Virus record (IMG/VR): IMGVR_UViG_3300034117_002447
Span: 62,001 to 126,000 of that record
Direction: 5' to 3' (one strand)
Length of the DNA: 64,000 bases
Shown here: positions 1-64,000 of the stretch, piece by piece
Layout: the number at the start of each line of letters is the position of its first letter
Position numbering within the stretch: the first letter of the stretch is position 1
Position numbers and translations under genes: made by a program
Notes under the pieces: generated by a model
What the model was told of the DNA's origin: nothing
Database searches by the model: none
What the model saw: the letters and a program-made list of their open reading frames with translations, nothing else

Positions 1-188
1 AGGCGACCGTTAGATCGATCGCCTTAATTCAATTTACCTTGCCAATTGTAAGTAGGTTTAGTTGTGGACTTTTACTTCTTATGCGTCCATAAGAATCCTT
101 CCAGTCAGTGTTTCTTTTTCTACAGTCTTTAAACTATCGTTGCACGTTATCTGACAATTTCAACACGAAGCAAGCGTGTTAACAATCG

Positions 189-309
189 TAGTCAGGACAG
201 GATTCGAACCTGCATGGTCACATCTCTTACCTTTGTTTTCCCCGCTAAGGGAGTGGTGAACGAAGCGAGTTCCGCACCACATAGCGTCTACCAATTCCGC
301 CACCTGACT
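189..309 (-). ncRNA. tRNA-like RNA (AGTCAGG family, copy 1): Leu-type D arm and T arm with a non-canonical ~70-nt core
   Basis: Acceptor stem AGTCAGG/CCTGACT, D arm GCGGAATTGGTAGACGC, T arm GCAGG-TTCGAAT-CCTGT; no canonical anticodon arm. Confidence 0.75.
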
Positions 310-461
310 ATTTAAAACATACCACTCAAATGGGTATTTGTTACAGTGTCACAATTGTTGCCTATACTCCGGTTAATTACTCCTTCTGTACCCAACGGCT
401 TTATGTTGGCTTATAATTGGCTATTTCAAAGTAACTCACATTTTTATTTGTGATATGTGTT

Positions 462-542
462 TGGTACCCTCTGAGAGACTCGAACTCTCACCCTAAGACT
501 AGATCCTAAGTCTAGCGCGTCTACCAATTCCGCCAAGAGGGC
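462..542 (-). tRNA. tRNA-Leu(TAG)
   Basis: Cloverleaf; anticodon arm CTAGA-CTTAGGA-TCTAG; encoded CCA. Confidence 0.95.
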
Positions 543-574
543 AACTTAAAGAACGTTTGTTTTGTTATAAAGTT

Positions 575-603
575 ATTATACCCAATAACTATTAATAATT
601 TCC
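575..603 (-). promoter_or_regulatory. Phage promoter GGAAA(C/T)-N16-GTATAAT
   Basis: GGAAAT-16 nt-GTATAAT upstream of tRNA-Leu; same spacing at four other sites. Confidence 0.6.
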
Positions 604-634
604 TGAGGTCATTTTTTATTTTCAGCAATTCTCG

Positions 635-1177
635 TTAGAATGGGCTGATTAACTCTTTAAACGGGGTTCCCAATTGATCTTTATCCGAAATGATAGGATT
701 TTCAATTTCCCAATCAATCGCTAAGTCCGCATCATTCCATAATATACAGCCTTCATGTTCTTTTGAATAACCGTTTGTGCATTTATAGGAAAAAATAGTG
801 TCGTCTTCTAGGCTAACGAAGCCATGCGCAAAGCCTGGTGGAATCCAAAGTTGATTGCGATCAGTCGTATTTAATACAACTTGAAAGGATTTACCGTAGC
901 TTGGAGAGTCTCGACGAATATCTACCGCAACATCCAACACGCTTCCTGTAATTACCTGAACCAATTTTCCTTGATCAAACGGTGGAGCTTGAAAATGCAA
1001 TCCACGAAGGACTCCTTTTTTGGATCTAGATAAATTATCCTGAACAAATGAATGCTCATTAAGAAATTCAGAATATTTCAGCTGATTAAACGATTCTAGA
1101 AAAAATCCTCTTTCATCGCCAAACACGGATGGATAAACTGATATAAGCCCGTTAGGAAATTCTTGTACAACTTTCAT
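635..1177 (-). CDS. rfbC: dTDP-4-dehydrorhamnose 3,5-epimerase
   Basis: DERGFFLESF, QDNLSRSKKGVLRGLHFQ and PPGFAHGF motifs. Confidence 0.95.
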   Translation of the reverse strand: MKVVQEFPNGLISVYPSVFGDERGFFLESFNQLKYSEFLNEHSFVQDNLSRSKKGVLRGLHFQAPPFDQGKLVQVITGSVLDVAVDIRRDSPSYGKSFQVVLNTTDRNQLWIPPGFAHGFVSLEDDTIFSYKCTNGYSKEHEGCILWNDADLAIDWEIENPIISDKDQLGTPFKELISPF

Positions 1178-1198
1178 TAGTTAATCTATTTTTAATAA

Positions 1199-1672
1199 TT
1201 ACATTACCGTGTGAGGTATCTGAACTCTCACGCAGTTTTGAGGTTCTCCCTCATTCATGAAGAAGTTATTAATGTAACCCATCATGTTCGCTGATCCAAT
1301 TGGATTCGCTGAGTGTACGTAGACTGCTGGAAACCGAATCGGCACATTACGCTTATCGAAACGACTCATCTCAATTCTCTTTGGATTCTCGTCGTAGAAC
1401 TGATTCACCAACCACTTAGTGCAATCCATTCCAGTTTTTTCAGTAATGTTCGTGTAGTCTAGCTTATAGTTAGGACTTACATTCGTGAAGTACTCTGACA
1501 TAGCTGAGTCACCCAAGTCGTGATCCAATGAGATCATGTGAATGTTCTTTAATCCAATTTCCATCACCTTGTCCTTGAACTCCTGGTATGATCTAACAAC
1601 TATCCAGTCCTGTTCAATTGGTGTTCGAACGTCATCTAAATAGATTCTGATCGGTAATTTTTCTTCTTCCAT
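1199..1672 (-). CDS. Cyclic-phosphate-processing receiver-domain protein
   Basis: YLDDVR...ISLDHDLG...TGMDC...VHSANPIG pattern; next to an RNA ligase. Confidence 0.75.
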   Translation of the reverse strand: MEEEKLPIRIYLDDVRTPIEQDWIVVRSYQEFKDKVMEIGLKNIHMISLDHDLGDSAMSEYFTNVSPNYKLDYTNITEKTGMDCTKWLVNQFYDENPKRIEMSRFDKRNVPIRFPAVYVHSANPIGSANMMGYINNFFMNEGEPQNCVRVQIPHTVM

Positions 1673-1686
1673 TTGTATTTGTTTTA

Positions 1687-2889
1687 TTAATGTGAGTCTC
1701 CAATATCGTGCTTTTCTCCGTAAATCAAATAGTCTGGATTAATTACCTTTGCTACTCGATTACGCTCACCGCTTATGTGCTTAATAACAATGCCTTCATG
1801 CGGCACCTTAGTTCCTTTGATCATATTACCAAAGACGAACTGGTCTTGTGTCTCTTGTGACCACGGTCCTGTGTATAGGACTCCAACGTGAGGTAACTCT
1901 AGCGCTTCTTTGAAAAGGAATTCAGTGTAAATAGTGGACTCGTATTTGCCGTTTACTGTGGCATCGAATCCAACGAATTCAATATCAGTCAGACCGTACT
2001 CGTAATTCTTTTGAATACCTGCACCGTAAATTTCTCCGTAAATTACAATACCAGCTCCAAGTTCACCAATCCTATTTTTAGTTTTTGCTAAGGTAAGCAA
2101 CCTGTTCTTGATATCGTACTTCTCGGCAATTGTTCTCCAGACATCAGTTGAATAGAACCCTTGAGAATCAGAACCCTTCTCGACATTATGAGATCCATAA
2201 ACGTACTCGTACTCAAAGAGCTCTCCGGCGAATCCAAAGAATTTTTTAATCCTATCCATGAAGGACAAGCGATTCTTCTTAACTATACCGTATCGTGCAT
2301 TCGTACCGTGGATCTTACGCGTGATTTGCACAATATCCTCTTCAGTAAACATTCCACTAACATTTTTCAAGTTAGGAAACTTGTAGTAGACATGAAAGTT
2401 TGGATTGTCTTGATAACGAACCTTTTTACCTGAAGCAAGTTGGACCTGTCTAACTGGCGGTTCGTACTTGAAAATTCCAAGCATCTCACTAACGTCAACT
2501 CCTTCTTCAATAACGAGTGCATCGTCATAAGGGCCCAACTGTAATTGATCGCCCCAAGGCTGTTTACTAACTCCGATCTTCATTTCTTCTGAACCTTCAA
2601 GCACATTAAGCGGAATGATTAGACACTCACTGTAAACTCCTCTCAACTTAACTGTTCTAACTCGATTGCCCTTACGCAGGTAACCGGTTACTCCCAATTT
2701 TTCGGATAACTCTTCCGGAATAACTGCATCAGTTGTTGCAATGATAACAAATTCGTCCGCCTTGTGTAGTCCTTTTTTAGTAATACAATTCCATCCACCG
2801 ATGATCGCTAACTCAATATTGTCAGCTCCTTCGATTGCCTTGATTTCTGTTACTTTTCCAATGTAACATACGCTGTTTTGATTTTCCAT
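1687..2889 (-). CDS. RNA ligase, DRB0094 family (N-terminal OB fold + ATP-dependent ligase)
   Basis: IEGADNIELA N-terminus, VKLRGVYSE, motif I KIHGTN, YGEIYG, EGIVIK. Confidence 0.9.
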   Translation of the reverse strand: MENQNSVCYIGKVTEIKAIEGADNIELAIIGGWNCITKKGLHKADEFVIIATTDAVIPEELSEKLGVTGYLRKGNRVRTVKLRGVYSECLIIPLNVLEGSEEMKIGVSKQPWGDQLQLGPYDDALVIEEGVDVSEMLGIFKYEPPVRQVQLASGKKVRYQDNPNFHVYYKFPNLKNVSGMFTEEDIVQITRKIHGTNARYGIVKKNRLSFMDRIKKFFGFAGELFEYEYVYGSHNVEKGSDSQGFYSTDVWRTIAEKYDIKNRLLTLAKTKNRIGELGAGIVIYGEIYGAGIQKNYEYGLTDIEFVGFDATVNGKYESTIYTEFLFKEALELPHVGVLYTGPWSQETQDQFVFGNMIKGTKVPHEGIVIKHISGERNRVAKVINPDYLIYGEKHDIGDSH

Positions 2890-2908
2890 TATATTAATTT
2901 TTTTATTT

Positions 2909-3463
2909 TCAGTCTTCGAATAATTTACTTAAGTATACAAACATATTGGCATACTCATGAAGATATTTTTCTTCAGCCGTCCAGCCTAATTGCTGCATGA
3001 ATTCGGGATTTTCTTTTCTGTACATCTCGAACATTCTGCTGCCAGACATTTTTGAGTACTGCACGTTTGCAATTCGGTCGCATAACTTAACGAATATCGC
3101 ATACGGCGTTGTTCTGATTCCATCGTAGTATCGGTAGTTAGCCCGATCATTACGACTCTTGCCTTTCTCGTTTGAGCACGCATAGACAATATCTGCTGCC
3201 ATTTCTCCAAGCGCCTGCTTAACATCATTGTATGAAACTCTGGTGTCTTCAATAAGATCATGGCCCCATGCTCCAAGTAGTACATGCTCAAAATCTTTCT
3301 CATACGTAATTAAAGATTGAAATTTCTTTGCAACTTCAACGACCATACGTAAATGAAATTCATAAGGCAAGTACTTATCGTACATGTGATTCGTGTCTCT
3401 ATGTTGGTCTAGAACCCAGTTTATTTTTGCTTCCATTATTCTTCCATTTATTGTTGCTTCCAT
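2909..3463 (-). CDS. HD-domain hydrolase, RelA/SpoT (Mesh1/SAH-like) type
   Basis: PYEFHL, HDLIEDT and VKLCDRIAN motifs. Confidence 0.8.
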   Translation of the reverse strand: MEATINGRIMEAKINWVLDQHRDTNHMYDKYLPYEFHLRMVVEVAKKFQSLITYEKDFEHVLLGAWGHDLIEDTRVSYNDVKQALGEMAADIVYACSNEKGKSRNDRANYRYYDGIRTTPYAIFVKLCDRIANVQYSKMSGSRMFEMYRKENPEFMQQLGWTAEEKYLHEYANMFVYLSKLFED

Positions 3464-4200
3464 TATTCTTCCATTGTTGGTTTTAACCAGATTTGTGTTC
3501 TAAAAATGTATTCCATAAGGAAAGGGTACTCTGATAACTTAAGTATCGTTGCATGAGTGTCATGTTTGAAACACTTAAAGAGCTCTTCCCTGATTCTCTC
3601 AGCTGATACTACACACATCTTAACTTCGTAATCGTAGTGCTTTATTACTTGAGACATTTCCTCAGGGATAGTAAATCCTTTAGTGATTGAAAATCTAATA
3701 GCTCTCAAGATTCTCAAAGGATCATCGTGAAACGTTTCCTCGCAAGGTAATGGCGTTACTAATAGCCCAAGCTTCAAGTGAGTCAGCCCATCAAAGTAGT
3801 CAATGATCGAGCCGTCCGCTTCTCTTGCCAGGGCATTAAGAGTAAAGTCTCTTCTCTGTAAATCGTCGAATAGGGTTCCAGGCTTAATGATCGGAGTTCT
3901 GGTAAACGGCACGTATCCAGTCTCTTTTCTAGACATTACAAAATCAGCAACTCCTTGGTACTTATGTCCGTCTGGAAATTTTGCTCTGATTGTGTAACAT
4001 TCTTTGGTGATCAGGAATATCTGGAATTTTTCACGAGTTAAGTAGTCAACTAGCAAGTCAAACATATCAGCCGCCTCAGGAAATTCCTCAAGCAGAGTTG
4101 CTTTCGGCACGGCTACGTAATCAACGTCTTTGGACTGAAGTCCCAAGATCTCGTCTCTTACCTTTCCGCCTACTTCGTAAAATTCAAATGGTGCTGTCAT
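3463..4200 (-). CDS. cca: tRNA nucleotidyltransferase (CCA-adding/poly(A) polymerase family)
   Basis: VGGKVRD, DVDYV, DLQRRDFTLNAL, DDPLRILRAIRF, SAERIREE. Confidence 0.9.
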   Translation of the reverse strand: MTAPFEFYEVGGKVRDEILGLQSKDVDYVAVPKATLLEEFPEAADMFDLLVDYLTREKFQIFLITKECYTIRAKFPDGHKYQGVADFVMSRKETGYVPFTRTPIIKPGTLFDDLQRRDFTLNALAREADGSIIDYFDGLTHLKLGLLVTPLPCEETFHDDPLRILRAIRFSITKGFTIPEEMSQVIKHYDYEVKMCVVSAERIREELFKCFKHDTHATILKLSEYPFLMEYIFRTQIWLKPTMEE

Positions 4201-4230
4201 GTTATTTCTTTTTACTATTATACCAAAATA

Positions 4231-4262
4231 AAAAAGTCTCTAGACAAATCTAGAGACTTTTT
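4231..4262. terminator. Intrinsic terminator (bidirectional-looking)
   Basis: AAAAAGTCTCTAGA-CAAA-TCTAGAGACTTTTT. Confidence 0.8.
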
Positions 4263-4281
4263 GTCTTAAATTTATTAAAAA

Positions 4282-5715
4282 TTATTCTGCGCCTGGTGTA
4301 AGCTTGTTAAGCATAGCCAGTAAGCCTTTACCTTCAGGTGTCTGTTTCAATGATTCAAGAAGCCCGTTAATCTGTGAACCTCCTTTAGCTGTGAATAGGT
4401 CGCTTAACTTGCCAATTCCTGAGTGTACGTCTCCACTATTTACCAATAGTTTCAAGTCAGCTCCAGCCATTGCTTTTGCCATCGATTCGTATTGTGCAAC
4501 TCCGACTACTTGAGTTACTTCAACTTCTCTAATTTTGATCAAGTATTCTTGGTAAGATTTGTTTTCGCCAATCTCTTTTGCTAGGGTTGTTTGGGCAGTT
4601 ACTCCAGCAAGCTCCATTGCTTTCTTGGATTCAGCCTGCGATATACCCTTTGCTTTAATAATATCTGCTTCTGCTTGGCCCAGAGTTTTAACACCTTCTG
4701 CATTTTTGATCTGTGCTTCAAGTGTAGCAGAAGCCTCAGTCTCAATTCTAAATTTATTAGCCTCTGCGTCAATTTCAGTTTTGCGTTTTTGTTGCTCAGC
4801 TGCAATAATTGCCTTTTCCTTATCAATTTCAGCCTGCTTAATCTCATTAACTTTAACGACCTCCATTTGCTGTTCAGCAGTAGCTCGTTCAGCTTGAGCG
4901 ATATCTGATATTGACTCTTGTTCTGCAATACCTGCCTTTTTTGTAGCCTCTGCTTTGGCAATACCGATTGCCTGTATTGATTGAGCTTGCGCCTCTCCTG
5001 CAATTTTCTGAGTTTCTGCTTTAGTTACATCAATTTCTTGTTGAGCAGTTAGTTCCGCCTGCTCTGCCAATTTAGTGTTTTTAGCAACTTCAGTTCTGGA
5101 TTCCATATCAATCGCAGACATTCGCTTAGCCATAATCTGGTGAATAACGCTCGAACCGTCAGTATCTCTAACATCCATTAACTCGATATTTTTAATAGGC
5201 TCAACTCCCCAATTAGATAAATCAACTTTAACACTTTCAGTAAATTTTTCGCCAAAGATAGATCGTTCTTCCATAATTTCCTCCAATTTAGACTTTGCTA
5301 AAATAGAACGAACTGCTCCTTGAACTACATTTTCCAGCTGCTTTTTCAACTCGTCAAATGATTCTACTTTCTCGGCAGCTTTATTTGTATCAGCAATGTG
5401 GAAGAATGCCTTAACGTCAACTACGAAAGGGACACGGTCCTTATCATACGCTGAATATTTAGCTAAGTCAATATCAAAGTTAGATACTGGCAATGATCTG
5501 ACCATAACTCCGATTTTAGGTAACCACTTCGGCCACTCATAATAAACGTTAGAGCCTTTACCTACGCCATAGGAAACAGTTTTGTCTCCTCGTTGAACGA
5601 TGTGGACTACGTTAGTTGGCACGATTCGACGTAGAGATAGTGCATAAAAAAATACGATTACCCCTATTAAGGCCGGTAGTCCGTACATAAGTGATGATGT
5701 GATGATTTCTGTCAT
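4282..5715 (-). CDS. SPFH/flotillin (band 7) membrane protein
   Basis: N-terminal TM helix, SPFH region, long AE-rich coiled coil. Confidence 0.85.
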   Translation of the reverse strand: MTEIITSSLMYGLPALIGVIVFFYALSLRRIVPTNVVHIVQRGDKTVSYGVGKGSNVYYEWPKWLPKIGVMVRSLPVSNFDIDLAKYSAYDKDRVPFVVDVKAFFHIADTNKAAEKVESFDELKKQLENVVQGAVRSILAKSKLEEIMEERSIFGEKFTESVKVDLSNWGVEPIKNIELMDVRDTDGSSVIHQIMAKRMSAIDMESRTEVAKNTKLAEQAELTAQQEIDVTKAETQKIAGEAQAQSIQAIGIAKAEATKKAGIAEQESISDIAQAERATAEQQMEVVKVNEIKQAEIDKEKAIIAAEQQKRKTEIDAEANKFRIETEASATLEAQIKNAEGVKTLGQAEADIIKAKGISQAESKKAMELAGVTAQTTLAKEIGENKSYQEYLIKIREVEVTQVVGVAQYESMAKAMAGADLKLLVNSGDVHSGIGKLSDLFTAKGGSQINGLLESLKQTPEGKGLLAMLNKLTPGAE

Positions 5716-5789
5716 TTTTTTTTGTTTTTATTAATTATTAAAATATAGAGATTACATTAGCCCGATTAGCTAACTACTTTGTTATTATA

Positions 5790-6176
5790 CTAAATTTCCA
5801 TACCAATTGATTTCCAATATTCAGGCCCTCCGTAATACGAGCACAATTCGTCTCCTGGATTAATATCGACTAGTGCAAAGAACGTAAAACAATTCTTTTC
5901 AGTATCATGTCTCCAATTTATATTTGGAGTTTCACTGTGATTGTAGATTCCTCCGAATCCAAGAAGAACGCCATACTCTACGCAGCCTAATTTCTCAGAA
6001 CGGCCGACTATGAATCGATAATCATTAAAAATAGGATCATCTGATGTCGCATCGAATGTTATGAAATGACATTCTTCAATAATCTCGCCTGGGCTAATAG
6101 ATTGCGTTGCGAATACTCCAAGTCCGTGTATTGGACTGGATGCGACTACTAGTTTAGAGGGTCCCGTTAATTCCAT
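5790..6176 (-). CDS. SET-domain protein (putative methyltransferase)
   Basis: SPIHGLGVFA, NHSETPN, DINPGDELCSYY. Confidence 0.9.
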   Translation of the reverse strand: MELTGPSKLVVASSPIHGLGVFATQSISPGEIIEECHFITFDATSDDPIFNDYRFIVGRSEKLGCVEYGVLLGFGGIYNHSETPNINWRHDTEKNCFTFFALVDINPGDELCSYYGGPEYWKSIGMEI

Positions 6177-6613
6177 TATTGGCTCCTCTTTGTGTACCAG
6201 TCAACAAAAGAAACGCAACAGTCCCATGCAGCAATTCGCTTAACATCTCCAGAATAATCATCTAAGAAGTCTTCATCGATAATTAGGTCAGTCGCTTCAA
6301 ATCTTCGATCCTTGTCGTACTTAATAATTTGAATTCCTCTACGGTGAATGCTGACGCAGAAACCAAGACTCTCGATCTTTTCGATTACTGGAAAAATCCA
6401 GCTCCATGAGGTTTCATATCTAAATATTCCAAGTGCAGCCAATTCCTGATCGTGACTGGGAATTCCAGAGAGTCCACCCCATTTTTCAAAGACGCCTTTG
6501 CCGTTTGAGCCGTGTGGCATTTCGTAGGTTTCACTAGAGACAATTGTGCCTCCCATGAATTGCGCAAGGAGTCGATTACCCTCGCCGATTTTATTGTGTG
6601 TATTCTGTATCAT
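6176..6613 (-). CDS. Hypothetical phage protein
   Basis: Translationally coupled ORF; SWSWIFPVIEKIE motif. Confidence 0.6.
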   Translation of the reverse strand: MIQNTHNKIGEGNRLLAQFMGGTIVSSETYEMPHGSNGKGVFEKWGGLSGIPSHDQELAALGIFRYETSWSWIFPVIEKIESLGFCVSIHRRGIQIIKYDKDRRFEATDLIIDEDFLDDYSGDVKRIAAWDCCVSFVDWYTKRSQ

Positions 6614-7278
6614 CTTCCTTCGTTTGTTTCATGGTGATCGTTCGGTAAAACCAAACACTTAACTGGACGGTCTCTCATAATCTTTGCGATTTCTTGAAGA
6701 GAATATGGGTCCATGAAGTTGCCGTCCATGCCAACGTCCATTGCTTTACCTGCATGTAATTTATTGTGTGGGCCTAAGTGAACGTGACCATGTAATTGAA
6801 TTACTCCACGGTTCATATCGTGCCAACTTGCGATTGGGTAATGACATAGCACAAACGTTTTCTTAATAGTCTTCGCTGGATTTATTTCGTTCGGCACGTT
6901 TGGAACAGTAAGTTCCAGTCTAACGTAATGATTCACTGATGCAAATAGAGCCTTGACTCCTCCCTTGTCATTCTCGATGTGCTGGTCGTGATTACCTAGA
7001 ACCAAATGAATGTTCTTACAGAGCAACCTGTCTCTGAACTCCTGGATGTTATCAAATCCTCCGAACGACCAGTCTCCTAAGTGGAAAAGAATATCGTCTT
7101 CGCTGACTAGGTGATTGATATTGTTAACAATCGTATCATTCATTTTATCCAGGGTATCGAAATCTCTGGTCTTACTCTCGGCCGGCCAATTAGACGTTCC
7201 TCTACAAATATTTGAGTGTTTGTAGTGAGTATCTGACGTGAACCATATTCGCTGATGAGGCTGTAATGTAATTTTCAT
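6610..7278 (-). CDS. Calcineurin-like metallophosphoesterase
   Basis: SDTH, HLGD, GNHD, HGHVH. Confidence 0.9.
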   Translation of the reverse strand: MKITLQPHQRIWFTSDTHYKHSNICRGTSNWPAESKTRDFDTLDKMNDTIVNNINHLVSEDDILFHLGDWSFGGFDNIQEFRDRLLCKNIHLVLGNHDQHIENDKGGVKALFASVNHYVRLELTVPNVPNEINPAKTIKKTFVLCHYPIASWHDMNRGVIQLHGHVHLGPHNKLHAGKAMDVGMDGNFMDPYSLQEIAKIMRDRPVKCLVLPNDHHETNEGR

Positions 7279-7293
7279 AAATCTAATTTACCA

Positions 7294-7320
7294 AAAAAGG
7301 AACCTAGTCGGTTCCTTTTT
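7294..7320. terminator. Intrinsic terminator
   Basis: AAAAAGGAACC-TAGTC-GGTTCCTTTTT. Confidence 0.7.
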
Positions 7321-7358
7321 ATTTTTAATAGTTGACTAGTTTTAAACTGGGCACCGTA

Positions 7359-7625
7359 CTAATCGTTGTCATCTGTGCTCGATGGGGACTGAGTCGTAGT
7401 TAGTACTTCGCGATAAAGATTCTCGCTTGGCTTTTTAGTAGACTCACAAAATAGAGGTTCGCCGTTGGCTTCCGCCTCTTTGTTTGCTCTTTTAAATTCG
7501 TCAAGCGATTTCATATAGTGCTCTGCTGCAATTCTATCGCGTCTGTTGCCTAGTGCCAAGCCTAGCACAACAAATAGAACAAAGGCTGCCACTGTTGTAA
7601 TAAGGAGGGTAGTTATACCTATCAT
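7359..7625 (-). CDS. Hypothetical membrane protein
   Basis: N-terminal hydrophobic helix. Confidence 0.6.
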   Translation of the reverse strand: MIGITTLLITTVAAFVLFVVLGLALGNRRDRIAAEHYMKSLDEFKRANKEAEANGEPLFCESTKKPSENLYREVLTTTQSPSSTDDND

Positions 7626-7647
7626 AATTTATGGGTTTTTTATGTTA

Positions 7648-8577
7648 CTAAAATAAGTTAAATTGTTTTACGAAATCTGCGCTAACTGTGTAGTCAGAGT
7701 ACTCGTCAGCTTTAATATCCTGTACTGAATTTGTACAGTAAACTTTTTCGAAGTATGCAGAAAGATCAAATAATCCTGAACTGAAAATTCCATGGGTCGC
7801 TATCAAGTATATTTTCGAATCTTGAGTTCTCTCCTTGATTGCTTTTGCTAATTCAATTGAAGTTCCAGCACTATCGCAAATATCGTCCACGATAACGAAT
7901 TTCTTGCCGTACTCATGCACTAATGGTTTTAAGGAAATATCGGTGTGAGTGATTTTACTGGTTTTTGGATCTCTGTGCTTTACCGCAGTCACCACCTCAT
8001 TTAAGTCAAACCAGTCAGCGACTTTGTAAATTTTCCTTAGAGCACCTGCGTCTGGAGAAACAAGAACAATATTCTCTCTTGCCTGATTCGTGTTATCAAT
8101 ATCAGTAAGCGCGTACTTAACGAGTAAGTAATTAGATACTTTTTGGAAATTATTGAGACAGGCTTCCAATACATCAGAGTGAGGATCCAGAACCTGCACA
8201 GATTCAAATTTCTGAGAATTAATGATTGGGCAAATAACGGTCTTTAGGTAATTTGAAGAACCTTCTGAGAATTTACGGTCACTACGTGCTCCCAAGAAAT
8301 AGGGAACATACAGGGAAACTGTCGCGACTCCACATTCGCGAAGAGCCTGATTTGCACAGATAATTAACTCAAGATCCTTGAAGTTATTTAGTCTAGATTT
8401 TATTACGACATCAGCTTCGTGTAGGTAACTTAAGTTTCCACGCATATCGCCAGTTAGAGTTAATGACTGTTGACCGTCAGCAAACTTTGAAACTTTGAAA
8501 TCAACGAATGCACTTCTTTCAAAGTGGTCTCGTCCTTCGTTTTCCGGATTTGCTAGATTAAGAGTTAGTAGTCTCAT
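7648..8577 (-). CDS. Ribose-phosphate pyrophosphokinase-like protein (phage Prs/Adps-like)
   Basis: PYFLGARSDR, DPHS, VSPDAGA, IVDDICDSAGT, THGIFS. Confidence 0.85.
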   Translation of the reverse strand: MRLLTLNLANPENEGRDHFERSAFVDFKVSKFADGQQSLTLTGDMRGNLSYLHEADVVIKSRLNNFKDLELIICANQALRECGVATVSLYVPYFLGARSDRKFSEGSSNYLKTVICPIINSQKFESVQVLDPHSDVLEACLNNFQKVSNYLLVKYALTDIDNTNQARENIVLVSPDAGALRKIYKVADWFDLNEVVTAVKHRDPKTSKITHTDISLKPLVHEYGKKFVIVDDICDSAGTSIELAKAIKERTQDSKIYLIATHGIFSSGLFDLSAYFEKVYCTNSVQDIKADEYSDYTVSADFVKQFNLF

Positions 8578-9106
8578 GTGTATGTTTTGCTATTTTAGTT
8601 AAGGTGTCAAACGTTTGGGCAATACCATCGTATTCAGTATTGTATTTTAAGATTGCTTTATGAAGCTTACGTTCAGTAGAGATAATCTTCTTAACGTCCC
8701 ACCAATTACATGCCAATAGATCTGAACTAATTGACTCAATTTCATGAGCTCTCTTCTGATACAATTCAACAAGTGTCATCATCTTTTCCTGGATGGTCAT
8801 TGCTCTCTGTAATTTAAAATCTCTATCGGAAATCTCAATTAGAGCTGACTGTAGTAATTGCTGAACTTGGTAATGATCTATTGCAACTGGCAAATCTGAT
8901 CCTATTAAGTGATCAATATTACTTATCGTAACTGGTGTAGCGAGGTCAGACTCGCCGGCCAATCGCTTTGCGGAGTCCATTGTATTTGCAACAATAGCAA
9001 AGGGTCGATCGTAGTGATTAGTTCCTTGCCTCATTAGCTCAGTATGGCCAATTCCTCTTTTTGAAATTGCTGAAATTAGGCTCTTAATTTTATCTACAGT
9101 TGTCAT
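8558..9106 (-). CDS. Hypothetical protein
   Basis: ORF in operon-like run. Confidence 0.6.
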   Translation of the reverse strand: MTTVDKIKSLISAISKRGIGHTELMRQGTNHYDRPFAIVANTMDSAKRLAGESDLATPVTISNIDHLIGSDLPVAIDHYQVQQLLQSALIEISDRDFKLQRAMTIQEKMMTLVELYQKRAHEIESISSDLLACNWWDVKKIISTERKLHKAILKYNTEYDGIAQTFDTLTKIAKHTHETTNS

Positions 9107-9108
9107 AG

Positions 9109-9495
9109 TTATTCTCCTTTTTTTATTTTACTCAAGATTTCCTCAGGGATTTGGCGAATGCAATATTCTACAATATGTTTTAAGTCGTCGGTCGGTAGTA
9201 CCATTACCTGAAACGTGTATAAGGTCTCGCCTCCAATGATTGGATGAGGTTCTGTTGTTATCTGATCTTCAAACTCGTCAATCATGTGCTTTGCGACTTT
9301 CTGCATCAGCTGAGCACTTACCATCTTATCAATATCTAACTGCGGATTGGCTGACTTAAGTTCTTCACTAACAACATGTTTAGTCGTAAGTAAAGATCTT
9401 TCAAGCAGAGCAGCCTGTTTAAAATTACGTAACTGCACCAGAGCTTTTGAGATGTACTCATTTGGTGTAATGCCGTCCATGTTTACGTCTCTCAT
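9109..9495 (-). CDS. Hypothetical protein
   Basis: ORF in operon-like run. Confidence 0.6.
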   Translation of the reverse strand: MRDVNMDGITPNEYISKALVQLRNFKQAALLERSLLTTKHVVSEELKSANPQLDIDKMVSAQLMQKVAKHMIDEFEDQITTEPHPIIGGETLYTFQVMVLPTDDLKHIVEYCIRQIPEEILSKIKKGE

Positions 9496-9497
9496 TT

Positions 9498-9752
9498 TTA
9501 TTGATTGTTAAAAAGTTCAAGGTACTTATTTCGGATTTCGATCGCTTTTCGTCTTTTAGAAAACGAGGCGCCGTCCGGTAAAACGATTGCGTTTAATTCG
9601 GACTCTTCTGCATTTTCGCAAATGAAATCAAACTCATCGTCAGTTATGTTAAAGCTGGAGATCATCATGTCATCCATTAGGTCAGTTATTCCATGCTTGC
9701 CAGGTAGGACTGATTTTAGGCAAGCTTGTACTTCAGGTCTTAATACTTTCAT
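9498..9752 (-). CDS. Hypothetical protein
   Basis: Coupled ORF. Confidence 0.6.
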   Translation of the reverse strand: MKVLRPEVQACLKSVLPGKHGITDLMDDMMISSFNITDDEFDFICENAEESELNAIVLPDGASFSKRRKAIEIRNKYLELFNNQ

Positions 9753-10006
9753 TATATTCCGTTTTGTATACAGTACCTAATATAGAGAGCTTGTTGTCGA
9801 ATCCCAAACTCTCTTGTTAATAAATTAGCAGGAGCTCCTTCGTAGATTACTGGGCCGATGCATATAGACATTCTCTTTGCATCAAAGCTTTTAAGTCTGC
9901 CTTGGATTCTGCCAGTTTCAGGATCTGCTAATTTTATTAGCGTATCAGCTAACTCCTTAGGAGTTTCGCAAGAATTTACTATTTGAAATTTTTCTAACTC
10001 AGTCAT
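9752..10006 (-). CDS. Hypothetical protein
   Basis: Coupled ORF; LTREFGIRQQALY motif. Confidence 0.6.
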   Translation of the reverse strand: MTELEKFQIVNSCETPKELADTLIKLADPETGRIQGRLKSFDAKRMSICIGPVIYEGAPANLLTREFGIRQQALYIRYCIQNGI

Positions 10007-10080
10007 TTTATATTTTTAGTTATTATACTATCGAAAAAATAAACGGCCTCCAATCGGAGGCCGTCGGTCCGCCGATACTA

Positions 10081-10353
10081 TCAACGGAGGGGTTCACGGT
10101 TAAGGGAAGAGTCTTTACGTAAGTACTCTTCAAGAGTTTCAAATACAAATTCGTCACTGTCGTCAAGCGGATCGTATCCAATTTTAACTGTGCCGTCTTC
10201 TTCTTTGACGATCATTCTCATTACGCAACCTTCGCATAGAACTGGCATGTAATATCCCGGTTCAAGGCCAGTTGCAATTGATTCAACTTGAATATCCGGT
10301 GAAGCATCTTCGCCGAACATTTCGTCTGCGCATTTATTACAAAAGTCTGCCAT
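10081..10353 (-). CDS. Hypothetical protein with two CxxC pairs
   Basis: FCNKC...LCEGC. Confidence 0.6.
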   Translation of the reverse strand: MADFCNKCADEMFGEDASPDIQVESIATGLEPGYYMPVLCEGCVMRMIVKEEDGTVKIGYDPLDDSDEFVFETLEEYLRKDSSLNREPLR

Positions 10354-10355
10354 TA

Positions 10356-10871
10356 TTAATTTATCTTTGTGTTTATGATTGCGATTGCGTATGAGTTTAC
10401 CAAAGGTCTTCCAGTGTTATAACAGCCAAGAGCAATATCCCATCTGCCAAATCTCTTCTTTAATTTAGAAAGAACTCGCATTGATGTTTCGACATTGAAT
10501 TCAAGATCAGTCAACAGCATGTGTTTAGTTACCTTGACGTCTTTCCATGCAGATTGGCCAGTTGGAACCTGTATCTGCATTGCACCATACGCTGCGGCTG
10601 ATGAAGTTAATTGTGGATTGTATTTCCAATCAAATGGACCATCATAACCTGTTTCTTTGTGAGCCACTCCATACGCGATATTGAAAGGAACTCCATATTG
10701 TTCAGAGTATTTCTTTAAGTAGTCGTATAATTGAATTGACGGAGGGGCATCTTGAATATTCATTACCCCATCCGGCAATTCATTCGATTTCCTTTCACGC
10801 ATTTCGTAAGCCCATGTTGCGCCAAATACTACTAAGCATATTAGAACAACTAGAGATTTTACGGAGAACAT
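10356..10871 (-). CDS. Lytic transglycosylase (SLT domain) with N-terminal anchor
   Basis: Catalytic ET, AYGAMQI, ALGCYNTG; start moved to MFSVK. Confidence 0.8.
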   Translation of the reverse strand: MFSVKSLVVLICLVVFGATWAYEMRERKSNELPDGVMNIQDAPPSIQLYDYLKKYSEQYGVPFNIAYGVAHKETGYDGPFDWKYNPQLTSSAAAYGAMQIQVPTGQSAWKDVKVTKHMLLTDLEFNVETSMRVLSKLKKRFGRWDIALGCYNTGRPLVNSYAIAIINTKIN

Positions 10872-10875
10872 GATT

Positions 10876-11211
10876 TTATTGTTGAGCAGCTGGTGCCACT
10901 TGTTTGTAGATGCGATTGGCATACAGGTTAAAAATAACGATACCGATTGAATCCTGATAAATTGAATAGATTCCAGATTTTCGGTCGATTACAAGCAATT
11001 CATTTCGCTCATTGATTGCAACCGATGTTTCTGATAGGGGTTTAATATTTTCCCATTCAGTTTTTGCGGTTTTATTTGTTACCATCCAGTAGTAATAACC
11101 AATAAAGAAGCCTGCAACTAGAGCTAATGCTAAAATCATTAAGTTGCCCAATTTTTTGCTCAACTTTCCTAATTTATCTAGGATCGTTTGCATTACTTGT
11201 TTTTTGTCCAT
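10876..11211 (-). CDS. Hypothetical membrane protein
   Basis: TM helix; start moved to MDKKQ downstream of a TATAAT box. Confidence 0.6.
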   Translation of the reverse strand: MDKKQVMQTILDKLGKLSKKLGNLMILALALVAGFFIGYYYWMVTNKTAKTEWENIKPLSETSVAINERNELLVIDRKSGIYSIYQDSIGIVIFNLYANRIYKQVAPAAQQ

Positions 11212-11239
11212 AACTTTTATATGTTTAAGGTTTATATTA

Positions 11240-11443
11240 TTATACCAAAATTGGCACGCTATTGTTAATAAGTTTCCAATTGAGTCCGTCAAATCCTTCC
11301 AGCTTAAACTCACTTGGTATTTTAAAAATATTAATTACCTCATTAAGTTTCTCATACCACTTACAGAAGCACACACCAGTCATGCCAGTCAACGGACATG
11401 AGTAAGTAATCCTATACTCCAGAAAGGACTCGGTTTTTATCAT
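11240..11443 (-). CDS. Hypothetical protein
   Basis: Coupled ORF. Confidence 0.45.
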   Translation of the reverse strand: MIKTESFLEYRITYSCPLTGMTGVCFCKWYEKLNEVINIFKIPSEFKLEGFDGLNWKLINNSVPILV

Positions 11444-11856
11444 AATTTAATTTGGAAACGATCCCTCATTGCTTGTACCTTATCTGCTGGTACTCCATGC
11501 ACGTTCTCTCCACCATGACGGTTCTCAACGATTAGAGAAACTACTCGGTAATCGTATTGTTTTGCAAGATCGAAGTATGCCTGCATCTCCCACTCTTGGG
11601 TGAATGTGTTTGAGACAACAATCTCTGGGTAAAATTGTGGATTCACCAGACTGTCTTTCATTCTGGTCTCGACCTGGGATCTACACCATTCATGTGCATC
11701 CTTCAGTTTAGTAACATCAAATTCGTATGCACCAGTTTCCTTGTTGTGAAAATACTTGTCAGCTTCGCAAACGGCATACTCATTCCATATTGAATTGGCA
11801 ACAGTTGATTTACCTGCACCAGGAACTCCACGTAGGAGAATTAAGACTCTATTCAT
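11440..11856 (-). CDS. P-loop kinase, AAA_33/polynucleotide-kinase-like
   Basis: LLRGVPGAGKST, VVSNTF, ENRHGGENVHGVP. Confidence 0.8.
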   Translation of the reverse strand: MNRVLILLRGVPGAGKSTVANSIWNEYAVCEADKYFHNKETGAYEFDVTKLKDAHEWCRSQVETRMKDSLVNPQFYPEIVVSNTFTQEWEMQAYFDLAKQYDYRVVSLIVENRHGGENVHGVPADKVQAMRDRFQIKL

Positions 11857-11857
11857 A

Positions 11858-12523
11858 TTAAGGTTTCTTTGTGATTACTTGATCTATAATTCCGTACTTA
11901 ACTGCCTCTTCAGCATTTAACCAGAAATCTCTGGTTGCATCCTTCTTTACTTGGTCAGCTTTCTTACCACAGTATTTACCAAGTAGAACGAAAAGTTCAT
12001 GATTGACTTTTTGCCATTCAGCCCAGTCAACTTCAGCATCCTGAATATTGCCGCTAAAACCGCCAGACGATTGGTGCAGCATTGTGGTTGAGTGTCTTAG
12101 GGAACTACGTTTGCCTTTTGTTCCTGCGCCCAATAGCACTGATCCCATCGATGCGGCCATGCCAGTATTTACGGTTCGGATATCGGCTTTGATATAGTCC
12201 ATTACGTCGACCATTGATAGACCAGACTTAACCGATCCTCCTGGAGAGTCAACGTGCATTGTGATATCTGAATTATCAACAGAATCTAGGAACATTAACT
12301 GAGCCTGTACAATAGTTGACATGTAGTCGTTTACTGGTCCAGCGACCCATAGAATACGATCCCTCATTAATCTGGAGAAAATATCCATTTGAGTAACTCG
12401 CATTTCACGTTCCTCTAAAATATAAGGAGTCATCGATGACTCAACTTGTTTACCGTAATAATCTAATTTCAATGAGGACACCCCGTGCTCGCTCATTGCG
12501 TACTTTTGAAATTCATTCATCAT
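11858..12523 (-). CDS. clpP: ATP-dependent Clp protease proteolytic subunit
   Basis: DIFSRLMRDRI, DSPGGSV, GMAASMGS, MLHQ, RDFWL. Confidence 0.95.
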   Translation of the reverse strand: MMNEFQKYAMSEHGVSSLKLDYYGKQVESSMTPYILEEREMRVTQMDIFSRLMRDRILWVAGPVNDYMSTIVQAQLMFLDSVDNSDITMHVDSPGGSVKSGLSMVDVMDYIKADIRTVNTGMAASMGSVLLGAGTKGKRSSLRHSTTMLHQSSGGFSGNIQDAEVDWAEWQKVNHELFVLLGKYCGKKADQVKKDATRDFWLNAEEAVKYGIIDQVITKKP

Positions 12524-12552
12524 GGTATTAATATACCAATATGAATAGACAA

Positions 12553-13422
12553 TTAGAAGTTATTAGTAGATGAATTATAGAAAACTAATCCGGTTACATT
12601 AGTCGTTTTAGTGATAGTCGGAGTTGAGTAGTTAAATGTTAGTACATCACCTCCACCGCGTTCGCCAAATTGAATTCGGACCGGATAATACGCGCCGGCC
12701 GTTAATGATGCTGTACCTGATGCTTCTACCGGCCCATGTAATCCACCATTATTAACCGTTGCATTTGTTGTAGTGAAACCGGTCTGAGCATTTGCACCTA
12801 TCCACATATACGATGCATCATCACTTGATGTGTAAAATGTATAAGTTTCAGTAGTAGCTGGTTTGAAATAACCTAACCATTGGCAACTAAAATCTGATCC
12901 ATCGTCTGTTCCCGGTTCAGTAATTACAGTAGTTTGTACTGAAGTAGCTGGATTTGCTCCGAATGTTTGAGGCGTTGCGGTTGCAAAGAAACTGACATTA
13001 TCTGCAAAATACCCAGAGTATGTAGTTTTATATAAACCTGCAACGTAAGGCTGAACCCATGAAGTCCAAAATCCATTTGAATTTAACCAAGTAAGAGCAG
13101 CCGATGCGCTAGCTAAATTAGGAGATCCTCCCAAGTCCCTCTTTAAATAATTCGCCAGGTCTAGAAAAGATTGATCGGTTTTAGCTGCACTTCTGGCAAA
13201 TCGAACTGTTCCGATTGCGCCTAATTGAGTTGGCTGATTACCTGCAGGTACAGGTCTACAAATTAAGTAACCGGTTGTATCTTCAGGTCCCATCCACCAA
13301 GTAACTCCGCCTGGCTGAGCTGAATAGTCTTGAGCAGACTCGCCTATTGCAAGATTTACTAAATTAGTAGCTCCTGAGATTGTAGCTTGCGATGGGTTGT
13401 ATGCAAATGGAGTAGTCGCCAT
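12553..13422 (-). CDS. PA14/GLEYA-domain protein (likely virion carbohydrate-binding)
   Basis: FSCQWLGYFKP, TYTFYTSSDDAS, NNGGLHG, YYPVRIQFGE; ATAAATAA motif upstream. Confidence 0.75.
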   Translation of the reverse strand: MATTPFAYNPSQATISGATNLVNLAIGESAQDYSAQPGGVTWWMGPEDTTGYLICRPVPAGNQPTQLGAIGTVRFARSAAKTDQSFLDLANYLKRDLGGSPNLASASAALTWLNSNGFWTSWVQPYVAGLYKTTYSGYFADNVSFFATATPQTFGANPATSVQTTVITEPGTDDGSDFSCQWLGYFKPATTETYTFYTSSDDASYMWIGANAQTGFTTTNATVNNGGLHGPVEASGTASLTAGAYYPVRIQFGERGGGDVLTFNYSTPTITKTTNVTGLVFYNSSTNNF

Positions 13423-13459
13423 CCAATTAATTATTTTGTGTTATTATTTATCTCACATA

Positions 13460-13483
13460 AAAAAACCGGCTGACGCCGGTTTT
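13460..13483 (-). terminator. Intrinsic terminator
   Basis: AAAACCGGC-GTCA-GCCGGTTTTTT on minus strand. Confidence 0.75.
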
Positions 13484-13509
13484 AATTATTAATGAATGGT
13501 GGTTTAAAA

Positions 13510-13960
13510 TCAAAAGAGTGCTGTGTCATCGCTGCTCTGTTCAGCTACACTCTTTTTATCTCCTCTTCCGGCAATTAAGTACCTTTCAATTCGATGTTTA
13601 TATAGTCAGAGTCTATAGTATCCCTTTGCCATATCCGCAAGACACGTTGCAGCGTAGTAACCATCCCGGCAAGGTTTATTGTACTGGGTAAAACATTTCC
13701 AATCAAGTAGTCATGGCTGCCTTTACTGTTCCTCACGCCTTTGTCCCAAACTCTACCCGCATAGTTACATGCTTTGGTCTTGCTGGTTGGGGTCAGCAAC
13801 CACTACTTCATAAAGACGCTAAATGAAATAGCTTGTATCGTTATTGGATGATTTGCCTCTGCAGGTAGTGTCACCCTTTACAACATAAACGTTACAAATG
13901 TTGGCCTTTTTGGAGTTTCGCGAAAAGTACTCATCGAAACTTTATTAACTAAAGTGCTAA
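13510..13960 (-). ncRNA. Candidate large (~450 nt) structured ncRNA
   Basis: No credible ORF; series of hairpins; followed by a terminator. Confidence 0.5.
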
Positions 13961-13972
13961 AAGTTAATGTCT

Positions 13973-14362
13973 TTAAACTGTCTCGTTTTCTCCTGCAAAA
14001 AAGTTCAGGATTGAACGGCTATTGCGTTGCTCATTTGATAAGCACTCAACTTGAATTTTCTTCTCTTGAATTTCTCTCTGTAAAGCGTCATGCTCTGATC
14101 GAAGGCCTGCTAATTCAGAATTGAACTTTGTACGCTCAATGAATTCAGCATCTCTTGCCTCTGCATTAGAGAAAGTTTTCTTTCCGTTTGCATCAACTTC
14201 AGAGTTAATTTCAACCTTGATTTTTGACTGGATATTGGAGATTAATTCGGTACTCTTGTTAGACTCAGTGTTTAGGTCTAAAATTTCCATTTGCAATTCT
14301 TGGATTGCTTGAGGCAATTCCATTAATCGTTCTACTGTGTTAGTTAAATTTGTATTTGTCAT
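13973..14362 (-). CDS. Coiled-coil hypothetical protein
   Basis: Heptad-rich; start moved to MTNTN. Confidence 0.65.
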   Translation of the reverse strand: MTNTNLTNTVERLMELPQAIQELQMEILDLNTESNKSTELISNIQSKIKVEINSEVDANGKKTFSNAEARDAEFIERTKFNSELAGLRSEHDALQREIQEKKIQVECLSNEQRNSRSILNFFAGENETV

Positions 14363-14446
14363 TTGTTTTAAATTAAGATACACTATTACTATACTATTAA
14401 AAATCGATTTAGGTTTAATCGGATGATAAAAAATCTAAAAAATTTG

Positions 14447-14520
14447 TGGACCATTCAGGGCTCGAACCTGAGACCTTCGCATTATGAGTGCGCTGCTCTA
14501 ACCAACTGAGCTAAAGGTCC
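14447..14520 (-). tRNA. tRNA-Ile2(CAT, lysidine type); Met not excluded
   Basis: GGACCTTTAGCTCAGTTGGTTAGAGC start typical of Ile2; loop CTCATAA. Confidence 0.8.
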
Positions 14521-14571
14521 TGGTGGAGGGATTATTTTTTTAGAGTAGAATTCGCCCACCTCAAAACTACT

Positions 14572-14658
14572 TGGTGCCGCAGGTAGGATTCGAACCTACT
14601 CAGCCTTACGACAACAGATTTACAGTCTGTCCTGACTCTCCAACTTCAGCGCTACGGC
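14572..14658 (-). tRNA. tRNA-Tyr(GTA)
   Basis: ACAGA-CTGTAAA-TCTGT; long variable arm; CCA. Confidence 0.9.
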
Positions 14659-14796
14659 AGGTAAGGAAATGAGAAGATGGTTCAGTGGACATCTCATTTT
14701 ACGATTAGCATTACTCTGGTGAATGCCTGCAAACTCCGATTATGTCAGTCAGCATTCACTCTCGAACTATTGACACAATCATTCCCTAATCAACCT

Positions 14797-14871
14797 TGGC
14801 TGGGTGTCCAGGATTCGAACCTGGGACCACTCGATTAACAGTCGAGAGCTCTACCGCTGAGCTAACACCCA
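14797..14871 (-). tRNA. tRNA-Asn(GTT)
   Basis: CTCGA-CTGTTAA-TCGAG; CCA. Confidence 0.95.
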
Positions 14872-14878
14872 ATAAAAT

Positions 14879-14978
14879 AAAAGAACCTCGACCACCATTT
14901 CAGCGCAAGCGCGTGCTTTCAGCTAGGCTTGAACGTTACGTCCTAGCTGGTGGAGTCAGCCTCTACTAAGGTTCTTTT
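14879..14978 (-). ncRNA. Structured inter-tRNA RNA closed by a 10-bp stem
   Basis: AAAAGAACCT/AGGTTCTTTT ends; inner CAGCTAGG/CCTAGCTG. Confidence 0.5.
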
Positions 14979-14979
14979 G

Positions 14980-15056
14980 TCGAGATGGCAGGATTCGAAC
15001 CTGCGAGTTCTCCTGCTCCCAAAGCAGGCGGGGTAACCGGACTCCCCAACATCTCG
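14980..15056 (-). tRNA. tRNA-Pro(TGG)
   Basis: CCTGC-TTTGGGA-GCAGG. Confidence 0.95.
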
Positions 15057-15345
15057 ATAATTTGCTCCATACTGAGACTTGTACGAAGACTGGATTTTAA
15101 CGGGTTTCTCTGACTGTTTCGAGAACCATATCCCTTATTGACGTCTTAGACTATACGGTCCTCCCCCAATAAGTCTTTTTCATTAGTGTCTTACCACATA
15201 AAAACCTGTCAACTCTCTACGTCGGCGCGGCAGAGTCTTGCTCACGTTTACCCGAATCGATCCCCCATTAAGGTCGAGGACTTTTTCACTACCATCGCTT
15301 TTTTAAAGAATGCGACCAATCTTACTGAGTATCTCTTGCTCATAG

Positions 15346-15418
15346 TAGTCCCTGTAGGATTCGAACCTACGACCCTCTGCATGTAAAACAGATGCTCTAC
15401 CAACTGAGCTAAAGGACT
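15346..15418 (-). tRNA. tRNA-Val(TAC)
   Basis: TCTGT-TTTACAT-GCAGA. Confidence 0.95.
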
Positions 15419-15499
15419 GTTTGATACGCTTTCGCCCCCTGTATGACGTATCACCGATGTTTGAGGTCGGCCTCGAACCATTAAGGGAGCCACCGGTCG

Positions 15500-15572
15500 A
15501 GCGGATGGCGAGAATCGAACTCGCATCTCCAGCTTGGAAGGCTGGAGTAATAAGCCATTATACGACATCCGC
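15500..15572 (-). tRNA. tRNA-Gly(TCC)
   Basis: CCAGC-CTTCCAA-GCTGG; U73. Confidence 0.95.
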
Positions 15573-15575
15573 TTA

Positions 15576-15651
15576 TGGAGCGGGAGGCCGGGTTCGAACC
15601 GGCGACCTCAACCTTGGCAAGGTTGCGCTCTACCAACTGAGCTACTCCCGC
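15576..15651 (-). tRNA. tRNA-Gly(GCC)
   Basis: CAACC-TTGCCAA-GGTTG; CCA. Confidence 0.97.
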
Positions 15652-15830
15652 AAGTGGGTGGGATCAGACGCGTTCTGCCCACCGGGACCTCGTCGTTAGA
15701 AAGTCTTGCGACTAACCAGAGCGTACCGAGACACTATCTAACTTCGACTTGAGGTAGTCACGGCCGCCTCTGATCCTCTCAAGTCTATTTCGTATCGTGG
15801 CAAAATGCGGCACGACCCTAATACGATGTG

Positions 15831-15904
15831 AGCCTCCTGACGGATTCGAACCGCCGACATCCTCATTACAAGTGAGGCGCTCTGGCCAACTGAGCTAAGG
15901 AGGC
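15831..15904 (-). tRNA. tRNA-Thr(TGT)
   Basis: CCTCA-CTTGTAA-TGAGG. Confidence 0.95.
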
Positions 15905-15909
15905 AATGT

Positions 15910-15986
15910 TGGTGGACCGTGAGAGACTCGAACTCTCGACCCCCGCAGTGCAAGTGCGGTGCTCTAGCCAACTGAGCTAACAGCCC
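15910..15986 (-). tRNA. tRNA-Ala(TGC)
   Basis: CCGCA-CTTGCAC-TGCGG; G3:U70; CCA. Confidence 0.97.
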
Positions 15987-15990
15987 ATTT

Positions 15991-16130
15991 AAGAACAACG
16001 TTGGAGTACCCGTCTCGCTCCAATCTTAACAGCTTCATCAGAGTTTTCTCTGGGCCCAGGCTGAGGGTGGTGAACTCTTGATCCGACCGTGATTGTCGAC
16101 ATCACATTGGCCGGAGAGACCGTTGTTCTT
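15991..16130 (-). ncRNA. Structured inter-tRNA RNA with possible pseudoknot
   Basis: Perfect 10-bp closing stem AAGAACAACG/CGTTGTTCTT and three inner hairpins. Confidence 0.55.
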
Positions 16131-16132
16131 AG

Positions 16133-16204
16133 TAGCCCGTACGAGAATCGAACTCGTCTCTCACCCGTGAAAGGGGCGTGTCCTAACCGATAGACTAACG
16201 GGCC
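16133..16204 (-). tRNA. tRNA-Glu(TTC)
   Basis: CGCCC-CTTTCAC-GGGTG. Confidence 0.95.
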
Positions 16205-16209
16205 AAATA

Positions 16210-16391
16210 AAAGTATACCGTGCTCCGGTTTTTACTTATGGTTTGTTCCCCATAACCTGATACTGTGCACAGTAGAGCAGGGACCTGAACAGAGTACCTT
16301 GGGTCATTTATATCTCTCCGGTTGGGTAGCTAATCCCATGGAGCCAAGGTTCCTTTCATCCGTGCAAGTCGGACTTCTGTTGATATACTTT
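16210..16391 (-). ncRNA. Multibranch structured inter-tRNA RNA
   Basis: Closing stem AAAGTATA/TATACTTT with at least six nested helices. Confidence 0.55.
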
Positions 16392-16393
16392 CG

Positions 16394-16465
16394 CGGTCCC
16401 ACCGGGAATCGAACCCGGCATACCGCCGTGACAGGGCGGCGTTATAGCCGATTAACTACAGGACC
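16394..16465 (-). tRNA. tRNA-Asp(GTC)
   Basis: CCGCC-CTGTCAC-GGCGG; G73. Confidence 0.95.
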
Positions 16466-16574
16466 ATTTCTCTCCAGTTCACTCCTACCCTGTGGGTATA
16501 CCGTGACGGGTTGTTTATCCATGCAAATCTACCTGAAGAGCGATTGGTTTGCGCTCGACGTGCATGGATCCGGG

Positions 16575-16680
16575 TGATTAGAGCCGGACTCGAACCGGAT
16601 ACCGTGCAAGACGGAGTAGACAACCTTACCTCTTTCGAGTTCGGGACTTGGGTACCATCCCGCATTACGCCCATCTAATC
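16575..16680 (-). ncRNA. tRNA-like RNA (GATTAGA acceptor) with non-canonical core
   Basis: 7-bp acceptor GATTAGA/TCTAATC, T arm CCGG-TTCGAGT-CCGG; core has other hairpins and no standard D or anticodon arm. Confidence 0.65.
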
Positions 16681-16685
16681 ATTAG

Positions 16686-16757
<72 letters not shown>

Positions 16758-16762
16758 ATATG

Positions 16763-16833
16763 TTGTCCCGCAAGGATTCGAACCTCGATCTTCTGGACCA
16801 AAACCAGACGTGCTGCCATTACACCACAGGACA
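16763..16833 (-). tRNA. tRNA-Gln(TTG)
   Basis: TCTGG-TTTTGGT-CCAGA; U1:A72. Confidence 0.95.
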
Positions 16834-16930
16834 ATTTTCAATCTCCAATAAGTCAAAGAACTCTTGTTAAACTTATATGATTACTATACCACATTAGGTT
16901 TAATTTAGTCACTTTCTTTCGAAAGATTTG

Positions 16931-17001
16931 CACGGTCGGAGAGATTCGAACTCCCATCTAGGGTTTTGGAGACCCGCATGCTACCATTGCACCACATCCG
17001 T
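16931..17001 (-). tRNA. tRNA-Trp(CCA)
   Basis: Loop CTCCAAA; G73; one acceptor mismatch. Confidence 0.9.
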
Positions 17002-17010
17002 GTATTCTTT

Positions 17011-17088
17011 TGGTTGCGGGACCCGGACTCGAACCGGGAACTTCAGCTTATGAGACTGACGAGATAACCGCTTTCTACGCATCCCGCA
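17011..17088 (-). tRNA. tRNA-Met(CAT)
   Basis: TCAGT-CTCATAA-GCTGA; CCA; irregular D arm. Confidence 0.85.
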
Positions 17089-17093
17089 ATGTT

Positions 17094-17170
17094 TGGTTGG
17101 AATAATAGGAATCGAACCTATAACCTTTCGCGTATCAGGCGAATGCTCTAACCAATTGAGCTATATTCCA
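17094..17170 (-). tRNA. tRNA-Ile(GAT)
   Basis: TTCGC-CTGATAC-GCGAA; CCA. Confidence 0.95.
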
Positions 17171-17176
17171 GTTTAG

Positions 17177-17250
17177 TGTCCCCGACAGGACTCGAACCTG
17201 TGACTCCCTCATTAAAAGTGAGGTGCTCTAACCAACTGAGCTACGAAGAC
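17177..17250 (-). tRNA. tRNA-Lys(TTT)
   Basis: CCTCA-CTTTTAA-TGAGG. Confidence 0.95.
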
Positions 17251-17290
17251 CTGTGTATTTAGACCTGTAACTCTGGGAGTCACTGGGCCT

Positions 17291-17320
17291 TTAGCGTTTA
17301 CGTTTCATATTCTTATTCAT
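17291..17320 (-). CDS. Candidate micro-ORF MNKNMKRKR inside the tRNA array
   Basis: A-rich upstream tract, ATG...TAA, immediately followed by a hairpin. Confidence 0.35.
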   Translation of the reverse strand: MNKNMKRKR

Positions 17321-17328
17321 TTTTTTGT

Positions 17329-17404
17329 TGGTGGTGAGGGGCGGGATCGAACCGCCGACACCAGGATTTTCAGTCCTGTGCTCTACCATCTGAGCTACCT
17401 CACC
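17329..17404 (-). tRNA. tRNA-Phe(GAA), first gene of the array
   Basis: CAGGA-CTGAAAA-TCCTG; CCA. Confidence 0.97.
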
Positions 17405-17409
17405 ATGCT

Positions 17410-17445
17410 AAAACAAAAAACCTCGAATTTTTTAGGTTCGAGGTT
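17410..17445 (-). terminator. Attenuator terminator upstream of the tRNA array
   Basis: AACCTCGAA-CCTAAAAAA-TTCGAGGTT followed by TTTTGTTTT, 5 nt before tRNA-Phe. Confidence 0.85.
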
Positions 17446-17493
17446 CGTTGTTGTTAGTTATGTAATTTCTTAACTTATACCACTAGAACCTCG
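17439..17493 (-). promoter_or_regulatory. Antiterminator (mutually exclusive with the terminator)
   Basis: CGAGGTTC (17493-17486, in the leader ORF) is the perfect complement of GAACCTCG (17446-17439, terminator 5' arm); inner AGTTA/TAACT helix. Confidence 0.75.
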
Positions 17494-17601
17494 CAATACC
17501 CCAAAATCTTTAATCGTCTCCATTGCAATCACATTAACTGTGCCTGCCGGATACTGATTCCAGTTTTGAGTATTTTTTGATATGTTCGTAGTTATTTGCA
17601 C
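17470..17601 (-). CDS. Leader peptide (43 aa) MQITTNISKNTQNWNQYPAGTVNVIAMETIKDFGVLRGSSGIS
   Basis: GTG start after ACAAAAAAATTAAACTC; lies between promoter motifs and the terminator; below the ORF-track cut-off. Confidence 0.75.
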   Translation of the reverse strand: MQITTNISKNTQNWNQYPAGTVNVIAMETIKDFGVLRGSSGIS

Positions 17602-17621
17602 GAGTTTAATTTTTTTGTCTA

Positions 17622-17665
17622 GTTATTTATCTAGTTATTATACCAACTTTTTAAAAAAGGTTTCC
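17622..17665 (-). promoter_or_regulatory. Tandem promoters of the leader/tRNA operon
   Basis: GGAAAC-N16-GTATAAT (17665-17637) plus GATAAATAAC (17631-17622). Confidence 0.65.
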
Positions 17666-17677
17666 CTTTACTAAAAA

Positions 17678-18241
17678 TTACTTTATCATTGCTGCAAGTT
17701 TTTCGTTTGCTTGATCGATCTTAGAGAATTTAGACTCAAAGAAAGACTTTAACTTGGCAACGATTGCTGTGATTTTACCAGACAACCTAGCAACGATCGC
17801 TTTAGCTTTATCAGTTAATTTAGATTCATCTAGTTTTTCAATATCGTATGAGTGTTTTACGTTTGATATTGCTGTGTTTTGTCTAACACATTCGTTGATA
17901 ATTGCTTGAGCAGCAGCATCGACTAACCCTAGTGCCTGCTCTACAGCTTTAGCATAAGATGGGTTTTCAGAAGATCCGCCGTATCTTGAAATCTTGATAA
18001 CGTATTTTTCAGTTGTTGCAAGCTTATCATTTAGGACTTTCATTGCATCAAAGATCGGCTTCATTGTTGCATCAAATGCACCAAGCTCAGTATTGATAGC
18101 TTTTGTTTCAGCTGTCAATTCTTTTAATCGAGTTTTGATTTCGTGAATTCTATCAAGCTTAGCAACGATAGTTTTATCTTTGATTTGAGCTTCGTTAATC
18201 TTTGCTTCGTTAACAAATTGTGTGAATCTTTTAAGTTTCAT
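17678..18241 (-). CDS. Coiled-coil protein with capsid-targeting-like N-terminus
   Basis: MKLKRFTQFVNE; ATAAATAA upstream. Confidence 0.7.
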   Translation of the reverse strand: MKLKRFTQFVNEAKINEAQIKDKTIVAKLDRIHEIKTRLKELTAETKAINTELGAFDATMKPIFDAMKVLNDKLATTEKYVIKISRYGGSSENPSYAKAVEQALGLVDAAAQAIINECVRQNTAISNVKHSYDIEKLDESKLTDKAKAIVARLSGKITAIVAKLKSFFESKFSKIDQANEKLAAMIK

Positions 18242-18267
18242 TTTAAAAAGTAATTTTTGTTTATTTA

Positions 18268-18819
18268 TTAATAACGATCATCGTCGTAATCATCGTAGTC
18301 AGGCTCATCAGGTTCAAAATCCTCAACCGCTCTATCGAGAGCAGAGTCAGTTCTTTTTTTGAAAGTACCAGTTAAATCGACTAGAGTATTTGAATCGTAA
18401 AGAGCTTTGAATTTATTAATGAAGTCCTTGAGCTCTTCTCCTGTAATTTCTTCTTGCTCTGCATCGTATATTAAATCGCCAATTGCTGCATATTCATCAG
18501 CTCCTTCAAATCCCATGCTTTTTAACTCTTCAGCTTCAGGGGAATCTAGCATGGCTTTAACCTGCGAAATTACTGAAGGATCAGTTACTTTATACACTCC
18601 GTCTACTCCATCAAAGTCAACATCATCAACTGAATAGCCGCCAACGAATCCGACACTGCTATCGTCAGGCTCATAATCGAAAGATACGTCTAGTGTAACA
18701 AGCCAAATTATGTAGATTATTTCGTCTATTAAGAATATATTTTCTTCAACTTCAATAACTGACGAAGATTCTGTTATCAAGCTCTCTTTTACAAATTGTG
18801 AAAATCTCTTAAGTTTCAT
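18268..18819 (-). CDS. Acidic protein with capsid-targeting-like N-terminus
   Basis: MKLKRFSQFVKE; ATAAATAA upstream. Confidence 0.7.
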   Translation of the reverse strand: MKLKRFSQFVKESLITESSSVIEVEENIFLIDEIIYIIWLVTLDVSFDYEPDDSSVGFVGGYSVDDVDFDGVDGVYKVTDPSVISQVKAMLDSPEAEELKSMGFEGADEYAAIGDLIYDAEQEEITGEELKDFINKFKALYDSNTLVDLTGTFKKRTDSALDRAVEDFEPDEPDYDDYDDDRY

Positions 18820-18840
18820 TAGGGATCTTATTTTTATTAT

Positions 18841-19098
18841 TTATCCCTTAGTTCTGCCCAAAACTTCTACTGATACAGATACTCCATCTGGATTCTTTCT
18901 AACTCTGATAGTCGCTTCATCGAATCCCCTAATCCACAGTAGATCTTCAAGTACTTCCTGAACATCGTCCGGATAGACTTCCGGATGAACTAGCCCCGGT
19001 TGGTACGGGTCATGTTCTAATTTCTCAGTAAACTCAAGAACGAGACGTTTCATGTCCGCCTCGTTCTTTAGTGCATTTAATATAGAGCCTTTTGCCAT
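18841..19098 (-). CDS. Hypothetical protein
   Basis: Coupled ORF. Confidence 0.6.
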   Translation of the reverse strand: MAKGSILNALKNEADMKRLVLEFTEKLEHDPYQPGLVHPEVYPDDVQEVLEDLLWIRGFDEATIRVRKNPDGVSVSVEVLGRTKG

Positions 19099-19796
19099 TA
19101 CGATACGTATTTTGCAAAGTTAACTGCTGCCTTGTAAGCATCTTCATACGAATGAATTGTCTTAGCACCACGTAGTCTAAAAGGAATATGATCTACTGCC
19201 CAACCAGCAAGGGTCATTTCTTCTTCTGACGCTTTATGGTCAGAGGTACTCTTTGCCCATTCTTCGCACTCTTTATAATACGAGTCCAGGTGCTTGCCGT
19301 AGAACTTTTCGTATTGAGGAAGGTCTTGTTCAGCAGGTTTCCATTTAGCATCAAATAGTTTATCGCCTTTTCCGAATGCACAAGAAGCACGGTGAGAATA
19401 ACCAATCCACTGCTTTGCCTTCTTACTCCATGCAGTATGAGGATGAGATCCCTTTGTTGCTCTGAGGCCATTGTTGTAGTACCACCAACCTTCTTCAATT
19501 GATCCAACGTAAACTCCGTCTGGATTCATGCATGAATTGGGTAATGAGTACTCATCGTCTGGTCCGAACTTATGAACTCCTACCTTTAGCCCAGTAGTTG
19601 CTTCAATTTGTTTAATACATTCAGGATTTACAGCCCAACCTTCCAAATCTCTTTCAGGTCGGATTCGGCTTACTAACTTAGTAAATCCCAGATCCAAGTG
19701 GATCTTATTTAATTTAGTTTTGCCAGTGTAGTGAGGAAATCTCTCGAACTTCAACTGAATTTTGCCAAGGTATGGCGTTTGATTTTTAATTAACAT
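19098..19796 (-). CDS. Hypothetical phage protein
   Basis: WIGYSHRA...FGKGDKLFD motif. Confidence 0.65.
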   Translation of the reverse strand: MLIKNQTPYLGKIQLKFERFPHYTGKTKLNKIHLDLGFTKLVSRIRPERDLEGWAVNPECIKQIEATTGLKVGVHKFGPDDEYSLPNSCMNPDGVYVGSIEEGWWYYNNGLRATKGSHPHTAWSKKAKQWIGYSHRASCAFGKGDKLFDAKWKPAEQDLPQYEKFYGKHLDSYYKECEEWAKSTSDHKASEEEMTLAGWAVDHIPFRLRGAKTIHSYEDAYKAAVNFAKYVS

Positions 19797-19810
19797 ATAC
19801 TGTTATTTTT

Positions 19811-19999
19811 TTAATAAGGATCAACTACCTCATCGACTGCGTCAGATAAGTCTTCGCCGACCGAGTTTATTAAATCCTTTGTTGCGGTAGCTTCGCCACC
19901 GGTTGCCACGTCAACTGCATCCTTTACGACTGCGATTGGTGACAATGCTGTTTTTACTGTTGCGCTTGCTATATTAGCGATTGCTCCGAATAGTCCCAT
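19811..19999 (-). CDS. Hypothetical protein
   Basis: Short amphipathic ORF with A-rich start. Confidence 0.6.
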   Translation of the reverse strand: MGLFGAIANIASATVKTALSPIAVVKDAVDVATGGEATATKDLINSVGEDLSDAVDEVVDPY

Positions 20000-20015
20000 T
20001 GTTTATTGATTTTTT

Positions 20016-20103
20016 TGGCGGAGGATGTAGGATTCGAACCTACGGTACCTTGCGGTACAACAGTTTTCAAGACTGCCGCGATCGACCACTCTGCCAATCC
20101 TCC
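20016..20103 (-). tRNA. tRNA-Ser(TGA)
   Basis: GCAGT-CTTGAAA-ACTGT; long variable arm; G73; CCA. Confidence 0.97.
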
Positions 20104-20109
20104 TTTGAG

Positions 20110-20373
20110 TTACTTAGACTCGATTATATTATACGTACCTTCCATTACGCCATAACTCGATTCTTCATGGAACTGATAGGTTTGAGCAACATCACTTGAA
20201 TCCATCGGCCGAGTCAAATACCAGATTTGAGTCTCTTTCCACGTTACAGTTACCAATTTTCTGCCCTTTGGTAAATTGATAGTGCCTTCACCGCCGAAGT
20301 TTTTAACTCGCGAGTTTTCAGTACATGAAGCGAATGAGAATAGGATCGCTGTTAAAATTACTAATTTTTTCAT
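20110..20373 (-). CDS. Putative lipoprotein
   Basis: Signal peptide ending FASC. Confidence 0.7.
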   Translation of the reverse strand: MKKLVILTAILFSFASCTENSRVKNFGGEGTINLPKGRKLVTVTWKETQIWYLTRPMDSSDVAQTYQFHEESSYGVMEGTYNIIESK

Positions 20374-20381
20374 ATTGATTT

Positions 20382-20600
20382 TTATTTTAGAAAAAAGGAA
20401 AACGTTTCCTTAATGATTGTGATATTTACTTCATGCATGATTAACCATTTAATCCAAGCGAATGGCATGAAAAAGAAGTCCATGATCGCCCAAAAAATGC
20501 TATTGTGAATCTGATAACCGATCATCGCAGTTAGCAGTGCAAAGATTGAATAAATTCCAGGATTCCAAACAACTCGTGGTTTATTAGTTTCTATTTCCAT
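20382..20600 (-). CDS. Small membrane protein
   Basis: Two hydrophobic segments. Confidence 0.6.
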   Translation of the reverse strand: MEIETNKPRVVWNPGIYSIFALLTAMIGYQIHNSIFWAIMDFFFMPFAWIKWLIMHEVNITIIKETFSFFLK

Positions 20601-20607
20601 AGAGTTA

Positions 20608-21291
20608 TTATACTAAATTTTCTGATCTTGGTTCAACGTTAATAACTGGCGGGCGATTATGCCATAGTCGATATCGTTCATCGACCACTGACGCATTAAT
20701 AAATGTAGTACCGCCTATTTCTACTTGGCCCATCTCTTCGTGTATGTGGCCGAATACATGAACTTGGGGTTTAATTTGATCAACCTTAGCCTTTAGACTT
20801 TTACAACCAACGCTCCAACCTTCTCTGATAGTTTTATCCAAGATTCCATGAGGAGGCCCGTGCGTTATCAGAACATCAATTCCTTCCGGAATAAGATCCC
20901 AATGTGGACCTATTTCATTTTCATATCGATTAAATGCCCAATTATGAAAGAATGGAGTTACTGGACTTCCCCAGAATTTAATACCCTCAATCGTTACGCC
21001 ACTATCATTTAAGTAGGTAATTCCAGGATACTCAGCAAGCAGAGCCTGAACCTCCTCTGGTTTTGCTACCTCAAAAAAGAAGTCGTGGTTTCCAGCAATT
21101 AGGATCTTATGCATATAGGGTTGTGAACTAAACCATTTAAGGAATACTCTAATTTCACGCTCAGTTCCACGCCCAGATACATCACCTGCGTGGACCAAGA
21201 TAGGACCTCCAGGCAGAAGATCATTTAGGTCTTCTGTATTAACTGGATCAGATACAATCCAATGTGTATCACTTATAAATGTAATTTCCAT
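20608..21291 (-). CDS. Metallophosphoesterase (MPPED/239FB-like)
   Basis: ISDTH, HAGD, AGNHD, THGPP, FGHIHE. Confidence 0.9.
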   Translation of the reverse strand: MEITFISDTHWIVSDPVNTEDLNDLLPGGPILVHAGDVSGRGTEREIRVFLKWFSSQPYMHKILIAGNHDFFFEVAKPEEVQALLAEYPGITYLNDSGVTIEGIKFWGSPVTPFFHNWAFNRYENEIGPHWDLIPEGIDVLITHGPPHGILDKTIREGWSVGCKSLKAKVDQIKPQVHVFGHIHEEMGQVEIGGTTFINASVVDERYRLWHNRPPVINVEPRSENLV

Positions 21292-21569
21292 TATGAATTT
21301 TGTATTGTTTCGATTTCTTCAAGTATCTGATTCTTTGTTCTAAGACCACTAAGTCTCTTTACTTCTTGATCGTCTTTAACAAAAATAAGAGTAGGGATTC
21401 CCCTGATTCCAAATTTACTGGCAAGTTCAGGATTTTCGTCAACGTTTACCTTTCTAATCTCAATTTGAGAATCAGGTACATTAAATCGTTCCGATAATTC
21501 TGAAATAGCTGGCATCATTACTTTACAAGGACCGCACCATGGAGCCCAATAGTCTGTTATAATTAACAT
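21291..21569 (-). CDS. trxA: Thioredoxin
   Basis: WAPWCGPCK, GIPTL. Confidence 0.92.
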   Translation of the reverse strand: MLIITDYWAPWCGPCKVMMPAISELSERFNVPDSQIEIRKVNVDENPELASKFGIRGIPTLIFVKDDQEVKRLSGLRTKNQILEEIETIQNS

Positions 21570-21572
21570 AAG

Positions 21573-21818
21573 TTAAGAGATAATTTTAGGTTTGTCAGTT
21601 GATTGAGGTTTAGCGTCCTTTACTTGAAACTGTTCATTTACGTGAGAGCACTTTGAGCAGGTAAAAGTAGGAACTGGGACAATCATATCCTCAGCTGATC
21701 CTGTTAATAATTTAGAAACTCTACGTAAGTAGCTCGCTTCTTTAAACGTATCGTTCCCGCAAGATTCGCAAACGATTGGGCTTGAATTTTCAAGACCGAC
21801 TCTGACATTTTGATCCAT
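21573..21818 (-). CDS. Zn-ribbon hypothetical protein
   Basis: CESCG...CSKCS. Confidence 0.65.
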   Translation of the reverse strand: MDQNVRVGLENSSPIVCESCGNDTFKEASYLRRVSKLLTGSAEDMIVPVPTFTCSKCSHVNEQFQVKDAKPQSTDKPKIIS

Positions 21819-21920
21819 ATTTCAGTTTAATTTATTCTACTATAAAAGTCGAAAGGGTTTAACAAGTTAAACAAAAAATGCCTAGAAATCTAGGCACTTA
21901 GAGTCGAGAGGTTTCTCTGA

Positions 21921-22094
21921 TTACTTTACAGTAACTGTGTCAACTAGAGTTGAGTCAGTGGTTACTGAAGTTGAGTCAACTAGAGTTGAGTCAGCAACAG
22001 TAACAGTAGAGTCAGCTGGAGCAGAGTTAGAACAGCTAGTGATAGCGATCATTGCAACTAGTGCAAAAGCGAAAAGCAAAATTGATTTCTTCAT
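21921..22094 (-). CDS. Small lipoprotein (57 aa) with DST repeats, not in ORF track
   Basis: MKKSILLFAFALVAMIAITSC-SNSAPADSTVTVADSTLVDSTSVTTDSTLVDTVTVK; own promoter (22130-22158) and downstream hairpin. Confidence 0.75.
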   Translation of the reverse strand: MKKSILLFAFALVAMIAITSCSNSAPADSTVTVADSTLVDSTSVTTDSTLVDTVTVK

Positions 22095-22135
22095 GTTTCT
22101 GGTTATTTTTGTTTTTAATTTAGAGAATTATTATA

Positions 22136-22537
22136 CTAAGAATTTGTGCAGAGTTTCCGAATAAGCCATCTTCTGGCCTCAAGTTGATCGCGATATCCTC
22201 TCTTATTACACGTTATCTCGTATGGATGTTTTTCGTAACTTGTTCGGTATTCTCCGTATTTTTCCATGTCCTGTTTGAAATGGGTGTATTCATGGATTAC
22301 TGTGCTGCACCAAGAAAGTAACGACCTGTGTCTTTTTGGATTTAAAATGATTGTGTTTTGACAAGGTTCATACATTCCGAAATGTATATGGTTCGGATCA
22401 ATCTGAATCTTCAACGTTTTGAGATTGTTGTACTTACTTGGGCCATACTTTTCAATACACCATCCCAAAAGAAGATTCGCACTCTTCTTATTAATGTATT
22501 CTCTCACGGTAAGGTTATTTATCATAGTTTTAAGCAT
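22136..22537 (-). CDS. HEXXH zinc-metallopeptidase-like protein
   Basis: VIHEYTHFKQ...PYE. Confidence 0.65.
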   Translation of the reverse strand: MLKTMINNLTVREYINKKSANLLLGWCIEKYGPSKYNNLKTLKIQIDPNHIHFGMYEPCQNTIILNPKRHRSLLSWCSTVIHEYTHFKQDMEKYGEYRTSYEKHPYEITCNKRGYRDQLEARRWLIRKLCTNS

Positions 22538-22578
22538 AGCCTGTTAGTTAAATAATAAAAAGTACAAAGGAAAATATT

Positions 22579-23181
22579 ATGAATTACACAAAAGAAATGA
22601 TCGAGGCTGCAGTTAAGGCAAAGGGTTATGCTTGGTTCGAAGGGGCCAAAGACTATGACCTAAATCTAGTTGGGGTTAGAAATAACTCAGCGGCAATCGC
22701 AGATAAAGTTACTAATCTATTTGACGATTGGATGACTGCTTCTTATAAAGTTAACGGCGTATGGCAATTTAACTGCTGGCCAATAACTACTGATCCGGGT
22801 AAGAAAGCTATGCTTGAATATCACAATCCAAATGGAGTTGCTCGAGTAGTTCCAGGACAATATCGTGGAATGTGGGCGATTGGATTACACCAGGGCAAAT
22901 ACGAAGCACTAAGACAGGTTAAGCCAGTTAAAGTTTATCGTGATAAAAACAAAGACATGAAGTATGACGAAACAACAATTCAAGAAGGAATCTTTGGAAT
23001 TAACGGTCACCGCTCTAACCCAAAAACTCAATCTGAATACGTTGAAAACTGGTCCGAAGGTTGTCAAGTATTTAAAAAGGTTGCAGACTTTAATGCCTTA
23101 ATGAAACTTGCAAATCTAGCTAAAGCAATCCACGGAAATTCATTCACTTACACTCTATTGGAATCAACTGATATTGTTTAA
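22579..23181 (+). CDS. Putative cell-wall enzyme, YkuD/L,D-transpeptidase-like
   Basis: GINGHRS...WSEGCQV (H-x-S-x-GC pattern); beside the endolysin. Confidence 0.55.
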   Translation: MNYTKEMIEAAVKAKGYAWFEGAKDYDLNLVGVRNNSAAIADKVTNLFDDWMTASYKVNGVWQFNCWPITTDPGKKAMLEYHNPNGVARVVPGQYRGMWAIGLHQGKYEALRQVKPVKVYRDKNKDMKYDETTIQEGIFGINGHRSNPKTQSEYVENWSEGCQVFKKVADFNALMKLANLAKAIHGNSFTYTLLESTDIV

Positions 23182-23201
23182 GAATTTACGAGTTTACTAG
23201 T

Positions 23202-23229
23202 AACCCCCAGCTTAAACTGGGGGTTTTTT
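23202..23229 (+). terminator. Intrinsic terminator
   Basis: AACCCCCAG-CTTAAA-CTGGGGGTT-TTTT. Confidence 0.85.
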
Positions 23230-23281
23230 AATGACTCTTTTTTAGGTCAGTAATTGATAAATAACAAAAAACCCTTTTCAA

Positions 23282-24106
23282 ATGCTATTAAAGAATGGAT
23301 CTAATGGCCCAGAGGTTGCCAAAATGCAAGCACTCCTAGGAGTAGGCGCAGATGGAAGCTTCGGACCTGGAACAGAAACCGCTGTCAAAGCATGGCAGCA
23401 AGCAAACGGGCTTACTCCTGACGGTATCGTCGGAGATGCTACTTGGGCTAAGATGTTTGGTGCAGCTCCAGTTGCAGCTCCAGCAGCTACGCCAATCCCA
23501 CCATCAAGTTTTAAACTTGAAAAACTAGCTGGACATGTACCAGCAGCAGTAATCGCTCAAATTCCTGACACAGCTGCAAAATTCGGAATCACTAATCCTT
23601 TAAGATTAGCTCACTTCCTTGCGCAATGTGGACACGAAAGTGGAGGATTCAAAGCAGTTAACGAGAATCTAAACTATTCAGCTGACGGTCTTAAAAAGAT
23701 CTTCGGAAAGTATTTTCCTGGTAACTTAAACGAGTCTTATGCTCGTCAACCTGAAAAAATCGCTGCTAGAGTGTATGCTTCTAGAATGGGTAATGGAGAT
23801 GAAGCTTCGAAAGAAGGTTTTAAATTCAGAGGTCGCGGTTACATTCAATTGACTGGTAAATCGAATTACACAAACTTTGCAAAATTTATCGGCGAGGATA
23901 CTGTTGCTAATCCGGATCTAGTCGCTACAAAATACCCACTCGCATCGGCTGCTTTCTTTTTTCAGTCTAATGGCTTATGGGCGATTTGTGATAAAGGAGC
24001 AGACACTGCTGCTGTAACTGCGGTAACTAAGAGAGTTAATGGTGGAACGATTGGTTTGGCTGACCGTATTAAACACTTTAACGAGTATTACGCTTTATTA
24101 AAATAA
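23282..24106 (+). CDS. Endolysin: peptidoglycan-binding domain + GH19 catalytic domain
   Basis: DGSFGPGTETAVKAWQ...DGIVG; HFLAQCGHESGGF, ENLNYS, FRGRGYIQLTGK, TKRVNGG. Confidence 0.92.
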   Translation: MLLKNGSNGPEVAKMQALLGVGADGSFGPGTETAVKAWQQANGLTPDGIVGDATWAKMFGAAPVAAPAATPIPPSSFKLEKLAGHVPAAVIAQIPDTAAKFGITNPLRLAHFLAQCGHESGGFKAVNENLNYSADGLKKIFGKYFPGNLNESYARQPEKIAARVYASRMGNGDEASKEGFKFRGRGYIQLTGKSNYTNFAKFIGEDTVANPDLVATKYPLASAAFFFQSNGLWAICDKGADTAAVTAVTKRVNGGTIGLADRIKHFNEYYALLK

Positions 24107-24124
24107 AAAAACAAATGTTCTTCG

Positions 24125-26047
24125 ATGAAAAAAATAATCTTTATTCTATTCGCACTAGTCACGTGCGCACTCTCTACTGGAGTTTATGCTCAAAGTGGAC
24201 CTCCTGCCCCAGGCGCAGGAATTTGGACAATCATTGATACGACATATCAAGTTGGTACAAGTACGCTAGGTCAGTCCAAAGCCAGAATCACGCTAAAGAA
24301 TGCAACTATCTCAAAATACACAGGTATTCAAACTCGAATATTTTACGATAAGGATGCATTTGCTAGTGCATCAGTTGCGCTAGTTGGATCGCCTACTAAC
24401 TTATATTTACAGTCAGTAGATAGTAATGCTACCGGTTACGTAACCCTTTCATTAGTGTATACTGGAAACAGCAGTACTTATACTCTAGCGGACGGTGAAA
24501 CCTTTGAAATAACCTTTACTCACGTTGCAGCTGCATCGTTTTATGCGTTACCCTCAATCAGTGCTCTTACGTTTAGTGGCGCAGCTTCTTTTACTACACT
24601 CGCTGCATCTCAGACAGGTTTAGATACTACTCTAAGCAAGCATAGCTACGGCGGTGTATGGGAACAGCCTACTTTAGACTTCCATGGTAAATTTACAAAC
24701 GTTACTGGAACTGGAGCAAAGAACTTAACTTTAGCTCTTGAGAAAAAGGTAAAAGCTGGAGGTACTTGGGGAACTCATGATACGTACGTAACTGACCTAA
24801 GTGGAAATTTTGCATTTAGCGAAATTATTGATACTACTTATTATGATGTACGCCTTGCAATTAAAGGTGATACGATGACGGTAGGAAACGTTATATCAAC
24901 AGCAGATGCTCAATTAATTAATCAATGGGTGTTAGGGTCAGCGACTCCTTCCGGATTCGACTTCTATACAGCAGATGTTAACGGTTCAACTAACGTAACA
25001 ATAACTGATGCATACGGAGTATTTGGTAGAATTGCTGGAAGATTCACTGAATGGCCTAATGCCGTTGAGGATGTTAAGTTCTTTACTGCTGCCCAATACA
25101 CAACAATCACAGGATCTCCATCGACTAACTATACTTCAACTTATGCTGGAGTAACAAACTTCTACTACGACATTTTACCAGGACAACCTGATTCAGTTCA
25201 ATATTACGTACTTGTTCCAGGAGATGCAAACGGTACGGGTTACAACATGGCTCGTTTAACGCCAATTGAAGTAATGATCAATCCACCGGCTGGAACCCCA
25301 GCTCAAACTGAAAACGTAATTGATATGACAGTTGAATACGATTTTCCAACGAGCTCAATTGAAGTTAATCTTCCTAATCTTTCTGTAAATTCAGGAAATC
25401 TAGTAGAAATACCGGTTACTGTTAAAACTGGAGGAAAGGATATTTCGTCTCTTCAATTAGCAATGTTATACGATCAGACCTTATTGGAATTTAAAGACAT
25501 TACTAACTCTGCTAAATCAATGCAGTGGATGTCTTCATTCAATCCAACTGGCGGAATTATCGAATGGGCCGGTTACGATCCATCAGCTAACAAAAGCTAC
25601 ATGATTCCAGATAATTATGAAGTTTTTAAATTGAGATTTATCGCACTTAAACCTCAAATTGATTGGGAGGCATCGCCTTTGTATACTTCTAGAAAATTCT
25701 CAGGAGACAATCAATCTAGGGATTTATCAATCACCGCAGCAAACGGCATCTTAATCGTTGCTAAAATGGCTGGACCTTCTGGTCAATTGGATAACTTTGA
25801 AATTACCGCATTTCCCAATCCAACTACTGGAGAGATAAGCTTTGACTTCTCAGTTAAGAATAGCGGAATGGTTAAGTTAGTAATCGTTGACCTAAACGGA
25901 TCAGAACAATTTGTTATACTTGATCAAGACATGCCAGCTGGAAAATACGTATACTCTTCCAATATTAATCAGTTAACTAGCGGATTATACGTTGCTTCTT
26001 TACAGGCAGTTGATCAAATTAACTCTACTAAAATCATAAAAAAATAA
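24125..26047 (+). CDS. Secreted protein with dockerin-like repeat, cohesin-like domain and T9SS type A C-terminal sorting domain
   Basis: Signal peptide; ADVNGSTNVTITDA; LVEIPVTV...SLQLAMLYD; FPNPTTG...SGLYV...KIIKK. Confidence 0.75.
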   Translation: MKKIIFILFALVTCALSTGVYAQSGPPAPGAGIWTIIDTTYQVGTSTLGQSKARITLKNATISKYTGIQTRIFYDKDAFASASVALVGSPTNLYLQSVDSNATGYVTLSLVYTGNSSTYTLADGETFEITFTHVAAASFYALPSISALTFSGAASFTTLAASQTGLDTTLSKHSYGGVWEQPTLDFHGKFTNVTGTGAKNLTLALEKKVKAGGTWGTHDTYVTDLSGNFAFSEIIDTTYYDVRLAIKGDTMTVGNVISTADAQLINQWVLGSATPSGFDFYTADVNGSTNVTITDAYGVFGRIAGRFTEWPNAVEDVKFFTAAQYTTITGSPSTNYTSTYAGVTNFYYDILPGQPDSVQYYVLVPGDANGTGYNMARLTPIEVMINPPAGTPAQTENVIDMTVEYDFPTSSIEVNLPNLSVNSGNLVEIPVTVKTGGKDISSLQLAMLYDQTLLEFKDITNSAKSMQWMSSFNPTGGIIEWAGYDPSANKSYMIPDNYEVFKLRFIALKPQIDWEASPLYTSRKFSGDNQSRDLSITAANGILIVAKMAGPSGQLDNFEITAFPNPTTGEISFDFSVKNSGMVKLVIVDLNGSEQFVILDQDMPAGKYVYSSNINQLTSGLYVASLQAVDQINSTKIIKK

Positions 26048-26054
26048 ACAAACA

Positions 26055-26396
26055 ATGTCTGAGGAAACAAACGCAGCAGAAACAAATGATGGAACATGGT
26101 CAGGTCTTAAGAAGACCCTGATCGGTACGATCTCTACGGCAGTTTTAGCTGGAGGTACATGGCTTACAACTACTCTATTTAACGGAGGTGACCATGAAAA
26201 AGAAGAAACGAAAACTGAACAGGTTGCACCAGCAGCTCAACCAGTTATCAACGTTAATCTTGAAAACAATAATACAAATCAACAAAAACAATCAGGCGGA
26301 ACTAACACAGTAATCCGTGAGAGAGTTGTTGAGAAAGCTCCAGCTGAAAAACCAGCGGAAAAGAAGAAGAGCGAGTCTGAAGACGCTCCTTGGTAA
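26055..26396 (+). CDS. Hypothetical membrane-anchored protein
   Basis: One TM helix, charged tail. Confidence 0.65.
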   Translation: MSEETNAAETNDGTWSGLKKTLIGTISTAVLAGGTWLTTTLFNGGDHEKEETKTEQVAPAAQPVINVNLENNNTNQQKQSGGTNTVIRERVVEKAPAEKPAEKKKSESEDAPW

Positions 26397-26457
26397 TCAG
26401 AAGGCGGATTAACGTCCGCCTTTTTATTTTCAGAACTAAAAATAAACTACTACTACA

Positions 26458-26820
26458 ATGTCTAATTTGAAAAAATTATTAATCGGTGAATCTGCATACG
26501 TAAAGGTTGAAGACAAGAATCGCTTCTACTACATGCTACAACAAATGCAGTCAAACCGTTGGAAAATTACAGGAATCGTTCTATTTCTTTTCTTCTTTAT
26601 TATTGCTGGAATTAATTCAGCTGTATTTTTTGGAGTAACAATCGCAGAAGATTGGAAAGAATTACTACTTCTTTTATTGGGAGCCTTTGTTGGTAACCTA
26701 AATAAAGTAGTTGACTACTGGTTCAATTCAGAAGATCGTGATAAAATGTTAATTCAAAAGGTTGACGAAGAAGATGGAGTATCTCTTTCTAATACTACTT
26801 CAAATAACGTAACCGAATAA
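26458..26820 (+). CDS. Two-TM membrane protein (holin-like)
   Basis: Two TM helices ending VVDYWF. Confidence 0.55.
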   Translation: MSNLKKLLIGESAYVKVEDKNRFYYMLQQMQSNRWKITGIVLFLFFFIIAGINSAVFFGVTIAEDWKELLLLLLGAFVGNLNKVVDYWFNSEDRDKMLIQKVDEEDGVSLSNTTSNNVTE

Positions 26821-26822
26821 TC

Positions 26823-27542
26823 ATGAAGAGATTAGCACTTATCTTAATAATGCTTTTCTCAGTAAGCTTATGTATTGCTCAGCCTGGTTCAATCAAGACT
26901 GAGCAGTACCGAGCTTCTTTTGAAAAGAAGATGTCAATTGACTCTGTTCCGGAATATACTGACACAATTAAAATTCCTATTCAATTATTAAAGATTGGAA
27001 TTAATGAGGAGCTTTACGAAATGTATCCTGAGTTAAAGGATAAACGGGTTGGTCTTGGTGTAACAAATATTGTATTGGAATATTTGGAATACACAAACCG
27101 TTTTGTATTTACTGAAGACAAACTTGAAATTAAAGAGAGAATGATTAGTCAATTTAAAGCGTCTGATAAAGGATTCACTGAGAATAAACTAGACGGCCGT
27201 GGTAAAATCAAGTTAGCAAAATACTTTGTCTATATTGAAGTTTACGATTTCTCTGTATCAGAAGATGAAGTCGTTAGAATAAACGGCGAGTCTAAAACAA
27301 CTCAAACAACTCGACTGGGTTTACAGGTAAAATTCGTTGATGCTGAGACTGGAGAAGTTCTAGTTGGTTCAGGATTAGGCGAAGCTTCCACTATTAAAAC
27401 CGTTTCTATTTTAGATGGAGTGGACGATAGTGAAATTAAATTTAACCAATCTACCATTGGTATTACAACTAAAAAGGCGTTAGAGACAGCATCGTCTAGG
27501 ATAGTGGTGAGAATGATTAAGAAGAATATCTTCAAAAATTAA
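26823..27542 (+). CDS. CsgG/HfaB-like exported protein
   Basis: Signal peptide; TNRFVFTE, AKYFVYIEVYDF, LQVKFVDAETGEV. Confidence 0.65.
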   Translation: MKRLALILIMLFSVSLCIAQPGSIKTEQYRASFEKKMSIDSVPEYTDTIKIPIQLLKIGINEELYEMYPELKDKRVGLGVTNIVLEYLEYTNRFVFTEDKLEIKERMISQFKASDKGFTENKLDGRGKIKLAKYFVYIEVYDFSVSEDEVVRINGESKTTQTTRLGLQVKFVDAETGEVLVGSGLGEASTIKTVSILDGVDDSEIKFNQSTIGITTKKALETASSRIVVRMIKKNIFKN

Positions 27543-27556
27543 AATATGAAACGCAA

Positions 27557-29227
27557 ATGTATGTTAAAAAAATTATACTGCTTATTGCGTGGATCTTAGT
27601 ATCGTCATTGGGAATGGCTCAAACCTTTTCCTACAATTACACTGATCCATGTACTGGAATAAACAAAACAATACAAGTTCCATCAAACGGAATAACAGTA
27701 ACCTATTACGGTCAAGTAAATACATTTCAACCAACGGATTTTTACAATGGAGGTTTTGAGACATGGGCTCAAGGCGTTTATTCTTCCTTTGGTAATAACA
27801 ACCCATGTGCAAGTTTAGTAGGAATGCCTACTTCAGTTAATATAGCACAAAATACAGCAATTAGTTTTCTAGGAATAGTAAACTCATTATCGGCTCTATC
27901 TGATATGGCTGGCGGATCAAGTAATATGATTGGCGGAACTGTCTCTAGTGTACAAAATTCCTCCAAGTCAAAGGGTAACTCCAAAAATAAAGGCGGGGCG
28001 GATAAACCTGCAGAAAATAGTACTTCAACAAATGCACAATCTAATGGAAGTACTGGTGGTAGCTCTAACTCTGGGACCACTAGTAACAATGGGAGCTCTA
28101 CTAGCAGTAGTGGATCTTCTACGACACAGGGCTCACAGACTCAAGGTTCGAACGAAACTGGCTCGACAAGCAGCGGAGGATCTGGAGAACCAGGATCAAC
28201 TGCCGGTAACGGAACAGCTGGGTCTCAAGCTGGCAATGGAACCTCTGGGTCTCAAGCAGGTGGATCAACCACTGGAAGCGGTTCAACGACCGGCTCAACT
28301 ACCGGAAGCGGTTCAACGACCGGCTCAACTACCGGAAGCGGATCAACAACCGGCAACGGAACTACCGGATCTCAAGCTAGCGGATCAACTTCAAATAGCG
28401 GCAATGTTAATGGAGGCGGGTCTGGAACGACCGCTGGCTCTGGAACAAGCGGCTCAAATAATCAGTCAACGCCAACTTCTGAAACAGAAGCAGGTGGAAA
28501 AACTAACTTAATTGGCGGATCAGTTGGTTCAGTACAGGAATCAACTTCCGCAGGTGGAGGAGCAGCCGGTGCCTCTAATAAAAATGGGAATCGACCTAGT
28601 ATTTTAGCAAGCAGCGATTTCGTTGGATTCAATTTTAAAAATTCAGATGTTACAGTTGGAGGAAAGGTCACTGGAGGTTACTCATCAATGAGATGGGACG
28701 GAAAGAGATCTCACGGAATTAGTGCAGACTATACGACTGCTATAAAGGGTCCAAATATTACAGGCTTTTATGCATTCATGAATAAGCGAAGAATAGATTT
28801 AATCTCTACATCGCTTACTATTGGTTTTGAAAGACAAATGACTGTCTATGGAACATTAGCAGTAGGTCAAATGTGGACTCTAAATAAGCCGAAAAACCTA
28901 AAAGCTCTTTATATGCTAACCGGTTCAGTCGGCCAAGTATCAGGGACTGCTTTTATAGGAACTGCTGCTATTGCTGGAGGAATGTATGACTGGAAAATCT
29001 CTAAGAGAATTTCAGTAAAAATGTTATGTTTGTACGTGTATGCCCCATACGTTAGTTACTATAATGATGTTCTATTAAAATCACCACATGTGGTTTTACC
29101 TATTATGGGAACTAATATCGGGATAACTAAACGATTTAAGCTTAACATAAACGCCGGTGGAGCTTGGGCGATTAATGAATCCACATTAAACTATACCATC
29201 ATGCTGGGAACTCGCATGCTATTATGA
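27557..29227 (+). CDS. Exported protein with Gly/Ser/Thr-rich linker and C-terminal beta-barrel-like region
   Basis: Signal peptide; GSTTGSG repeats; alternating beta strands at C-terminus. Confidence 0.65.
   Translation: MYVKKIILLIAWILVSSLGMAQTFSYNYTDPCTGINKTIQVPSNGITVTYYGQVNTFQPTDFYNGGFETWAQGVYSSFGNNNPCASLVGMPTSVNIAQNTAISFLGIVNSLSALSDMAGGSSNMIGGTVSSVQNSSKSKGNSKNKGGADKPAENSTSTNAQSNGSTGGSSNSGTTSNNGSSTSSSGSSTTQGSQTQGSNETGSTSSGGSGEPGSTAGNGTAGSQAGNGTSGSQAGGSTTGSGSTTGSTTGSGSTTGSTTGSGSTTGNGTTGSQASGSTSNSGNVNGGGSGTTAGSGTSGSNNQSTPTSETEAGGKTNLIGGSVGSVQESTSAGGGAAGASNKNGNRPSILASSDFVGFNFKNSDVTVGGKVTGGYSSMRWDGKRSHGISADYTTAIKGPNITGFYAFMNKRRIDLISTSLTIGFERQMTVYGTLAVGQMWTLNKPKNLKALYMLTGSVGQVSGTAFIGTAAIAGGMYDWKISKRISVKMLCLYVYAPYVSYYNDVLLKSPHVVLPIMGTNIGITKRFKLNINAGGAWAINESTLNYTIMLGTRMLL
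28261..28352 (+). repeat. Coding 30-nt tandem repeat (GSTTGSGSTT)
   Basis: GGCTCAACTACCGGAAGCGGTTCAACGACC-type units, about three copies. Confidence 0.8.
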
Positions 29228-30402
29228 GAAAGTTTATCATCACACTAATTGCTACATTGATTATAGGGTCGGTGTATGCTCAACCATTTACTTATTCAGG
29301 ATATGTTTATGGAGCTAATGGTCAAGGCTTACAAAATATACCAGTCTTGCTATACGGCAAAAGGATTGTTCAATATGAAGTAACTTTTCCTACTTATCCG
29401 ACTTCTCCTAGTTATACAACCGGTACCGTAATTCCATCATCGGACGATGCTACACATGGACCATTTAATATAGGATTTAGTTTTACCTACTTTGGAAATA
29501 CGTATACTCAATTTTACGTTGGATCAAATGGATGGATCGGGTTTAGCTCGGGCCAAACAACTGGATATACTGCAGCCTTTATTCCAAATGCAGGGTCTCC
29601 ATTAAACGCAATTTTAGCGGATTGGGAGGACTTATTTCCTGGATCAGCTAACATCAGATACGTAACATCAGGAACATCGCCCAATAGATCGTTGACTGTC
29701 TCTTTTAATGCAGTTCCGCATTATGGGTGTAGAACAAATCTACACACATTTCAGTTCATTCTATATGAAACGTCGAATTTAATAGATATAAATTATGCCT
29801 CAAAACCTTTATGTGGTAGTAATAACGCGACCGCCGGTCTAATATCAACTTCTTCGTCAACGGTTGTTCCAGTCGGTGGAAAGAATGCATCTCAATGGAG
29901 CGCAACTAATTATTCAGTTAGATTTACACCAGCTTCACCGGAAACTACATTCAGCATAAAGGGAACATATTACACTAATTCGTTGGGTCTATATTCAATG
30001 GTACCTAATTTAGATGACGCGTCCCATGATTTCCAAATTAGATTAGAAAATCTGACTATTAGTAATCCAATATCAACTGCTGCTCAATACCCTATTCAAA
30101 TGTTATTATACTCGGTGATGCCAAGCTCTAAATTGTATTATACAATGGACGTTAATCAAGATACTCGGTTTAATGTAACGGATTCCTATTGCATATTCGG
30201 TAAAATTTCAGGTAGATTTCCAAATTGGATAAATGCATATCCGTCGTATCGGATATTTACGCCAGCTCAATGGACAACTATTAATTCCGGGACAAGTGAT
30301 CTACGCTCCAGTATACCAGGAGTTCAATCAATGATTATTTCAACACCAACTAATGGAGGAACTACTAGCTTTTATCTGTTACGGACTGGCTATACACAAT
30401 AA
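29224..30402 (+). CDS. Exported protein with dockerin-like repeat (partial paralog of 24125..26047)
   Basis: DVNQDTRFNVTDSYCIFGKISGRF vs DVNGSTNVTITDAYGVFGRIAGRF. Confidence 0.65.
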   Translation: MRKFIITLIATLIIGSVYAQPFTYSGYVYGANGQGLQNIPVLLYGKRIVQYEVTFPTYPTSPSYTTGTVIPSSDDATHGPFNIGFSFTYFGNTYTQFYVGSNGWIGFSSGQTTGYTAAFIPNAGSPLNAILADWEDLFPGSANIRYVTSGTSPNRSLTVSFNAVPHYGCRTNLHTFQFILYETSNLIDINYASKPLCGSNNATAGLISTSSSTVVPVGGKNASQWSATNYSVRFTPASPETTFSIKGTYYTNSLGLYSMVPNLDDASHDFQIRLENLTISNPISTAAQYPIQMLLYSVMPSSKLYYTMDVNQDTRFNVTDSYCIFGKISGRFPNWINAYPSYRIFTPAQWTTINSGTSDLRSSIPGVQSMIISTPTNGGTTSFYLLRTGYTQ

Positions 30403-30422
30403 ATAAAAAAAACAAATTAAAT

Positions 30423-30704
30423 ATGGCAGAAGAAACAAACCCTACTTCAGGATTTACGGATACCTTCTTTTCTAAACTAAAAGAACAATCATTTACCATC
30501 GTACTTATGATAGCGGTTATTTGGTATCAAGGCGTGATGATGGAAGAGCGTGTAGCGTATTGGCAAAAACTATATGAAGCACAAAAAGCCTATACTGAGC
30601 AAACAGTAAAGGATGATAAACAAATTATGCTCGATCGAATACAATACTTACAAGACCAACGTGATAAATACGTTGAGGATGCAATAATTGAACTAAAAAA
30701 ATAA
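30423..30704 (+). CDS. TM + coiled-coil hypothetical protein
   Basis: Hydrophobic segment then heptads. Confidence 0.6.
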   Translation: MAEETNPTSGFTDTFFSKLKEQSFTIVLMIAVIWYQGVMMEERVAYWQKLYEAQKAYTEQTVKDDKQIMLDRIQYLQDQRDKYVEDAIIELKK

Positions 30705-30717
30705 TAAATTTTATAAG

Positions 30718-31191
30718 ATGAAGAAGTTTATTTTATTGCTTGCAGTTTTACTATTGGTACAGCTGCTGGCTTTTTCGCAAACTAGCCCAATTCACATGTG
30801 TATTAAAATAGACACAGTATATTCTACCGCAAAGGTTAGGGAATTAGGAAACCGTGATATTCGGTTTGGTGTAAAGCAAATAGCAGAAGACCTACTTTCT
30901 TCTAAATACTGTCTATCTGATGCAGGATCCCCAATTAAGATTGAGATCTATTATTTCGGTATTCCTAAAAGTACCATACGTATTGCTGGAATAGAAAAGA
31001 CTGAGCAGGTTACACAAGTCGCTGTTCGAATTTATTATAACGGGCAAAAGTACGAAGGGACTGGCGAGTCTGAGACTGAGGTGAGAGCCGTAATGATTGA
31101 ATTGGAAGAGGGTGCTATGCCGTTTTCTAAAATGACAGTATCTAATTCTATCAAAAAAGCACTTGAACAATGTATTTTAAAAATGCCTTAA
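30718..31191 (+). CDS. Exported hypothetical protein (possibly CsgG-related)
   Basis: Signal peptide; GTGESETE...IKKALE resembles the C-terminal half of 26823..27542. Confidence 0.55.
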   Translation: MKKFILLLAVLLLVQLLAFSQTSPIHMCIKIDTVYSTAKVRELGNRDIRFGVKQIAEDLLSSKYCLSDAGSPIKIEIYYFGIPKSTIRIAGIEKTEQVTQVAVRIYYNGQKYEGTGESETEVRAVMIELEEGAMPFSKMTVSNSIKKALEQCILKMP

Positions 31192-31637
31192 TTGTATTAA
31201 TATTAACGATTCCAGTATTTGGATTTTCTCAAATAGTAATAGACGATGTCGGAGACGGCTGGAAGGCTAGAGTCGAGAGGGCTATTTTACTTGTAAAAGA
31301 TACTGACTCAGTTAGTTACCAAACTCTGATTACGAATTGTAAACGAATTGAGTTTATAATGGGCGATAGATCTACTAACCTTCCACCCAATACTATTGTG
31401 ATTAATACAAAGGACGTAACTAGTCCGTCTATTAATAATTTAGCGGCCGTATTGGTGCATGAGTCGTATCACCTGTACTTATGGAATAACTTGATTAAGT
31501 TTACAGCAAGAGAAGAGGAGCTCATGTGTTACATGCATGAATATAATTTTTTATGTAAGTTAACTGATGTCGAGGACTGGTTATTCCTAAATGCAGTTAA
31601 CCAAATAATACAGTTAAAAAATACACGTAACAAATAA
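31170..31637 (+). CDS. Exported HEXXH metallopeptidase-like protein
   Basis: LVHESYH...EE. Confidence 0.6.
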   Translation: MYFKNALIVLILTIPVFGFSQIVIDDVGDGWKARVERAILLVKDTDSVSYQTLITNCKRIEFIMGDRSTNLPPNTIVINTKDVTSPSINNLAAVLVHESYHLYLWNNLIKFTAREEELMCYMHEYNFLCKLTDVEDWLFLNAVNQIIQLKNTRNK

Positions 31638-32380
31638 TGAAGTTTATATTAACGATACTATTACTGACAGTCTCATTACCTGTATTTAGTCAAATTAAAA
31701 AATCAATATCGGTTGGAGGAGATGGAACTAGGGGAAACTTTAGTGCAATTGGTATTACAACGAAAGCTGAATTAAAAAGAGATACTGGATCGTATCAATG
31801 GAATCTAAATACTACTTACCGTTGGAGCAAGCAATCCGCGTATGGAAAATCTGAAATGACTCAGTACGAAAATGAAGTCTACTTGACTGGAAATATTTCA
31901 AAACAGATAGGTAAGTTTAAAGTTATTGGATTTACTGAAGATGAGAGATCATACATGAGAAAAATAGATCTTCGAAGCTCAGCTGGTTTGGGATTAGGCG
32001 TATCAATTATCAAGAATAAGAAGTTCGATATTGTTTTCTCTGAAGTAATTTTGCCAGAGTATTTTTGGTCCAGCATTAAGGTTTCAAATAATAACTTTAC
32101 AGTAAGAGCATCATCTAGACTTAGAGCAAATTACGAAAGCGGATTGATTAAGATCTCGTCAGTTACTCTATTTCAGCCAGCAATTTATTCAAGCAGAGAA
32201 GTTTCTTTTCTAGATAATTTAAACATGCGAAGTACAAACACAATCGCACTTAAGATTAAAAAGAATTTAGAAATAGGATTAGTTTATACGTATAGCTATC
32301 AAGGTTACCCTCATTACATAACAGACTCAGTTAATCCTTCTCAGGAAACTGCGTCAGTTCTTTTAAAGTATATCTTTTAA
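31637..32380 (+). CDS. Outer-membrane beta-barrel (DUF481-like)
   Basis: Signal peptide, beta-strand periodicity, AGLGLG, terminal YIF. Confidence 0.65.
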   Translation: MKFILTILLLTVSLPVFSQIKKSISVGGDGTRGNFSAIGITTKAELKRDTGSYQWNLNTTYRWSKQSAYGKSEMTQYENEVYLTGNISKQIGKFKVIGFTEDERSYMRKIDLRSSAGLGLGVSIIKNKKFDIVFSEVILPEYFWSSIKVSNNNFTVRASSRLRANYESGLIKISSVTLFQPAIYSSREVSFLDNLNMRSTNTIALKIKKNLEIGLVYTYSYQGYPHYITDSVNPSQETASVLLKYIF

Positions 32381-32557
32381 TTACTCGAAAGTAATTTCAT
32401 TTACTTTAACGTATTCAATAAGAGCAGCTTCAGCTGCTTCTTTGGTTTTAAATGGGCCTGCCACTAGGACCTGATCAAATTCAGTAGGGTCAGTTACGTT
32501 CCACTCTCCGGAAAGCGTTTCATAAACGAATGAGTCTAAGATTTCTTGAGTTATCAT
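32381..32557 (-). CDS. Hypothetical protein
   Basis: Start moved to MITQE. Confidence 0.55.
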   Translation of the reverse strand: MITQEILDSFVYETLSGEWNVTDPTEFDQVLVAGPFKTKEAAEAALIEYVKVNEITFE

Positions 32558-32558
32558 G

Positions 32559-33014
32559 TTATTTGTTTTTATTTTTACGAGTTGACATTTCGTCTGGATC
32601 AAGTAGAGCTCTGCCGAATTCCTTAACTCGATCAGTGTATCTAACTTTGACTCCTTCGCTAATTGCTAGGGAATTACCCTCATCGTCAATCCGAACGAAT
32701 TTTATATTTGTGTGAGTAACTACTGTTTGAACTCCAGTGTAAACATTATGCTTACGAACTTCAATGTATAGAGTAACTGAAGTTGTTCCAAACGCCTTTA
32801 CTGATCCGTATATTTTTATAATATTACCGACCTTTACTGGCTTTGAAAAAACCAGCTCGTCAATTTTTAGGGTTACTACTCGTTGGGTGTCGCATATTTG
32901 AGATGCATAACTTGCAGCAGCATCGTCAATAATAGAAAGGATAATTCCACCAAACATATTATTGTGGACACCAATATCTCCTTGCTTGCAAATGTATGTA
33001 CTAATTAATTCCAT
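32559..33014 (-). CDS. Acyl-CoA thioesterase (hotdog fold, YciA-like)
   Basis: NMFGG...IDDAA, FSKPVKVG, FVRID. Confidence 0.85.
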   Translation of the reverse strand: MELISTYICKQGDIGVHNNMFGGIILSIIDDAAASYASQICDTQRVVTLKIDELVFSKPVKVGNIIKIYGSVKAFGTTSVTLYIEVRKHNVYTGVQTVVTHTNIKFVRIDDEGNSLAISEGVKVRYTDRVKEFGRALLDPDEMSTRKNKNK

Positions 33015-33556
33015 TCTTCTTCGATTCGACTGTCGTCAGGTTTTGAATAAACTATTTTATGAGCAGCGACTTCATGCCGATTACCATTAAATAAGTCAAC
33101 GTATTTCTTGCCGGTTCCAGGCTTTAGGTACCCGATTGTTGCATGTGGATGGTAGTCTGGGAAATCAGTAGTGTGAGGTAACTTACTAAGTTCTGCATTA
33201 ATCTCAGCCAACACTGGATTTTCTACATCAAACTTAAGTACATCGTATTTAGCATTCTCAAATAGAGATGCATTATGTAGAGTCAGTTGACCGATTGGTT
33301 TAGATTTACATATCTCTAATACCTTAGCGTCATTAATATCTGCCGAATGAAGTCCATATAAAAGAGTTGTATGAGGTTCATCCTCAAGACCGTATGAACG
33401 ATCGCCCTCTTCTGTGTAGATATCTGCTTCATCTATTTTTGAATGCAGTTCAGGCATTGTTGGAAAATTGAAATAGACCATTGCACATCCATAACTATGA
33501 GCGTCTCCTTTCTTTTCAAATAATCCAGTTACGAATTGGCTAAATGATTTTAACAT
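33005..33556 (-). CDS. 2H phosphoesterase, T4 gp57B/Acb1-like
   Basis: Two HxT motifs PHTTLLYG and PHATIGY; capsid-targeting-like N-terminus. Confidence 0.75.
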   Translation of the reverse strand: MLKSFSQFVTGLFEKKGDAHSYGCAMVYFNFPTMPELHSKIDEADIYTEEGDRSYGLEDEPHTTLLYGLHSADINDAKVLEICKSKPIGQLTLHNASLFENAKYDVLKFDVENPVLAEINAELSKLPHTTDFPDYHPHATIGYLKPGTGKKYVDLFNGNRHEVAAHKIVYSKPDDSRIEEEWN

Positions 33557-33578
33557 GGTTGATTACTTTATTTTTATT

Positions 33579-34940
33579 TTACTTTGAAGAATACTTTAGG
33601 TTTTTCTTTAGCTCAAATAAATCTTCTCGATACATCTCAGTTGGATCCTTCTTTTTAATATCGACTAATAGCGATTTAATATCAGCAACTTCTTTCAATA
33701 ATTGCTCGTAAGTTTCTTTAGTCAGAGAGTGGATTGGCATGTTGAGTAAGTAGTTATACGATCCATTAACTTCGTCGAAGTCTGCCGTTTGCAGGTAGAG
33801 AATGATCTCTTTACGTGGAACGTTATTTACTTTAAGTTTACCATCAATAATAAGCTTAATGAATTTAGCTCGGTTCGATAAGTAAATTAATTCTTCACCG
33901 TACTTCTTGATTAAGAATGCTTTGCGTTTATCATAGAAACTTAATCTAAAGTTTACAAAGTAATCTACCACTTGAGTAATGTCCTCAAAGATTGCAAGCT
34001 TGCCCTTTTCATTTAAGCAGGTTAAGTTCTCAGTTTCAGTCTCAATCATCTTAAGGGTTTGGTCGAGCCGGCCTTTTCCAATTAGGTCAGCTAGTGTAGC
34101 TCTTGCAAATTTAAGAGTGTAGTTGATTCCATTTGAAGAATTGTCATCGTACGAAACAATAATTCCTCTATCTTGTAGAGTATTCAAATGAACTTCGTAT
34201 TTCTGAAAAGTCATTGATGGCGGAAGCTCTGTAATCTTGACAGTAGTAGTATTCAGAACTTCGTATACTCCACGCATAATGTACTGGTTAGTTCCAACGA
34301 CTGACTCGACTGGGCCAATGTAGTCTCTCCACCATGGAAGCAGTTTGCCTATTTTCTTGCCATCTAATACTTTAAGACATGAGTCTACTAAGTCTAATGG
34401 ATTACGATTTAATATGTTAGTGGCAAATCCTACTGCAATACCTGAGCTTCCGTTTAGTAGAACGGTTGGGATAATTGGCAAGAAGAATTTAGGTTCAATC
34501 GTATTTCCTTCTTCGACTTGATTCTCAAGCAATTCAAAATCCTTGTAAAGAAGTCTAAAATTTCCAGTAAGTTTAGTTGAAATATAACGAGCCGCACCAG
34601 CTTCAGGAGATCTTAGAGATCCGAACTGGCCTATCTCGTCAAGAAGAGGTAATGAATTCTTAAATGACTGAGCCATCCCAATGATTGCACCATTTAGAGA
34701 CCCGTCACCGTGATGGTAGTGGGCATCTGCTGCGATCTTACCACCTAACTGGAATATCTTTAATGGCTTTTCATTGCCTGATTTCCAGACTTTATCTGAG
34801 ATATAAATGATTTTACGCTGAGTAGGTTTGAAACCATCTATTACAGAAGGAATTGCCCGGTTTTCTAACGTGTACATTCCGTACATCGCATAGTCCTGAT
34901 CTAAGTATTCAGTTACTGTTTTATTCTTTACGTGTGTCAT
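33579..34940 (-). CDS. DNA topoisomerase II medium subunit (T4 gp52/GyrA-like)
   Basis: RAIPSVIDGFKPTQRK, YHHGDGS, catalytic AARY, NGSSGIAVGFAT. Confidence 0.95.
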   Translation of the reverse strand: MTHVKNKTVTEYLDQDYAMYGMYTLENRAIPSVIDGFKPTQRKIIYISDKVWKSGNEKPLKIFQLGGKIAADAHYHHGDGSLNGAIIGMAQSFKNSLPLLDEIGQFGSLRSPEAGAARYISTKLTGNFRLLYKDFELLENQVEEGNTIEPKFFLPIIPTVLLNGSSGIAVGFATNILNRNPLDLVDSCLKVLDGKKIGKLLPWWRDYIGPVESVVGTNQYIMRGVYEVLNTTTVKITELPPSMTFQKYEVHLNTLQDRGIIVSYDDNSSNGINYTLKFARATLADLIGKGRLDQTLKMIETETENLTCLNEKGKLAIFEDITQVVDYFVNFRLSFYDKRKAFLIKKYGEELIYLSNRAKFIKLIIDGKLKVNNVPRKEIILYLQTADFDEVNGSYNYLLNMPIHSLTKETYEQLLKEVADIKSLLVDIKKKDPTEMYREDLFELKKNLKYSSK

Positions 34941-36063
34941 GCTTTAATATTAATTTACTAAAATAGAATACAATTGACCCGATGATTACACCGATTGCTA
35001 AGTTATGAGTAGCTAACGAAATAATAACTGTCAATATAATACTCAATAAGTTAAGTTTATTTCCTGATTTTATGCTTTGCCAATCCCCAGTTTGATATAC
35101 AACTACCAACATTACTCCAATTAATCCAACTAGCGGTAGTTGTTCAATCCATTTCCCAAACAATAGAATAATTAGAGAGAGCCCAATCCCTGCAACTATT
35201 CCAGAGAGTCGATGCTTTGCTCCAGCATTTACGTTTAAATTAGTCTGTCCGACTAGGACGCAGCCTCCCATTGTTCCAAAGAATCCGCTAACTATATTAC
35301 CAAGCCCTTGAGCAAATGTCTCTTTTGCTTTATCGCCGTGTTCATTTAATTTATGAGACACAGTATCGACAGTCAACAGAGATTCAGTTAAGCCAGACAC
35401 AGCCATCCCGAATGAATACGGTAAGACTGTCAATAGCAGACTCCAACTAAAGGTTGGGATAGCTAGCGTTGGCAAGCTTGCGGTTACTGGCGATAGATCG
35501 CCGACTGTCGCTAAGCCTAATGGAATTCCCATTAAGCAACCAACTGTAATCGACACTAACGCTGGAGGAAAACTAAATTTCCGTGAGGACCATATCATTG
35601 CAGCTGCGCATAATAATATAGTTGATATAGTTAATATTAGGCCAGTAGAAGATGGATTACCGATAGTTAAGTATTTAAACTGGCTTACTAAAATCATAAT
35701 CGCTAGTGCAATTAAGAAACCTGAAATAGCAGAAGGCGGAATCTTTTTAAATATTTTCCATGCACCTGAAGCCCAAATTATCAATTGAATAATTCCAGCA
35801 ACTACTACTCCAAGGAAAAGCGATTCAATTCCAGCAATTGATACGAGGCCGGCCATAATTACGGCAGTTGCCCCAGTCGCTCCACTAATTAAACCAGGTC
35901 TTCCGCCGAATATTGCAGTAGACAGAGCCATGAAGACTGCTGCCCATAATCCAATTTGAGGAGAAGCTCCGACTAATAAAGCAAATGAAATTGCTTCAGG
36001 TACAAGAGCAATTGCAATAGTTAAACCTGAAAGAATTTCTGTTTTTATTTGGTTTACATTCAT
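34921..36063 (-). CDS. SulP-family anion transporter (no STAS domain)
   Basis: ALVPEAISFA, GGRPGLISGATGA, ESLLT, MGGCVLVGQT. Confidence 0.9.
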   Translation of the reverse strand: MNVNQIKTEILSGLTIAIALVPEAISFALLVGASPQIGLWAAVFMALSTAIFGGRPGLISGATGATAVIMAGLVSIAGIESLFLGVVVAGIIQLIIWASGAWKIFKKIPPSAISGFLIALAIMILVSQFKYLTIGNPSSTGLILTISTILLCAAAMIWSSRKFSFPPALVSITVGCLMGIPLGLATVGDLSPVTASLPTLAIPTFSWSLLLTVLPYSFGMAVSGLTESLLTVDTVSHKLNEHGDKAKETFAQGLGNIVSGFFGTMGGCVLVGQTNLNVNAGAKHRLSGIVAGIGLSLIILLFGKWIEQLPLVGLIGVMLVVVYQTGDWQSIKSGNKLNLLSIILTVIISLATHNLAIGVIIGSIVFYFSKLILKHDTRKE

Positions 36064-36085
36064 TTAGTTATTGTACTTTAATTGA

Positions 36086-36790
36086 TCACCAATAGTTTAT
36101 GTTTTTTCTAAAGTGGTCTAGGTTTTTACGATTAATGTAATTATTGAATATAAATTTAAACATTCCAAAGTAACCCATTTTTTTAAAACGCCTATCGTCT
36201 TGAGTAACTCCGTCTGGTAATATTAAAAACTTATCTTTTTTGATATTCCTAGATAATAAGTAGTCTTCTGAATGCTGCACGCTCTCGTCAAATTTACCAA
36301 ATTGCAGGTATGTTGATTTTCTAATTAAGAAGAATACTCCTGGGCAAAATGATTCCGGTAAAATAGCTTGGGTCACTCTAAATAACTTATGTGCAATCCA
36401 TACTTTAGCATTAGGTTCAGCCGGTTTAACCGTGCACGTTATTATATCGTAAGTTCCAAAGATGGTATGGTAGACGCAATTAAATAAGGTTTCATGATTT
36501 AGTAATTGAGTATCCGCATCTATGAAAAGTAGCCAATCAGTAGTTACTAAATCTGCTCCAGTGTTTCGGCCTACTGCAACTGGACCTCCATCAATTATTT
36601 CAACACATAGTTTACTATCAGTTGCAAAGTCTTCGATTAAACTCCGAGTAGAGTCAGTTGAGTTTGCATCAGCTATTATAACTCGTAAGCCCTCTGAATA
36701 TTTCTGTCTTTCAATTGATTCTAGTGTTTTAATTATGTAAGTCTCTTCGTTCTTACAGGGAATTATAATGGTTAAAATGTCCTTTATCAT
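36086..36790 (-). CDS. Glycosyltransferase family 2
   Basis: IIIPCKNEE, DANSTD, GRNTGA, FIDAD. Confidence 0.9.
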   Translation of the reverse strand: MIKDILTIIIPCKNEETYIIKTLESIERQKYSEGLRVIIADANSTDSTRSLIEDFATDSKLCVEIIDGGPVAVGRNTGADLVTTDWLLFIDADTQLLNHETLFNCVYHTIFGTYDIITCTVKPAEPNAKVWIAHKLFRVTQAILPESFCPGVFFLIRKSTYLQFGKFDESVQHSEDYLLSRNIKKDKFLILPDGVTQDDRRFKKMGYFGMFKFIFNNYINRKNLDHFRKNINYW

Positions 36791-37445
36791 AAATGATGTA
36801 ACTGTTATTTTCTATCCAATCTCCACAGTTAAGATAGTGGATTGAATCAATCGTTCGGTTTTCAGGTTTATGTATGTGTCCGCATATAACTCCTTTGCAA
36901 CCTCGGCGTTTTGCTTGATAAACTAATTGATCTTCAAATGAAGTAATGAATTTAACTGCACCTTTCACTGAATCCTTTGCCCATTTCGACAGAGATTTTT
37001 TGTATCCTAATCGTTTCATGAATCGGTCAAGGGTAATTGCTAATTCATAACCGGCTGATCCTAAATGAGCTAGCCATTTTAAGCTAACGACTCCATCGTA
37101 TAGGTCTCCATGAGTTATGTAATATCCCTTCCAAATAACTTCATCCACGATTTCGATATTACTACCGAAAGTCTGTGGAGAATAGTGTCTTAGAAACTCA
37201 TCGTGATTTCCAGTAATGTAGGTTACAATCGTTCCCTTCTTTGAGTAGGACAAGATTTTTCTAATTACGTTAGTGTAGTCTTGAGTCCAATAGTGTCTCT
37301 TCTTCAAGAGCCAGCCGTCAATGAAGTCTCCCACAATGAATAACCTTTTAGGTTCGTACTTCTTTAGCGTTTCCAATAACGCAGCCGCGTTTGAGCCCTT
37401 ACTTCCAAGGTGAACGTCTGATATGAATAGTGCTTCTATTTTCAT
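36753..37445 (-). CDS. Metallophosphoesterase, UDP-2,3-diacylglucosamine hydrolase-like
   Basis: ISDVHLG, GDFIDGW, GNHDE, HGDLYD, CGHIH, NCGDW. Confidence 0.85.
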   Translation of the reverse strand: MKIEALFISDVHLGSKGSNAAALLETLKKYEPKRLFIVGDFIDGWLLKKRHYWTQDYTNVIRKILSYSKKGTIVTYITGNHDEFLRHYSPQTFGSNIEIVDEVIWKGYYITHGDLYDGVVSLKWLAHLGSAGYELAITLDRFMKRLGYKKSLSKWAKDSVKGAVKFITSFEDQLVYQAKRRGCKGVICGHIHKPENRTIDSIHYLNCGDWIENNSYIIYDKGHFNHYNSL

Positions 37446-37825
37446 GAGTTTAATTCTAGACAAACTTTCGTTAGGAACCTGTGATCTTCGGGTAATTGCA
37501 CAAGCTCAGCAATATGGTTTTGATTAAAGGCTTCAGCCTCTTCCGGATTTCTATTTCCCCAAACCGTTGCCTGATCGAAATGGTTTAGCTTAGCTAATCT
37601 AACTAACTCAGCATAATCTTTATCTCGTAAATGGCCTTTAAGTGGCATAAGACCTCCAACGCAAGTATTCCATTTGAGTTTTCGGCCATCGTATGTTATC
37701 CAGTAATAGTCCATCTCGTCTTCTCCGACTGCTACTAATCTTTCGATATCCCAGCTTGCATTGATTACAAATTGTCCTTTAAGTTTTTCAAACTCTGCAA
37801 GGATTAACGTTTTGTTGTCTGTCAT
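37442..37825 (-). CDS. Hypothetical protein
   Basis: Coupled ORF. Confidence 0.6.
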   Translation of the reverse strand: MTDNKTLILAEFEKLKGQFVINASWDIERLVAVGEDEMDYYWITYDGRKLKWNTCVGGLMPLKGHLRDKDYAELVRLAKLNHFDQATVWGNRNPEEAEAFNQNHIAELVQLPEDHRFLTKVCLELNS

Positions 37826-39660
37826 TATATTGAAAGTTTAAGTAGTTTCTCTTTACGTGGTTCTGAATCTGACCCGAACCAGTTTGATAAACTGTCCTTG
37901 TACAGCTTGTCATTCTGTATATTAACTAGAACTGGGCTGTGAATAATGTCTCTGTACTCTACATCCTCTAGTGCAGCAAGACCCTTTTTGTATTCAACAT
38001 CCCAGCCCCTTGCGCCGGTTTTCTTTTCCCATGCAGAGTACTCGTCATTTGAATAGAATGGCTTTACCTCTTTTCCTTTCTTAGCTACAACTAATGGGGT
38101 CATTACCTTAAAGATTCTGCCCTGATTAAATAGTTCCGGCCAGTACTTATTAAAGAAGTTGATTAGTAGACTTGCAATAGAGTCTCCGTCTGGATCTGCA
38201 TCAGTATAGATGTATACTTTTCCATATCTCAGATCACCCGGTTCCTCTCCTAATTTGATTCCTAATGATGCCATAAGCTGGACGACCTCATCATTCTGGA
38301 TGACTCCAGAGTTTGTCATCTCACTGACGTTTAAGAACTTACCTTTTAATGGAAAGGCCCCAAAATTTTGAGGATCTCTGAATTTACGAACGGCAGATAG
38401 TGCTGACATACCTTCAAATATTCCCAAGACACATTTGCTACGATCCTTACCTTTTGCATCAATTAATTTTAAAACTTTTGTATTCGCCAAGGACTTGTTT
38501 AGTTTACGAAGCTCTGCTCGTTCCTCGGCATTTTTCTTTTGTTCAATCCAATCAAGTAGAGACTGGATTACTTCTGATGTAAAGACTGCTTTTGCGAACT
38601 TTTCAGTTACGTCATGCTTGGTTCCAAATTCTTTTGCTTCAGTAATAAGCTTCTCTTTAGTTTGCGAAGAGAATGCTGGATTAATTACTGTACAATTTAT
38701 AAAAAGGAATATGTGATTCTTGATTTCAGAAGGTTTAACATCAACTTTATGCTTCTTCTTTATCATAACTCTGAGATGCTCAATAACCTGATTCAAGATA
38801 TAGTTCTCATGAGTTCCACCGTCTTTTGTTTGAATTGAGTTAACGAACGATATTGATTGGTATCCATCCTTTGAAACTCCCATTGCAAACTCCCAGTCCT
38901 TTGACTTTTCCCAAATGGAATCCTTTACGTAAAGATCAACGTACTCCTTAAATGTTTTAAACTTGTATTTCTCTCCACAGAATTCTAATTTAAGTCCAGG
39001 ATTTGCAGCAGCAATATCGATTACTCGCTTACGCATCATTTTCCAATGAGCCGAGTCAATCTCTTCCATTTCAAAACGAGCAAGATCAGGTACGTAAGTT
39101 ATTTCAGTAAAGCCTTGAGCCGTTTTTGAAATCTTAGCAGAGGTTCTCTTTGACATGTTATCTGTAAAGATTTGTAAAAGTCTATTCTTGCCGTCTGCTG
39201 TATCAATAATAAACTTCTTTGAAAAGATATTTACTAGCGATGCACCAACTCCATTTGTTCCAGCGACAGTACGACCTTCATCGTCATTGAAATTAGAACC
39301 GGCTCTAAGATTAGAGAAGATTAATTCAGGAATCCAAACTTTATGGTCAGGGTGTTGTACTACTGGAATTCCGCCGTTATCCCATACCGTAATTGTATCG
39401 AGAGTAACGTTTACTTTAATTGTATTGATTTTACCAGTTCTCTTGTGTTCGTCCACTGAGTTTGAAATGATTTCATCGAATAACTTCAAAAATCCTGGAT
39501 TGTAGCTTAGCTCGTATTTTTCGTAAACATCATCTTCAAGGATCCATTCGTTTCCTGTGTGAGGTTTAGTCGAGCCAATGTACATACCCGGTCTTTTCAG
39601 AACGTGTTCGATCTCGTCAAGTAACTGGTACTTTTTACTGATTTCTTTGTTTGATGCCAT
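37825..39660 (-). CDS. DNA topoisomerase II large subunit (T4 gp39+60/GyrB-like, unsplit)
   Basis: HVLKRPGMYIGS, EIISNSVDE, DNGGIP, GTNGVGA, EGMSA, PLKGKFLN, TDADPDG. Confidence 0.95.
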   Translation of the reverse strand: MASNKEISKKYQLLDEIEHVLKRPGMYIGSTKPHTGNEWILEDDVYEKYELSYNPGFLKLFDEIISNSVDEHKRTGKINTIKVNVTLDTITVWDNGGIPVVQHPDHKVWIPELIFSNLRAGSNFNDDEGRTVAGTNGVGASLVNIFSKKFIIDTADGKNRLLQIFTDNMSKRTSAKISKTAQGFTEITYVPDLARFEMEEIDSAHWKMMRKRVIDIAAANPGLKLEFCGEKYKFKTFKEYVDLYVKDSIWEKSKDWEFAMGVSKDGYQSISFVNSIQTKDGGTHENYILNQVIEHLRVMIKKKHKVDVKPSEIKNHIFLFINCTVINPAFSSQTKEKLITEAKEFGTKHDVTEKFAKAVFTSEVIQSLLDWIEQKKNAEERAELRKLNKSLANTKVLKLIDAKGKDRSKCVLGIFEGMSALSAVRKFRDPQNFGAFPLKGKFLNVSEMTNSGVIQNDEVVQLMASLGIKLGEEPGDLRYGKVYIYTDADPDGDSIASLLINFFNKYWPELFNQGRIFKVMTPLVVAKKGKEVKPFYSNDEYSAWEKKTGARGWDVEYKKGLAALEDVEYRDIIHSPVLVNIQNDKLYKDSLSNWFGSDSEPRKEKLLKLSI

Positions 39661-39768
39661 ATTGTCTATTGTATTTGTAAAAGTCCTAAAAGTTTTAAGA
39701 CATAGATATTTCTGTCAAGCCCAATAGTATTTACGCTTGTTGTTATTATACTACAGTAAGTGATAAGA

Positions 39769-40914
39769 TTAGTCGAAAGAAACTCCGGGAATTGACATTA
39801 ATGTACGACCCATGTCGTTTAGTAGAGTTTGATGATTCGTGTACTTAACGGTTTGGTGCCAGTATGGGGTCTTGGTTTTTGAATTTAAGACTACTGTATT
39901 GCTGGAAAGACCTGCGAACTTCTTTAGATTAGCAGCATTCATGTTAACCTGCTTTGCAACAAGTCTACCGTCTTGATTAACAACCAGACTTGGAGCGCCA
40001 AGTCCAACCATTTTTACTTGCCAACCGTTTCGTTCAACTTCATTAATGTATTCTGCATGAAACGCGAATAGTCTCTTTTGACCCTGAACTTCAGGACCAA
40101 GTACTAGAACGCAACTGCCTTTTCCCATTGAGATATTTTCGTTTACATCAGATGGCTTATCGTCTAGTGAATCGTTTGGTTCAGAATAGATATGGGAATA
40201 TGCATCAGCGCCTAAGTCAATCAATCTCTCAAGGTAACCTTGATTACGCAACTGTTTAAATACTAGATTCTCGATAGAGAACTCACCGTTTGCAGCAAGA
40301 CCCTCTTTACGAGCCTTCATGATTTTCTGTTTAAGAGCAGAGATTCTGTCCTGTACTTCTCTAGCCTGATCTGAATCTGACTTAACTACTTCCTTTTCAA
40401 GTTCCTCAATTTCAGTAATGAATGCCTCTACTTTACGGTAAACATCCTTTTCGTCAATCTGTGGATTACTTGGTTCAGGAACCGTGATCCATTCGTCTTT
40501 CATTAGGGAATATAAACCTGATGCAACGTGTGGTTCGTCCTTGTCTTGTGCATACAATTCAACATCAAAACCTTGGATCTTTACTGGGTGTCTAAGATTC
40601 CAGATAAAACGTAATCCATCAACTGCTTTCTTTACAAGCTCAACGTCATCTCCGATAATAGTAAAGTCTAGAATAACATGGACGTCCAAGTCAGAGTGTT
40701 CTGTCCAGTTAAAGTTAGCTAGAGATCCAGTCAAATGAATGTCTATGATTGGTGCTTCAACTTTTAGGTCAGTATAGAAATCAGTTGCAATCTGCAAAAG
40801 TTTCGTACGAACCTCTGGGTTAAACTTCTGGTCCTGCCAGAATATAGAGTTCAATTCTCCTTTGTAGAATTCTCCCTCATTAAGGAACTGGTTGTATGGT
40901 TTTAAGTGTTTCAT
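39769..40914 (-). CDS. Pol-beta-superfamily nucleotidyltransferase with capsid-targeting-like N-terminus
   Basis: LTGSLANFNW...SDLDVH, DVELY; MKHLKPYNQFLNE. Confidence 0.7.
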   Translation of the reverse strand: MKHLKPYNQFLNEGEFYKGELNSIFWQDQKFNPEVRTKLLQIATDFYTDLKVEAPIIDIHLTGSLANFNWTEHSDLDVHVILDFTIIGDDVELVKKAVDGLRFIWNLRHPVKIQGFDVELYAQDKDEPHVASGLYSLMKDEWITVPEPSNPQIDEKDVYRKVEAFITEIEELEKEVVKSDSDQAREVQDRISALKQKIMKARKEGLAANGEFSIENLVFKQLRNQGYLERLIDLGADAYSHIYSEPNDSLDDKPSDVNENISMGKGSCVLVLGPEVQGQKRLFAFHAEYINEVERNGWQVKMVGLGAPSLVVNQDGRLVAKQVNMNAANLKKFAGLSSNTVVLNSKTKTPYWHQTVKYTNHQTLLNDMGRTLMSIPGVSFD

Positions 40915-40938
40915 CTAAGTTATTTATTAGACAAATTC

Positions 40939-41745
40939 TTAACCGATATACGTTTTTGCGTACCTGCCCCAAAGATCTTGACTGAACTTATCTTGATTTG
41001 CTCGTAAGAAATCAAAGTACTTTTGATAGAACTTAGTAATCTCTAGAGAGCCGCAGCGATCTAGTGGCTTATCTGAAATATCTCTTGAACTTAACTTATG
41101 GTTCTCAAAGTTATTTGGATTGTTGATATCGCCGCTCTGTTTATGGCCAGCCAATTCAGCTGGATCTGACCAGTTAAAGCAGTAAGAAGGAATATATCGT
41201 GGGTTGTGCTCGTCCAATTGACCCTCATCTCTAAGCTTGGTGTACCAGCTTAAACCTTCATACCCGGTTGCATCAGTTCGGAAACCAATCTCTCTGATTC
41301 TGTGCATCTTTACAATAACGGATGCCTCCATTGTATTACGAACAAGCTCTAGCTTATTAGGAGCCGCAAACATACTCATCTCAGGTTTCCATGAATCGTG
41401 CCCGATTTCAATTATACCTTCAACTGCTTGTCTAAAATGCCAAGGCAAGTAAACATCATCGTCATCAGCTAACATGAAGTAGTCGCCAGTTGCATGGGAG
41501 ACTGCATCTCTACAAATGGCTCCACGATTAGTATACGGTAATCCAGTAACGTAATCAATTGAATTATTAATTACTGTAATATTTGCATACAGCAATCCAT
41601 CAGATAACCGAAATGGATTGTCAGTATCAGTATTTAAGATAATTAGCTCAGCATTTCGATAGTCTTGTTGTAAGTACTGTTCGATTATTCGTTCAACGCA
41701 ACGGTACCTACGATAGGACGTGCAAACGAAACTTAATTTATGCAT
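40939..41745 (-). CDS. Glycosyltransferase family 2-like
   Basis: QQDY...ELIIL, ATGDYFMLADDDD. Confidence 0.75.
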   Translation of the reverse strand: MHKLSFVCTSYRRYRCVERIIEQYLQQDYRNAELIILNTDTDNPFRLSDGLLYANITVINNSIDYVTGLPYTNRGAICRDAVSHATGDYFMLADDDDVYLPWHFRQAVEGIIEIGHDSWKPEMSMFAAPNKLELVRNTMEASVIVKMHRIREIGFRTDATGYEGLSWYTKLRDEGQLDEHNPRYIPSYCFNWSDPAELAGHKQSGDINNPNNFENHKLSSRDISDKPLDRCGSLEITKFYQKYFDFLRANQDKFSQDLWGRYAKTYIG

Positions 41746-41761
41746 AGTGCTTTCTAGTTAT

Positions 41762-41971
41762 TTATCGAGACCAATAAAGTTCTCCGTCAACTAGGGCTTG
41801 AGAAACATCTTGTGCTTTCGATATTGATCCAATGTAGGCTTTGGGATTCTTTACGTTATTATAAACTCGCTTGTCGCCGTTTGAATATACTACGGTAACT
41901 GTGTACCCACCTGGGTTTAGGCTTAGTTCGTTTGTTCTGAACTGTTCTTTTACTACTACGGTTTTTGCCAT
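41762..41971 (-). CDS. Hypothetical protein
   Basis: Start moved to MAKTVV. Confidence 0.6.
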   Translation of the reverse strand: MAKTVVVKEQFRTNELSLNPGGYTVTVVYSNGDKRVYNNVKNPKAYIGSISKAQDVSQALVDGELYWSR

Positions 41972-41973
41972 TG

Positions 41974-42171
41974 TTAATTGTTTAATGATTTTCGAATTAG
42001 GGTTAGGATCCCAATGAATGCGGCTAGCGGCCACGTTACGATAATTACTATTCTAGCAATTACAGTTAACTGTTTCTCAGGTTGTTTGGAGTCGATGTAC
42101 TCAACGAGTATCATCCAACAAATACCGAATAAGAAATAAAGACATACGTCTTGAATGATTTGATTTTGCAT
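41974..42171 (-). CDS. Small membrane protein
   Basis: Two TM helices, WP motif. Confidence 0.55.
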   Translation of the reverse strand: MQNQIIQDVCLYFLFGICWMILVEYIDSKQPEKQLTVIARIVIIVTWPLAAFIGILTLIRKSLNN

Positions 42172-42173
42172 AA

Positions 42174-42788
42174 TTAATCTAAACTATTTGGATAATATAA
42201 TAAAGTAGGGTTCTTCTTTTGAATATCTGGAACATCTCCTTGAAGTTTCATGTATTTTGTAAACTCCAATACATCAAAACGCTTGGTGATCAGGTGATAA
42301 CCGTTCTTGGTTGGAATACATGTAATAATCTTTGAGCCCTCAGGCTTTATATTTGAATCGATTATATGAACGATCCTATGAACTGTGATCTCATCTTTAG
42401 TATCGATATCAACAATCCATCTCTTTTCTTGAGTTTTGATTTGACCGACGACTGAGTCGAACAGACCCTTTTGATTGGTGTTGCCGTCTTGAATTCTTTG
42501 AGCAAGAGCAACCATCATGTTTAAGCTAACGTCAAAATGATTCTGTTTTTGTACATGAATGTATGCACGAGCCTTAAACATCTCACATAACTGCAAGATC
42601 TCTTCCCATCTTCTATCTAAATGGTCAAGGCTTTCAATACAATAGGTTTTGATTGTTCTAACTGACTGGTGATTGTCTCTCTCTCCCTCCGGCTGATCCT
42701 TCTTACGTTTAAACACGTACAGCATATAGAAGTCTCCCTTCTCTGAAAAGTTTAAAAGGGGTTTAATAAGTTGTAAATTGTCTATCAT
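42174..42788 (-). CDS. Hypothetical phage protein
   Basis: ARAYIH, WIVDID, IPTKNGYHLIT (primase-polymerase-like motifs). Confidence 0.65.
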   Translation of the reverse strand: MIDNLQLIKPLLNFSEKGDFYMLYVFKRKKDQPEGERDNHQSVRTIKTYCIESLDHLDRRWEEILQLCEMFKARAYIHVQKQNHFDVSLNMMVALAQRIQDGNTNQKGLFDSVVGQIKTQEKRWIVDIDTKDEITVHRIVHIIDSNIKPEGSKIITCIPTKNGYHLITKRFDVLEFTKYMKLQGDVPDIQKKNPTLLYYPNSLD

Positions 42789-42812
42789 TAAGACTATTAT
42801 ACTAAATAAGTC

Positions 42813-44249
42813 TTAGACAGTTCTTGCTAAATTCAGAATTTGATCTTTCGCGGCAAGCACGGCAGTAATCTTTGCCTTAATCTTTGGATCAGGCCAGTTG
42901 TTTACATTTCTGGTTAAGAGTTCAAAGCCTCTTTCTGTCTTAGCAAAGATTGCATCAACATCTTCTTGAGAGATTTTACCTACTAGAAGTTTATGGTATA
43001 GCTTAGCAGCGAACATTGAAAGTATTCCATGTTTCTTGAATCCTTCCAACATTGCTTCAGTTGAGAAATTCTCTGATTCAAATTCGTTATCAATAATAAT
43101 TAGCAAATCTCTTTCAACCTGTTCTCTAGCGACTGGATCAGTTAGGGTTTCTAGATCATGACCTGCAACCGCAAGTGATTGGATCTTTGCATCAACTCCT
43201 GCTTTAGACATAATATTTGCAAGAACAGTCTTCACCACTATCTCAGACGGAAGTAGTGCAATTACTTGATTAACAAGATCTTCCGGATAGCCGTTCATTT
43301 GTAAATGAGTAGCTGGATCAGAATCTTTCTTTATATTGCGGTCGTTTGCATCGTGTGACGCTTTAACACTTGAGTCTGAGGCAAGGACTGTTGTTCCAGT
43401 TACAAACATTGGATCACTATTCGGAACATTAAAGTTAAGGATATTTAATTGAACTCCACGACTTACATAAGAGTCCCAACTTCCAGTGTTTAGACACCAG
43501 TTAGCCATACGGAATATTGCTTTCTGTGCAGCTTCAGTCCTAACTGAAAAGACCACGTAATTATTATCATCGTACATTACCTGAATTTCAGGAGAAAGAC
43601 TTTCAGCTTGAGCTACTAATTTTTGAGAACCTTCATCTGAGCTTGAAATATCTAATGCATACTTCATGAAATCTTGAATAGTTCGGTAGCGAGCAACTTT
43701 GGACATTACTCTCTTTTGAATAGCTTCGCCCTGATCAGCGATTGTCCAACCAATACGAATAAGTTCCTTTTGTTTTTCCGGATCAAGAGCACGAGCCTGA
43801 TCTCTAAGTTCTCTAGGAAGAGCATCAATTATCCATTTACCTTTGGAATTAAATTCAAATGTTCTGAACTGGTCCATTAGCGCTTCAAAACCTGAAACTG
43901 TAGATCCAGGTTCAGGATTTCCGTTTGAATAGGCATCTAGTGTATATGGAAGAGTGCTAACTAGTTGACGGTACTTAATCATTTGGTCCAATAGTTGTTT
44001 CAATTGGTCTACTGAAATTCTCTGTTCGAAATGGAATTTAACGAAAGTTCCTAAGTAACCATTGTATTTTTGACCAAGTAATTCAAGTACTTCTAGGTAT
44101 TGACGATTGTTTAGAGCACGAGTCTGTTCCTCAGGAGTAAGTTCACTTACTTCTTTTCCTAGAGACTGTGCTGCTCTCTTAAGCATGTATGCTTTTGCTG
44201 CTTGGACATTCTCAAATATCCAGCTTTCGTATAGCTGTATGTGTTTCAT
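42813..44249 (-). CDS. Protein with capsid-targeting-like N-terminus
   Basis: MKHIQLYESWIFE; internal NWCL. Confidence 0.7.
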   Translation of the reverse strand: MKHIQLYESWIFENVQAAKAYMLKRAAQSLGKEVSELTPEEQTRALNNRQYLEVLELLGQKYNGYLGTFVKFHFEQRISVDQLKQLLDQMIKYRQLVSTLPYTLDAYSNGNPEPGSTVSGFEALMDQFRTFEFNSKGKWIIDALPRELRDQARALDPEKQKELIRIGWTIADQGEAIQKRVMSKVARYRTIQDFMKYALDISSSDEGSQKLVAQAESLSPEIQVMYDDNNYVVFSVRTEAAQKAIFRMANWCLNTGSWDSYVSRGVQLNILNFNVPNSDPMFVTGTTVLASDSSVKASHDANDRNIKKDSDPATHLQMNGYPEDLVNQVIALLPSEIVVKTVLANIMSKAGVDAKIQSLAVAGHDLETLTDPVAREQVERDLLIIIDNEFESENFSTEAMLEGFKKHGILSMFAAKLYHKLLVGKISQEDVDAIFAKTERGFELLTRNVNNWPDPKIKAKITAVLAAKDQILNLARTV

Positions 44250-45385
44250 CGACGTTGGTCTCTGATATTTTTGATTTCATTAACTTGAATAGTTGGGTAC
44301 ATGTCCAAGTCAATCTCTTCAGTTGGACACTCAAGCTTCTGTATGAATTGCAGTCCAGCTTGAGATAATTTAGTTAATAACTGATTCGTAACCTGAGTAC
44401 TAGCAGCCGATACGTAATCAAGAATAGTCGTAGACTCAAGCTTGATATTTAATCTGCTAATATCGGTTGGGATATTGTTGTCGTAAGGGTAGCCTAACCC
44501 AAATCGGAGCTGGCCGTTTGCTGAAACGGTCCATACTAAATTAGGATTAGACATTGCATCTATTTCTGACTGAGTGTATTTACTCCACTCGTTTAACGGC
44601 AGCTCAAGAGGTTTTGACTGATCGGTTTGCTTTTGTAGCAGCTTTATTAATTTTGCCATCTCAACTGACCCGTGATACAGACCTCGAATTGGAAGAGCTT
44701 TAATTTGTGTTCTATCTAAATTAACGCCGCGCTCTGCAAATTTAGTCTCAAGAGTTGAATACATTAATTCGACTTGATTCTCTTTCTTTACATCACTTGC
44801 ATAAGCTCTTTTACTTGGAAGGTAGTCTACTTCTAGAACTAAATTCTCCTGAACCCATAGACTTGCCTGCTTCATGAACTCTACTGGAGAAAGACCTCCA
44901 TCTAGTTCTTTAAGCTTTTGATCCATGTAAGTCATCTTAGGATTAGGCTTCTGCACGATTCGACGTACTACATTAATTGAAGAAAAGAATCCAATTGCTG
45001 TATCAGTTAATGGAGAATAGTTAGGATTTTTAGATAGCATTAAGGTACGGTTTCCCAGTTGAATATTACTTGAACATGGATAAAATCCTTTTGCCAATAG
45101 TGACTGTAATTCAGGCGAAGCTAGCGAATCAGTTAACCAAGTAAGAGAAGGGTACTCAGAAATTTCAGCTAACCACTCAGCTGACCATCGAGGATGAGTC
45201 GCATCAGCGTCTTTAAGAAGTTTACGATTAATTCCAGCGATCTTGCTCAGAAGAGCCTTTCCTTGTTGAGCGTAATCGTCTGCTGATATAATTGCGAAAT
45301 CGCGCAGAGCATCGAGCTCAGCCAATTGAGATTGGCTTGTAGATAATTCGTCTTTCCAGTTTTCAAACAGTTGTAAGTGCTTCAT
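44246..45385 (-). CDS. Protein with capsid-targeting-like N-terminus
   Basis: MKHLQLFENWKDE. Confidence 0.7.
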   Translation of the reverse strand: MKHLQLFENWKDELSTSQSQLAELDALRDFAIISADDYAQQGKALLSKIAGINRKLLKDADATHPRWSAEWLAEISEYPSLTWLTDSLASPELQSLLAKGFYPCSSNIQLGNRTLMLSKNPNYSPLTDTAIGFFSSINVVRRIVQKPNPKMTYMDQKLKELDGGLSPVEFMKQASLWVQENLVLEVDYLPSKRAYASDVKKENQVELMYSTLETKFAERGVNLDRTQIKALPIRGLYHGSVEMAKLIKLLQKQTDQSKPLELPLNEWSKYTQSEIDAMSNPNLVWTVSANGQLRFGLGYPYDNNIPTDISRLNIKLESTTILDYVSAASTQVTNQLLTKLSQAGLQFIQKLECPTEEIDLDMYPTIQVNEIKNIRDQRR

Positions 45386-45395
45386 TAACAATTAA

Positions 45396-46229
45396 TTAGA
45401 TTTTACCTGCGGTACCAGCCGTACCTGATGTACCGGTAGAACCAGCATTCATTAACTGACTTTTAATTACTTCAGTTCTAGCTGCAACCTTTTTTCTTAT
45501 TTCAAGATATTTTGCATCGATCTTTCCATCCTTCGTTTTTCCAGTAGTAAAGTCAACAACGTTTGTTAACTTAGCTTGCTCTTCAACCTCTTTCATTAAC
45601 TTTAAAAATTCAGCATCCGAATTAAGTCTCTTGTTTAGTTCCTTGTTTTGAAGAGATGCTTGATACGCTGGAATACTGGTTGCTGCTTGATATGCAACTC
45701 CAGTAACATCGGCGACATGCGATCTAAAAGCTGTCATAATATCTTTTCCAAAGAAACCTTCTGCGTAATCTCCCTTGCTTCCAGCAGTTCCAGCTGTACC
45801 GCTTGTTCCAGTTGAACCAGTCGGTGCTGTGTTAATAGCAGCTGCAATTTTACCAAGAATTTGATCTCCTGCAACTGGATCAGTTAAATTAAATATGTAG
45901 GATGCTTGATACTTGTAGACTCCACCTCCAGCTGCAGGCGGTTCGTTAATTTCGCTAGCTTGAAGAGCCGCAGCCACTCCACCAAGATCAGTAAGTTTTT
46001 TCTCAACGTCCTTGTTCTTAGCCGTTAAAAGGACTAATACGTTTCCTGGTGCTTTTTTGGTGGATTCATTATCTTCAGTCGCAATATAGATTCGACCTAG
46101 TGTAAATTTAGCGTATGATGTTCCAGCACTGTATACTGCAGCTCCAGTTAAGACTGATTTAGTTGGATCGAACTTATATGCTTGGGCTTCGTTTTGGAAA
46201 GCTTCAAATAATTTAATGTACTTTGGCAT
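45396..46229 (-). CDS. Protein with capsid-targeting-like N-terminus and GTS/GTA repeats
   Basis: MPKYIKLFEAFQNE; GSTGTSGTAGTAG twice. Confidence 0.7.
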   Translation of the reverse strand: MPKYIKLFEAFQNEAQAYKFDPTKSVLTGAAVYSAGTSYAKFTLGRIYIATEDNESTKKAPGNVLVLLTAKNKDVEKKLTDLGGVAAALQASEINEPPAAGGGVYKYQASYIFNLTDPVAGDQILGKIAAAINTAPTGSTGTSGTAGTAGSKGDYAEGFFGKDIMTAFRSHVADVTGVAYQAATSIPAYQASLQNKELNKRLNSDAEFLKLMKEVEEQAKLTNVVDFTTGKTKDGKIDAKYLEIRKKVAARTEVIKSQLMNAGSTGTSGTAGTAGKI

Positions 46230-46258
46230 TTAATGTAATTATTTCAGGGTTATTTATT

Positions 46259-46681
46259 CTAGTATTCAGAGGTTAAAGCTCGGCTGAGATCTCGTTCTTT
46301 AATAACATGTCGCTTATCCCAATCCTTCTTTCCTTTGGCTAGAGCAATCGCAATCTTAATTAAACCTGACGAGTTAACGAAGATCTTTACTGGAACGATT
46401 GTGAGGCCCCTGTCCATCAGTTTATTTAGTTTCTTTAGTTCCTTTTTAGTTAAGAGTAGCTTCCTCTCTCGTTTACCTTGGTGACTGTATGCTGAGGTTG
46501 ATTCTTTTATGTACAGTTCTCGACAGAAGCATTCACCTGACCGAAGTTCGCACCAGGATCCAGTAAAGTCAAGGTTACCCGCCTTAATTGACTTGACCTC
46601 TGATCCAGTTAAGGAGATCCCAGCGGTCCATGTCTCTAAAAATGTGTATTCGTGTCGGGCTTTTCGGTTTTCTGCTATCAT
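46259..46681 (-). CDS. smpB: SsrA-binding protein
   Basis: NRKARHEY, AGISLTGSEVKS, RKLLL, AKGKKDWDKR. Confidence 0.92.
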   Translation of the reverse strand: MIAENRKARHEYTFLETWTAGISLTGSEVKSIKAGNLDFTGSWCELRSGECFCRELYIKESTSAYSHQGKRERKLLLTKKELKKLNKLMDRGLTIVPVKIFVNSSGLIKIAIALAKGKKDWDKRHVIKERDLSRALTSEY

Positions 46682-46702
46682 CTTAGTAATAATATACTAA
46701 AG

Positions 46703-47548
46703 TTATGCAGATTTAACAATGTTAGATAGAGTTATTGCTCGATTACCGACCTGTTTTGCCCATGAAGAATTTAACATCTCTTTGGATGCAGCCTTGAAAT
46801 TCTTTGAAGCTATGTGAAGTAGAAACGTGTTAAACTCAGATAGGCCTTTAGCTCCTAAATTAAATACCATTTCAATTAAGACTCCTTGTACTGATTGTGG
46901 CAAGCTTGGCCAAACTTTAGCTATGCTGACTTTCCCATTATCTGATACTAAAGTTTTAGCTAAAGACTTTGCGGCTTGAAGATCAGTATGCAGAAGAGCT
47001 TTAATCTGCTGATCGGTTAATGCAGACTGGCCTGACTTTATCTTTATTGGATTTGCACCAACTGACCTAAGCATTGACGTTGAGTCAGAGCGGTTTAGAT
47101 TGAATCCTACACCGACTGTTGGATTTCCTTTAGAGTCTATGTACTTCTTTGGTTTGTAGCCTTCATGTTGGATTACCCTAGGCTCAATAACCTTTAATAC
47201 TGTATCTTCAGGTGGAGGAGGAGCAACGAAAGATCCTAAGTACTTCTCAGCTCTAATATTCTTTATGTGAGTGTTGATTTGATCCAAGTAATCTTGATCA
47301 AAGGATCCAAGTTCTCCGGTAATTGCATCGCCAACACTTGCGTAATCCCAGCTCTTTGTATCGAACCCGGTTTTAAGTGCTTTGTTTACACGAACCATGG
47401 ATGCAGCATCGGGAATAGACTTGATTGCTGATACTAAATCACCCTCTGCAGTTCCTGAACCAGCAACGGCTATTTGAATTTTATCAGCGATTTGATCAGC
47501 AGTAAGGGATTCGTTGACCCAACTTTCAAATATCTTAAGATGCTTCAT
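46703..47548 (-). CDS. T4-type (GH24) lysozyme with capsid-targeting-like N-terminus
   Basis: HEG...YIDSKGNPTVGVG, EMVFNLG, EMLNSSWAKQVGNRA; MKHLKIFESWVNE. Confidence 0.85.
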   Translation of the reverse strand: MKHLKIFESWVNESLTADQIADKIQIAVAGSGTAEGDLVSAIKSIPDAASMVRVNKALKTGFDTKSWDYASVGDAITGELGSFDQDYLDQINTHIKNIRAEKYLGSFVAPPPPEDTVLKVIEPRVIQHEGYKPKKYIDSKGNPTVGVGFNLNRSDSTSMLRSVGANPIKIKSGQSALTDQQIKALLHTDLQAAKSLAKTLVSDNGKVSIAKVWPSLPQSVQGVLIEMVFNLGAKGLSEFNTFLLHIASKNFKAASKEMLNSSWAKQVGNRAITLSNIVKSA

Positions 47549-47551
47549 TAC

Positions 47552-48910
47552 TTATTTAAGTAAGTTACTTAACCTTTCAACTTCAGCGAAGTCTCTATTA
47601 TCTAGAGCTGCATCAATCATGTTCTGAATATCAACTTGATCAAGTTCTCTATCGTTGGCTGGCATAGTAAAGTCAGGCTCATCGTAGCTAGAATCAGATT
47701 GAGAGTCTTCCCAATCAGCAAGTTCCTGTTTAATTAGACGGATCAAGTTATTTACTATGGCTTTGGCTTTAGGAAAAGATTCTTTAGCAGCAGCGATTTC
47801 AGACTCTGTGTATTGAGGTTCCTGTTCGCCAACTGTTCTGTATAACGGAGCTGCTGTGAATATTAATTTCATTAGGTCCAAGAAGTCAGAATCAGATACG
47901 ACTGTTGAGTCAATCATTTTACCCCATACGTATTCTCTACCGTTTTCAATATCAAATACTTCTTCGAAAGATTGGATAAAATCTCTAAGATCAGCTGCAG
48001 TTAATTTAGCACGTTTAAGATCCTGTACTTCGTCAGCGGCAGTATCAGTATTCATGAACACTTTTCGGATAGTCTCATCGTCTAGATTAGCAAGACCTCC
48101 TTGATTAATCAGTCCCCAAATTGCTTTAATAGATTCATGGAATAACATTGCTTGGTCCATTCCTCTAATAACTAAGGTAGGAACAGTCGTTTCGTCAACT
48201 GTCTCTTCTTCAGACTCTCCGTCTTCTTGACCTTGATCATCATCGTTATCCTTTTTAGATTTAGGTTTCCATTCAATTTTTGAAATACCGGCAAGGGAAT
48301 CTCCTTGCTCAATCATTTTTGCTCCAACCTCTTCAGGTATTCTCCAGTCTCTAGCATTACAAATATCAGTAATCGTAACTAGCAGCTCTACCATTTTACG
48401 GGCATTAGCCTCTCCAAATAATTGAGTTAGACCTTCCATGTTCTCATCGCCCATTAACATCTTCTTTGAATTAATGGCTTCGCCTTGAGCGATCATGTTT
48501 AGGATCTTACGTTTATTGATTGCTGTTTTAGTATCCTCATCCTCAATCTCTTTGAAATTGGGTTTGTCCTGATCTTCTTGATCGTCGTCATCAGTCTCCT
48601 TCATCTTCGCTTTCATTTCACGAGGATCGTTTGGAATCTTAATGTCTAACTCAGTTTCTCCAAGAATTGAACCGTACTGGCTTAGGATTACTGAAGTAGT
48701 TAACTCTTCAAGCTGGCGTTCTTTACCGCGTTGTAACATCTGTACTTCACGGACAGCTCTCATTAGGCTACCCATATCTCGACCGTGTCTCTGTTCAACT
48801 TCACGAGCGCTCTGTTCTGCTCGTTTATCAAGAGATCCTAAGTATTCTGGAGTTATTGCTGGGTTCTGACGAATGTCAGCTTCATTTAAGAATGTTTTAA
48901 AGCTCTTCAT
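47552..48910 (-). CDS. Acidic protein with capsid-targeting-like N-terminus
   Basis: MKSFKTFLNE; C-terminal UVR-like IDAALDNRDFAEVERL. Confidence 0.7.
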   Translation of the reverse strand: MKSFKTFLNEADIRQNPAITPEYLGSLDKRAEQSAREVEQRHGRDMGSLMRAVREVQMLQRGKERQLEELTTSVILSQYGSILGETELDIKIPNDPREMKAKMKETDDDDQEDQDKPNFKEIEDEDTKTAINKRKILNMIAQGEAINSKKMLMGDENMEGLTQLFGEANARKMVELLVTITDICNARDWRIPEEVGAKMIEQGDSLAGISKIEWKPKSKKDNDDDQGQEDGESEEETVDETTVPTLVIRGMDQAMLFHESIKAIWGLINQGGLANLDDETIRKVFMNTDTAADEVQDLKRAKLTAADLRDFIQSFEEVFDIENGREYVWGKMIDSTVVSDSDFLDLMKLIFTAAPLYRTVGEQEPQYTESEIAAAKESFPKAKAIVNNLIRLIKQELADWEDSQSDSSYDEPDFTMPANDRELDQVDIQNMIDAALDNRDFAEVERLSNLLK

Positions 48911-49121
48911 TTGATTCTAGACTTTTTAGGCGAGCAATTACATCCTCAGCTTGAGCCTTAGCTGGCTCAGGTTGTTTAAACGGTTGTTTGCTAGGAATTG
49001 GACTAGGTTTGGGTCTAGTTGCAGGTCGAGTGCTAGGCTCTTTAACTGGCGCAGGTTTAACAATCGGCTCAGTCATTGTGAATTCTGCTATAAATTGTTC
49101 GAATAATTTAATATGTTGCAT
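48897..49121 (-). CDS. Pro-rich protein with capsid-targeting-like N-terminus
   Basis: MQHIKLFEQFIAE. Confidence 0.7.
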   Translation of the reverse strand: MQHIKLFEQFIAEFTMTEPIVKPAPVKEPSTRPATRPKPSPIPSKQPFKQPEPAKAQAEDVIARLKSLESNEEL

Positions 49122-49244
49122 TAAAGATTAATTCTTTTGGTTATTTATCCGTGGGCTATCCGAACTTGATAGCAATCCAAGCGATAAAGACGAACCATCC
49201 TGCAACAAGCAAGAATCCGAGCCAATCATTTGATTTCCAATTTT

Positions 49245-49769
49245 TCATGTATTTGGGTTTATTCGTTTTTGTAAAAAATCCTTTGCCTTAAATAGCTGTG
49301 ATCTACTTGAGGCTTCTTGTATGTTAAGTTCCTTTGCAATTTCCCTATGGGAAAATCCGTCAATTACGTACATGTTAAAAACGGTACGATATCCAATCGG
49401 AAGAGTGCTAATCAGAGACATTAACTCTTCGGCTGATGCTGTTTCATAGTAAGTTGGATCTATACTGACTGCCTCCGCTGTTACTAAGTTACACTCATTA
49501 AACTCGTGCTTGTTCTGCTTGAGTTTAGTAAGCGCAGTATTCACGATGATTCGTCTCATCCACCCTTCAAAGGAACCTTCTCCTTTGAATTTCCCAAGAT
49601 TCTTGTATATTTTATAAAATCCTTCCATCAATACGTCTTCGGCTAACATAGGGTCTTTCATGTACCTCTTTGCGATAGTCATGAATTTACCAGCAAACTT
49701 ATCGAACAGGGTCTTTTGGTATTCTCTATTGTTTTCAATACAGCCTTGAATGAGTTGTTCGTATTCCAT
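49245..49769 (-). CDS. RNA polymerase sigma factor, ECF subfamily (Bacteroidota-like)
   Basis: AEDVLMEGF, GSFEGWMRRIIVN, LPIGYRTVFNMYVIDGFSHREIA; start moved to MEYEQ. Confidence 0.92.
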   Translation of the reverse strand: MEYEQLIQGCIENNREYQKTLFDKFAGKFMTIAKRYMKDPMLAEDVLMEGFYKIYKNLGKFKGEGSFEGWMRRIIVNTALTKLKQNKHEFNECNLVTAEAVSIDPTYYETASAEELMSLISTLPIGYRTVFNMYVIDGFSHREIAKELNIQEASSRSQLFKAKDFLQKRINPNT

Positions 49770-49833
49770 TATTCTACTATACCAACAAAGGCTTCCATGT
49801 GGAAGCCTTTGCTTTAATTTTATATAGTAGTAA

Positions 49834-50148
49834 TTAATTATCAAGCATTGTTACGAATTCAAACCAGCCTACGTCATCAACTCCATTGTCGTATACCCAT
49901 GATACTCGTTGGTCAAATTCAGTTTCATCCTCATCGTCTGAAAAATCTATCCATTTTTCAAGGATTTCAGTTGATTTTCTTTTAAGAAGAGCGATTGCTG
50001 CAGTTACTTCAGGATCTTGATACCACTCTGATACAGCTTCGTCGAATCTTTCGTCAGGTGAACCGTCTGGCTTGCTACGGAAGCCCATGGATTTTAATTC
50101 TTCTTGGTCGTTATCGAATTCTTCGAATAGGTTTACGTGCTGCTTCAT
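49834..50148 (-). CDS. Acidic protein with capsid-targeting-like N-terminus
   Basis: MKQHVNLFEEF; shares EELKSMGF with 18268..18819. Confidence 0.65.
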   Translation of the reverse strand: MKQHVNLFEEFDNDQEELKSMGFRSKPDGSPDERFDEAVSEWYQDPEVTAAIALLKRKSTEILEKWIDFSDDEDETEFDQRVSWVYDNGVDDVGWFEFVTMLDN

Positions 50149-50156
50149 AGAGTTAT

Positions 50157-50738
50157 TTATTTGCTAAAAGCTGCAACGATTTGACCTGATAAGATCTCGT
50201 CCTGCTCCTTCATTCGTCGCTTGTTTGAAGCAATTGCATCCTTTATCAAGGCTGGAACACCTGCACCTATTTTAATTACAACAGACTCCCATTCTCTAGG
50301 AATGTATTCACGGCCCTCTTTGTAGAATTGTCGAGCAAGATCGCCGGCTGGATTATCAGCTAACTGAATTACTTTTTTATCAAGCATATAACTTACGGAA
50401 AGGAACGGATAGTCTCGCATATCGATTTCCCATTGAATGGATACTCCATTTGACAAGCGAACCCAACCATTTGAATTGTCTGTACCTTCTTCAGCTTCAA
50501 CAACTTCGCTTACGCCAGCTTGGGTCTTTAACCAACCGGAATATGTCTCTGGCTCAGTAGGCTCTTCTGCTTTAGGTTCTTCCTGAGTATCGGGCTTCTC
50601 CTCTTCAGGTTCAGCCGGGTCTTCTTCAGTCTCAGCAGGTTTAGTCTCTTCAGGTTCTAGCTCAGGCGCAAATCTCTTACGATCAACGTTATCTTCTACG
50701 TCCTGAAACCAGTTCTCAAAAAGTTTAATATGCTTCAT
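50157..50738 (-). CDS. Acidic protein with capsid-targeting-like N-terminus
   Basis: MKHIKLFENW. Confidence 0.7.
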   Translation of the reverse strand: MKHIKLFENWFQDVEDNVDRKRFAPELEPEETKPAETEEDPAEPEEEKPDTQEEPKAEEPTEPETYSGWLKTQAGVSEVVEAEEGTDNSNGWVRLSNGVSIQWEIDMRDYPFLSVSYMLDKKVIQLADNPAGDLARQFYKEGREYIPREWESVVIKIGAGVPALIKDAIASNKRRMKEQDEILSGQIVAAFSK

Positions 50739-50860
50739 AGGATTATTTATCCTACGTACCAATCTAATACTCTGATCAAGATTTGAGAGAAGCCTATTCC
50801 TGCAAAGAAATAGATTAGGTTATTCAACCATTTTGGGTAATTTTCCATATCTAACATAAT

Positions 50861-51292
50861 TTAAAGTTTCTGATTTTTTGCTGCGGTCGTTGCTAAGTAA
50901 TCGCAACGCTCGTTTTCAGGATGGCCGTTATGACCCTTAACCCAACTGATAGTCAAGTCGAAGTTAGGAGCAACCATCAAGTATCTTCTCCAAAGATCCT
51001 CGTTCTTTTTACCTGCGAAATCAGGCTTCCTTGCCCAATTGTCAACCCAACCCTTAGAGATTGAGTCAACCACGTATTTAGAGTCTGACTCGATCTTGAC
51101 TGGATACTTTGTCTTGGGAATTGTTTCAAGAGCCTCAACCACGGCAGTGAGTTCCATTCGATTGTTTGTCGTGGCCGGTGTAGATCCAGATAATTCCATG
51201 GTCTTGCCTCGGAATTTCATGACTACGCCCCAACCGCCTGGGCCAGGATTTCCTAACGAACTACCGTCCGTCCATATTTGAAGTGTTTCCAT
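50861..51292 (-). CDS. rnhA: Ribonuclease HI
   Basis: TDGSSLGNPGPGGWG, TTNNRMEL, DSKYV, WVKGHNGHPENERCD. Confidence 0.96.
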   Translation of the reverse strand: METLQIWTDGSSLGNPGPGGWGVVMKFRGKTMELSGSTPATTNNRMELTAVVEALETIPKTKYPVKIESDSKYVVDSISKGWVDNWARKPDFAGKKNEDLWRRYLMVAPNFDLTISWVKGHNGHPENERCDYLATTAAKNQKL

Positions 51293-51410
51293 TATTGTAC
51301 AGCAATTAAGAGCTGAGCGATTGCCCATACGGATATAGTAACGCTAGCTAAAATAATAATAAGCTTTGCTATTGCCTGTCTACGATTCATACTCTACTTT
51401 TTAATTTTAG

Positions 51411-51512
51411 AAGTCAGGACAGGATTCGAACCTGTTACCGCTTTGCCATAAAGAGTCGGCCTTACCGCTACTCAACCTTGGGGAGGTGCTTCCAACCAAT
51501 GGACTCCTGACT
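51411..51512 (-). ncRNA. tRNA-like RNA (AGTCAGG family, copy 2)
   Basis: AGTCAGG...ACAGGTTCGAATCCTGTCCTGACT; D-like TCCA-TTGGT-TGGA; unrelated core. Confidence 0.7.
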
Positions 51513-51685
51513 AAAAATGTACGTTTTTGTATTACCCCCAGAACGTACAAACTGTGCCGACACACGATTCGGTGGGCGTAGTGCGCATTGACTAAAGAGT
51601 ACCGAAGTACTCTAACCTAACGGTCAAGAGGCTATCCCCGTCTTCGATCCTTACTCAGCGCTAAGCAGAGGGCTTGCTGTTAGGA
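51513..51685 (-). ncRNA. Candidate structured ncRNA under a GGAAAC-N16-GTATAAT promoter
   Basis: C(UUCG)G hairpin AGAGTAC-TTCG-GTACTCT, CCTAAC/GTTAGG and TGTACGTT/AACGTACA stems; promoter 51688-51716. Confidence 0.55.
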
Positions 51686-51784
51686 TTATTATACTAAAAA
51701 ATGGGCTACAGTTTCCTGAGGCCCATTAGCAATACGAATGAAATCGTAAAGGTTGCTGTTGATTTAATCGATCACAAACGCTTG

Positions 51785-52180
51785 TTAGTTCTGATAGTCT
51801 TGGTAAGATTTTTCTTCAACTAATTTAGAACCGGTTAACGCATTAATCTGTTTCTTTACCTCAGCTCTGTCATCGTTTGTGTAGTACACAGACCTTGCAA
51901 GTTCAATAAAATCAGACCCGAAACTTTCATCTCGTTCGCATTCTCTGATTTGATCTTCGATGTTCCATAGTGTTTTATTAATATTTAGTAAATCTAAATA
52001 AAGAACCCTAAGCTCTTCTGTTTCAAGAGTTGCATCATATATTTCTTCGGCGGCTGCTACCAGTATTACATATTCCTGTAACACGTTATTTCGTTTAACT
52101 GGGTCTAAGATATGCTCAAGCTTAATTTCTAGGATAGAAAGTTTATCTAAGATCTCGCCAGTAGATACTTCAATTTTCAT
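51785..52180 (-). CDS. DUF6165-like protein
   Basis: VSTGEILDKLSILEIK, LWNIEDQIR, LARSVYYTNDDR, VEEKSY. Confidence 0.75.
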   Translation of the reverse strand: MKIEVSTGEILDKLSILEIKLEHILDPVKRNNVLQEYVILVAAAEEIYDATLETEELRVLYLDLLNINKTLWNIEDQIRECERDESFGSDFIELARSVYYTNDDRAEVKKQINALTGSKLVEEKSYQDYQN

Positions 52181-52200
52181 TAGTTGTTAAATTATAAGGT

Positions 52201-52503
52201 TTATATGTTTCCAAGCCCAAGTTCCCAAGTAATCGAGCGCCATTCAAAGTCAGCAATTACTTCGTCTGCTGTGATATCGTTGTCTGAACAAAGTTCCTTT
52301 ACGTACTTGTACATTTCTTCGGGGGAATATTCTCTAGCAGATATTCGGCCTGAGTCTACCGCATAATCGTATTCGTCAAGGATCTCGTCCGAAACTTGTT
52401 GAGCAAATCGTCTAAGTTTAAGGTCGTCTGTGTCAAAGCCCAATGCAGATAATTCGTCTTCGTCTTCTCGGTTAATCTCTTCAAATAGTTTAATGTGCTT
52501 CAT
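52201..52503 (-). CDS. Acidic protein with capsid-targeting-like N-terminus
   Basis: MKHIKLFEE; ELSALGF. Confidence 0.65.
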   Translation of the reverse strand: MKHIKLFEEINREDEDELSALGFDTDDLKLRRFAQQVSDEILDEYDYAVDSGRISAREYSPEEMYKYVKELCSDNDITADEVIADFEWRSITWELGLGNI

Positions 52504-52516
52504 TGCTCTAGTTATA

Positions 52517-52969
52517 TTAGCTTCTAGATGGAAATACTCCTTCTACGCAAATAATGTAGTTTATACCTAGGTAAGGTTGGCGATTATTAATTGGTGCCCA
52601 TTCTTCTGAAGCAGTTACGCTTGTTACAACACTAGGAACTCCATCTCTACCAGTTTCTTTGATATCGAAATTTTTAGTTAAGGTATTAATGTTAACATGG
52701 TGTTGAGTTAGAACATTTGCTTCAGTTCCACCCTTTTCGCCAGTATTAACTGGAGTCAGCCCGTTACCTGAACCTGCACCAACTGCAACTCGACCTCTAA
52801 GGTCAGGCAAACAGAAGGTATTGACACCGTCTCCGCCGAAATTTGTTCCGATTACTGCATACAGAGCAGTGTAGTTTCTAATTGATAACGCTCGACCATC
52901 GCAGTACATCCAGCCGATTGGCTCGTATCCGCCTGCAAATAATTTAATCATTGCTAAAAATTCATCCAT
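52517..52969 (-). CDS. Phage tail-collar domain protein
   Basis: PIGWMYCDG, LYAVIGTNFGGDG, LPDLRGRV, QPYLGINYII. Confidence 0.85.
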   Translation of the reverse strand: MDEFLAMIKLFAGGYEPIGWMYCDGRALSIRNYTALYAVIGTNFGGDGVNTFCLPDLRGRVAVGAGSGNGLTPVNTGEKGGTEANVLTQHHVNINTLTKNFDIKETGRDGVPSVVTSVTASEEWAPINNRQPYLGINYIICVEGVFPSRS

Positions 52970-53011
52970 TGTAATTTAGTATTTTTTTACAGGATTATTT
53001 ATTAGCAAGAG

Positions 53012-53515
53012 TTACTGTTTTTCGATTGTCTTTTGAAGCTTGGTCTTTAGCTGCTTAAGTTTGATTAGGGTCTCTTTGCCATCCGGTACCTGGACTTGTA
53101 TAGGTTCAGGCTCTACTGAATAGGCCATCCTTGGCTCGTTTGGGTCCTGTGCGATTTCTTCGTGCATGATTCGTCTTTCATGCACCTTTTTAGAATTGAT
53201 ATTACGCTGAGTCTCATCAATCATTTGGTTAACGATACTCATGATCTCTTGCTGCTTTTGAATCAGGTTGGCCGTACACTCGGTCTGGCCGGAAATTAGA
53301 TTTGAGTTGAGCTGCTCGACCTGTGAGGTAAGAGCAATGATTTGTTTCTCCTGACTTGCGATTCTAATATTAAGTTCATCGCACGTGTTCGTGTGGCGGT
53401 CAATAGTGGAAGGTCCAAGCGTCACGATCACAATCGTAAACACCAGGATAAGTAGGGCAGTTATACGCTGCGCTGGAGTAAAGCTCTTTAATATTTCGGC
53501 AATGTACTTAAACAT
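53012..53515 (-). CDS. TM + coiled-coil protein
   Basis: N-terminal TM; ATAAATAA upstream. Confidence 0.6.
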   Translation of the reverse strand: MFKYIAEILKSFTPAQRITALLILVFTIVIVTLGPSTIDRHTNTCDELNIRIASQEKQIIALTSQVEQLNSNLISGQTECTANLIQKQQEIMSIVNQMIDETQRNINSKKVHERRIMHEEIAQDPNEPRMAYSVEPEPIQVQVPDGKETLIKLKQLKTKLQKTIEKQ

Positions 53516-53697
53516 GGAATTATTTATACAAGAGCTGGGCCTGCTACTTTCGCTTCTTAAAAATGTTGTGTTGATAGCTCAGGTCCCAGATAAATCGGGT
53601 TCTACAGGTCCATACCCACAACTTGACTCTCCACCAACGTTTGAGCTTGACTGGCCATGGATCGTTCTCCATTTCCTTAAGCAGTCTCTCTACTACT

Positions 53698-54153
53698 TTA
53701 CTTCTCATCTGACTCAGGTTTAGTAGTTATGTCAAAGGTTGCATAGATCTTTCGTGCCGCAATCTCGTGCCAGTCAGGAATGTTGCGTTCGTGTTTCTTC
53801 TGTTCCTCCTTGATTCGTTGAGTAATTGCCTTTATGATCTGTTCTTTATCAGCAGACTCTTCCGATCCCGGCCAGTCCGTGTACTTAAGACCCCATTGTA
53901 AATTGACCCACATCATTTCCTTCTCGGCCTGAGGCTTGCGCATTTTCAGGTGCTTACGCAGGTAGGCGACGCCCCATGCCTTCCATTCCTCTGCCTGTGC
54001 AAAGGTCATGGTCCATTCCTGGTACCAGGCATCCTTGCGGTCCTTGATCTCGTCATAGGTTACTGAATGACCGGCAATGGTAAACATCTGGTTAATTAAG
54101 TCAGCCACAGCATGCTGCAGCTTCTGTTCTCGGGTTAATCTTTTCTGTGTCAT
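53698..54153 (-). CDS. Hypothetical protein
   Basis: ORF in run. Confidence 0.6.
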   Translation of the reverse strand: MTQKRLTREQKLQHAVADLINQMFTIAGHSVTYDEIKDRKDAWYQEWTMTFAQAEEWKAWGVAYLRKHLKMRKPQAEKEMMWVNLQWGLKYTDWPGSEESADKEQIIKAITQRIKEEQKKHERNIPDWHEIAARKIYATFDITTKPESDEK

Positions 54154-54344
54154 AATTTTACTTCGTGTGACCTGCTTTTTTTATTATAAAATACGTTTGC
54201 TGTGTCTATAATTTTTACTGCGCTAACTAGAATTTTACACGGTTCGTCTAGGTACCAAATGTAGTTAGGATCCGTTTCTGAAATCATACCCACTTCGCAG
54301 TATTTAGGGTTGATTCCTTTTGGTTGAAAATATATCGGTGTCAT
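54150..54344 (-). CDS. Hypothetical protein
   Basis: Coupled ORF. Confidence 0.5.
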   Translation of the reverse strand: MTPIYFQPKGINPKYCEVGMISETDPNYIWYLDEPCKILVSAVKIIDTANVFYNKKSRSHEVKL

Positions 54345-54385
54345 AATTTATTGGGTTCTTTGGGGTCCTCTTCCTCCGGGCTCTA

Positions 54386-54736
54386 TCATTTCCAAAATAA
54401 TTGTATTAATAGGATTGTCATTGCGAGAGTCAGGCAGACCCAGGTCTTTGGGGTTACTGGCTCGCTAAAGATGGCCCAACTTAACCACGTAAACACAATA
54501 GCTCCTATCGAGAAGCCTATTAGTCTGGACGGCCACAACTGCCCGTTGAATGCGATCACCATGTTCTTTACTGAGTACATGAACAGCATCGAGACCGGAA
54601 TCCCCATGAGGACCGTTAACCAGTAATGATTCTTGAACCACTCAAACTTCAGCGAGCCTTGCAACTGAAAGAAGGTTAGGGACTGGGCAAGGAATCCAAA
54701 TATGATGCCAGTAAGTAGTGCGCTAATATTTACCAT
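54386..54736 (-). CDS. Four-TM membrane protein (DMT/SMR-like)
   Basis: Four hydrophobic helices, FSEP motif. Confidence 0.6.
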   Translation of the reverse strand: MVNISALLTGIIFGFLAQSLTFFQLQGSLKFEWFKNHYWLTVLMGIPVSMLFMYSVKNMVIAFNGQLWPSRLIGFSIGAIVFTWLSWAIFSEPVTPKTWVCLTLAMTILLIQLFWK

Positions 54737-54750
54737 AGTTTATTCTTTTA

Positions 54751-54954
54751 TTAATTATAGAGCCAGTAATTTGCCTGATAGCCAAGGCACAGTAGAAATA
54801 GGATCACGTCAATCCACTGAAAGACTGGAGGTAGCTTACGCCAGTACAGGGTATCGAGCAGTCCGCCAAGAGTAGTATCAAATAGCTTGGTACGGGTCAA
54901 GAGACTCAAGACTCCAAATACAAAGGTTGCTGAGAATAGGATTTGTTCTAACAT
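54751..54954 (-). CDS. Small membrane protein
   Basis: Two TM helices. Confidence 0.5.
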   Translation of the reverse strand: MLEQILFSATFVFGVLSLLTRTKLFDTTLGGLLDTLYWRKLPPVFQWIDVILFLLCLGYQANYWLYN

Positions 54955-54964
54955 GGTTTAAAGT

Positions 54965-55225
54965 TTATTCTTTTATTAATTCAAAAGCGTGCCACACGAA
55001 ATACTCGTCAAAGTAGGTCGTGATGTAGCGCATGGTGTCTTCAACATCCCAGCCGGTACCAACAATAAGGATATGGCGATCTTCCAATTCAGCACAGGCT
55101 GGATCGACCAGAGCCCAAAGGTTTAGGGTACCCCTCTGTAATTTTAGGGTTAGGAGCTTTGCACCTTTAGGTAATCTTACGGTACAGTCCATTGAAGGTA
55201 CCTCGTATTTATAGACAGTTTTCAT
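54965..55225 (-). CDS. Hypothetical phage protein
   Basis: MKTVYKY...LWALVDP...VGTG...VWHAFE pattern. Confidence 0.65.
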   Translation of the reverse strand: MKTVYKYEVPSMDCTVRLPKGAKLLTLKLQRGTLNLWALVDPACAELEDRHILIVGTGWDVEDTMRYITTYFDEYFVWHAFELIKE

Positions 55226-55359
55226 TGTTCCTGTTTTTAAAAGTTATATTTTTATGATGCACAATTATTATACTTTTATGTTTTTCTATTATACCTAAAA
55301 AAGACTTGTAAAACCCGGCCTTTGCAGGGTAGGGAAACTCCGTCTACCTGTTTTTTGCG

Positions 55360-55485
55360 TAGTCAGGACAGGATTCGAACCTGTATGATAACTTATGAGC
55401 AGTCTTAACGGGTCTTTCGAGGTTACTCACGTTATCCTTACTATTAACCTTTATTCATGCGTCTAACCAATTCCGCCACCTGACT
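55360..55485 (-). ncRNA. tRNA-like RNA (AGTCAGG family, copy 3)
   Basis: Leu-type D arm GCGGAATTGGTTAGACGC; long GATAAC/GTTATC hairpin core; identical 3' 24-mer. Confidence 0.75.
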
Positions 55486-55559
55486 AAATGAATGAGGTGC
55501 ATTAACCTATTGTGAATCCATAATGGAGTGCATCGGTAAATTGTGAACTCATTCTTTTG

Positions 55560-55650
55560 TAGTCAGGACAGGATTCGAACCTGTAAGTTTCCGATCGCAA
55601 CGATACCATATCCTATTTTTGGAGTCGAACCAACTTTAAGCCACCTGACT
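55560..55650 (-). ncRNA. tRNA-like RNA (AGTCAGG family, copy 4) with a second T-loop hairpin
   Basis: TTGG-TTCGACT-CCAA where the D arm should be; identical 3' 24-mer. Confidence 0.7.
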
Positions 55651-55699
55651 ATAGAGTCTATTATACCCAATGGGTCCAGGCCCGGGCCATGGGTACGTT

Positions 55700-56150
55700 T
55701 GCGTCCCAAAGCTTAGAGGCGCGCCCTACTACTCTAAGAAATTATACTACTCTAAGAAGAAACTCTATAGGCAAGACTCTGTCTACTTATATACATAAAA
55801 AGAAAAATAACGGGTATACCAGACCCTATACCCAACCCTATTCAGAACCCTATCCTATAGACCCAGACCTAGACTAGCCAAGACCAAGGTACCGGACTCT
55901 TACCTAGGCCAGGACCCGGACCCCAGCCTGCCCAGCCAACCACCGGCCTACTCGGGACTAGGGAGTACAGGCAGCTGGCAGCGCCCAAAGGATACAGACT
56001 GTGCATTTATGGGGACTAGGGAGTAACCCCTGCCTCGGCTCCGCGGCCCGACCGGAAGCCCCAGAGTCTAGAGGGGCCCGAGTAGGCGGGGTCTAGCCGG
56101 AAACCGCGGGAACCCGGGCCCGTGGACTTCTCGACCAGCAGCTGGGTACC
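55700..56150. other. Non-coding, strand-skewed, partly GC-rich region (candidate origin/terminus/packaging site)
   Basis: Direct repeat ACTACTCTAAGAA x2, CCC tracts, divergent gene orientation, first ACTAGGGAGT copies. Confidence 0.45.
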
Positions 56151-56165
56151 CGGATAAATAACCCC

Positions 56166-56804
56166 ATGGAACAGGAACAAACACAAGAACTAAGACCCTT
56201 CCCTAGCGGGGAACTCATGTACAAGAAGCAGGCCGCGGAATTCCTAGGGGTTTCGTTGAAGACTCTAGAAGGTTACGTAGCCCAGGGCCGGGTGGATAAG
56301 TGGAAGAACTCTATAAACGGGCGGACCTACTACGACAAGCAGCAGCTACTCTACCTACTAGGGAGTAGACTACCTCAAACTCGAGAGGTGATAGTATACT
56401 GCCGGGCGGCTGGAATCCCGGACCAGGGCAAGGCCGGTGTCTCTAGCCAGAAGCGGCTGCAGGCTCAGCAGGACAGGGTCCTAGAGTACTGTACCCGGGC
56501 CGGGATCAGGGTAGACCAGGTTATAGGGGATATCGGTAAGGCCGGTAGCCTAGAAGGTAGGGGCGGATTCGACAAGATTATGGAGTCTGTCCTGCGCAAG
56601 CGGGTCTCGATGGTTGTTATGGAAACCCCGGACCGGATGGCTCGTTTTGCTGGTGCAGATCTATTCGAGAGATTCCTAACCTGGCACGGTGTTGAATTAC
56701 ATGTTATACAAAAAACCCTGCACAGACAAGAGTACAGGGACGAGATTAAAGACGACCTTACTAACCTTATACTTGAGGCCAGGAATCTGATGGGGGAATT
56801 GTAA
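56166..56804 (+). CDS. IS607 TnpA-like protein (MerR-type HTH + serine-recombinase domain) with disrupted active-site motif
   Basis: AAEFLGVSLKTL HTH; VYCR-[AAGIPDQGKAG]-VSSQK; DRMARF; no tnpB. Confidence 0.75.
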   Translation: MEQEQTQELRPFPSGELMYKKQAAEFLGVSLKTLEGYVAQGRVDKWKNSINGRTYYDKQQLLYLLGSRLPQTREVIVYCRAAGIPDQGKAGVSSQKRLQAQQDRVLEYCTRAGIRVDQVIGDIGKAGSLEGRGGFDKIMESVLRKRVSMVVMETPDRMARFAGADLFERFLTWHGVELHVIQKTLHRQEYRDEIKDDLTNLILEARNLMGEL

Positions 56805-57276
56805 TCCGGACCTCTTCGCCTACAGTAGAGAGACTGAAGCCTGATGGGCTAAGGTTACCATAGTACTCCAGGTAGTATTGCGTCCGTGGACTACTCATTT
56901 CATCCTGAGTCTCCACCACTGGTTCGCTATAGATTGCTTCATCCCTTCTGCCCCATTCACGTAGTAGGACTGCAGCTTTAGAATTAGCTTCATTCTCCAG
57001 GTCTGACCCATCCGAACCATCCATCTGCTGGCCCAACTCGCGCTGGCGCCAATGTACCAATTCATGGGCTAGGGTCCGGTACCAGTCAGCTGCTACCCGG
57101 AGTCCGCGTAGTACCCAGATCTGGTTATCCACTGGTGTATAGTAACCCATAGCTCGGACCTGCTTGGCCTTGTTATGGTCGTCGCCTATGCTGATATTGG
57201 GGCTGGTCTCGATCTCCAGTTCTTCTATACAGAATCTGATAAAATCAAGATCCTCTGCTGCTAATTCCTTTTTCAT
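56767..57276 (-). CDS. HEXXH metallopeptidase-like protein
   Basis: RTLAHELVHWRQ...ENEAN. Confidence 0.7.
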   Translation of the reverse strand: MKKELAAEDLDFIRFCIEELEIETSPNISIGDDHNKAKQVRAMGYYTPVDNQIWVLRGLRVAADWYRTLAHELVHWRQRELGQQMDGSDGSDLENEANSKAAVLLREWGRRDEAIYSEPVVETQDEMSSPRTQYYLEYYGNLSPSGFSLSTVGEEVRITIPPSDSWPQV

Positions 57277-57405
57277 AAGGTTATTTATTTCCGGCGGTTG
57301 AAGGTTACTGTGCGCGAAAACCCCTCGAGCTGGGGTAGGGTCCAGAACCCATGCCGGGACTGCACGGATTTTGGGATTAAATAATAAGAAAATATAATAT
57401 CACTG

Positions 57406-57549
57406 ATGGCTAAAGCAAAAGCGGGAGCTACCGGTTCTGTACACAGACCGAGCTCTAAACGTAAACGTCCGGGCGTGCATGCAAAGAGCAAGAGCTCTCG
57501 CAGCAAGGCGGCTAAGAACTACCTTAAGAGATCAGTTGGTCAGGGGTAA
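57406..57549 (+). CDS. Small basic protein (47 aa), not in ORF track
   Basis: MAKAKAGATGSVHRPSSKRKRPGVHAKSKSSRSKAAKNYLKRSVGQG; TAAATAA upstream, terminator downstream. Confidence 0.7.
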   Translation: MAKAKAGATGSVHRPSSKRKRPGVHAKSKSSRSKAAKNYLKRSVGQG

Positions 57550-57579
57550 TGGGACTAGGGAGTGATCCCTATTCACACA

Positions 57580-57609
57580 AAAAAGGGGTCCCTTCTGAGG
57601 ACCCCTTTT
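57580..57609. terminator. Bidirectional terminator
   Basis: AAAAGGGGTCC-CTTCTGA-GGACCCCTTTT between convergent genes. Confidence 0.85.
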
Positions 57610-57635
57610 AGGGTAGTCATAGTTGTATTTAGTGT

Positions 57636-58754
57636 TTAGATTTGAGCTAATCCTGCGTGCTCAAGGTCCCATGTTTTAGTGAAGAGGCTTCCACCCGCTA
57701 CCTTGAAGTTTTTATTGTTCTTCAGGTCGAAGATTGTATCGTGACTTCCAATCCATGTCAACTCGTTAACAACGTCCCAGATAGTTGCATCAGTCTTGAT
57801 GAACTTCTTTTGAGCATCGGTCAACTGCATAGAGTTAAAGCCTGCACGGAAGATTCGTTTGGTTGCCGCATCGTACTCTGGAAAGAATTGTTCCTCAGCT
57901 CCACGTACTAATTTAGCGTGCATATCGAAATTTTTATTATCGATAGCTCCAGTTACCGAGTGTAGAGCTCGCTCAACTTCGGCGTAGCTTGCTTTGGTTA
58001 CCATTGCTCGCTCCAATCTGTCTTGGAAAGTTTTAGGTACGAACCCGGTCTTGGCCCAACCATTCATTTGGTCTAGCAACTTGCGGAAAGCATCGTCGCC
58101 GTTTCCAAACTCGAACGCAGTGTTTAGGTTTCTAGCGACTGCACCGTTTGCGCATGACAGACGGTAGAAGAAATCGTCCACTCGACTTGCGGTTCCGGTA
58201 TTTACCAAGGATACTCCGAATCTGAAGACCTCGTCCTTACCGATTCTCTCGTAGCCAACTTGGCTGCCGTGGATAAGGTTTATACTTACTCCGCCTGGCC
58301 CGTTGTTGTCGATTGACTCGATATGCATGTCCGGGATTTCATTCATCATGGTCTCGGCTGTCGCGAATAGAGTCTCATTAGACAATCTATTGTACTTATC
58401 AGCTCGGACAATATTGGTTACCTGATGGCTTCCAGCGTCTCCGATAAGAAGGAACTCTTTTGCTCCGTCTCTGGTTTCTGAATAAGACTTTATAGTCTGC
58501 AACAACTTGGTCTCAATATCCTTGTCCTCGTTCTTGTTCATCTTATTGATTAGGCCGGCGTTAAGGTTAACCATTTGACCTAGTCTATTAAAGAACTTGT
58601 TGGACACAGGGACACGTGAACCCTCTATCTCGATAGAGTTGTGTTTGATTGAATTGTCGTTAAGGACAATATCAGATAATTTTACGCGTTTCACTAGTGG
58701 ATTGTTTCCTGCTAGGTCCGCTTTGGCTTGATCGAATTGCGATTGACTTATCAT
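57636..58754 (-). CDS. DUF932-like phage protein
   Basis: YNRLSN, FGVSLVN, FYRLSCANG, WDVVNELT. Confidence 0.6.
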   Translation of the reverse strand: MISQSQFDQAKADLAGNNPLVKRVKLSDIVLNDNSIKHNSIEIEGSRVPVSNKFFNRLGQMVNLNAGLINKMNKNEDKDIETKLLQTIKSYSETRDGAKEFLLIGDAGSHQVTNIVRADKYNRLSNETLFATAETMMNEIPDMHIESIDNNGPGGVSINLIHGSQVGYERIGKDEVFRFGVSLVNTGTASRVDDFFYRLSCANGAVARNLNTAFEFGNGDDAFRKLLDQMNGWAKTGFVPKTFQDRLERAMVTKASYAEVERALHSVTGAIDNKNFDMHAKLVRGAEEQFFPEYDAATKRIFRAGFNSMQLTDAQKKFIKTDATIWDVVNELTWIGSHDTIFDLKNNKNFKVAGGSLFTKTWDLEHAGLAQI

Positions 58755-58809
58755 TTTCTATTTGTTTTTTATAAGATTAATATACTAAATTTTCTTCAAC
58801 AGTTTCCGA

Positions 58810-59943
58810 CTATTCTACTTCAGTTGCGGTCGGGGTCTCGTCAGTTGCTGGGCGTTTTACGCTTAGGAAAAGATTGTTGAACTCTCCTTCCAATCGTTGA
58901 CGGCGGTCAGACTCTTGTTCCGCAAGATCTGCTACAACATTCTCCTGTCTCCATGCGTTCTCGTCCCATTTAACCTCTCCGTCTACTAGGGAGTAGTACA
59001 ATCGCTTGCCGACTAGGCTACCTCCACGGCGGTTCTTTGTAAATTCAGCGTAGCGGCGGCCGGCTTCGTCCTTGCGGATTTCCATCATGCTTGTGGTTGC
59101 GTGTTTGAGGTAGGTCGAGCCTACGTACTGTCCGCCTTTAGTCATGTGTTGGATTGCAAAGATTGCTTTTCCTTTCTTGTCCGCAGCTTCGATGATGAGG
59201 TTAGTTAACCATGTCTCGGCTTTGGTACTCTTCCAGCCTAGAACATCTTTCAGCTTTACAATAATGTCTTGGTGCGAGTCGATTAGGATTACGTCGTAGT
59301 CTCCGTTGATTGCCTTCTCCAAGGTCTTGTCGAAACGACCCATTAGATAATCCATAATCAAGAGGGTTGGGATTGTCTCGATGATCGGCATCTTTCTGTA
59401 ATAGAAGTAAAGATCGTTACGTGTCATTTCACTTGAGATGTAGAGGACCTTCGCATCCGGTTGCTTCTGTTTAATCTTAGCTAAGAGGTCTAATGTAATA
59501 GTTGACTTACCAACTCCCGACTCTCCGATAACAATATTGGCAGTACCAGCGAATACTCCTCCTTCTTCGTCATGGTCAGACATTAACTTGTCGAACACAG
59601 ATCCAGTTAAGAACTTCTTGAAGTCTGGAAAATCCATTGCTCCAATCTCGAAGATCTCTGGCTCGTCGCTGATCTCAACGTCTGCGTCTGCTTGGGCTTC
59701 GGCGGTTGGACGTGCGACAGTGCTTTGGCCTGGACCGGGGACTAGGGAGTCTCCCGTCTCGAAGCGTAGTTTCTTAATTACGCCGTTAAATAATCCGTAT
59801 GATATTCCTGTGCAGTCAGCTTCTTGCGTCATGAACTGCGTGTACAGTTGCTGTACGGTTAGGTTAGGAACTCGGCCGTTGTGGTGGCGCTCGAAGAAGT
59901 TTCTAACAGTTAACTCTTTTTTTCCGATTTTAAGTTCTTGCAT
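58810..59943 (-). CDS. RadA/Sms-like RecA-family ATPase
   Basis: GESGVGKST, VLYISSEM, ILIDS, HMTKGGQYVGSTYLKH, KNRRG. Confidence 0.8.
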   Translation of the reverse strand: MQELKIGKKELTVRNFFERHHNGRVPNLTVQQLYTQFMTQEADCTGISYGLFNGVIKKLRFETGDSLVPGPGQSTVARPTAEAQADADVEISDEPEIFEIGAMDFPDFKKFLTGSVFDKLMSDHDEEGGVFAGTANIVIGESGVGKSTITLDLLAKIKQKQPDAKVLYISSEMTRNDLYFYYRKMPIIETIPTLLIMDYLMGRFDKTLEKAINGDYDVILIDSHQDIIVKLKDVLGWKSTKAETWLTNLIIEAADKKGKAIFAIQHMTKGGQYVGSTYLKHATTSMMEIRKDEAGRRYAEFTKNRRGGSLVGKRLYYSLVDGEVKWDENAWRQENVVADLAEQESDRRQRLEGEFNNLFLSVKRPATDETPTATEVE

Positions 59944-60009
59944 AATTATTTTGGTTTGATTGTTTATACTAATGTACTACAGTTTTATCTATTTGGGCTA
60001 CAGTTTTCT

Positions 60010-60177
60010 CTAAAAATAGAGGAACTCTACAGCCTCAGCGAATTCAAACATTCCTTGATCTTCGAACATTGTGTAGGCTCCGTCTGCGTCAGACATTGCG
60101 ACTACCTCCATTACTTGGAATACGACGTCCTCGCCGAATAATTCCTTTGCTTCGTCTATTGCTTCTTGTGTTGCCAT
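60010..60177 (-). CDS. Small acidic protein (55 aa), not in ORF track
   Basis: MATQEAIDEAKELFGEDVVFQVMEVVAMSDADGAYTMFEDQGMFEFAEAVEFLYF. Confidence 0.65.
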   Translation of the reverse strand: MATQEAIDEAKELFGEDVVFQVMEVVAMSDADGAYTMFEDQGMFEFAEAVEFLYF

Positions 60178-60190
60178 GATCCTTTTGGTT

Positions 60191-60448
60191 TTAGTGGTTA
60201 ATAAAGAATTGAGTTTCTACTTTAGCGCTTCTCCAATCTCCCGCTAAGAGATCCCAGAACACGATTACAGATGGTGGCGTTTCTCGTACGCCCTGTGGGT
60301 GTTTATCCGCGGGGATGTGGTTCAAATTAGTGGTTCCCATTACTTCTCTTAGGGATCCATCTTTCTTTACGAAGAAGAACTTCGTGATTGCTACGTGGAG
60401 TCTTTGTTTTAAAACTTCCGGTGTGATTGGCTGAAATGATGTCTGCAT
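60191..60448 (-). CDS. SH3-beta-barrel (WYL-like) phage protein
   Basis: FVKKDGSLREVMGT, FWDL...WRS. Confidence 0.75.
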   Translation of the reverse strand: MQTSFQPITPEVLKQRLHVAITKFFFVKKDGSLREVMGTTNLNHIPADKHPQGVRETPPSVIVFWDLLAGDWRSAKVETQFFINH

Positions 60449-60550
60449 ATTGGTTTGTTTTTAATTGATTAATATAGTACAAATATAAGCAGAAACTTTG
60501 ACACTAAAAAATTATTTGTGAATTATTTTTAAAAAAAGTTATTAACAATT
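60449..60550 (-). promoter_or_regulatory. Repeated early-promoter cassette (Bacteroidota TAnnTTTG type), copy 1
   Basis: AATTGTTAATAACTTT...TATATTTG...TATATTAATCAATTAAAAACAAACC-ATG. Confidence 0.7.
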
Positions 60551-60698
60551 GAGTGTTCATAACTTCTGGGTACCACGTAGGTCGGAGTCTACCCTCTGCG
60601 CTTGTTAGGCGAACCGTTTAATTATAGAGTAAATATACAAAAAAAACCCCGAATCTAAAAAATCCGGGGTTAATTATTTTCGGGAAAGTTATTAACAA

Positions 60699-60911
60699 TT
60701 AGTGGGCTGGTATTTCAAGTTCGTGGTCTCCGACCTTTACTGTTTGGCCTATGAACTCTCGACTTGAACCCATCTTTACACGACCGCCGTACTCGAAGTC
60801 TAGGTCTATGTCTGCTTTGGATTTGGAAAGAATCTTTATCATTTCCTTTGGGTCTTTAACGCAGGTCTCTTGACCTTTTGTTTCGATGTATAACCTTAGA
60901 ATCTCTTTCAT
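60699..60911 (-). CDS. Hypothetical protein
   Basis: ORF with A-rich start. Confidence 0.55.
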   Translation of the reverse strand: MKEILRLYIETKGQETCVKDPKEMIKILSKSKADIDLDFEYGGRVKMGSSREFIGQTVKVGDHELEIPAH

Positions 60912-60953
60912 AAGAATTAATTATTTGATTATATTTAACCGAGAAAAGAACCC

Positions 60954-61343
60954 CTATCCGAGGTTCTCTAATTGTTGACGTTGATCTTGGGTTAAAGAAT
61001 CAATTCCGTTTTTCGAGATGAGGTCTAACAACTCGTCCATTGTATAGACTCTTTCGGTCTCGTGAGGAGTTGGAGTTGAGGTCCCCATTGCTTTGTGGAT
61101 TACTTGTATAAGTTCTTCCGGTAACTCGATATTGATATCGTTGAATCGAGCTAAGATGAAGAACGCTCCGGTCTCCTTGATGTCATCGCATACCCGATCC
61201 AAATTAGAATCTGTATTGAATACTGAAAGGATCGCGCCTGGGACAGGAACGGCAACTGCTTGACCAACGATGTGTGGTGCTAATGCTCTTGATACTACTG
61301 GACTTGGTGCTTGTCCGAATCTAACTAAAACTAATTTTTCCAT
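60954..61343 (-). CDS. Hypothetical protein
   Basis: C-terminal MDELLDLISKNGIDSLT (DUF6576-like). Confidence 0.6.
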   Translation of the reverse strand: MEKLVLVRFGQAPSPVVSRALAPHIVGQAVAVPVPGAILSVFNTDSNLDRVCDDIKETGAFFILARFNDINIELPEELIQVIHKAMGTSTPTPHETERVYTMDELLDLISKNGIDSLTQDQRQQLENLG

Positions 61344-61442
61344 GGTTTGTTTTTTAATTGATTAATATAGAGTAAATATAAAAAGAATCTTTGAGACTAA
61401 AAAACTTTTTCACAATTATTTTCAACTAAAGTTATTAACAAT
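61344..61442 (-). promoter_or_regulatory. Repeated early-promoter cassette, copy 2
   Basis: Near-identical to 60449-60550. Confidence 0.7.
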
Positions 61443-61448
61443 TTGAAG

Positions 61449-61757
61449 TTAAGCGGACGGTCCGCCAGGAGAAGAGGTCGTAGTAGGAGGAGCAGCGGTC
61501 GTAGTTGTTGTCGTAGCCGCCGTGTTGAGATCGTTGATAGACGCAATACCGGTTCCACTGTTCATAGCTGTCTCGAGCAAGGTCAGCTTGGCCAACGCGT
61601 CGGCCGGGCTGGGCGTTACGAAGTCTATTGTGTATCCGCCGACAAGAGCAATACGGATATTGTTTTCTCCAGAATTATATTCAATTACCTGAACCTGGGC
61701 TGGGGTAAACTCTAGAATTCGGGTACCCATTGTAAGTTTAATTAATGCAACTGCCAT
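61449..61757 (-). CDS. Hypothetical protein with Thr/Pro-rich tail
   Basis: TTTTTTAAPPTTT. Confidence 0.6.
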   Translation of the reverse strand: MAVALIKLTMGTRILEFTPAQVQVIEYNSGENNIRIALVGGYTIDFVTPSPADALAKLTLLETAMNSGTGIASINDLNTAATTTTTTAAPPTTTSSPGGPSA

Positions 61758-61936
61758 TTGTAATAAGTATTATCTTTTATATCTTATACTAAGAAACCAG
61801 AAAAGGGCTCCTTTCGAGAACCCTTTCTTTATCAACTGATCAAACCAATAATCAATTATTAATATTCTTCTTTCTTGAAATTGTACAGGATAGCTACTAT
61901 AACTAGGATTCCTGCTAGGATACACATTGGCATAGG

Positions 61937-62206
61937 TTAGTGGTTTACGGGTTTATAGGTTGGATCTAATTCGTCAGCTAACTTCTTCAAGTCAGCGCAT
62001 TTCTCGAACTCTTCGTTCTTCTCAAAATGTTTTATCATAGTCCATATTGCTTGAGTCTTATCTTCAACTGGACTCTTATCATGTATTACATCTTTAAATT
62101 CTCCAGTCAAGGCTTCGTACAAGCGATTCATAAAGGCCGAGTAATCCGTCTGTCTTAGATGGATGAGGTCCAATAGAATCTTTGTATAATTATTTAAGTC
62201 TGACAT
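61937..62206 (-). CDS. Hypothetical protein (UVR-like C-terminus)
   Basis: FEKNEEFEKCADLK. Confidence 0.6.
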   Translation of the reverse strand: MSDLNNYTKILLDLIHLRQTDYSAFMNRLYEALTGEFKDVIHDKSPVEDKTQAIWTMIKHFEKNEEFEKCADLKKLADELDPTYKPVNH

Positions 62207-62295
62207 AACCTTTTTATTTATTTTGGCTATATCTATTATACTAAAAAAGGGGTCAAAGATTCTCGCCTTGACCCCTTTAGTTAAAAGATGGATTA

Positions 62296-62556
62296 TTATT
62301 GTTCAGTTAAACACTCTTTGCATAGACTCGAGAACTCGTTAATACTCTGTGTAAAGTACGGTCCGTCGAATCCGTTTCGCTTGGCAATGATTGCGTTCCA
62401 AAGCGGTTCGGATTCCGTATGGTAATTGACATCTTCAAAAGAATCGTGCAATTTTTCCAAGTCTTCTAGAGAAGTATCCACTGTTACTTCCGAGCCAGCC
62501 TTTAGCATTCCGTCGTAGTCGAAGTTGTGCGACCATTTGTTTCCTAATTTATACAT
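62296..62556 (-). CDS. Hypothetical protein
   Basis: ORF with A-rich start. Confidence 0.6.
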   Translation of the reverse strand: MYKLGNKWSHNFDYDGMLKAGSEVTVDTSLEDLEKLHDSFEDVNYHTESEPLWNAIIAKRNGFDGPYFTQSINEFSSLCKECLTEQ

Positions 62557-62574
62557 GGTTTTAGATTTTAAATA

Positions 62575-62790
62575 TTAGTTACTGTTTTTCTTGGCATTTT
62601 CCAGACAGGCTTGGAACTCTTCTTCGGTTAAGAAGTCTGAATCTTCTATAACCAGCTTCTTTAAGGTTGCTGCCTGGATCTCTTTTACTAGGGAGTCCTT
62701 ATCTACCTTACCTTTAAATAGATCTCCTTCTGCAAAGAGTATATCTACCGCCATCTCGGCCATGGTACTTGCGTGTTCCATTGTTAGCAT
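62575..62790 (-). CDS. Hypothetical protein
   Basis: Coupled to the sigma gene. Confidence 0.55.
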   Translation of the reverse strand: MLTMEHASTMAEMAVDILFAEGDLFKGKVDKDSLVKEIQAATLKKLVIEDSDFLTEEEFQACLENAKKNSN

Positions 62791-63512
62791 GATACTACCT
62801 CCTTTCTCATTTGCGCTCTAGCAACTTTAAGAGAACGATTTACTTCTGATGGAGTCTTACCAATTAACTCTGCAATTTCTTTTGTTGATAATCCATCGCC
62901 AACCAATCCATAAAATAACTCTACGATTTGGCGATCGCTTGCTTTTAATTTGCCAAGTAATCGGGCAAGAATCATGTCTCTCTCTTGGTTCTCGAATGGA
63001 TCAGCGAAATCGGTCTTAAGAATCAAGTCGCCGATTGTTGTTGCACTGTCCTCGTCCCCGACTGGTTTGTCAATCGCAACGTTAGTAAGATTGATTTCTT
63101 CGCCTTTCATTTTACGTTTGTAAAGATCGTATTCCTGATTTACTGGAATTCTAACGGTTCTTCCCAAGTCGCAAAGAGCAAGGTTAAGACGCTTGCGAAT
63201 CCAGAACTGAGCGTAAGTAATAAACTTAACATCTTTGTCTGACGTAAACTTGCGAGCGGCTTCGATTAGACCAGCGTTTCCTTCTTGGATGAGGTCATCG
63301 ATTGGCAGACCCATACCAATAAACTTGTTGGCTAAGGTTACAACGAACTTAAGGTTCGCGGTGACTAGGGAGTTAAGCGCTTCGTCATCTCCTAACTGGA
63401 TTCTGTCAGCTAACGCTCCTTCTTCGCATTTACTTAACGGTCTAGCCAATCCGTCCAGGCTTTTAAAGTATTGGGGTAGTCCCGCACTTGTTTCGAATCT
63501 TGTATTTTTCAT
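62784..63512 (-). CDS. RNA polymerase sigma-70 factor, RpoD/RpoS-like
   Basis: LVTANLKFVV, DLIQEGNAGL, KFITYAQFWIR, RTVRIP; start moved to MKNTRF. Confidence 0.92.
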   Translation of the reverse strand: MKNTRFETSAGLPQYFKSLDGLARPLSKCEEGALADRIQLGDDEALNSLVTANLKFVVTLANKFIGMGLPIDDLIQEGNAGLIEAARKFTSDKDVKFITYAQFWIRKRLNLALCDLGRTVRIPVNQEYDLYKRKMKGEEINLTNVAIDKPVGDEDSATTIGDLILKTDFADPFENQERDMILARLLGKLKASDRQIVELFYGLVGDGLSTKEIAELIGKTPSEVNRSLKVARAQMRKEVVSC

Positions 63513-63600
63513 GGTTTGATTTTTTAATTGATTAATATGATACAAATATAAAAAGAATAATTGATATAAAAAAATATTTTATGACTTATTTTTAAAAAGT
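63513..63600 (-). promoter_or_regulatory. Repeated early-promoter cassette, copy 3
   Basis: TATATTTG...ATATTAATCAATTAAAAAATCAAACC-ATG. Confidence 0.7.
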
Positions 63601-63612
63601 TTTACTAGGGAG

Positions 63613-64000
63613 TTAAGCAGCTACTTCCTCTTGGCTGTTTCGGACGAACGCTTTGTCTGCCCAAGTCTTAGCGTTACACAGTCTGTAATTAGTTTGACTG
63701 TATAGATTACTATTAGACCAGTCCTGATTGATATCGCCTACCTCCATTTCAAGAAACATTGCAGTATCCATTAGGATTATCGTGTTACCTTTGCGGGCGA
63801 AGACAGTTAACCATGTATTAAAGCCTTCCGCTCTGAACTCGATGGTTTGTAAAGCTCCCTTCTTGAATCCGCGGAAAACATCCATTGCTGTCTTCCAGCT
63901 TGCGCCGCTAGACCATTTAGACTGGATTCCATGGTCGTTTACTACCGTCATGAATCCGGCCTGAACTTTAACGATTGCGCGGTATTCGCCTGCTTGACCT
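63613..64000 (-). CDS. Hypothetical protein, 5' end beyond the window
   Basis: Frame remains open upstream of the ATG at 63951 to the window edge. Confidence 0.6.
   Translation of the reverse strand, partial: GQAGEYRAIVKVQAGFMTVVNDHGIQSKWSSGASWKTAMDVFRGFKKGALQTIEFRAEGFNTWLTVFARKGNTIILMDTAMFLEMEVGDINQDWSNSNLYSQTNYRLCNAKTWADKAFVRNSQEEVAA

What the first reader, a model, noticed from the sequence alone, without database searches (positions are those of the whole stretch)
1199..7278. tRNA repair and stress-reversal module matching the tRNA arrays
SEEN: adjacent genes for a CCA-adding enzyme, SpoT-type HD hydrolase, DRB0094-family RNA ligase and cyclic-phosphate receiver protein. A metallophosphoesterase lies at 6610 and a Pnk-like kinase at 11440. 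Eleven of the 20 tRNA genes lack encoded CCA. KNOWN: T4 Pnkp/Rnl1 repair PrrC-cut tRNA, and small alarmone hydrolases remove (p)ppGpp or toxSAS-added pyrophosphate. INFERRED: heal, seal, re-tail and de-block functions that complement tRNA replacement.
Basis: partly seen in the sequence, partly recalled or inferred. Interest (0 to 1): 0.6.

Follow-up and report, generated by a model that had tools for sequence, protein, structure and literature searches.

The report
Jumbo-phage tRNA repair and re-tailing genes
A 270-kb uncultivated lake phage with its own full tRNA set also carries genes predicted to mend broken RNA ends, rebuild the CCA tail of tRNAs and strip blocking pyrophosphates; this kind of kit is already described for giant phages, so it is a well-formed example, not a new system.

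Summary
Every gene call and the tRNA count hold. On the minus strand, 4200 to 1199, is a tight four-gene unit. It has a 245-aa head-and-neck-only CCA-adding enzyme and a small-alarmone-hydrolase (SAH/SpoT-type) HD protein whose start overlaps the CCA stop (TAATG). An Rnl5 (DRB0094/NgrRnl)-type RNA ligase and a cREC protein follow. A hairpin and a GGTATAAT motif precede the unit. A metallophosphoesterase (6610-7278) and a Pnk-fold kinase (11440-11856) lie apart here, but in relatives they sit beside HD, ligase and cREC. Eleven of the 20 window tRNAs lack an encoded CCA (16 of 26 genome-wide).

Most likely this is an RNA-end heal, seal and re-tail island. The CCA enzyme is probably needed first to mature the phage's own CCA-less tRNAs. 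The HD protein's substrate, alarmones or pyrophosphorylated tRNA ends, is unresolved.

The island is loose. HD touches CCA in 8 of 47 HD lineages, and 29 of 37 CCA lineages have no HD within 6 kb.

cRec-ligase linkage, CCA enzymes and alarmone HD hydrolases are already published for jumbo phages, so this is a new member of a known kind. Nothing here is biochemically tested.

In passing: a widespread tRNA-like RNA family with hypervariable inserts, four copies in the window.

The parts
3463..4200 (-). Minimal class II CCA-adding enzyme, 245 aa, head and neck only with no body or tail domains. First gene of the four-gene unit.
   Evidence: PF01743 at 6e-15 and PF12627. phrog_24229 at 3.5e-53. 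NCBIfam CCA models match only the N-terminal half of ~400-aa profiles. PDB CCA and poly(A) enzymes match. GGxVRD, DxD (D25, D27), RRD and DDPLR motifs are invariant in 11 homologues.
2909..3463 (-). Single-domain RelA/SpoT-type HD hydrolase (small alarmone hydrolase, nearest PaSAH). Its ATG shares one base with the CCA gene's TAA stop (TAATG).
   Evidence: all 14 profile hits in the PDB are RSH hydrolases; TM 0.76-0.78 to 6z3n/6yvc; H37, H68-D69, E72-D73, D129, N133 invariant in 35 homologues; hhalign 93% to the Salmonella phage SSU5 phosphohydrolase taken to be PaSpo; overlap.
1687..2889 (-). ATP-dependent RNA ligase of the Rnl5 (DRB0094/NgrRnl) architecture: N-terminal OB domain plus nucleotidyltransferase domain. 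K192 is the predicted adenylylation lysine.
   Evidence: phrog_968 at 7.6e-59; K192, E237, G285-E286, E365-G366, K381 invariant. It is the only RNA ligase in the genome, and there is no RtcB.
1199..1672 (-). cREC (cyclic-phosphate-processing receiver-like) protein, a predicted 2',3'-cyclic phosphodiesterase. Last gene of the unit.
   Evidence: PF20274 at 2.3e-20. LDD(V/I)R (D13, D14), SxDHDLxD (D50, H51, D52, D55) and HSAN are invariant in 12 homologues. Lies directly after the ligase, the linkage published in PMC7824862.
4201..4281 (-). Intergenic region upstream of the CCA gene. Holds a 14-bp terminator-like hairpin (4231-4262) ending the SPFH gene, then TTTTGGTATAAT (4217-4224), a promoter-like extended -10 motif.
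   Evidence: GGTATAAT occurs 7 times in the window, all on the minus strand, against 2.4 expected. Other copies precede tRNA-Leu (575) and the tRNA array (17637).
6610..7278 (-). Calcineurin-like metallophosphoesterase, a candidate 3'-phosphate / cyclic-phosphate end-healing enzyme. Sits in a separate transcription unit here.
   Evidence: PF00149, phrog_547. DxH, GD, GNHD and GHxH motifs are visible in the translation. Immediately upstream of CCA in L043/L047, and clustered with kinase, cREC, HD and ligase in L007-L009, L042 and L079.
11440..11856 (-). 138-aa P-loop kinase with a polynucleotide-kinase fold and no fused phosphatase. Candidate 5'-OH RNA kinase.
   Evidence: AAA_33 at 4.3e-11, phrog_2071 and phrog_505, TIGR04075 bacterial Pnkp weak. 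P-loop, FExD and ENRH...VP...RF invariant. Fold nearest CthPnkp and T4 Pnk kinase domains. Only AAA_33 gene in the genome. Contiguous with the phosphoesterase, cREC, HD and ligase in relatives.
4282..5715 (-). Membrane-anchored SPFH/Band-7 (flotillin-like) protein directly upstream of the unit. Possible accessory or scaffold; membership uncertain.
   Evidence: PF01145 at 5e-18, weak FloT match. Only Band_7 gene in the genome. A second Band_7 family lies within 4 genes of HD in 7 of 47 lineages. In SPFH-anchored loci, 7 of 10 non-identical ones hold a module family within 6 kb.
14446..17404 (-). Array of 18 tRNA genes, the presumed clients of the CCA enzyme. tRNA-Leu at 462-542 and tRNA-Ser at 20016-20103 complete the 20.
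   Evidence: 11 of 20 lack an encoded CCA; 26 tRNAs covering all 20 amino acids plus a tmRNA in the 270-kb genome, 16 of 26 without CCA.
189..309 (-). tRNA-like RNA gene with a Leu-type D arm, intact acceptor and T arms, an insert in place of the anticodon arm and no encoded CCA. About 0.9 kb downstream of cREC and 150 nt after tRNA-Leu. A possible further CCA-enzyme client.
   Evidence: Sister copies lie at 51411-51512, 55360-55485 and 55560-55650.

Best explanation
The region is the RNA-end repair and tRNA 3'-end maintenance island of an uncultivated freshwater jumbo phage (270 kb, 26 tRNAs plus a tmRNA).

Shown computationally:
- A four-gene unit, probably one operon, encodes a minimal CCA-adding enzyme, an SAH-type HD hydrolase, an Rnl5-type ATP-dependent RNA ligase and a cREC protein.
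- All four have intact catalytic residues.
- A metallophosphoesterase and a Pnk-fold kinase nearby cluster with these genes in relatives.

Inferred mechanism:
1. The CCA enzyme adds CCA to the 16 phage tRNAs (and the tRNA-like RNAs) that lack it. It also rebuilds tails that are trimmed or clipped.
2. The SAH removes a 3'-pyrophosphate, either from toxSAS-modified tRNA CCA ends or from (p)ppGpp/(p)ppApp. SAHs are known to do both.
3. RNAs cut by metal-independent host nucleases carry 2',3'-cyclic phosphate and 5'-OH ends. cREC and/or the metallophosphoesterase would open and remove the phosphate, and the kinase would phosphorylate the 5' end.
4. The Rnl5-type ligase, through adenylylated K192, then seals the 3'-OH/5'-phosphate break held in register by the tRNA fold.

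Together with tRNA replacement, this would keep translation running against host tRNA-directed defences.
For: Gene identities and active sites.

Operon anatomy:
- 1-nt TAATG overlap between CCA and HD, and 14-19 nt spacers.
- Hairpin and GGTATAAT upstream. The same motif precedes tRNA-Leu and the tRNA array.

Synteny:
- Among 47 HD lineages (clustered at 90% identity), the commonest neighbours within 4 genes are CCA (10, of which 8 directly adjacent, in both gene orders) and cREC (10), then the ligase (7).
- Kinase, phosphoesterase, cREC, HD and ligase are contiguous in L042 and L079, and near-contiguous in L007-L009.
- L043/L047 have phosphoesterase-CCA-HD...ligase-cREC with a ligase only 32% identical, which is family displacement within the same layout.

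Need for CCA addition.

Single-copy status: one ligase and one kinase, no RtcB.

Literature:
- cRec-ligase operons, CCA enzymes and HD-alarmone hydrolases in jumbo phages: PMC7824862.
- cREC in phage RNA-repair neighbourhoods: PMC9503650.
- SAHs restore pyrophosphorylated tRNA: bioRxiv 10.1101/2021.04.30.441581.
- Phage SSU5 PaSpo does so in vivo: PMC11559606. The window's HD family is homologous to an SSU5 phosphohydrolase that I take to be PaSpo.
Against: - No biochemistry exists for any protein of this phage.
- cREC activity is a prediction only.
- From my own knowledge, the characterised Rnl5 enzymes seal nicks in duplexes and have not been shown to repair anticodon loops.
- The ligase scores below NCBIfam's equivalog cut-off (94.8 against 151 bits).
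- The linkage is facultative. 29 of 37 CCA lineages have no HD within 6 kb and only 14 of 37 have any other module member. 37 of 47 HD lineages have no CCA within 4 genes.
- Related phages share ancestry, so these counts are not independent events.
- In this phage the phosphoesterase and kinase are 2.4 and 7.2 kb away, separated from the unit by unrelated genes and hairpins.
- RNA-library evidence is limited to a few short contigs at 95-99% identity, which does not show transcription.
- The host and its defences are unknown.
Confidence: 0.7

Rival explanations
1. Housekeeping, not repair. The CCA enzyme exists to mature the phage's own CCA-less tRNAs and tRNA-like RNAs. The neighbouring genes are unrelated accessory genes that happen to share an island.
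For: 16 of 26 phage tRNAs and all four tRNA-like RNAs lack an encoded CCA. The same promoter-like motif precedes the tRNA genes and the CCA unit. Most CCA lineages carry no HD, ligase or cREC within 6 kb.
Against: The overlap with HD and the tight spacing to ligase and cREC argue for one transcription unit. CCA is the commonest direct neighbour of HD, in both gene orders. The host should already own a CCA enzyme if its tRNA genes lack CCA. Maturation and repair are the same chemistry, so this is more a question of emphasis than an exclusive rival.
Confidence: 0.3
2. The HD protein is an alarmone hydrolase. It degrades host (p)ppGpp or toxic (p)ppApp to keep nucleotide synthesis and transcription running during infection, and it has no tRNA substrate.
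For: The closest solved relative is PaSAH, a (p)ppGpp/(p)ppApp hydrolase. PMC7824862 lists such jumbo-phage proteins as HD-alarmone phosphodiesterases. In relatives HD is frequently near a PRPP-synthetase-like gene, in 17 of 76 non-identical loci within 6 kb and directly adjacent in L056 and L077. That gene lies at 7648-8577 here.
Against: CCA is the top direct neighbour (8 of 47 lineages) and the two genes overlap here. The Arg-Lys pair that aligns with Mesh1 R24-K25 is His-Met here, and H26 is invariant in the family, so nucleotide recognition may differ (residue roles from my own knowledge). SAHs that act on alarmones also act on tRNA-PP, so the two roles need not exclude each other.
Confidence: 0.4
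3. Signal clean-up rather than RNA repair. cREC, the phosphoesterase and HD degrade NAD-derived or cyclic-nucleotide immune signals such as ADPr cyclic phosphate. The ligase serves another nucleic-acid transaction.
For: cREC is also predicted to process 1''-2'' cyclic ADPr phosphate and is often fused to Nudix. A 2H/Acb1-like ORF elsewhere in the window (33005-33556) shows that the phage carries signal- or end-processing esterases.
Against: There is no Nudix, sirtuin, KptA or Macro partner in the unit. cREC sits directly after an RNA ligase, the context published for RNA repair. Kinase, phosphoesterase and ligase together are the domain set of bacterial Pnkp.
Confidence: 0.12
4. Chance co-location of unrelated accessory genes in a hypervariable region, with no functional coupling.
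For: Gene order around HD is highly mosaic. SPFH, SET and the 145-aa ORF are found in this position only in near-identical copies.
Against: All four proteins act on RNA or nucleotide 3' and 5' ends. The same families recur around HD and CCA at 52-80% identity, with a displaced ligase family keeping the same position before cREC.
Confidence: 0.06

Closest known systems
Jumbo-phage RNA-repair gene sets with cRec-RNA ligase operons (Iyer et al. 2021, PMC7824862; Burroughs and Aravind 2016, cited there)
   Same: Same parts list: ATP-dependent RNA ligase directly linked to cRec, polynucleotide kinase, calcineurin-like or HD phosphoesterases, a CCA-adding enzyme, many tRNAs, and an HD-alarmone hydrolase in the same phages.
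   Different: That survey names Rnl1 and Rnl2 as the main ligase families, whereas this one is Rnl5-type. The translationally coupled pair of minimal CCA enzyme and SAH, and the adjacent Band-7 gene, are not mentioned in the passages read. No held paper contains 'alarmone hydrolase', 'tRNA nucleotidyltransferase' and 'phage' together.
Phage T4 Pnkp plus Rnl1 tRNA repair against the PrrC anticodon nuclease
   Same: The logic is shared: a 5' kinase, 3' end healing and an ATP-dependent ligase encoded by a phage that also carries tRNAs. The kinase fold matches T4 Pnk.
   Different: The kinase has no fused HAD phosphatase. Healing is assigned to separate cREC and metallophosphoesterase proteins. 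The ligase is Rnl5-type with an N-terminal OB domain, not Rnl1. The genes are spread over about 11 kb.
Bacterial Pnkp (Clostridium thermocellum Pnkp/Hen1 system)
   Same: Kinase, binuclear metallophosphoesterase and ligase are the same three activities. The kinase model is closest to the CthPnkp kinase domain, and TIGR04075 gives a weak hit.
   Different: Here they are three separate genes rather than one polypeptide. No Hen1 methyltransferase was seen. The ligase domain family differs.
Rnl5 RNA ligases: Deinococcus DraRnl (DRB0094) and Naegleria NgrRnl
   Same: The N-terminal OB plus C-terminal nucleotidyltransferase architecture matches over the full length. The motif I lysine and motifs III, IV and V are conserved.
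   Different: The protein is 400 aa against about 340, with an insert between the domains. It scores below the NCBIfam equivalog cut-off. Its substrate is unknown.
Small alarmone hydrolases: P. aeruginosa SAH (6yvc/6z3n), Mesh1, Salmonella phage SSU5 PaSpo
   Same: Single-domain RSH hydrolase fold and the full metal-binding and catalytic residue set. A phage SAH is shown to reverse tRNA CCA pyrophosphorylation.
   Different: Only 24-25% identical to PaSAH. The N-terminal nucleotide-binding motif is diverged. There is no partner toxSAS in the phage. It is coupled to a CCA-adding enzyme.
E. coli multifunctional Cca (nucleotidyltransferase fused to an HD phosphohydrolase domain)
   Same: A CCA-adding nucleotidyltransferase is paired with an HD-superfamily phosphohydrolase, here as two overlapping genes. 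NF008137 'multifunctional CCA addition/repair protein' matches the N-terminal half.
   Different: The HD partner belongs to the RelA/SpoT hydrolase clade. All PDB profile hits are RSH enzymes, so it is not a detached Cca HD domain. The CCA enzyme lacks body and tail domains. This is an analogy, not orthology.

Membership tests
Rnl5 (DRB0094/NgrRnl) RNA ligase | N-terminal OB-fold domain followed by a C-terminal nucleotidyltransferase domain, matching over the full length | tested here: met
   PF21189 plus PF09414. TIGR02306 matches positions 6-339 of 341. Family profile against 5cot at E 5.5e-76, residues 5-337 of 340.
Rnl5 (DRB0094/NgrRnl) RNA ligase | Motif I lysine nucleophile and motifs III, IV and V | tested here: met
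   K192, E237, G285-E286, E365-G366 and K381 are invariant in 9 homologues. The motif I column aligns with the KLDGSS motif of NgrRnl.
Rnl5 (DRB0094/NgrRnl) RNA ligase | Score above the curated equivalog cut-off of TIGR02306 | tested here: not met
   94.8 bits against a cut-off of 151.15. It is therefore a diverged relative, not a certified equivalog.
Rnl5 (DRB0094/NgrRnl) RNA ligase | ATP-dependent sealing of 3'-OH/5'-phosphate RNA nicks | not testable with these tools
   Needs an enzyme assay.
RelA/SpoT-type hydrolase, small alarmone hydrolase | HD fold of the RSH hydrolase clade as a stand-alone domain | tested here: met
   184 aa. Model pLDDT 93.4. Foldseek top hits are PaSAH at TM 0.76-0.78, then Mesh1, RelH and Rel. 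All 14 profile hits in the PDB are RSH hydrolases.
RelA/SpoT-type hydrolase, small alarmone hydrolase | Metal ligands H...HD...D and the catalytic ED pair | tested here: met
   H37, H68-D69, E72-D73, D129 and N133 are invariant in 35 homologues and aligned to Mesh1 and PaSAH.
RelA/SpoT-type hydrolase, small alarmone hydrolase | Pfam or NCBIfam family score above the curated cut-off | tested here: not met
   Only PF01966 at 19.1 bits against 22. TIGR00691 at 21.4 bits against 499. Membership rests on the PDB sequence, profile and fold evidence.
toxSAS-SAH toxin-antitoxin pair | An adjacent RelA_SpoT synthetase (toxin) gene | tested here: not met
   No PF04607 match anywhere in the 270-kb genome. 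The neighbours are the CCA enzyme and the ligase.
Class II CCA-adding enzyme | Head-domain catalytic motifs: GGxVRD, DxD, RRD and the (E/D)DxxR nucleotide-selection motif | tested here: met
   G11-G12, R15-D16, D25, D27, R116-R117-D118 and D159-D160...R163 are invariant in 11 homologues. PF01743 and PF12627 are above or at their cut-offs.
Class II CCA-adding enzyme | Body and tail domains that hold the tRNA elbow | tested here: not met
   The protein ends at residue 245. It matches only about positions 1-220 of the 360-470-position NCBIfam models. The whole phage family phrog_24229 is 245 positions long.
Class II CCA-adding enzyme | CCA rather than A-only, CC-only or poly(A) addition | not testable with these tools
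   PcnB and A-adding models also match, more weakly. Specificity needs an assay.
cREC domain proteins | Match to PF20274 above the gathering score, with the acidic receiver-like pocket conserved | tested here: met
   73.5 bits against 27. D13, D14, D50, D52 and D55 are invariant.
cREC domain proteins | Operonic linkage to an RNA ligase and no histidine kinase partner | tested here: met
   The gene starts 14 nt after the ligase stop. The ligase-cREC order is kept in L007, L008, L010, L043 and L047.
T4-type Pnkp | P-loop polynucleotide kinase domain | tested here: met
   Fold closest to CthPnkp and T4 Pnk kinase domains, E 6.5e-6 to 1e-4, TMq 0.67-0.69, with a model pLDDT of 80.8. P-loop and FExD invariant.
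T4-type Pnkp | Fused HAD-type 3'-phosphatase domain | tested here: not met
   The protein is 138 aa and is a kinase domain only.
Band-7-associated RNA repair system (Burroughs and Aravind 2016, as cited in bioRxiv 10.1101/312249) | A Band-7 protein encoded next to an RNA ligase (RtcB in the description) together with a tRNA-like RNA | tested here: inconclusive
   The only Band_7 gene abuts the repair unit. Band_7 genes recur near HD in relatives. However there is no RtcB, a hairpin separates the genes, the nearest tRNA-like RNA is 4 kb away, and no tRNA is consistently adjacent in relatives.

The most novel reading that the evidence does not exclude
The head-and-neck-only CCA-adding enzyme and the PaSAH-like SAH are translationally coupled here and are direct neighbours, in either order, in about eight diverged lineages. 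They may form a dedicated two-enzyme tRNA 3'-end rescue unit. The SAH would strip toxSAS-added pyrophosphate, or other 3' blocks, and the CCA enzyme would rebuild tails clipped by tail-directed nucleases. That would be a phage counter-defence not yet described. It may also service the phage's CCA-less tRNA-like RNAs.
Probability: 0.25. Interest if true: 0.65.

Novelty: new member of a known kind. Interest (0 to 1): 0.38.

Why it matters
Hosts attack tRNAs in several ways: anticodon nucleases, acceptor-tail nucleases and toxSAS pyrophosphorylation. Phage answers beyond tRNA replacement and T4 Pnkp/Rnl1 are mostly predictions.

This locus offers a compact, intact and environmentally abundant set of candidate enzymes for testing those predictions. 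The set comprises cREC, an Rnl5-type ligase, a minimal CCA enzyme and a phage SAH. cREC has never been assayed, according to the papers read. The CCA-SAH pairing suggests a specific experiment on 3'-end de-blocking.

Tried and rejected
- **DNA search against deposited phages.** The 6-kb stretch gave no match by megablast. Only protein-level relatives exist. The nearest CCA enzyme, at 59%, is in an unannotated gut phage contig whose neighbours I did not analyse further.
- **HD as a detached Cca-type HD domain.** I considered that the HD protein might be the split-off HD domain of a multifunctional Cca. This is rejected, because every sequence, profile and fold hit is an RSH hydrolase.
- **CCA plus HD complex prediction.** The result was no verdict (score 0.02 against a mark of 0.32). 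It counts neither for nor against binding.
- **Kinase against the PDB by sequence.** Nothing at E 0.01. Only the fold search placed it.
- **cREC against the PDB.** No meaningful hit.
- **Expression.** Three metatranscriptome runs hold only 31-167-nt pieces at 95-99% identity. These probably come from related strains and are kept as contigs, so they show neither transcription nor operon structure.
- **Band-7-associated tRNA idea.** No tRNA is consistently next to SPFH genes in 15 related loci.
- **tRNA-like elements tied to the repair genes.** Only 9 of 80 element-bearing loci hold a module family, roughly what co-residence in large phage genomes would give. I do not claim a link.
- **NAD salvage partner for the PRPP-synthetase-like gene.** No NAPRTase-family gene in the genome.
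- **Burroughs and Aravind 2016.** The paper could not be read because it is not held. It is cited only through papers that quote it.
- **Not run.** The large protein searches (search for homologous proteins, the search of protein representatives) were not needed.

Full report
**Source.** The window is bases 174116-238115 of a 270,136-bp IMG/VR virus record that CheckV rates complete, so this is a jumbo phage. The stretch occurs near-identically in about twenty lake-water and freshwater metagenome runs from 2016 to 2024. Megablast finds no deposited phage that matches it. The genome carries 26 tRNA genes covering all 20 amino acids, plus a tmRNA. Twenty of the tRNAs are in the window.

**The observation.** All genes of interest are on the minus strand.

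| Gene | Coordinates | Main evidence |
|---|---|---|
| cREC | 1199-1672 | PF20274, E 2.3e-20 |
| RNA ligase | 1687-2889 | PF21189 OB domain plus PF09414; phrog_968; full-length but sub-threshold TIGR02306 match, 94.8 against 151 bits; family profile against Naegleria NgrRnl at E 5.5e-76 over the whole chain |
| HD protein | 2909-3463 | Only a weak generic HD Pfam hit; phmmer and a 35-sequence profile find only RelA/SpoT-type hydrolases in the PDB (Mesh1, PaSAH, RelH, Rel, SpoT); pLDDT-93 model superposes on PaSAH at TM 0.76-0.78 |
| CCA-adding enzyme | 3463-4200 | 245 aa; PF01743 plus PF12627; phrog_24229 |
| Metallophosphoesterase | 6610-7278 | PF00149; phrog_547 |
| Kinase | 11440-11856 | AAA_33 P-loop protein; model closest to the CthPnkp and T4 Pnk kinase domains |

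Nine of the 20 window tRNAs end in an encoded CCA and eleven do not. Genome-wide the figures are 10 with and 16 without.

**Catalytic residues.** These are conserved in alignments with relatives.
- Ligase: K192 (motif I), E237, G285-E286, E365-G366 and K381.
- HD protein: H37, H68-D69, E72-D73, D129 and N133.
- CCA enzyme: GGxVRD, D25/D27, RRD and DDPLR.
- cREC: D13-D14, D50, D52 and D55.
- Kinase: P-loop, FExD and the C-terminal R-rich lid.

- The CCA stop and the HD start share one base (TAATG).
- HD to ligase and ligase to cREC are 19 and 14 nt apart.
- Upstream of CCA, a 14-bp terminator-like hairpin (4231-4262) closes the preceding SPFH gene and is followed by TTTTGGTATAAT.
- GGTATAAT occurs seven times in the window, always on the minus strand, against 2.4 expected. 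Two of 100 shuffles reach 7. Other copies lie just upstream of tRNA-Leu, the tRNA array and a tRNA-like RNA.
- The four genes therefore look like one transcription unit, perhaps sharing a promoter class with the tRNA genes. This is suggestive, not proven.
- With a second hairpin at 7294-7320, these put the phosphoesterase in a different unit.

**HD-centred comparative evidence.** Eighty HD-centred loci from IMG/VR, at 52-100% identity, collapse to 47 lineages at 90% identity. Within four genes of HD the commonest families are as follows.

| Neighbour family | Lineages of 47 |
|---|---|
| CCA | 10 (8 directly adjacent, in both gene orders) |
| cREC | 10 |
| Unnamed family f11 | 8 |
| Ligase | 7 |
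| DUF6717 protein | 7 |
| A second Band_7 family | 7 |

- In L042 and L079 the phosphoesterase, kinase, cREC, HD and ligase are contiguous. L007-L009 are similar.
- L043 and L047 read phosphoesterase-CCA-HD...ligase-cREC with a ligase only 32% identical to the window's. The position is kept while the ligase family member is displaced.
- This supports counting the phosphoesterase and kinase as part of the set. It also shows that SPFH-SET-ORF145 is an insertion between phosphoesterase and CCA, seen only in near-identical copies.

**CCA-centred comparative evidence.** The linkage is facultative. Of 37 CCA-centred lineages, 8 have HD within 6 kb (4 adjacent), 7 have the ligase, and 14 have any module member. 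Relatives share ancestry, so these counts are not independent events.

**What else the genome has.** There is one RNA ligase, one AAA_33 kinase and one Band_7 gene. There is no RtcB and no RelA_SpoT synthetase, so the SAH is not the antitoxin of a phage-borne toxSAS. A weak 2H/Acb1-like esterase lies at 33005-33556.

**Mechanism.** The best-supported reading is an RNA-end heal, seal and re-tail island.
- The most secure inferred step is that the CCA enzyme must, or at least can, finish the 16 CCA-less phage tRNAs.
- The SAH belongs to a clade in which Mesh1 and ATfaRel restore FaRel2-pyrophosphorylated tRNA in vitro. The phage SSU5 enzyme PaSpo does so in vivo.
- The window's family aligns to the SSU5 gene annotated as a metal-dependent phosphohydrolase, which I take to be PaSpo, at hhalign probability 93%.
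- Its solved nearest neighbour is a (p)ppGpp/(p)ppApp hydrolase, and jumbo-phage homologues have been listed as alarmone phosphodiesterases.
- In relatives HD also often sits near a PRPP-synthetase-like gene. The substrate therefore remains open. I put alarmone-only at about 0.4. tRNA-end activity, alone or in addition, is at least as likely.
- Healing by cREC and/or the phosphoesterase, 5' phosphorylation by the kinase and sealing by the Rnl5-type ligase follow the published syntax. All of these steps are inference.
- One caution comes from my own knowledge. The characterised Rnl5 enzymes are duplex nick sealers, so a T4 Rnl1-like anticodon-loop role is not a given.

**Comparison with what is known.** Iyer et al. 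2021 already describe, for jumbo phages:
- cRec-RNA ligase operons;
- kinases and calcineurin-like or HD phosphatases congruent with ATP-dependent ligases;
- CCA-adding enzymes;
- HD-alarmone hydrolases;
- large tRNA complements.

This locus is a new member of that kind. What I did not find described is the coupled pair of minimal CCA enzyme and SAH. No held paper combines the three terms searched, but the library is limited, so this is weak evidence of novelty. The pair recalls E. coli Cca (nucleotidyltransferase plus HD domain) by analogy only, because the HD partner here is of the RSH clade. The Band-7 adjacency recalls the Band-7-associated RNA-repair systems quoted. That comparison is inconclusive here.

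**Things that led nowhere.**
- A structure-based test of CCA-HD binding gave no verdict.
- Metatranscriptome contigs are too short and too divergent to show expression.

**Side finding.** Rfam flags two tRNA-like elements that ARAGORN does not call. Two more were found by pattern search.
- All four are in the window on the minus strand, at 189-309, 51411-51512, 55360-55485 and 55560-55650.
- They share an identical or near-identical acceptor stem, a Leu-type D arm, a T arm and discriminator A. They lack an encoded CCA.
- In place of the anticodon arm they carry unrelated inserts. The two elements aligned by Rfam have 41 and 65 nt there; the four elements are 91-126 nt long overall.
- The exact 25-mer covering the T arm and 3' acceptor occurs in more than 120 IMG/VR contigs, with up to five copies in 5 kb. 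76 of the 97 matches in the 80 fetched loci are not callable tRNAs.
- Among 185,579 species genomes it occurs in only 14 MAG contigs, always as the same aberrant element and never as a normal tRNA. Five of the 14 are Bacteroidota or Chitinophagaceae bins.
- Orthologous copies keep their inserts.
- I found no specific linkage to the repair genes.
- Their conserved top half is what RNase P, the CCA enzyme and (from my own knowledge) LeuRS recognise, so they are plausible further clients of the CCA enzyme. T4's stable RNAs C and D are a remembered precedent. Their function is unknown and worth a study of its own.

**Verdict.** The locus is a new member of a known kind, with interest of about 0.38.

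Noticed in passing
window 189-309, 51411-51512, 55360-55485, 55560-55650 (all minus strand); also L098-L177 and L220-L233: A family of tRNA-like RNAs. The acceptor stem (AGUCAGG/CCUGACU), Leu-type D arm, T arm and discriminator A are invariant. There is no encoded CCA, and an unrelated insert (41 and 65 nt in the two Rfam-aligned window copies) replaces the anticodon arm. The 25-mer covering the T arm and 3' acceptor is exact in more than 120 IMG/VR contigs, with up to 5 copies in 5 kb. Among 185k species genomes it occurs in only 14 MAG contigs and never as a normal tRNA. Orthologous copies keep their inserts. Function unknown.
   Followed up: partly
window 4282-5715 (-); L014:4959-5912 and relatives; L085-L097: A flotillin-like SPFH/Band-7 protein with an N-terminal membrane helix. 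It is the only Band_7 gene in the genome and sits directly upstream of the repair unit. Band_7 genes of two families recur near the HD gene in relatives, and a divergent HD (31-36% identity) is directly adjacent in L092 and L093.
   Followed up: partly
window 7648-8577 (-): A ribose-phosphate pyrophosphokinase (PRPP synthetase)-like gene. It lies within 6 kb of the HD gene in 17 of 76 non-identical relatives' loci, and directly adjacent in L056 and L077. No NAPRTase-family partner is present in the genome. It could bear on an alarmone or nucleotide-supply role for the HD protein.
   Followed up: partly
window 575-582, 4217-4224, 11239-11246, 17637-17644, 41411-41418, 55288-55295, 55660-55667 (-): GGTATAAT, usually preceded by T-rich sequence, occurs 7 times, all on the minus strand, against 2.4 expected. 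It lies upstream of tRNA-Leu, the CCA unit, the tRNA array and a tRNA-like RNA. It is a candidate promoter class.
   Followed up: partly
window 33005-33556 (-): A 183-aa ORF with sub-threshold matches to the 2H phosphoesterase family (PF13563) and to anti-CBASS Acb1 (PF23474). It could be an RNA cyclic phosphodiesterase or an enzyme that degrades cyclic-nucleotide signals. It lies next to a 4HBT thioesterase gene and a topoisomerase IV/gyrase A-like gene.
   Followed up: partly
window 5790-6176 (-) and 6176-6613 (-): A 128-aa SET-domain protein (PF00856, 1.2e-12) and an adjacent 145-aa ORF with no family match. They are inserted between the phosphoesterase and the SPFH gene, and are found at this position only in near-identical genomes.
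   Followed up: no
window 635-1177 (-), 11858-12523 (-), 12553-13422 (-), 10356-10922 (-): Other accessory genes in the neighbourhood: an RmlC-like dTDP-4-dehydrorhamnose 3,5-epimerase right after cREC, a ClpP protease, a PA14/GLEYA-domain protein and an SLT lytic transglycosylase.
   Followed up: no
G000:C1:27247-27613 (outside the window): A phage-encoded tmRNA with a 24-residue tag ending in LAA, alongside six further tRNAs at G000:167766-168693.
   Followed up: no

Follow-up and report, generated by a model that had tools for sequence, protein, structure and literature searches.

We report that positions 13505-13969 on the minus strand of a huge-phage genome fragment are probably a self-contained gene for a large, structured, trans-acting non-coding RNA, carried as an accessory cassette by a lineage of freshwater huge phages. 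We refer to this gene as RNA X and number it by position in the window, that is, the whole 64,000-nucleotide stretch of DNA that was analysed (positions 62,001 to 126,000 of the IMG/VR record IMGVR_UViG_3300034117_002447). A preliminary description of the window had proposed an orphan structured RNA of about 450 nt after a tRNA array, and this proposal is borne out by RNA contigs confined to the gap, by compensatory base changes among homologs and by the absence of any Rfam match.

The phage genome measures 270 kb, is judged complete and comes from a lake; the window corresponds to its bases 174116-238115. Because its head-maturation protease is closest to those of uncultured huge phages (630-640 kb) and Prevotella Lak phages, its host is probably a member of the Bacteroidota. 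Every gene around RNA X lies on the minus strand, in the order 19 tRNA genes, a 129-aa coiled-coil protein gene, a gap, a terminator and a gene for a PA14/GLEYA-domain protein. The gap of ~490 nt follows the coiled-coil stop codon (13973-13975) and ends, as had been noted, at the terminator (13483-13462), with the next gene starting from 13422; the terminator is kept in relatives both with and without an insert. The features of the locus are listed below in minus-strand order.

17404 down to 14446, minus strand: tRNA array of 19 clustered genes (ARAGORN, Rfam).
14446-14520, minus strand: tRNA-Met, final gene of the array (ARAGORN, Rfam).
13973-14362, minus strand: coiled-coil protein gene, 129 aa, the conserved last gene of the tRNA operon, adjoining RNA X upstream.
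13505-13969, minus strand: RNA X, structured non-coding RNA gene of ~465 nt and a discrete cassette (span of homolog alignments A3/A4 and presence/absence boundaries).
13561-13950, minus strand: core seen as RNA (metatranscriptome contigs; strand from structure).
13944-13968, minus strand: hairpin 1, arms 13968-13962 and 13950-13944 (same fold in all five homologs).
13915-13942, minus strand: hairpin 2, arms 13942-13936 and 13921-13915 (same architecture in all homologs).
13776-13905, minus strand: 5' domain (model R2; covariation test), including a 10-bp hairpin (13832-13823 / 13811-13802) and a second hairpin (13798-13794 / 13785-13781).
13625-13773, minus strand: central domain (model R1), a nearly invariant multi-helix junction plus a hairpin (13652-13647 / 13640-13635) with an invariant loop.
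13575-13799, minus strand: 74-aa TTG open reading frame, a chance open frame and not a gene (codon changes, frameshifts, closed in the second clade of homologs).
13506-13562, minus strand: long 3' terminal hairpin, followed by a U-rich run to ~13504 (kept in both clades; right cassette boundary).
13462-13483, minus strand: intrinsic terminator closing the tRNA operon and the variable slot, outside RNA X (9-bp stem, then a T run).
13422-12553, minus strand: PA14/GLEYA-domain protein gene, next gene downstream.

The preliminary description had allowed that the region might be untranscribed, and RNA contigs in four metatranscriptome runs show that it is transcribed. Fourteen DNA runs, taken from lakes between 2016 and 2024, contained the whole stretch, and ~0.3 of the sampled words of positions 13300-14450 were present in six metatranscriptome runs, each from a different study. 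Assembled contigs of four of these six runs (X15-X18) were mapped to positions 11400-14440, which end short of the tRNA array. X15 yielded a 386-nt contig (13565-13950) and X16 a 380-nt contig (13561-13940), both 100% identical to the window, and X17 yielded two contigs (13584-13674 and 13645-13949). In these three separate studies the contigs fell inside the gap only, with nothing else on the ~3-kb stretch and with zero depth over 2.1 kb of protein genes (11400-13560) and over the coiled-coil gene; DNA carry-over therefore offers no explanation for the signal. These RNA libraries contain RNA X but not the neighbouring protein genes. X18 provided an 835-nt contig (13589-14424, depth 107) from a 96%-identical variant with 36 differences, which starts 22 nt past the tRNA-Met gene and takes in the coiled-coil gene together with RNA X, fitting co-transcription of RNA X from the tRNA operon. 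These contigs mark a minimum extent, the ends of an RNA usually being under-covered, and they carry no strand, exact ends or quantitative level.

The 490 nt of the window occur only in four essentially identical records. Searches of phage-collection DNA with the gap, in near and distant modes, gave no match, and blastn, nhmmer and tblastn of the gap against ~100 related loci, five near-complete related genomes and its own genome returned only identical copies and the shared terminator. The annotated open reading frame P0002 led to L099, a 998-nt contig bearing a 91%-identical copy of the coiled-coil gene, RNA X and the terminator. A degenerate pattern that excluded the reference sequence retrieved L104, L105 and L106 from JGI metagenomes, and a scan of viral contigs retrieved L107. 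These four form a second clade (clade B), ~72% identical to the window over 13503-13916, in which L106 equals L104, and L107 and L105 are ~98% and ~85% identical to L104, respectively. The homolog set, spanning 72-96% identity to the window, comprises six distinct sequences in two clades with the X18 variant included, a size that limits the power of covariation analysis. Exact-pattern scans of viral contigs found only the four near-identical records and L107, and a pattern scan of 185,000 prokaryote genomes did not find RNA X. Wider searches relied on the two sub-domain models (R1 and R2) and exact patterns: R1 matched one of 50 related phage records, RNA X being absent from the other 49, and neither model found RNA X in three near-complete relatives. 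A protein search for further copies, baited with a spurious antisense reading frame, returned nothing.

Folded as a single sequence, the region is unexceptional. The minimum free energy of 13484-13972 gave z = -1.23 on the minus strand, with 11 of 100 shuffles folding as well, and z = +0.96 on the plus strand. This fold was rejected as a structure model because it lacks significance and because seven of its pairs are broken in the X18 variant, about as often as when the same substitutions are placed at random. All seven minus-strand hairpins listed in the preliminary description are in the sequence; they are not beyond chance alone, and it is the homolog comparison that makes them significant. 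The covariation check suggested at the same time gave a positive answer, helices being kept through compensatory changes in the homologs. Of the 126 pairs returned by RNAalifold on alignment A4, 25 had both of their sides changed. In a count over the six sequences, 549 of 557 cells were paired, and 14 pairs covaried versus 0-4 with partners shifted by one to three columns. Most telling is a comparison of near-identical strains: of the 11 positions within RNA X that distinguish L104 from L107, six form three compensated pairs.

In hairpins 1, 2, 4, 5 and 7 pairing persists although both sides have changed, the sequence of hairpin 3 does not vary among homologs, and the distant clade, as judged by eye, rebuilds hairpin 6 from another sequence. 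The stem of hairpin 1 differs among homologs (AUUAACU/AGUUAAU versus AAUUCGC/GCGAAUU) with the fold unchanged; hairpin 2 contains two fully compensated pairs between L104 and L107, and the 1-nt deletion of the X18 variant at 13923 falls in its loop. The 5' domain (13905-13776) is the best-supported part of RNA X, with pairing in 98.1% of cells and with both sides changed in 11 pairs versus 0-3 after sliding; its covariation score is 0.376 versus 0.03-0.10 after sliding, and none of 500 shuffles reached 0.376. In the central domain (13773-13625), 94.4% of cells are paired. In its helices 1-3, 18 of 21 pairs never vary and G-U pairs are invariant, so that these three helices and the long-range helices, having almost no variation to test, speak neither for nor against the fold. 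The hairpin at 13652-13647/13640-13635 has two pairs changed on both sides, a third changed from G-U to G-C, and an invariant loop; the window and the X18 variant differ by five changes in it, all of which keep pairing. The 3' terminal hairpin, conserved in both clades, has two covarying pairs. Several hairpin loops are invariant while their stems covary, as in the loop CGUGUC at 13646-13641. The trusted helices are those in the list above and not the whole single-sequence fold. Two candidate helices were rejected: a long-range helix between 13931-13921 and ~13590-13580, which appears in the single-sequence fold, is lost in clade B and incompatible with the covarying hairpin 2, and a candidate 5'-3' closing helix is not maintained in clade B according to a hand check of alignment A4.

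The structure also points to the minus strand as the RNA strand, since the alignment folds at -93 kcal/mol on the minus strand versus -64 kcal/mol on the plus strand, the structure conservation index is 0.74 versus 0.59, and G-U pairs, which would be A-C mismatches on the plus strand, account for 84 cells. Only the minus strand tolerates several of the one-sided changes (C-G to U-G, U-G to C-G). The 3' terminal hairpin and its U-run are likely the RNA's own 3' end or a stabiliser; a terminator scan did not flag this hairpin (13506-13562) because its stem has few G-C pairs. As hairpin 1 and the 3' hairpin fall outside the contigs, the mature RNA could be a shorter species of 13561-13950.

Relatives fetched via both flanking proteins reveal a variable slot that extends from the coiled-coil stop codon to the conserved terminator. 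The closest non-identical relatives (L088, L005-L007 and L010, with a 289-aa protein ~86% identical) have an 84-nt terminator spacer only. In L086 the slot holds a 173-aa sigma-like reading frame with a window homolog at ~49281-49739, and in L087 and L008 it holds three reading frames, one of them 62% identical to window 22579-23175; by tblastn, the RNA X gap has no similarity to the slot genes of relatives or to its own genome. The clade B slot contains, in order, the coiled-coil gene, a gene for a 541-aa Ro60/Rsr protein, a 106-nt tRNA-like element, RNA X and a suppressor tRNA, followed by a weak YrlA-like match, further tRNA-like pieces and the conserved terminator. Here tRNA-like genes flank RNA X on both sides, and its position and strand fit co-transcription with the tRNAs.

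The limits of the cassette come from comparison of L104 with the near-identical L117. The two have a 100% identical Ro60, the same tRNAs and near-identical flanks, and L117 lacks exactly RNA X. The left junction lies ~4 nt past the tRNA-like element, where hairpin 1 begins, and the right junction at the end of the U-run after the 3' hairpin; the cassette is therefore a unit of ~470 nt, from hairpin 1 to the terminal hairpin and U-run, corresponding to ~13969-13505 in the window. The preliminary description had placed the RNA correctly at 13510-13960 and had drawn it slightly short, the conserved unit running from ~13505 to 13969. The cassette leaves no room for a promoter of its own, and no convincing terminal inverted or direct repeats marking a transposon or MITE were found. 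Together, the relatives show that RNA X is a patchily distributed accessory cassette that is gained and lost as a unit.

The same comparison tells against the idea, raised in the preliminary description along with a check of linkage between the two, that the coiled-coil protein might be the partner of the RNA. The coiled-coil gene is present without RNA X in L005-L010 and L086-L091, and in clade B the Ro60 gene stands between the coiled-coil gene and RNA X. The coiled-coil gene is a constant feature of the site and does not co-vary with RNA X in relatives.

Several further elements were observed in and around the tRNA islands. The inter-tRNA spacers at 15057-15344, 15652-15829, 15987-16131, 16205-16392 and 16466-16684 measure 145-290 nt with a G+C content of 0.46-0.58, and at least one G+C-rich spacer contains an uncalled tRNA-like element. 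This conserved element of ~106 nt (16576-16681, minus strand) lies between the tRNA-Asp and tRNA-Met genes. It combines an acceptor stem (GAUUAGA/UCUAAUC) with a T-arm (CCGG-UUCGAGU-CCGG) and has no anticodon arm; it is called neither by ARAGORN nor by Rfam at the gathering score, and could represent a tRNA mimic. The copy at L104:2906-3010, directly 5' of the RNA X of L104, shares 87% identity with it, and further copies are present in L091 and L105. Suppressor-type tRNAs directly follow the RNA X position in L104 (3528-3600), L106 (1996-2068) and L117 (6950-7022), each with UCA, and in L105 (4076-4148) with UUA, and ARAGORN assigns a four-base anticodon (ttag) to a tRNA at L118:5835-5908; the suppressor-type tRNAs hint at stop-codon reassignment in those phages. 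Elsewhere in the window, 55360-55485 and 55560-55650 (both minus strand) give long Rfam tRNA matches (126 and 91 nt; 37 and 31 bits) with no ARAGORN call, and may be tRNAs that carry introns or are unusual in some other way. A 138-aa P-loop protein (11440-11856, minus strand), encoded three genes downstream of the RNA island, has a strong match to the PHROG 'ATPase' family (E = 8e-38) and weak matches to polynucleotide-kinase and RNA-ligase families; it may have an RNA-repair function.

The checks against known families proposed in the preliminary description (RNase P, tmRNA, GOLLD, ROOL and introns) gave no family match. Rfam 15 (4227 models, including GOLLD, ROOL, OLE, HEARO, raiA, introns and riboswitches) returned no RNA X match at the gathering score, and at E<=10 the intervals 13300-14500 and 13490-13985 gave no meaningful match, the latter returning only IS009 at 11 bits (E = 3.2); the L104 copy of RNA X likewise had no match. 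For ROOL (RF03087) there was no match at E<=10 in the whole 270-kb genome, in a search whose positive controls also gave no match, and GOLLD was covered by the all-family scans only. RNaseP_bact_a had no match in the genome at E<=10, with 11 of 14 control genomes positive, ARAGORN found no tmRNA in the window, and RNA X had no Rfam tmRNA match, in agreement with the earlier statement that neither tmRNA termini nor an RNase P signature is visible. Literature searches on structured RNAs in jumbo phages and on phage Ro60/Y-RNA systems found nothing resembling RNA X, which is no proof of novelty. We file RNA X as a new RNA class of the ROOL/GOLLD kind that is a member of no catalogued family.

Two other kinds of RNA share part of its setting. 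Phage T4 species 1 and 2 (rnaC/rnaD) are stable non-tRNA RNAs co-transcribed with a tRNA cluster and cut from the precursor. The position and strand of RNA X would fit an origin of this sort; the T4 RNAs are ~120-140 nt in length, compared with ~465 nt for RNA X. As with bacterial 3'-UTR-derived RNAs, RNA X in the window lineage starts a few nucleotides after a stop codon without its own promoter, and it is assembled from RNA libraries without the mRNA body; those RNAs, however, are mostly short antisense regulators of the Hfq type, whereas RNA X has a large multi-domain fold and in clade B lies between tRNA-like genes and not after a reading frame.

ROOL and GOLLD, which are phage-encoded, often near tRNA islands, abundant and dispensable, and have no known protein partner, are the closest in character. 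RNA X resembles them in being phage-borne beside a tRNA island, apparently abundant and dispensable, and patchy in occurrence, and in having many covarying helices over a length of several hundred nucleotides. Lake metagenomes were the first source of GOLLD, and RNA X also comes from lakes. The likeness in setting, the accessory nature of RNA X with no conserved protein neighbour, and invariant loops on covarying stems such as CGUGUC would suit a self-assembling, RNA-only particle of the ROOL/GOLLD type, in which homo-oligomers enclose or display other molecules. We nevertheless consider this specific form of RNA X unlikely, given that it has no detectable sequence or structure similarity to ROOL, GOLLD or any other Rfam model and that, at ~465 nt, it is smaller than both (~580 and >800 nt). 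No covarying palindromic loops like those of the GOLLD and OLE kissing-loop bridges were found in RNA X, only an invariant ACGU; this check is weak evidence.

The occurrence of RNA X just downstream of a TROVE and Ro60-vWA protein in L104, L105 and L106 raises another reading, in which it would be a very large partner RNA of Ro60, whether of Y-RNA type or as a substrate or regulator, and would serve RNA quality control or repair together with the phage or host Ro60/Rsr ring protein. Such Ro60/Rsr homologs (541 aa, with TROVE and Ro60-vWA domains both above Pfam cut-offs) were observed in the tRNA islands at L104:1110-2735, L105:4966-6591 and L117:5001-6623, and relatives of this protein are encoded on fifteen phage contigs, in most cases among tRNA arrays. 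At L104:3655-3778, downstream of the Ro60 gene, there is a weak YrlA-like match (33.7 bits) with pieces in the order T-arm, then D-arm. In clade B, RNA X resembles the Y RNAs (YrlA/Yrl with Ro60/Rsr) in adjoining a phage Ro60 gene and tRNA-like elements, a setting classic for Y RNAs, as well as the weak YrlA-like match, and phage Ro60 proteins are known to bind RNAs encoded beside them. Unlike Y RNAs, however, RNA X is three to four times larger and has no tRNA-like domain, no match to YrlA (RF02553) and no supported 5'-3' closing stem, and the GNCGAA(N0-1)G motif, present in L104 only among the aligned homologs (A4), is not conserved. Ro60 lies within ~4 kb of RNA X in clade B only (L104-L106); the complete genome of the window encodes no TROVE protein, L117 has the identical Ro60 without RNA X, and the 15 Ro60-bearing phage loci gave no match to model R1 or R2. 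Because each thus occurs without the other, RNA X and Ro60 are independent passengers of one RNA-gene island, and we regard a Ro60-dependent role as decidedly unlikely.

A cis-acting element, serving either as a structured 3' UTR in stabilising or terminating the tRNA/coiled-coil transcript or as a controlling leader of the PA14/GLEYA gene, could account for transcription together with the upstream gene, as in the X18 contig spanning both, and for the hairpin and U-run situated just before the operon terminator. We judge it very unlikely: close relatives manage with the 84-nt terminator spacer alone, clade B has other neighbours (a tRNA-like element upstream and a suppressor tRNA downstream), the terminator separates RNA X from the downstream gene, X15-X17 assemble RNA X without the upstream mRNA, and a conserved multi-domain fold of ~465 nt far exceeds what termination needs.

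RNA X is non-coding. Translation of the 74-aa TTG reading frame had been named as a challenge to the orphan-RNA reading, which survives this test. Between the X18 variant and the window, 11 of 11 changed codons of the frame are non-synonymous, often radically so, versus 7 of 12 synonymous changed codons in the adjoining coiled-coil gene; two single-base indels shift the frame in L099, and it is closed in L104, L105 and L107 of the distant clade. Across the five homologs no reading frame on either strand stays open throughout, and an antisense frame open in L104 and L105 is interrupted in L107; of its changed codons between L104 and L105, 4 are synonymous and 18 non-synonymous. When 1.84 billion representative proteins were searched exhaustively by phmmer, the 75-aa frame gave credible matches only to its own locus, P0001, and to P0002, the L099 copy; the weak matches P0003 and P0004 were treated as noise. 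An alternative genetic code was rejected, the in-frame stops being TAA, TAG and TAA and the tRNA array of the window having no suppressor tRNA. The idea that the gap is a small protein gene in this or another frame, a decayed pseudogene or junk is therefore implausible, even though relatives carry protein genes in the slot (the sigma-like frame of L086, the three frames of L087) and gene callers annotated reading frames here (P0001 and P0002), as no frame is conserved, tblastn finds no similarity to those slot genes, and junk would not give compensatory pair changes or stand out in RNA libraries.

For the preferred reading, a trans-acting RNA encoded by its own cassette, the following course can be proposed. 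Because the cassette starts ~4 nt after the coiled-coil stop codon in the window or after the tRNA-like element in clade B, with no promoter, RNA X would be transcribed by read-through as the tail of the tRNA-array operon. It would then be released by tRNA-processing or other endonucleases, with tRNA-like genes on both sides in clade B, or alternatively, in the window lineage, by decay of the upstream mRNA. Its own long hairpin with the U-run, or else the shared terminator 20 nt beyond, would define its 3' end, and its terminal hairpins would protect it. Since stems covary while long unpaired segments and loops are invariant, RNA X likely acts through a defined three-dimensional fold, by which it may sequester or scaffold a component of translation or RNA maintenance, be it a protein or an RNA and from the host or the phage, or may self-assemble; coding, cis-regulation and simple antisense pairing are unlikely.

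More tentatively, RNA X might found a new class of large phage RNAs that act by their own architecture, whether through catalysis as a ribozyme, through assembly of RNA alone, or as a high-affinity decoy that draws off a translation factor or an RNA-targeting defence of the host, and that travel as freely exchangeable promoter-less cassettes of huge-phage tRNA islands, a third class beside ROOL and GOLLD. Large folded RNAs with no known job are rare, and RNase P, group I and II introns, tmRNA, OLE, ROOL and GOLLD each revealed new biochemistry. RNA X is unusual among such candidates in being made in nature, in several lakes and an estuary, and in coming with natural knock-outs and exact gene boundaries. 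RNA X adds to a pattern in which phage tRNA islands are hot spots for accessory structured RNAs, including Y-like RNAs, suppressor tRNAs and tRNA mimics, a pattern that bears on how huge phages take over or protect translation and RNA metabolism.

What the first reader, a model, noticed from the sequence alone, without database searches (positions are those of the whole stretch)
14660..16574. tRNA array doubles as a cassette of structured ncRNAs between tRNAs
SEEN: the spacers are not short AT-rich linkers. Many are 100-290 nt, relatively GC-rich and paired: 14660-14796 (AAATGAGA/TCTCATTT, GTGAATGC/GCATTCAC), 14879-14978, 15060-15345, 15652-15830, 15991-16130, 16210-16391 and 16466-16574 (ATCCATGCA/TGCATGGAT). 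Three are closed by 8-10-bp terminal stems lying within about 1-8 nt of the flanking tRNAs. INFERRED: tRNA maturation would release each as a discrete RNA, co-induced with the tRNAs under the attenuator.
Basis: partly seen in the sequence, partly recalled or inferred. Interest (0 to 1): 0.72.

Follow-up and report, generated by a model that had tools for sequence, protein, structure and literature searches.

The report
Structured RNA genes between phage tRNAs
In an uncultured 270-kb freshwater phage, every long gap in a 19-gene tRNA array is a conserved, intricately folded RNA; one is the known 'freshwater-1' motif and the others match no Rfam family, and they are probably cut free by tRNA-processing enzymes for a purpose still unknown.

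Summary
The window lies in a 270,136-bp IMG/VR phage record. Its minus-strand tRNA array (17404-14446) has eight long spacers that resolve into ten RNA modules. Each module has relatives in other uncultured, mostly freshwater viral contigs. There they sit between different tRNAs, on the tRNA strand, and never beside an opposite-strand tRNA.

Four families have deep alignments (21-49 distinct sequences). Their base pairing is kept by compensatory changes far above the shuffled and slid controls, and pseudoknots are included. G-U pairs outnumber A-C pairs 2-7 fold, so selection acts on RNA of the tRNA strand.

One module contains Rfam freshwater-1 (67.3 bits, cut-off 72). The conserved RNA is about 190 nt, not 62, and is closed by a covarying 13-bp terminal stem. 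No other module matches Rfam.

Release by tRNA processing is inferred from terminal stems that end 0-9 nt from tRNA ends. It has not been shown. Metatranscriptome contigs cover several modules, but DNA carry-over is not excluded. Control by the upstream 'attenuator' is doubtful, because a promoter-like site lies between that hairpin and all the modules.

Function is unknown. The nearest analogues are T4 species 1 and 2 RNAs and GOLLD/ROOL.

The parts
14446..17404 (-). Array of 19 tRNA genes, in transcription order Phe, Lys, Ile, Met, Trp, Gln, Met, Asp, Glu, Ala, Thr, Gly, Gly, Val, Pro, Asn, Tyr, Met. It carries the modules listed below.
   Evidence: ARAGORN and the Rfam tRNA model. Comparing ARAGORN and Rfam 3' ends suggests about 6 of the 19 genes encode CCA (inference).
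16205..16392 (-). Family A RNA, an extended freshwater-1 RNA of about 190 nt. It has a 13-bp terminal stem and at least 9 inner helices. The Rfam freshwater-1 core is 16291-16230.
   Evidence: RF02979 scores 67.3 bits (cut-off 72, E 7e-16, full length). There are 41 distinct homologues (A1). With the manual structure, 86.8% of cells are paired against 70.0% shuffled and 33-45% slid, and 392 cells are compensatory against 127 (0 of 500 shuffles). A same-strand tRNA is adjacent in 56 of 66 nhmmer hits.
15987..16131 (-). Family B RNA of about 140 nt. It has an 11-bp terminal stem and a long hairpin whose loop GUCGACA is conserved. It also has a covarying 8-11-nt self-complementary segment and an invariant GGAG...CUCC hairpin.
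   Evidence: A 25-mer scan gave 76 viral loci, of which 42 are distinct (A4). 93.8% of cells are paired against 81.9% shuffled and 32-50% slid, with 177 compensatory cells against 56. The palindrome occurs in 17 sequence versions. The motif ends 13-21 nt before a downstream tRNA (Ala, Asp, Phe, Glu, Val or Pro) in 27 of 42.
14659..14796 (-). Family C RNA of about 135 nt with an H-type pseudoknot. The hairpin around the 18-nt search pattern is conserved.
   Evidence: An 18-mer scan gave 82 viral loci. A5 holds 49 rows, one of them a false hit. 97.6% of cells are paired against 85.2% shuffled and 40-57% slid, with 217 compensatory cells against 52. Both pseudoknot helices covary. The pattern ends 16-23 nt before a downstream tRNA (Tyr, Val, Trp, Thr or Arg) in 45 of 49.
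15057..15344 (-). Family D RNA of about 270-290 nt. It has two long invariant blocks, several covarying helices and a pseudoknot, and it fills the whole gap between two tRNAs.
   Evidence: The scan gave 39 loci, 21 of them distinct and in many tRNA contexts; alignment A11. 84.2% of cells are paired against 73.2% shuffled and 38-51% slid, with 95 compensatory cells against 35.
14872..14978 (-). S2 RNA of about 100 nt with a 10-bp terminal stem. One inner hairpin loop carries the conserved AACGUU.
   Evidence: There are 8 distinct copies in 9 loci, the window included, each with a same-strand tRNA within about 90 nt on at least one side. The 20 chance matches of the 16-mer have no tRNA nearby, which serves as a control. 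In a 4-sequence alignment, 37 pairs are 97% paired, 7 of them with compensatory changes, against 32-43% when slid.
15419..15498 (-). S4 RNA of about 80 nt. It belongs to a widespread phage motif that elsewhere lies next to or inside tmRNA genes.
   Evidence: The 7-sequence alignment A8 has 17 pairs, 89% paired, 4 with compensatory changes. A 17-mer scan gave at least 120 viral loci. Copies lie 10-13 nt upstream of a tmRNA, or inside a tmRNA call.
15745..15829 (-). S5a RNA of about 85 nt: two hairpins joined by a loop-loop pseudoknot.
   Evidence: In A6 (9 sequences), 24 pairs are 95% paired and 13 have compensatory changes. The loop-loop pairing GCCNN/NNGGC occurs in 5 fully compensated versions among 18 distinct copies. 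It starts within about 2 nt of the 3' end of an upstream tRNA in 16 of 18 copies.
15652..15744 (-). S5b RNA of about 85-93 nt. It is a separate module and occurs without S5a elsewhere.
   Evidence: In A7 (11 sequences), 23 pairs are 97% paired and 4 have compensatory changes. 24 of 27 nhmmer hits have a downstream same-strand tRNA.
16576..16684 (-). S8a, a tRNA-like RNA of 105-150 nt. It has a 7-bp acceptor-like stem, a T arm with a UUCGAGU loop, a hairpin resembling a variable arm, and an insertion of variable length.
   Evidence: The acceptor-like and T stems covary among 13 sequences. It is not called by ARAGORN, with or without introns, nor by the Rfam tRNA model at E up to 10.
16466..16575 (-). 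S8b RNA of about 110 nt, with a 9-bp stem AUCCAUGCA/UGCAUGGAU.
   Evidence: Only 5 distinct copies are known, the window included, so the evidence is thin. Two compensatory changes appear in the copy 88% identical to the window's. In L073 a tRNA sits between the S8a and S8b homologues, so the two are separable.
16883..16912 (-). Promoter-like site (GTGACT, 18 nt, TATAGT with TG) in the AT-rich 96-nt gap before tRNA-Gln, upstream of all modules.
   Evidence: Consensus scan. The motif AACCTAA..TATAGTAAT occurs only twice in the 270-kb genome, here and at 14416-14385. Function was not tested.
17410..17445 (-).
   Evidence: Whether it regulates read-through is unknown.

Best explanation
The long gaps in this phage tRNA array are genes for at least ten separate structured non-coding RNAs. 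They have no visible terminators of their own and ride in the polycistronic tRNA transcript. Each folds on its own, usually closed by a terminal helix that abuts the neighbouring tRNAs. The enzymes that mature the tRNAs would then cut it out: RNase P at the 5' end of the downstream tRNA, and an RNase Z or RNase E type cut or 3' trimming at the end of the upstream tRNA. That would leave a compact RNA with both ends protected in a helix. The RNAs would then act in trans during infection. Shown here: conservation, RNA-level selection on the tRNA strand, fold complexity, and constant abutment to same-strand tRNAs. Inferred: release, stability and action in trans. For one family, self-association is a further inference. 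The biochemical function is not known.
For: (1) Every long spacer has homologues in other viral contigs that lie between different tRNAs. (2) Covariation is far above controls in four deep alignments and is present in the smaller ones. Pseudoknots are supported by compensatory changes. (3) G-U pairs outnumber A-C pairs 166 to 84, 114 to 25, 99 to 14 and 79 to 27 in the paired columns, so the folded strand is the tRNA strand. (4) Unpaired nucleotides that the search patterns did not fix are conserved well beyond what a spacer needs. Examples are the GUCGAC loop of family B in all 42 sequences and the second long block of family D in 21. (5) Over 369 loci and 3.25 Mb, a same-strand tRNA is adjacent in 94 of 97 (C), 76 of 96 (B), 56 of 66 (A), 52 of 65 (D), 32 of 35 (S5a), 24 of 27 (S5b), 9 of 9 (S2) and 9 of 10 (S8b). 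An opposite-strand tRNA is never adjacent. (6) Chance matches of the search patterns, in viral contigs and in 185,579 species genomes, have no tRNAs nearby. (7) The S4 family lies 10-13 nt upstream of phage tmRNAs, another RNase P substrate. (8) The phage encodes a CCA-adding-type nucleotidyltransferase, so it invests in tRNA maturation. (9) Lake metatranscriptome assemblies contain contigs over families A, B, C, S2 and S5a. (10) There is precedent: T4 rnaC and rnaD are annotated as small stable RNAs directly following tRNA-Arg, and GOLLD and ROOL lie near phage tRNA islands (PMC12286853).
Against: No RNA 5' or 3' ends and no abundances were measured. The metatranscriptome data are assembled contigs of low depth, some bridge tRNA-module junctions, DNA carry-over cannot be excluded, and the interior of family D had zero depth. 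Several spacers have unremarkable folding z-scores. The families were gathered with exact-match patterns, so some invariance is imposed by the search. The alignments are MAFFT plus hand-drawn structures, and no phylogeny-aware test such as R-scape was run. S8b and S2 rest on few sequences. No cultured phage carries these RNAs, so the host and all functional context are unknown.
Confidence: 0.6

Rival explanations
1. The modules are cis-acting processing or folding elements. As structured leaders and trailers they would insulate neighbouring tRNAs from misfolding, or present them to RNase P, Z or E, and would be discarded after cleavage.
For: Distances to tRNA ends are tight and near constant. 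The S4 family also precedes tmRNAs. No trans target was found: there is no consistent complementarity to 2,970 phage tRNAs.
Against: Many tRNAs in the same array lie 3-12 nt apart with no such element, so insulation is not generally needed. Long unpaired blocks and loops are invariant, and pseudoknots are maintained across roughly 20-100 contigs per family. That is far more constraint than a spacer or insulator requires. The same module serves many different tRNAs.
Confidence: 0.2
2. Some modules are self-cleaving ribozymes of undescribed classes that cut the polycistronic transcript themselves.
For: The folds are compact and pseudoknotted with invariant unpaired nucleotides, and they sit at transcript junctions in phage DNA. 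From general knowledge, known small ribozymes are common in phage-like DNA.
Against: No match to any Rfam ribozyme family appears even at E up to 10. RNase P and RNase Z already account for cuts at tRNA ends. No conserved candidate cleavage site was identified.
Confidence: 0.1
3. The spacers are decayed tRNA genes, small protein-coding genes, or DNA-level sites such as recombination or protein-binding sites.
For: S8a keeps an acceptor-like stem and a T arm. Palindromes occur in families A and B and in S2.
Against: Apart from S8a, no spacer matches the tRNA model at E up to 10. Compensatory changes with a G-U over A-C excess point to RNA pairing on one strand. ORFs there overlap tRNA genes and are spurious. 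The palindromic segment of family B changes sequence while staying self-complementary, in 17 versions, which does not fit a fixed protein site.
Confidence: 0.04

Closest known systems
freshwater-1 RNA motif (Rfam RF02979; motif set of Weinberg et al. 2017, PMC5737381)
   Same: Window 16291-16230 matches the whole 62-position model (E 7e-16). It has the same two hairpins and conserved core, and it comes from freshwater sequence. A homologous copy in L021 passes the curated cut-off at 84.7 bits.
   Different: The window copy scores 67.3 bits, below the 72-bit cut-off. The conserved RNA is about 190 nt with at least 9 further covarying helices and a 13-bp closing stem. It lies on the tRNA strand directly after a tRNA in phage arrays. 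Whether the original description noted the tRNA context could not be checked, because its supplement is not held.
Phage T4 species 1 and species 2 RNAs (rnaC, rnaD)
   Same: They are small stable RNAs of 139 and 119 nt, encoded on the tRNA strand immediately after tRNA-Arg in the T4 tRNA cluster. From general knowledge their function is unknown. rnaC ends in a T-arm-like hairpin, as S8a does.
   Different: Profile HMMs of eight families (A, B, C, D, S2, S4, S5a, S5b) detect no sequence similarity; S8a and S8b were not compared with T4. T4 has two such RNAs at the end of a cluster, whereas here ten are interleaved with tRNAs.
GOLLD and ROOL large ornate RNAs
   Same: They are phage and prophage RNAs of unknown function, often beside tRNA islands, with elaborate covarying folds, and they form homo-oligomers (PMC12286853, PMC5737381). 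Family B carries a covarying self-complementary segment and a palindromic loop that could mediate self-association.
   Different: There are no Rfam hits. The modules are 80-290 nt rather than 500-800 nt. Several unrelated families sit in one array. Oligomerisation is only an inference here.
Bacterial Y RNA-like RNAs (YrlA)
   Same: They are RNAs with a long terminal stem. From general knowledge, some occur near tRNAs in phages.
   Different: The YrlA model hits only true tRNAs, weakly (28.9 bits or less against a cut-off of 69). The phage has no Ro/TROVE or RtcB gene.
ncRNAs released by tRNA-processing enzymes in other systems (plant tRNA-snoRNA units, MALAT1 mascRNA, gammaherpesvirus tRNA-miRNA units), named from general knowledge and not tested here
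   Same: The logic is the same: an RNA with no terminator or promoter of its own has its ends defined by RNase P or RNase Z cuts at an adjoining tRNA.
   Different: Those systems are eukaryotic or eukaryotic-viral and use unrelated RNAs. Processing is not demonstrated here.

Membership tests
freshwater-1 RNA (RF02979) | Full-length, statistically significant match to the family covariance model | tested here: met
   Model positions 1-62 of 62 at window 16291-16230, E 7e-16.
freshwater-1 RNA (RF02979) | Score at or above Rfam's curated gathering cut-off of 72 bits | tested here: not met
   67.3 bits. The homologue in L021 scores 84.7, and the window copy aligns with it over about 190 nt. I therefore treat the window copy as a sub-threshold homologue, not as a curated member.
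freshwater-1 RNA (RF02979) | Two adjacent hairpins with the conserved CCCUGCUCU / GUGCAC / CAGG core | tested here: met
   The alignment to the model has no non-canonical pairs. Both hairpins covary in A1.
T4-type stable RNAs of the tRNA cluster (rnaC, rnaD) | Encoded on the tRNA strand inside a phage tRNA gene cluster | tested here: met
T4-type stable RNAs of the tRNA cluster (rnaC, rnaD) | Sequence or structural homology to rnaC or rnaD | tested here: not met
   nhmmer with eight family profiles against the T4 region found no hit at E up to 10.
T4-type stable RNAs of the tRNA cluster (rnaC, rnaD) | Accumulates as a discrete stable RNA processed from the tRNA precursor | not testable with these tools
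   Only assembled metatranscriptome contigs were available.
GOLLD / ROOL | Match to the Rfam models | tested here: not met
   No hits at the gathering cut-off or at E up to 10.
GOLLD / ROOL | Homo-oligomeric assembly | not testable with these tools
   The only indication is a covarying self-complementary segment in family B.
Y RNA-like (YrlA) | Match to RF02553 and a partner Ro (TROVE) protein gene | tested here: not met
   Best hit is 28.9 bits against a cut-off of 69, and it lies on tRNA genes. There is no TROVE domain in the genome.
tRNA (spacers as decayed or intron-bearing tRNAs) | Cloverleaf recognised by ARAGORN or the Rfam tRNA model | tested here: not met
   No call in any spacer, including ARAGORN with introns on 16440-16700. 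S8a keeps only acceptor-like and T-arm features.
Known self-cleaving ribozyme classes | Match to an Rfam ribozyme model | tested here: not met
   None at E up to 10 in 14300-17500. Catalysis itself was not testable.

The most novel reading that the evidence does not exclude
Freshwater phages exchange a toolkit of at least nine structured RNA classes that match no Rfam family, using tRNA arrays as a processing chassis. At least one class (family B) would self-assemble through a covarying palindromic segment and a palindromic loop, as a small cousin of the ROOL and GOLLD RNA-only complexes. Alternatively, some classes are new ribozymes or binders of host translation or tRNA machinery.
Probability: 0.3. 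Interest if true: 0.85.

Novelty: new variant of a known kind. Interest (0 to 1): 0.7.

Why it matters
Why phages place structured RNAs next to their tRNA genes has been open since the T4 species 1 and 2 RNAs, and the question was renewed by GOLLD and ROOL. This array offers ten compact, covariation-supported RNAs of 80-290 nt, several of them pseudoknotted. That size suits structure probing, cryo-EM, self-cleavage and oligomerisation assays, and expression with or without RNase P or RNase Z. The work also shows that the Rfam freshwater-1 model covers only a third of the conserved RNA and gives that RNA a genomic context. If the modules are released and stable, tRNA arrays serve as general expression and processing platforms for phage non-coding RNAs. 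That would change how the 'spacers' in phage tRNA arrays should be annotated.

Tried and rejected
- **Folding energy as evidence.** Z-scores are weak for half the spacers, so I relied on comparison with relatives.
- **Near relatives.** L020, L031, L040 and L056 are 100% identical across the array and carry no information.
- **Cultured phages (GenBank/INPHARED).** No match to the modules, only to tRNAs.
- **Species genomes.** The family C 18-mer gave 19 hits. 18 are chance or coding matches without tRNAs. One is a 2.7-kb tRNA-bearing contig binned with a Sphingobacteriaceae MAG, so there is no host assignment.
- **Y RNA idea.** Rejected: no YrlA match, no Ro, no RtcB.
- **T4 rnaC/rnaD homology.** Rejected for the eight families tested; S8a and S8b were not compared.
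- **Base pairing of conserved loops with phage tRNAs.** Only scattered 8-10-nt matches among 2,970 tRNAs, and none in the window.
- **S8a as an intron-bearing tRNA.** ARAGORN with introns finds nothing.
- **RNAalifold on the MAFFT alignment of family D.** It recovered only invariant helices, so helices were defined by hand and then counted.
- **The 16-mer used for S2.** It mostly returned chance hits, which served as a negative control.
- **Supplements.** Those of Weinberg 2017 and Fremin 2023 are not held. I could not check whether the tRNA context of freshwater-1 was noted, or whether some families are among the 8,495 unnamed IMG/VR candidates of PMC10690425.
- **Unused tools.** Covariance model R1 was built but not needed for the verdict.
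Full report
**What is there.** The window is bases 174116-238115 of a 270,136-bp IMG/VR virus record that CheckV rates complete. Nineteen tRNA genes lie on the minus strand between 17404 and 14446. Some neighbours are 3-12 nt apart. Eight gaps are 80-288 nt long, with GC of 0.41-0.55 in a genome region of about 0.30-0.40. Three gaps are closed by 10-11-bp terminal helices that begin 0-1 nt after one tRNA and end 3-7 nt before the next. Folding energies alone are not persuasive: four spacers have z of -2.5 or lower, and the rest lie between 0 and -0.9.

**A known motif appears.** A permissive Rfam scan of 14300-17500 returned one non-tRNA match of note. It is freshwater-1 (RF02979) at 16291-16230 on the tRNA strand, full length, 67.3 bits against a cut-off of 72, E about 1e-15. 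No other spacer matched any of the 4,227 families at E up to 10.

**Relatives.** A degenerate pattern from the freshwater-1 core found 60 viral contigs. In nearly all of them the motif lies on the tRNA strand next to or between tRNA genes of many different identities. BLAST of every window spacer against the inter-tRNA spacers of these loci showed three things. Four contigs are identical to the window. The freshwater-1 spacer is homologous over 150-180 nt, not 62. Several other spacers also have 75-90% identical relatives sitting between different tRNAs. Conserved blocks from those comparisons were used for further scans, which returned:
- 76 loci for the 16131-15987 spacer (family B);
- 82 for 14796-14659 (family C);
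- 39 for 15344-15057 (family D);
- at least 120 for 15498-15419 (S4);
- 28 for the 5' half of 15829-15652 (S5a);
- 11 for 16575-16466 (S8b).

A 16-mer for 14978-14872 (S2) gave 8 distinct true copies, the window included, each with a same-strand tRNA on at least one side. It also gave 20 chance hits, none of them near a tRNA. With the enlarged locus set, every long spacer had homologues. Two spacers resolved into two independent modules each: S5a and S5b, and S8a and S8b. In L073 a tRNA even sits between the S8a and S8b homologues.

**Covariation.**
- *Family A* (41 distinct sequences, A1). A hand-drawn structure of 59 pairs in 12 helices, including a 13-bp terminal stem, is 86.8% paired, against 70.0% in column shuffles and 33-45% when partners are slid. 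It has 392 compensatory cells against 127, and no shuffle of 500 reached the observed values.
- *Family B* (42 sequences, A4). 93.8% paired against 81.9% shuffled and 32-50% slid, with 177 compensatory cells against 56.
- *Family C* (A5). 97.6% paired against 85.2% and 40-57%, with 217 compensatory cells against 52. Two interleaved helices both covary, which makes an H-type pseudoknot.
- *Family D* (21 sequences, A11). 84.2% paired against 73.2% and 38-51%, with 95 compensatory cells against 35, again with a pseudoknot.
- *Smaller alignments.* S2 has 37 pairs, 97% paired, 7 compensated. S5a has 24 pairs, 95% paired, 13 compensated. S5b has 23 pairs, 97% paired, 4 compensated. S4 has 17 pairs, 89% paired, 4 compensated.
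- *S5a pseudoknot.* The loop-loop pairing occurs in five fully compensated versions.
- *Strand.* In the paired columns G-U outnumbers A-C 166 to 84, 114 to 25, 99 to 14 and 79 to 27. This places the selection on RNA of the tRNA strand, not on DNA or on the opposite strand.

**Context rule.** Profile HMMs of all ten modules were run over 369 loci (3.25 Mb). They hit beside a same-strand tRNA (within -25 to +40 nt) in the following numbers, and never beside an opposite-strand tRNA:

| Family | Hits beside a same-strand tRNA |
|---|---|
| C | 94 of 97 |
| B | 76 of 96 |
| A | 56 of 66 |
| D | 52 of 65 |
| S5a | 32 of 35 |
| S5b | 24 of 27 |
| S2 | 9 of 9 |
| S8b | 9 of 10 |

The conserved 3' part of family B ends 13-21 nt before the next tRNA in 27 of 42 copies, and that of family C ends 16-23 nt before it in 45 of 49. 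This holds whichever tRNA follows, and it leaves a linker of 2-9 nt after the closing helix. Family A starts 0-10 nt after a tRNA, and S5a starts within about 2 nt of one in 16 of 18 copies. Family D fills whole gaps. The S4 family is the exception. Most copies are not near tRNAs, but several lie 10-13 nt upstream of phage tmRNA genes, or inside long tmRNA calls. The window's array is the richest found, with ten modules; other arrays carry two to seven in varying combinations. The modules are therefore shuffled between arrays.

**What they are not.**
- They are not tRNAs or tRNA pseudogenes. Only S8a keeps an acceptor-like stem and a T arm.
- They are not known ribozymes, riboswitches, Y RNAs, GOLLD or ROOL.
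- The phage has no Ro or RtcB gene, but it does encode a CCA-adding-type nucleotidyltransferase at window 3763-4179.
- The eight families tested are not homologous to T4 rnaC or rnaD, the classical stable RNAs of a phage tRNA cluster. S8a and S8b were not compared with T4.
- They are absent from about 50,700 GenBank phage records.
- Family C, the only family scanned there, is essentially absent from 185,579 species genomes. Of 19 matches of its 18-mer, 18 are chance.
- Conserved loops show no consistent complementarity to phage tRNAs.

**Mechanism.** The best-supported reading is that these are independent ncRNA genes embedded in the tRNA transcript. Their ends would be made by the tRNA-processing machinery and protected by a terminal helix. 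What is shown is conservation, RNA-level selection, fold complexity and the abutment rule. Release, stability and action in trans are inferred. One structural clue to function stands out. All 42 family B sequences carry an 8-11-nt self-complementary segment. It comes in 17 sequence versions, and 36 of them have no room for a hairpin loop. Shuffled controls reach five arm pairs in 7% of trials, against 34 of 42 observed. Family B also has a conserved hairpin loop containing the palindrome GUCGAC. This suggests pairing between two molecules, as in the homo-oligomeric GOLLD, ROOL and OLE RNAs (PMC12286853), but it is only an inference.

**Expression.** Eighteen lake and freshwater DNA runs hold 74-96% of the stretch, and six metatranscriptomes hold 12-19%. 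Laid on the array, RNA-library contigs at 90% identity or more cover:
- family C plus tRNA-Asn plus S2 (352 nt, 5 differences);
- the 3' part of S5a through tRNA-Glu (five contigs with 0-6 differences);
- family A (a 256-nt contig at depth 43 from a relative with different flanks).

The interior of family D had no coverage. These are assemblies. Some bridge tRNA-module junctions, DNA carry-over was not controlled for, and no ends can be read. This is compatible with transcription but does not show accumulation.

**The 'attenuator'.** A terminator-like hairpin with a U tract (17445-17410) lies just before tRNA-Phe, downstream of a promoter-like TGGTATAAT. A second extended -10 promoter-like site (16912-16883) lies in the AT-rich gap before tRNA-Gln, upstream of all ten modules. 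Its motif AACCTAA..TATAGTAAT occurs only twice in the whole genome, here and just after the last tRNA. Control of the modules by the upstream hairpin is therefore not supported.

**Novelty and caveats.** One module is a sub-threshold homologue of a known motif whose true extent is three times the Rfam model. The other nine match nothing in Rfam 15. Some may be among the 8,495 unnamed candidates predicted from IMG/VR (PMC10690425), which could not be checked. The arrangement itself, ncRNAs in phage tRNA clusters, is known from T4 and from GOLLD and ROOL. The density and diversity here are new. Three limitations apply. The families were collected with exact patterns. The structures are hand-drawn on MAFFT alignments. 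No phylogeny-aware statistic was run.

Noticed in passing
window 55359-55485 (-) and 55560-55650 (-): Two unusually long tRNA-model hits of 126 and 91 nt (37.2 and 30.9 bits) that standard ARAGORN misses. With introns allowed, ARAGORN calls the first a tRNA-Leu (anticodon aag) with a 43-nt intron in the anticodon loop.
   Followed up: partly
window 16576-16684 (-): A tRNA-like RNA (S8a) with a covarying 7-bp acceptor-like stem, a T arm and a variable insertion of 10-40 nt. It is conserved in at least 36 loci but is not recognised as a tRNA. It resembles T4 rnaC in ending with a T arm.
   Followed up: partly
L358, L367, L273, L269, L380, L312 (upstream of the tmRNA); L368, L370, L376 and others (inside the tmRNA call): The S4 motif (window 15498-15419) is widespread in viral contigs. 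It often lies 10-13 nt upstream of phage tmRNA genes, or inside tmRNA calls of about 465 nt. It may be a leader or an inserted domain of phage tmRNAs.
   Followed up: partly
window 16880-16901 (-) and 14385-14416 (-): The motif AACCTAA, 3-20 nt, TATAGTAAT occurs only twice in the 270-kb genome. The two copies bracket the module-rich part of the array (tRNA-Gln to the last tRNA-Met). They could be a promoter pair or repeats flanking an acquired segment.
   Followed up: partly
window 17410-17445 (-) and about 17475-17490 (-): A terminator-like hairpin with a U tract lies 5-10 nt before tRNA-Phe. It is preceded by a TGGTATAAG site resembling an extended -10 and by a possible 17-codon ORF. Regulation was not tested.
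   Followed up: no
window 3763-4179 (-): A PolyA_pol / CCA-adding-type nucleotidyltransferase gene (Pfam PF01743, 56.5 bits). About two thirds of the array's tRNA genes appear to lack an encoded CCA.
   Followed up: partly
L073:2229-2306 (-); L048, L050, L053; L017, L034, L047: Related phage arrays carry tRNAs that ARAGORN reads as ochre suppressor (anticodon tta), as 'Pyl' (cta), or with 4-base anticodons (ttaa). This hints at stop-codon recoding in some relatives.
   Followed up: no
window 14521-14571 (-) and 17251-17328 (-): Two shorter gaps of 51 and 78 nt. The first ends in CCACCA just before tRNA-Met. The second has a hairpin with z of -3.2. Homologues were found only in a few related contigs, so they were not assessed.
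   Followed up: no
L015:13563-13958, L036:13556-13955, and L359:6745-6971: Phage-encoded tmRNAs and a group I intron occur in contigs that carry these RNA families.
   Followed up: no
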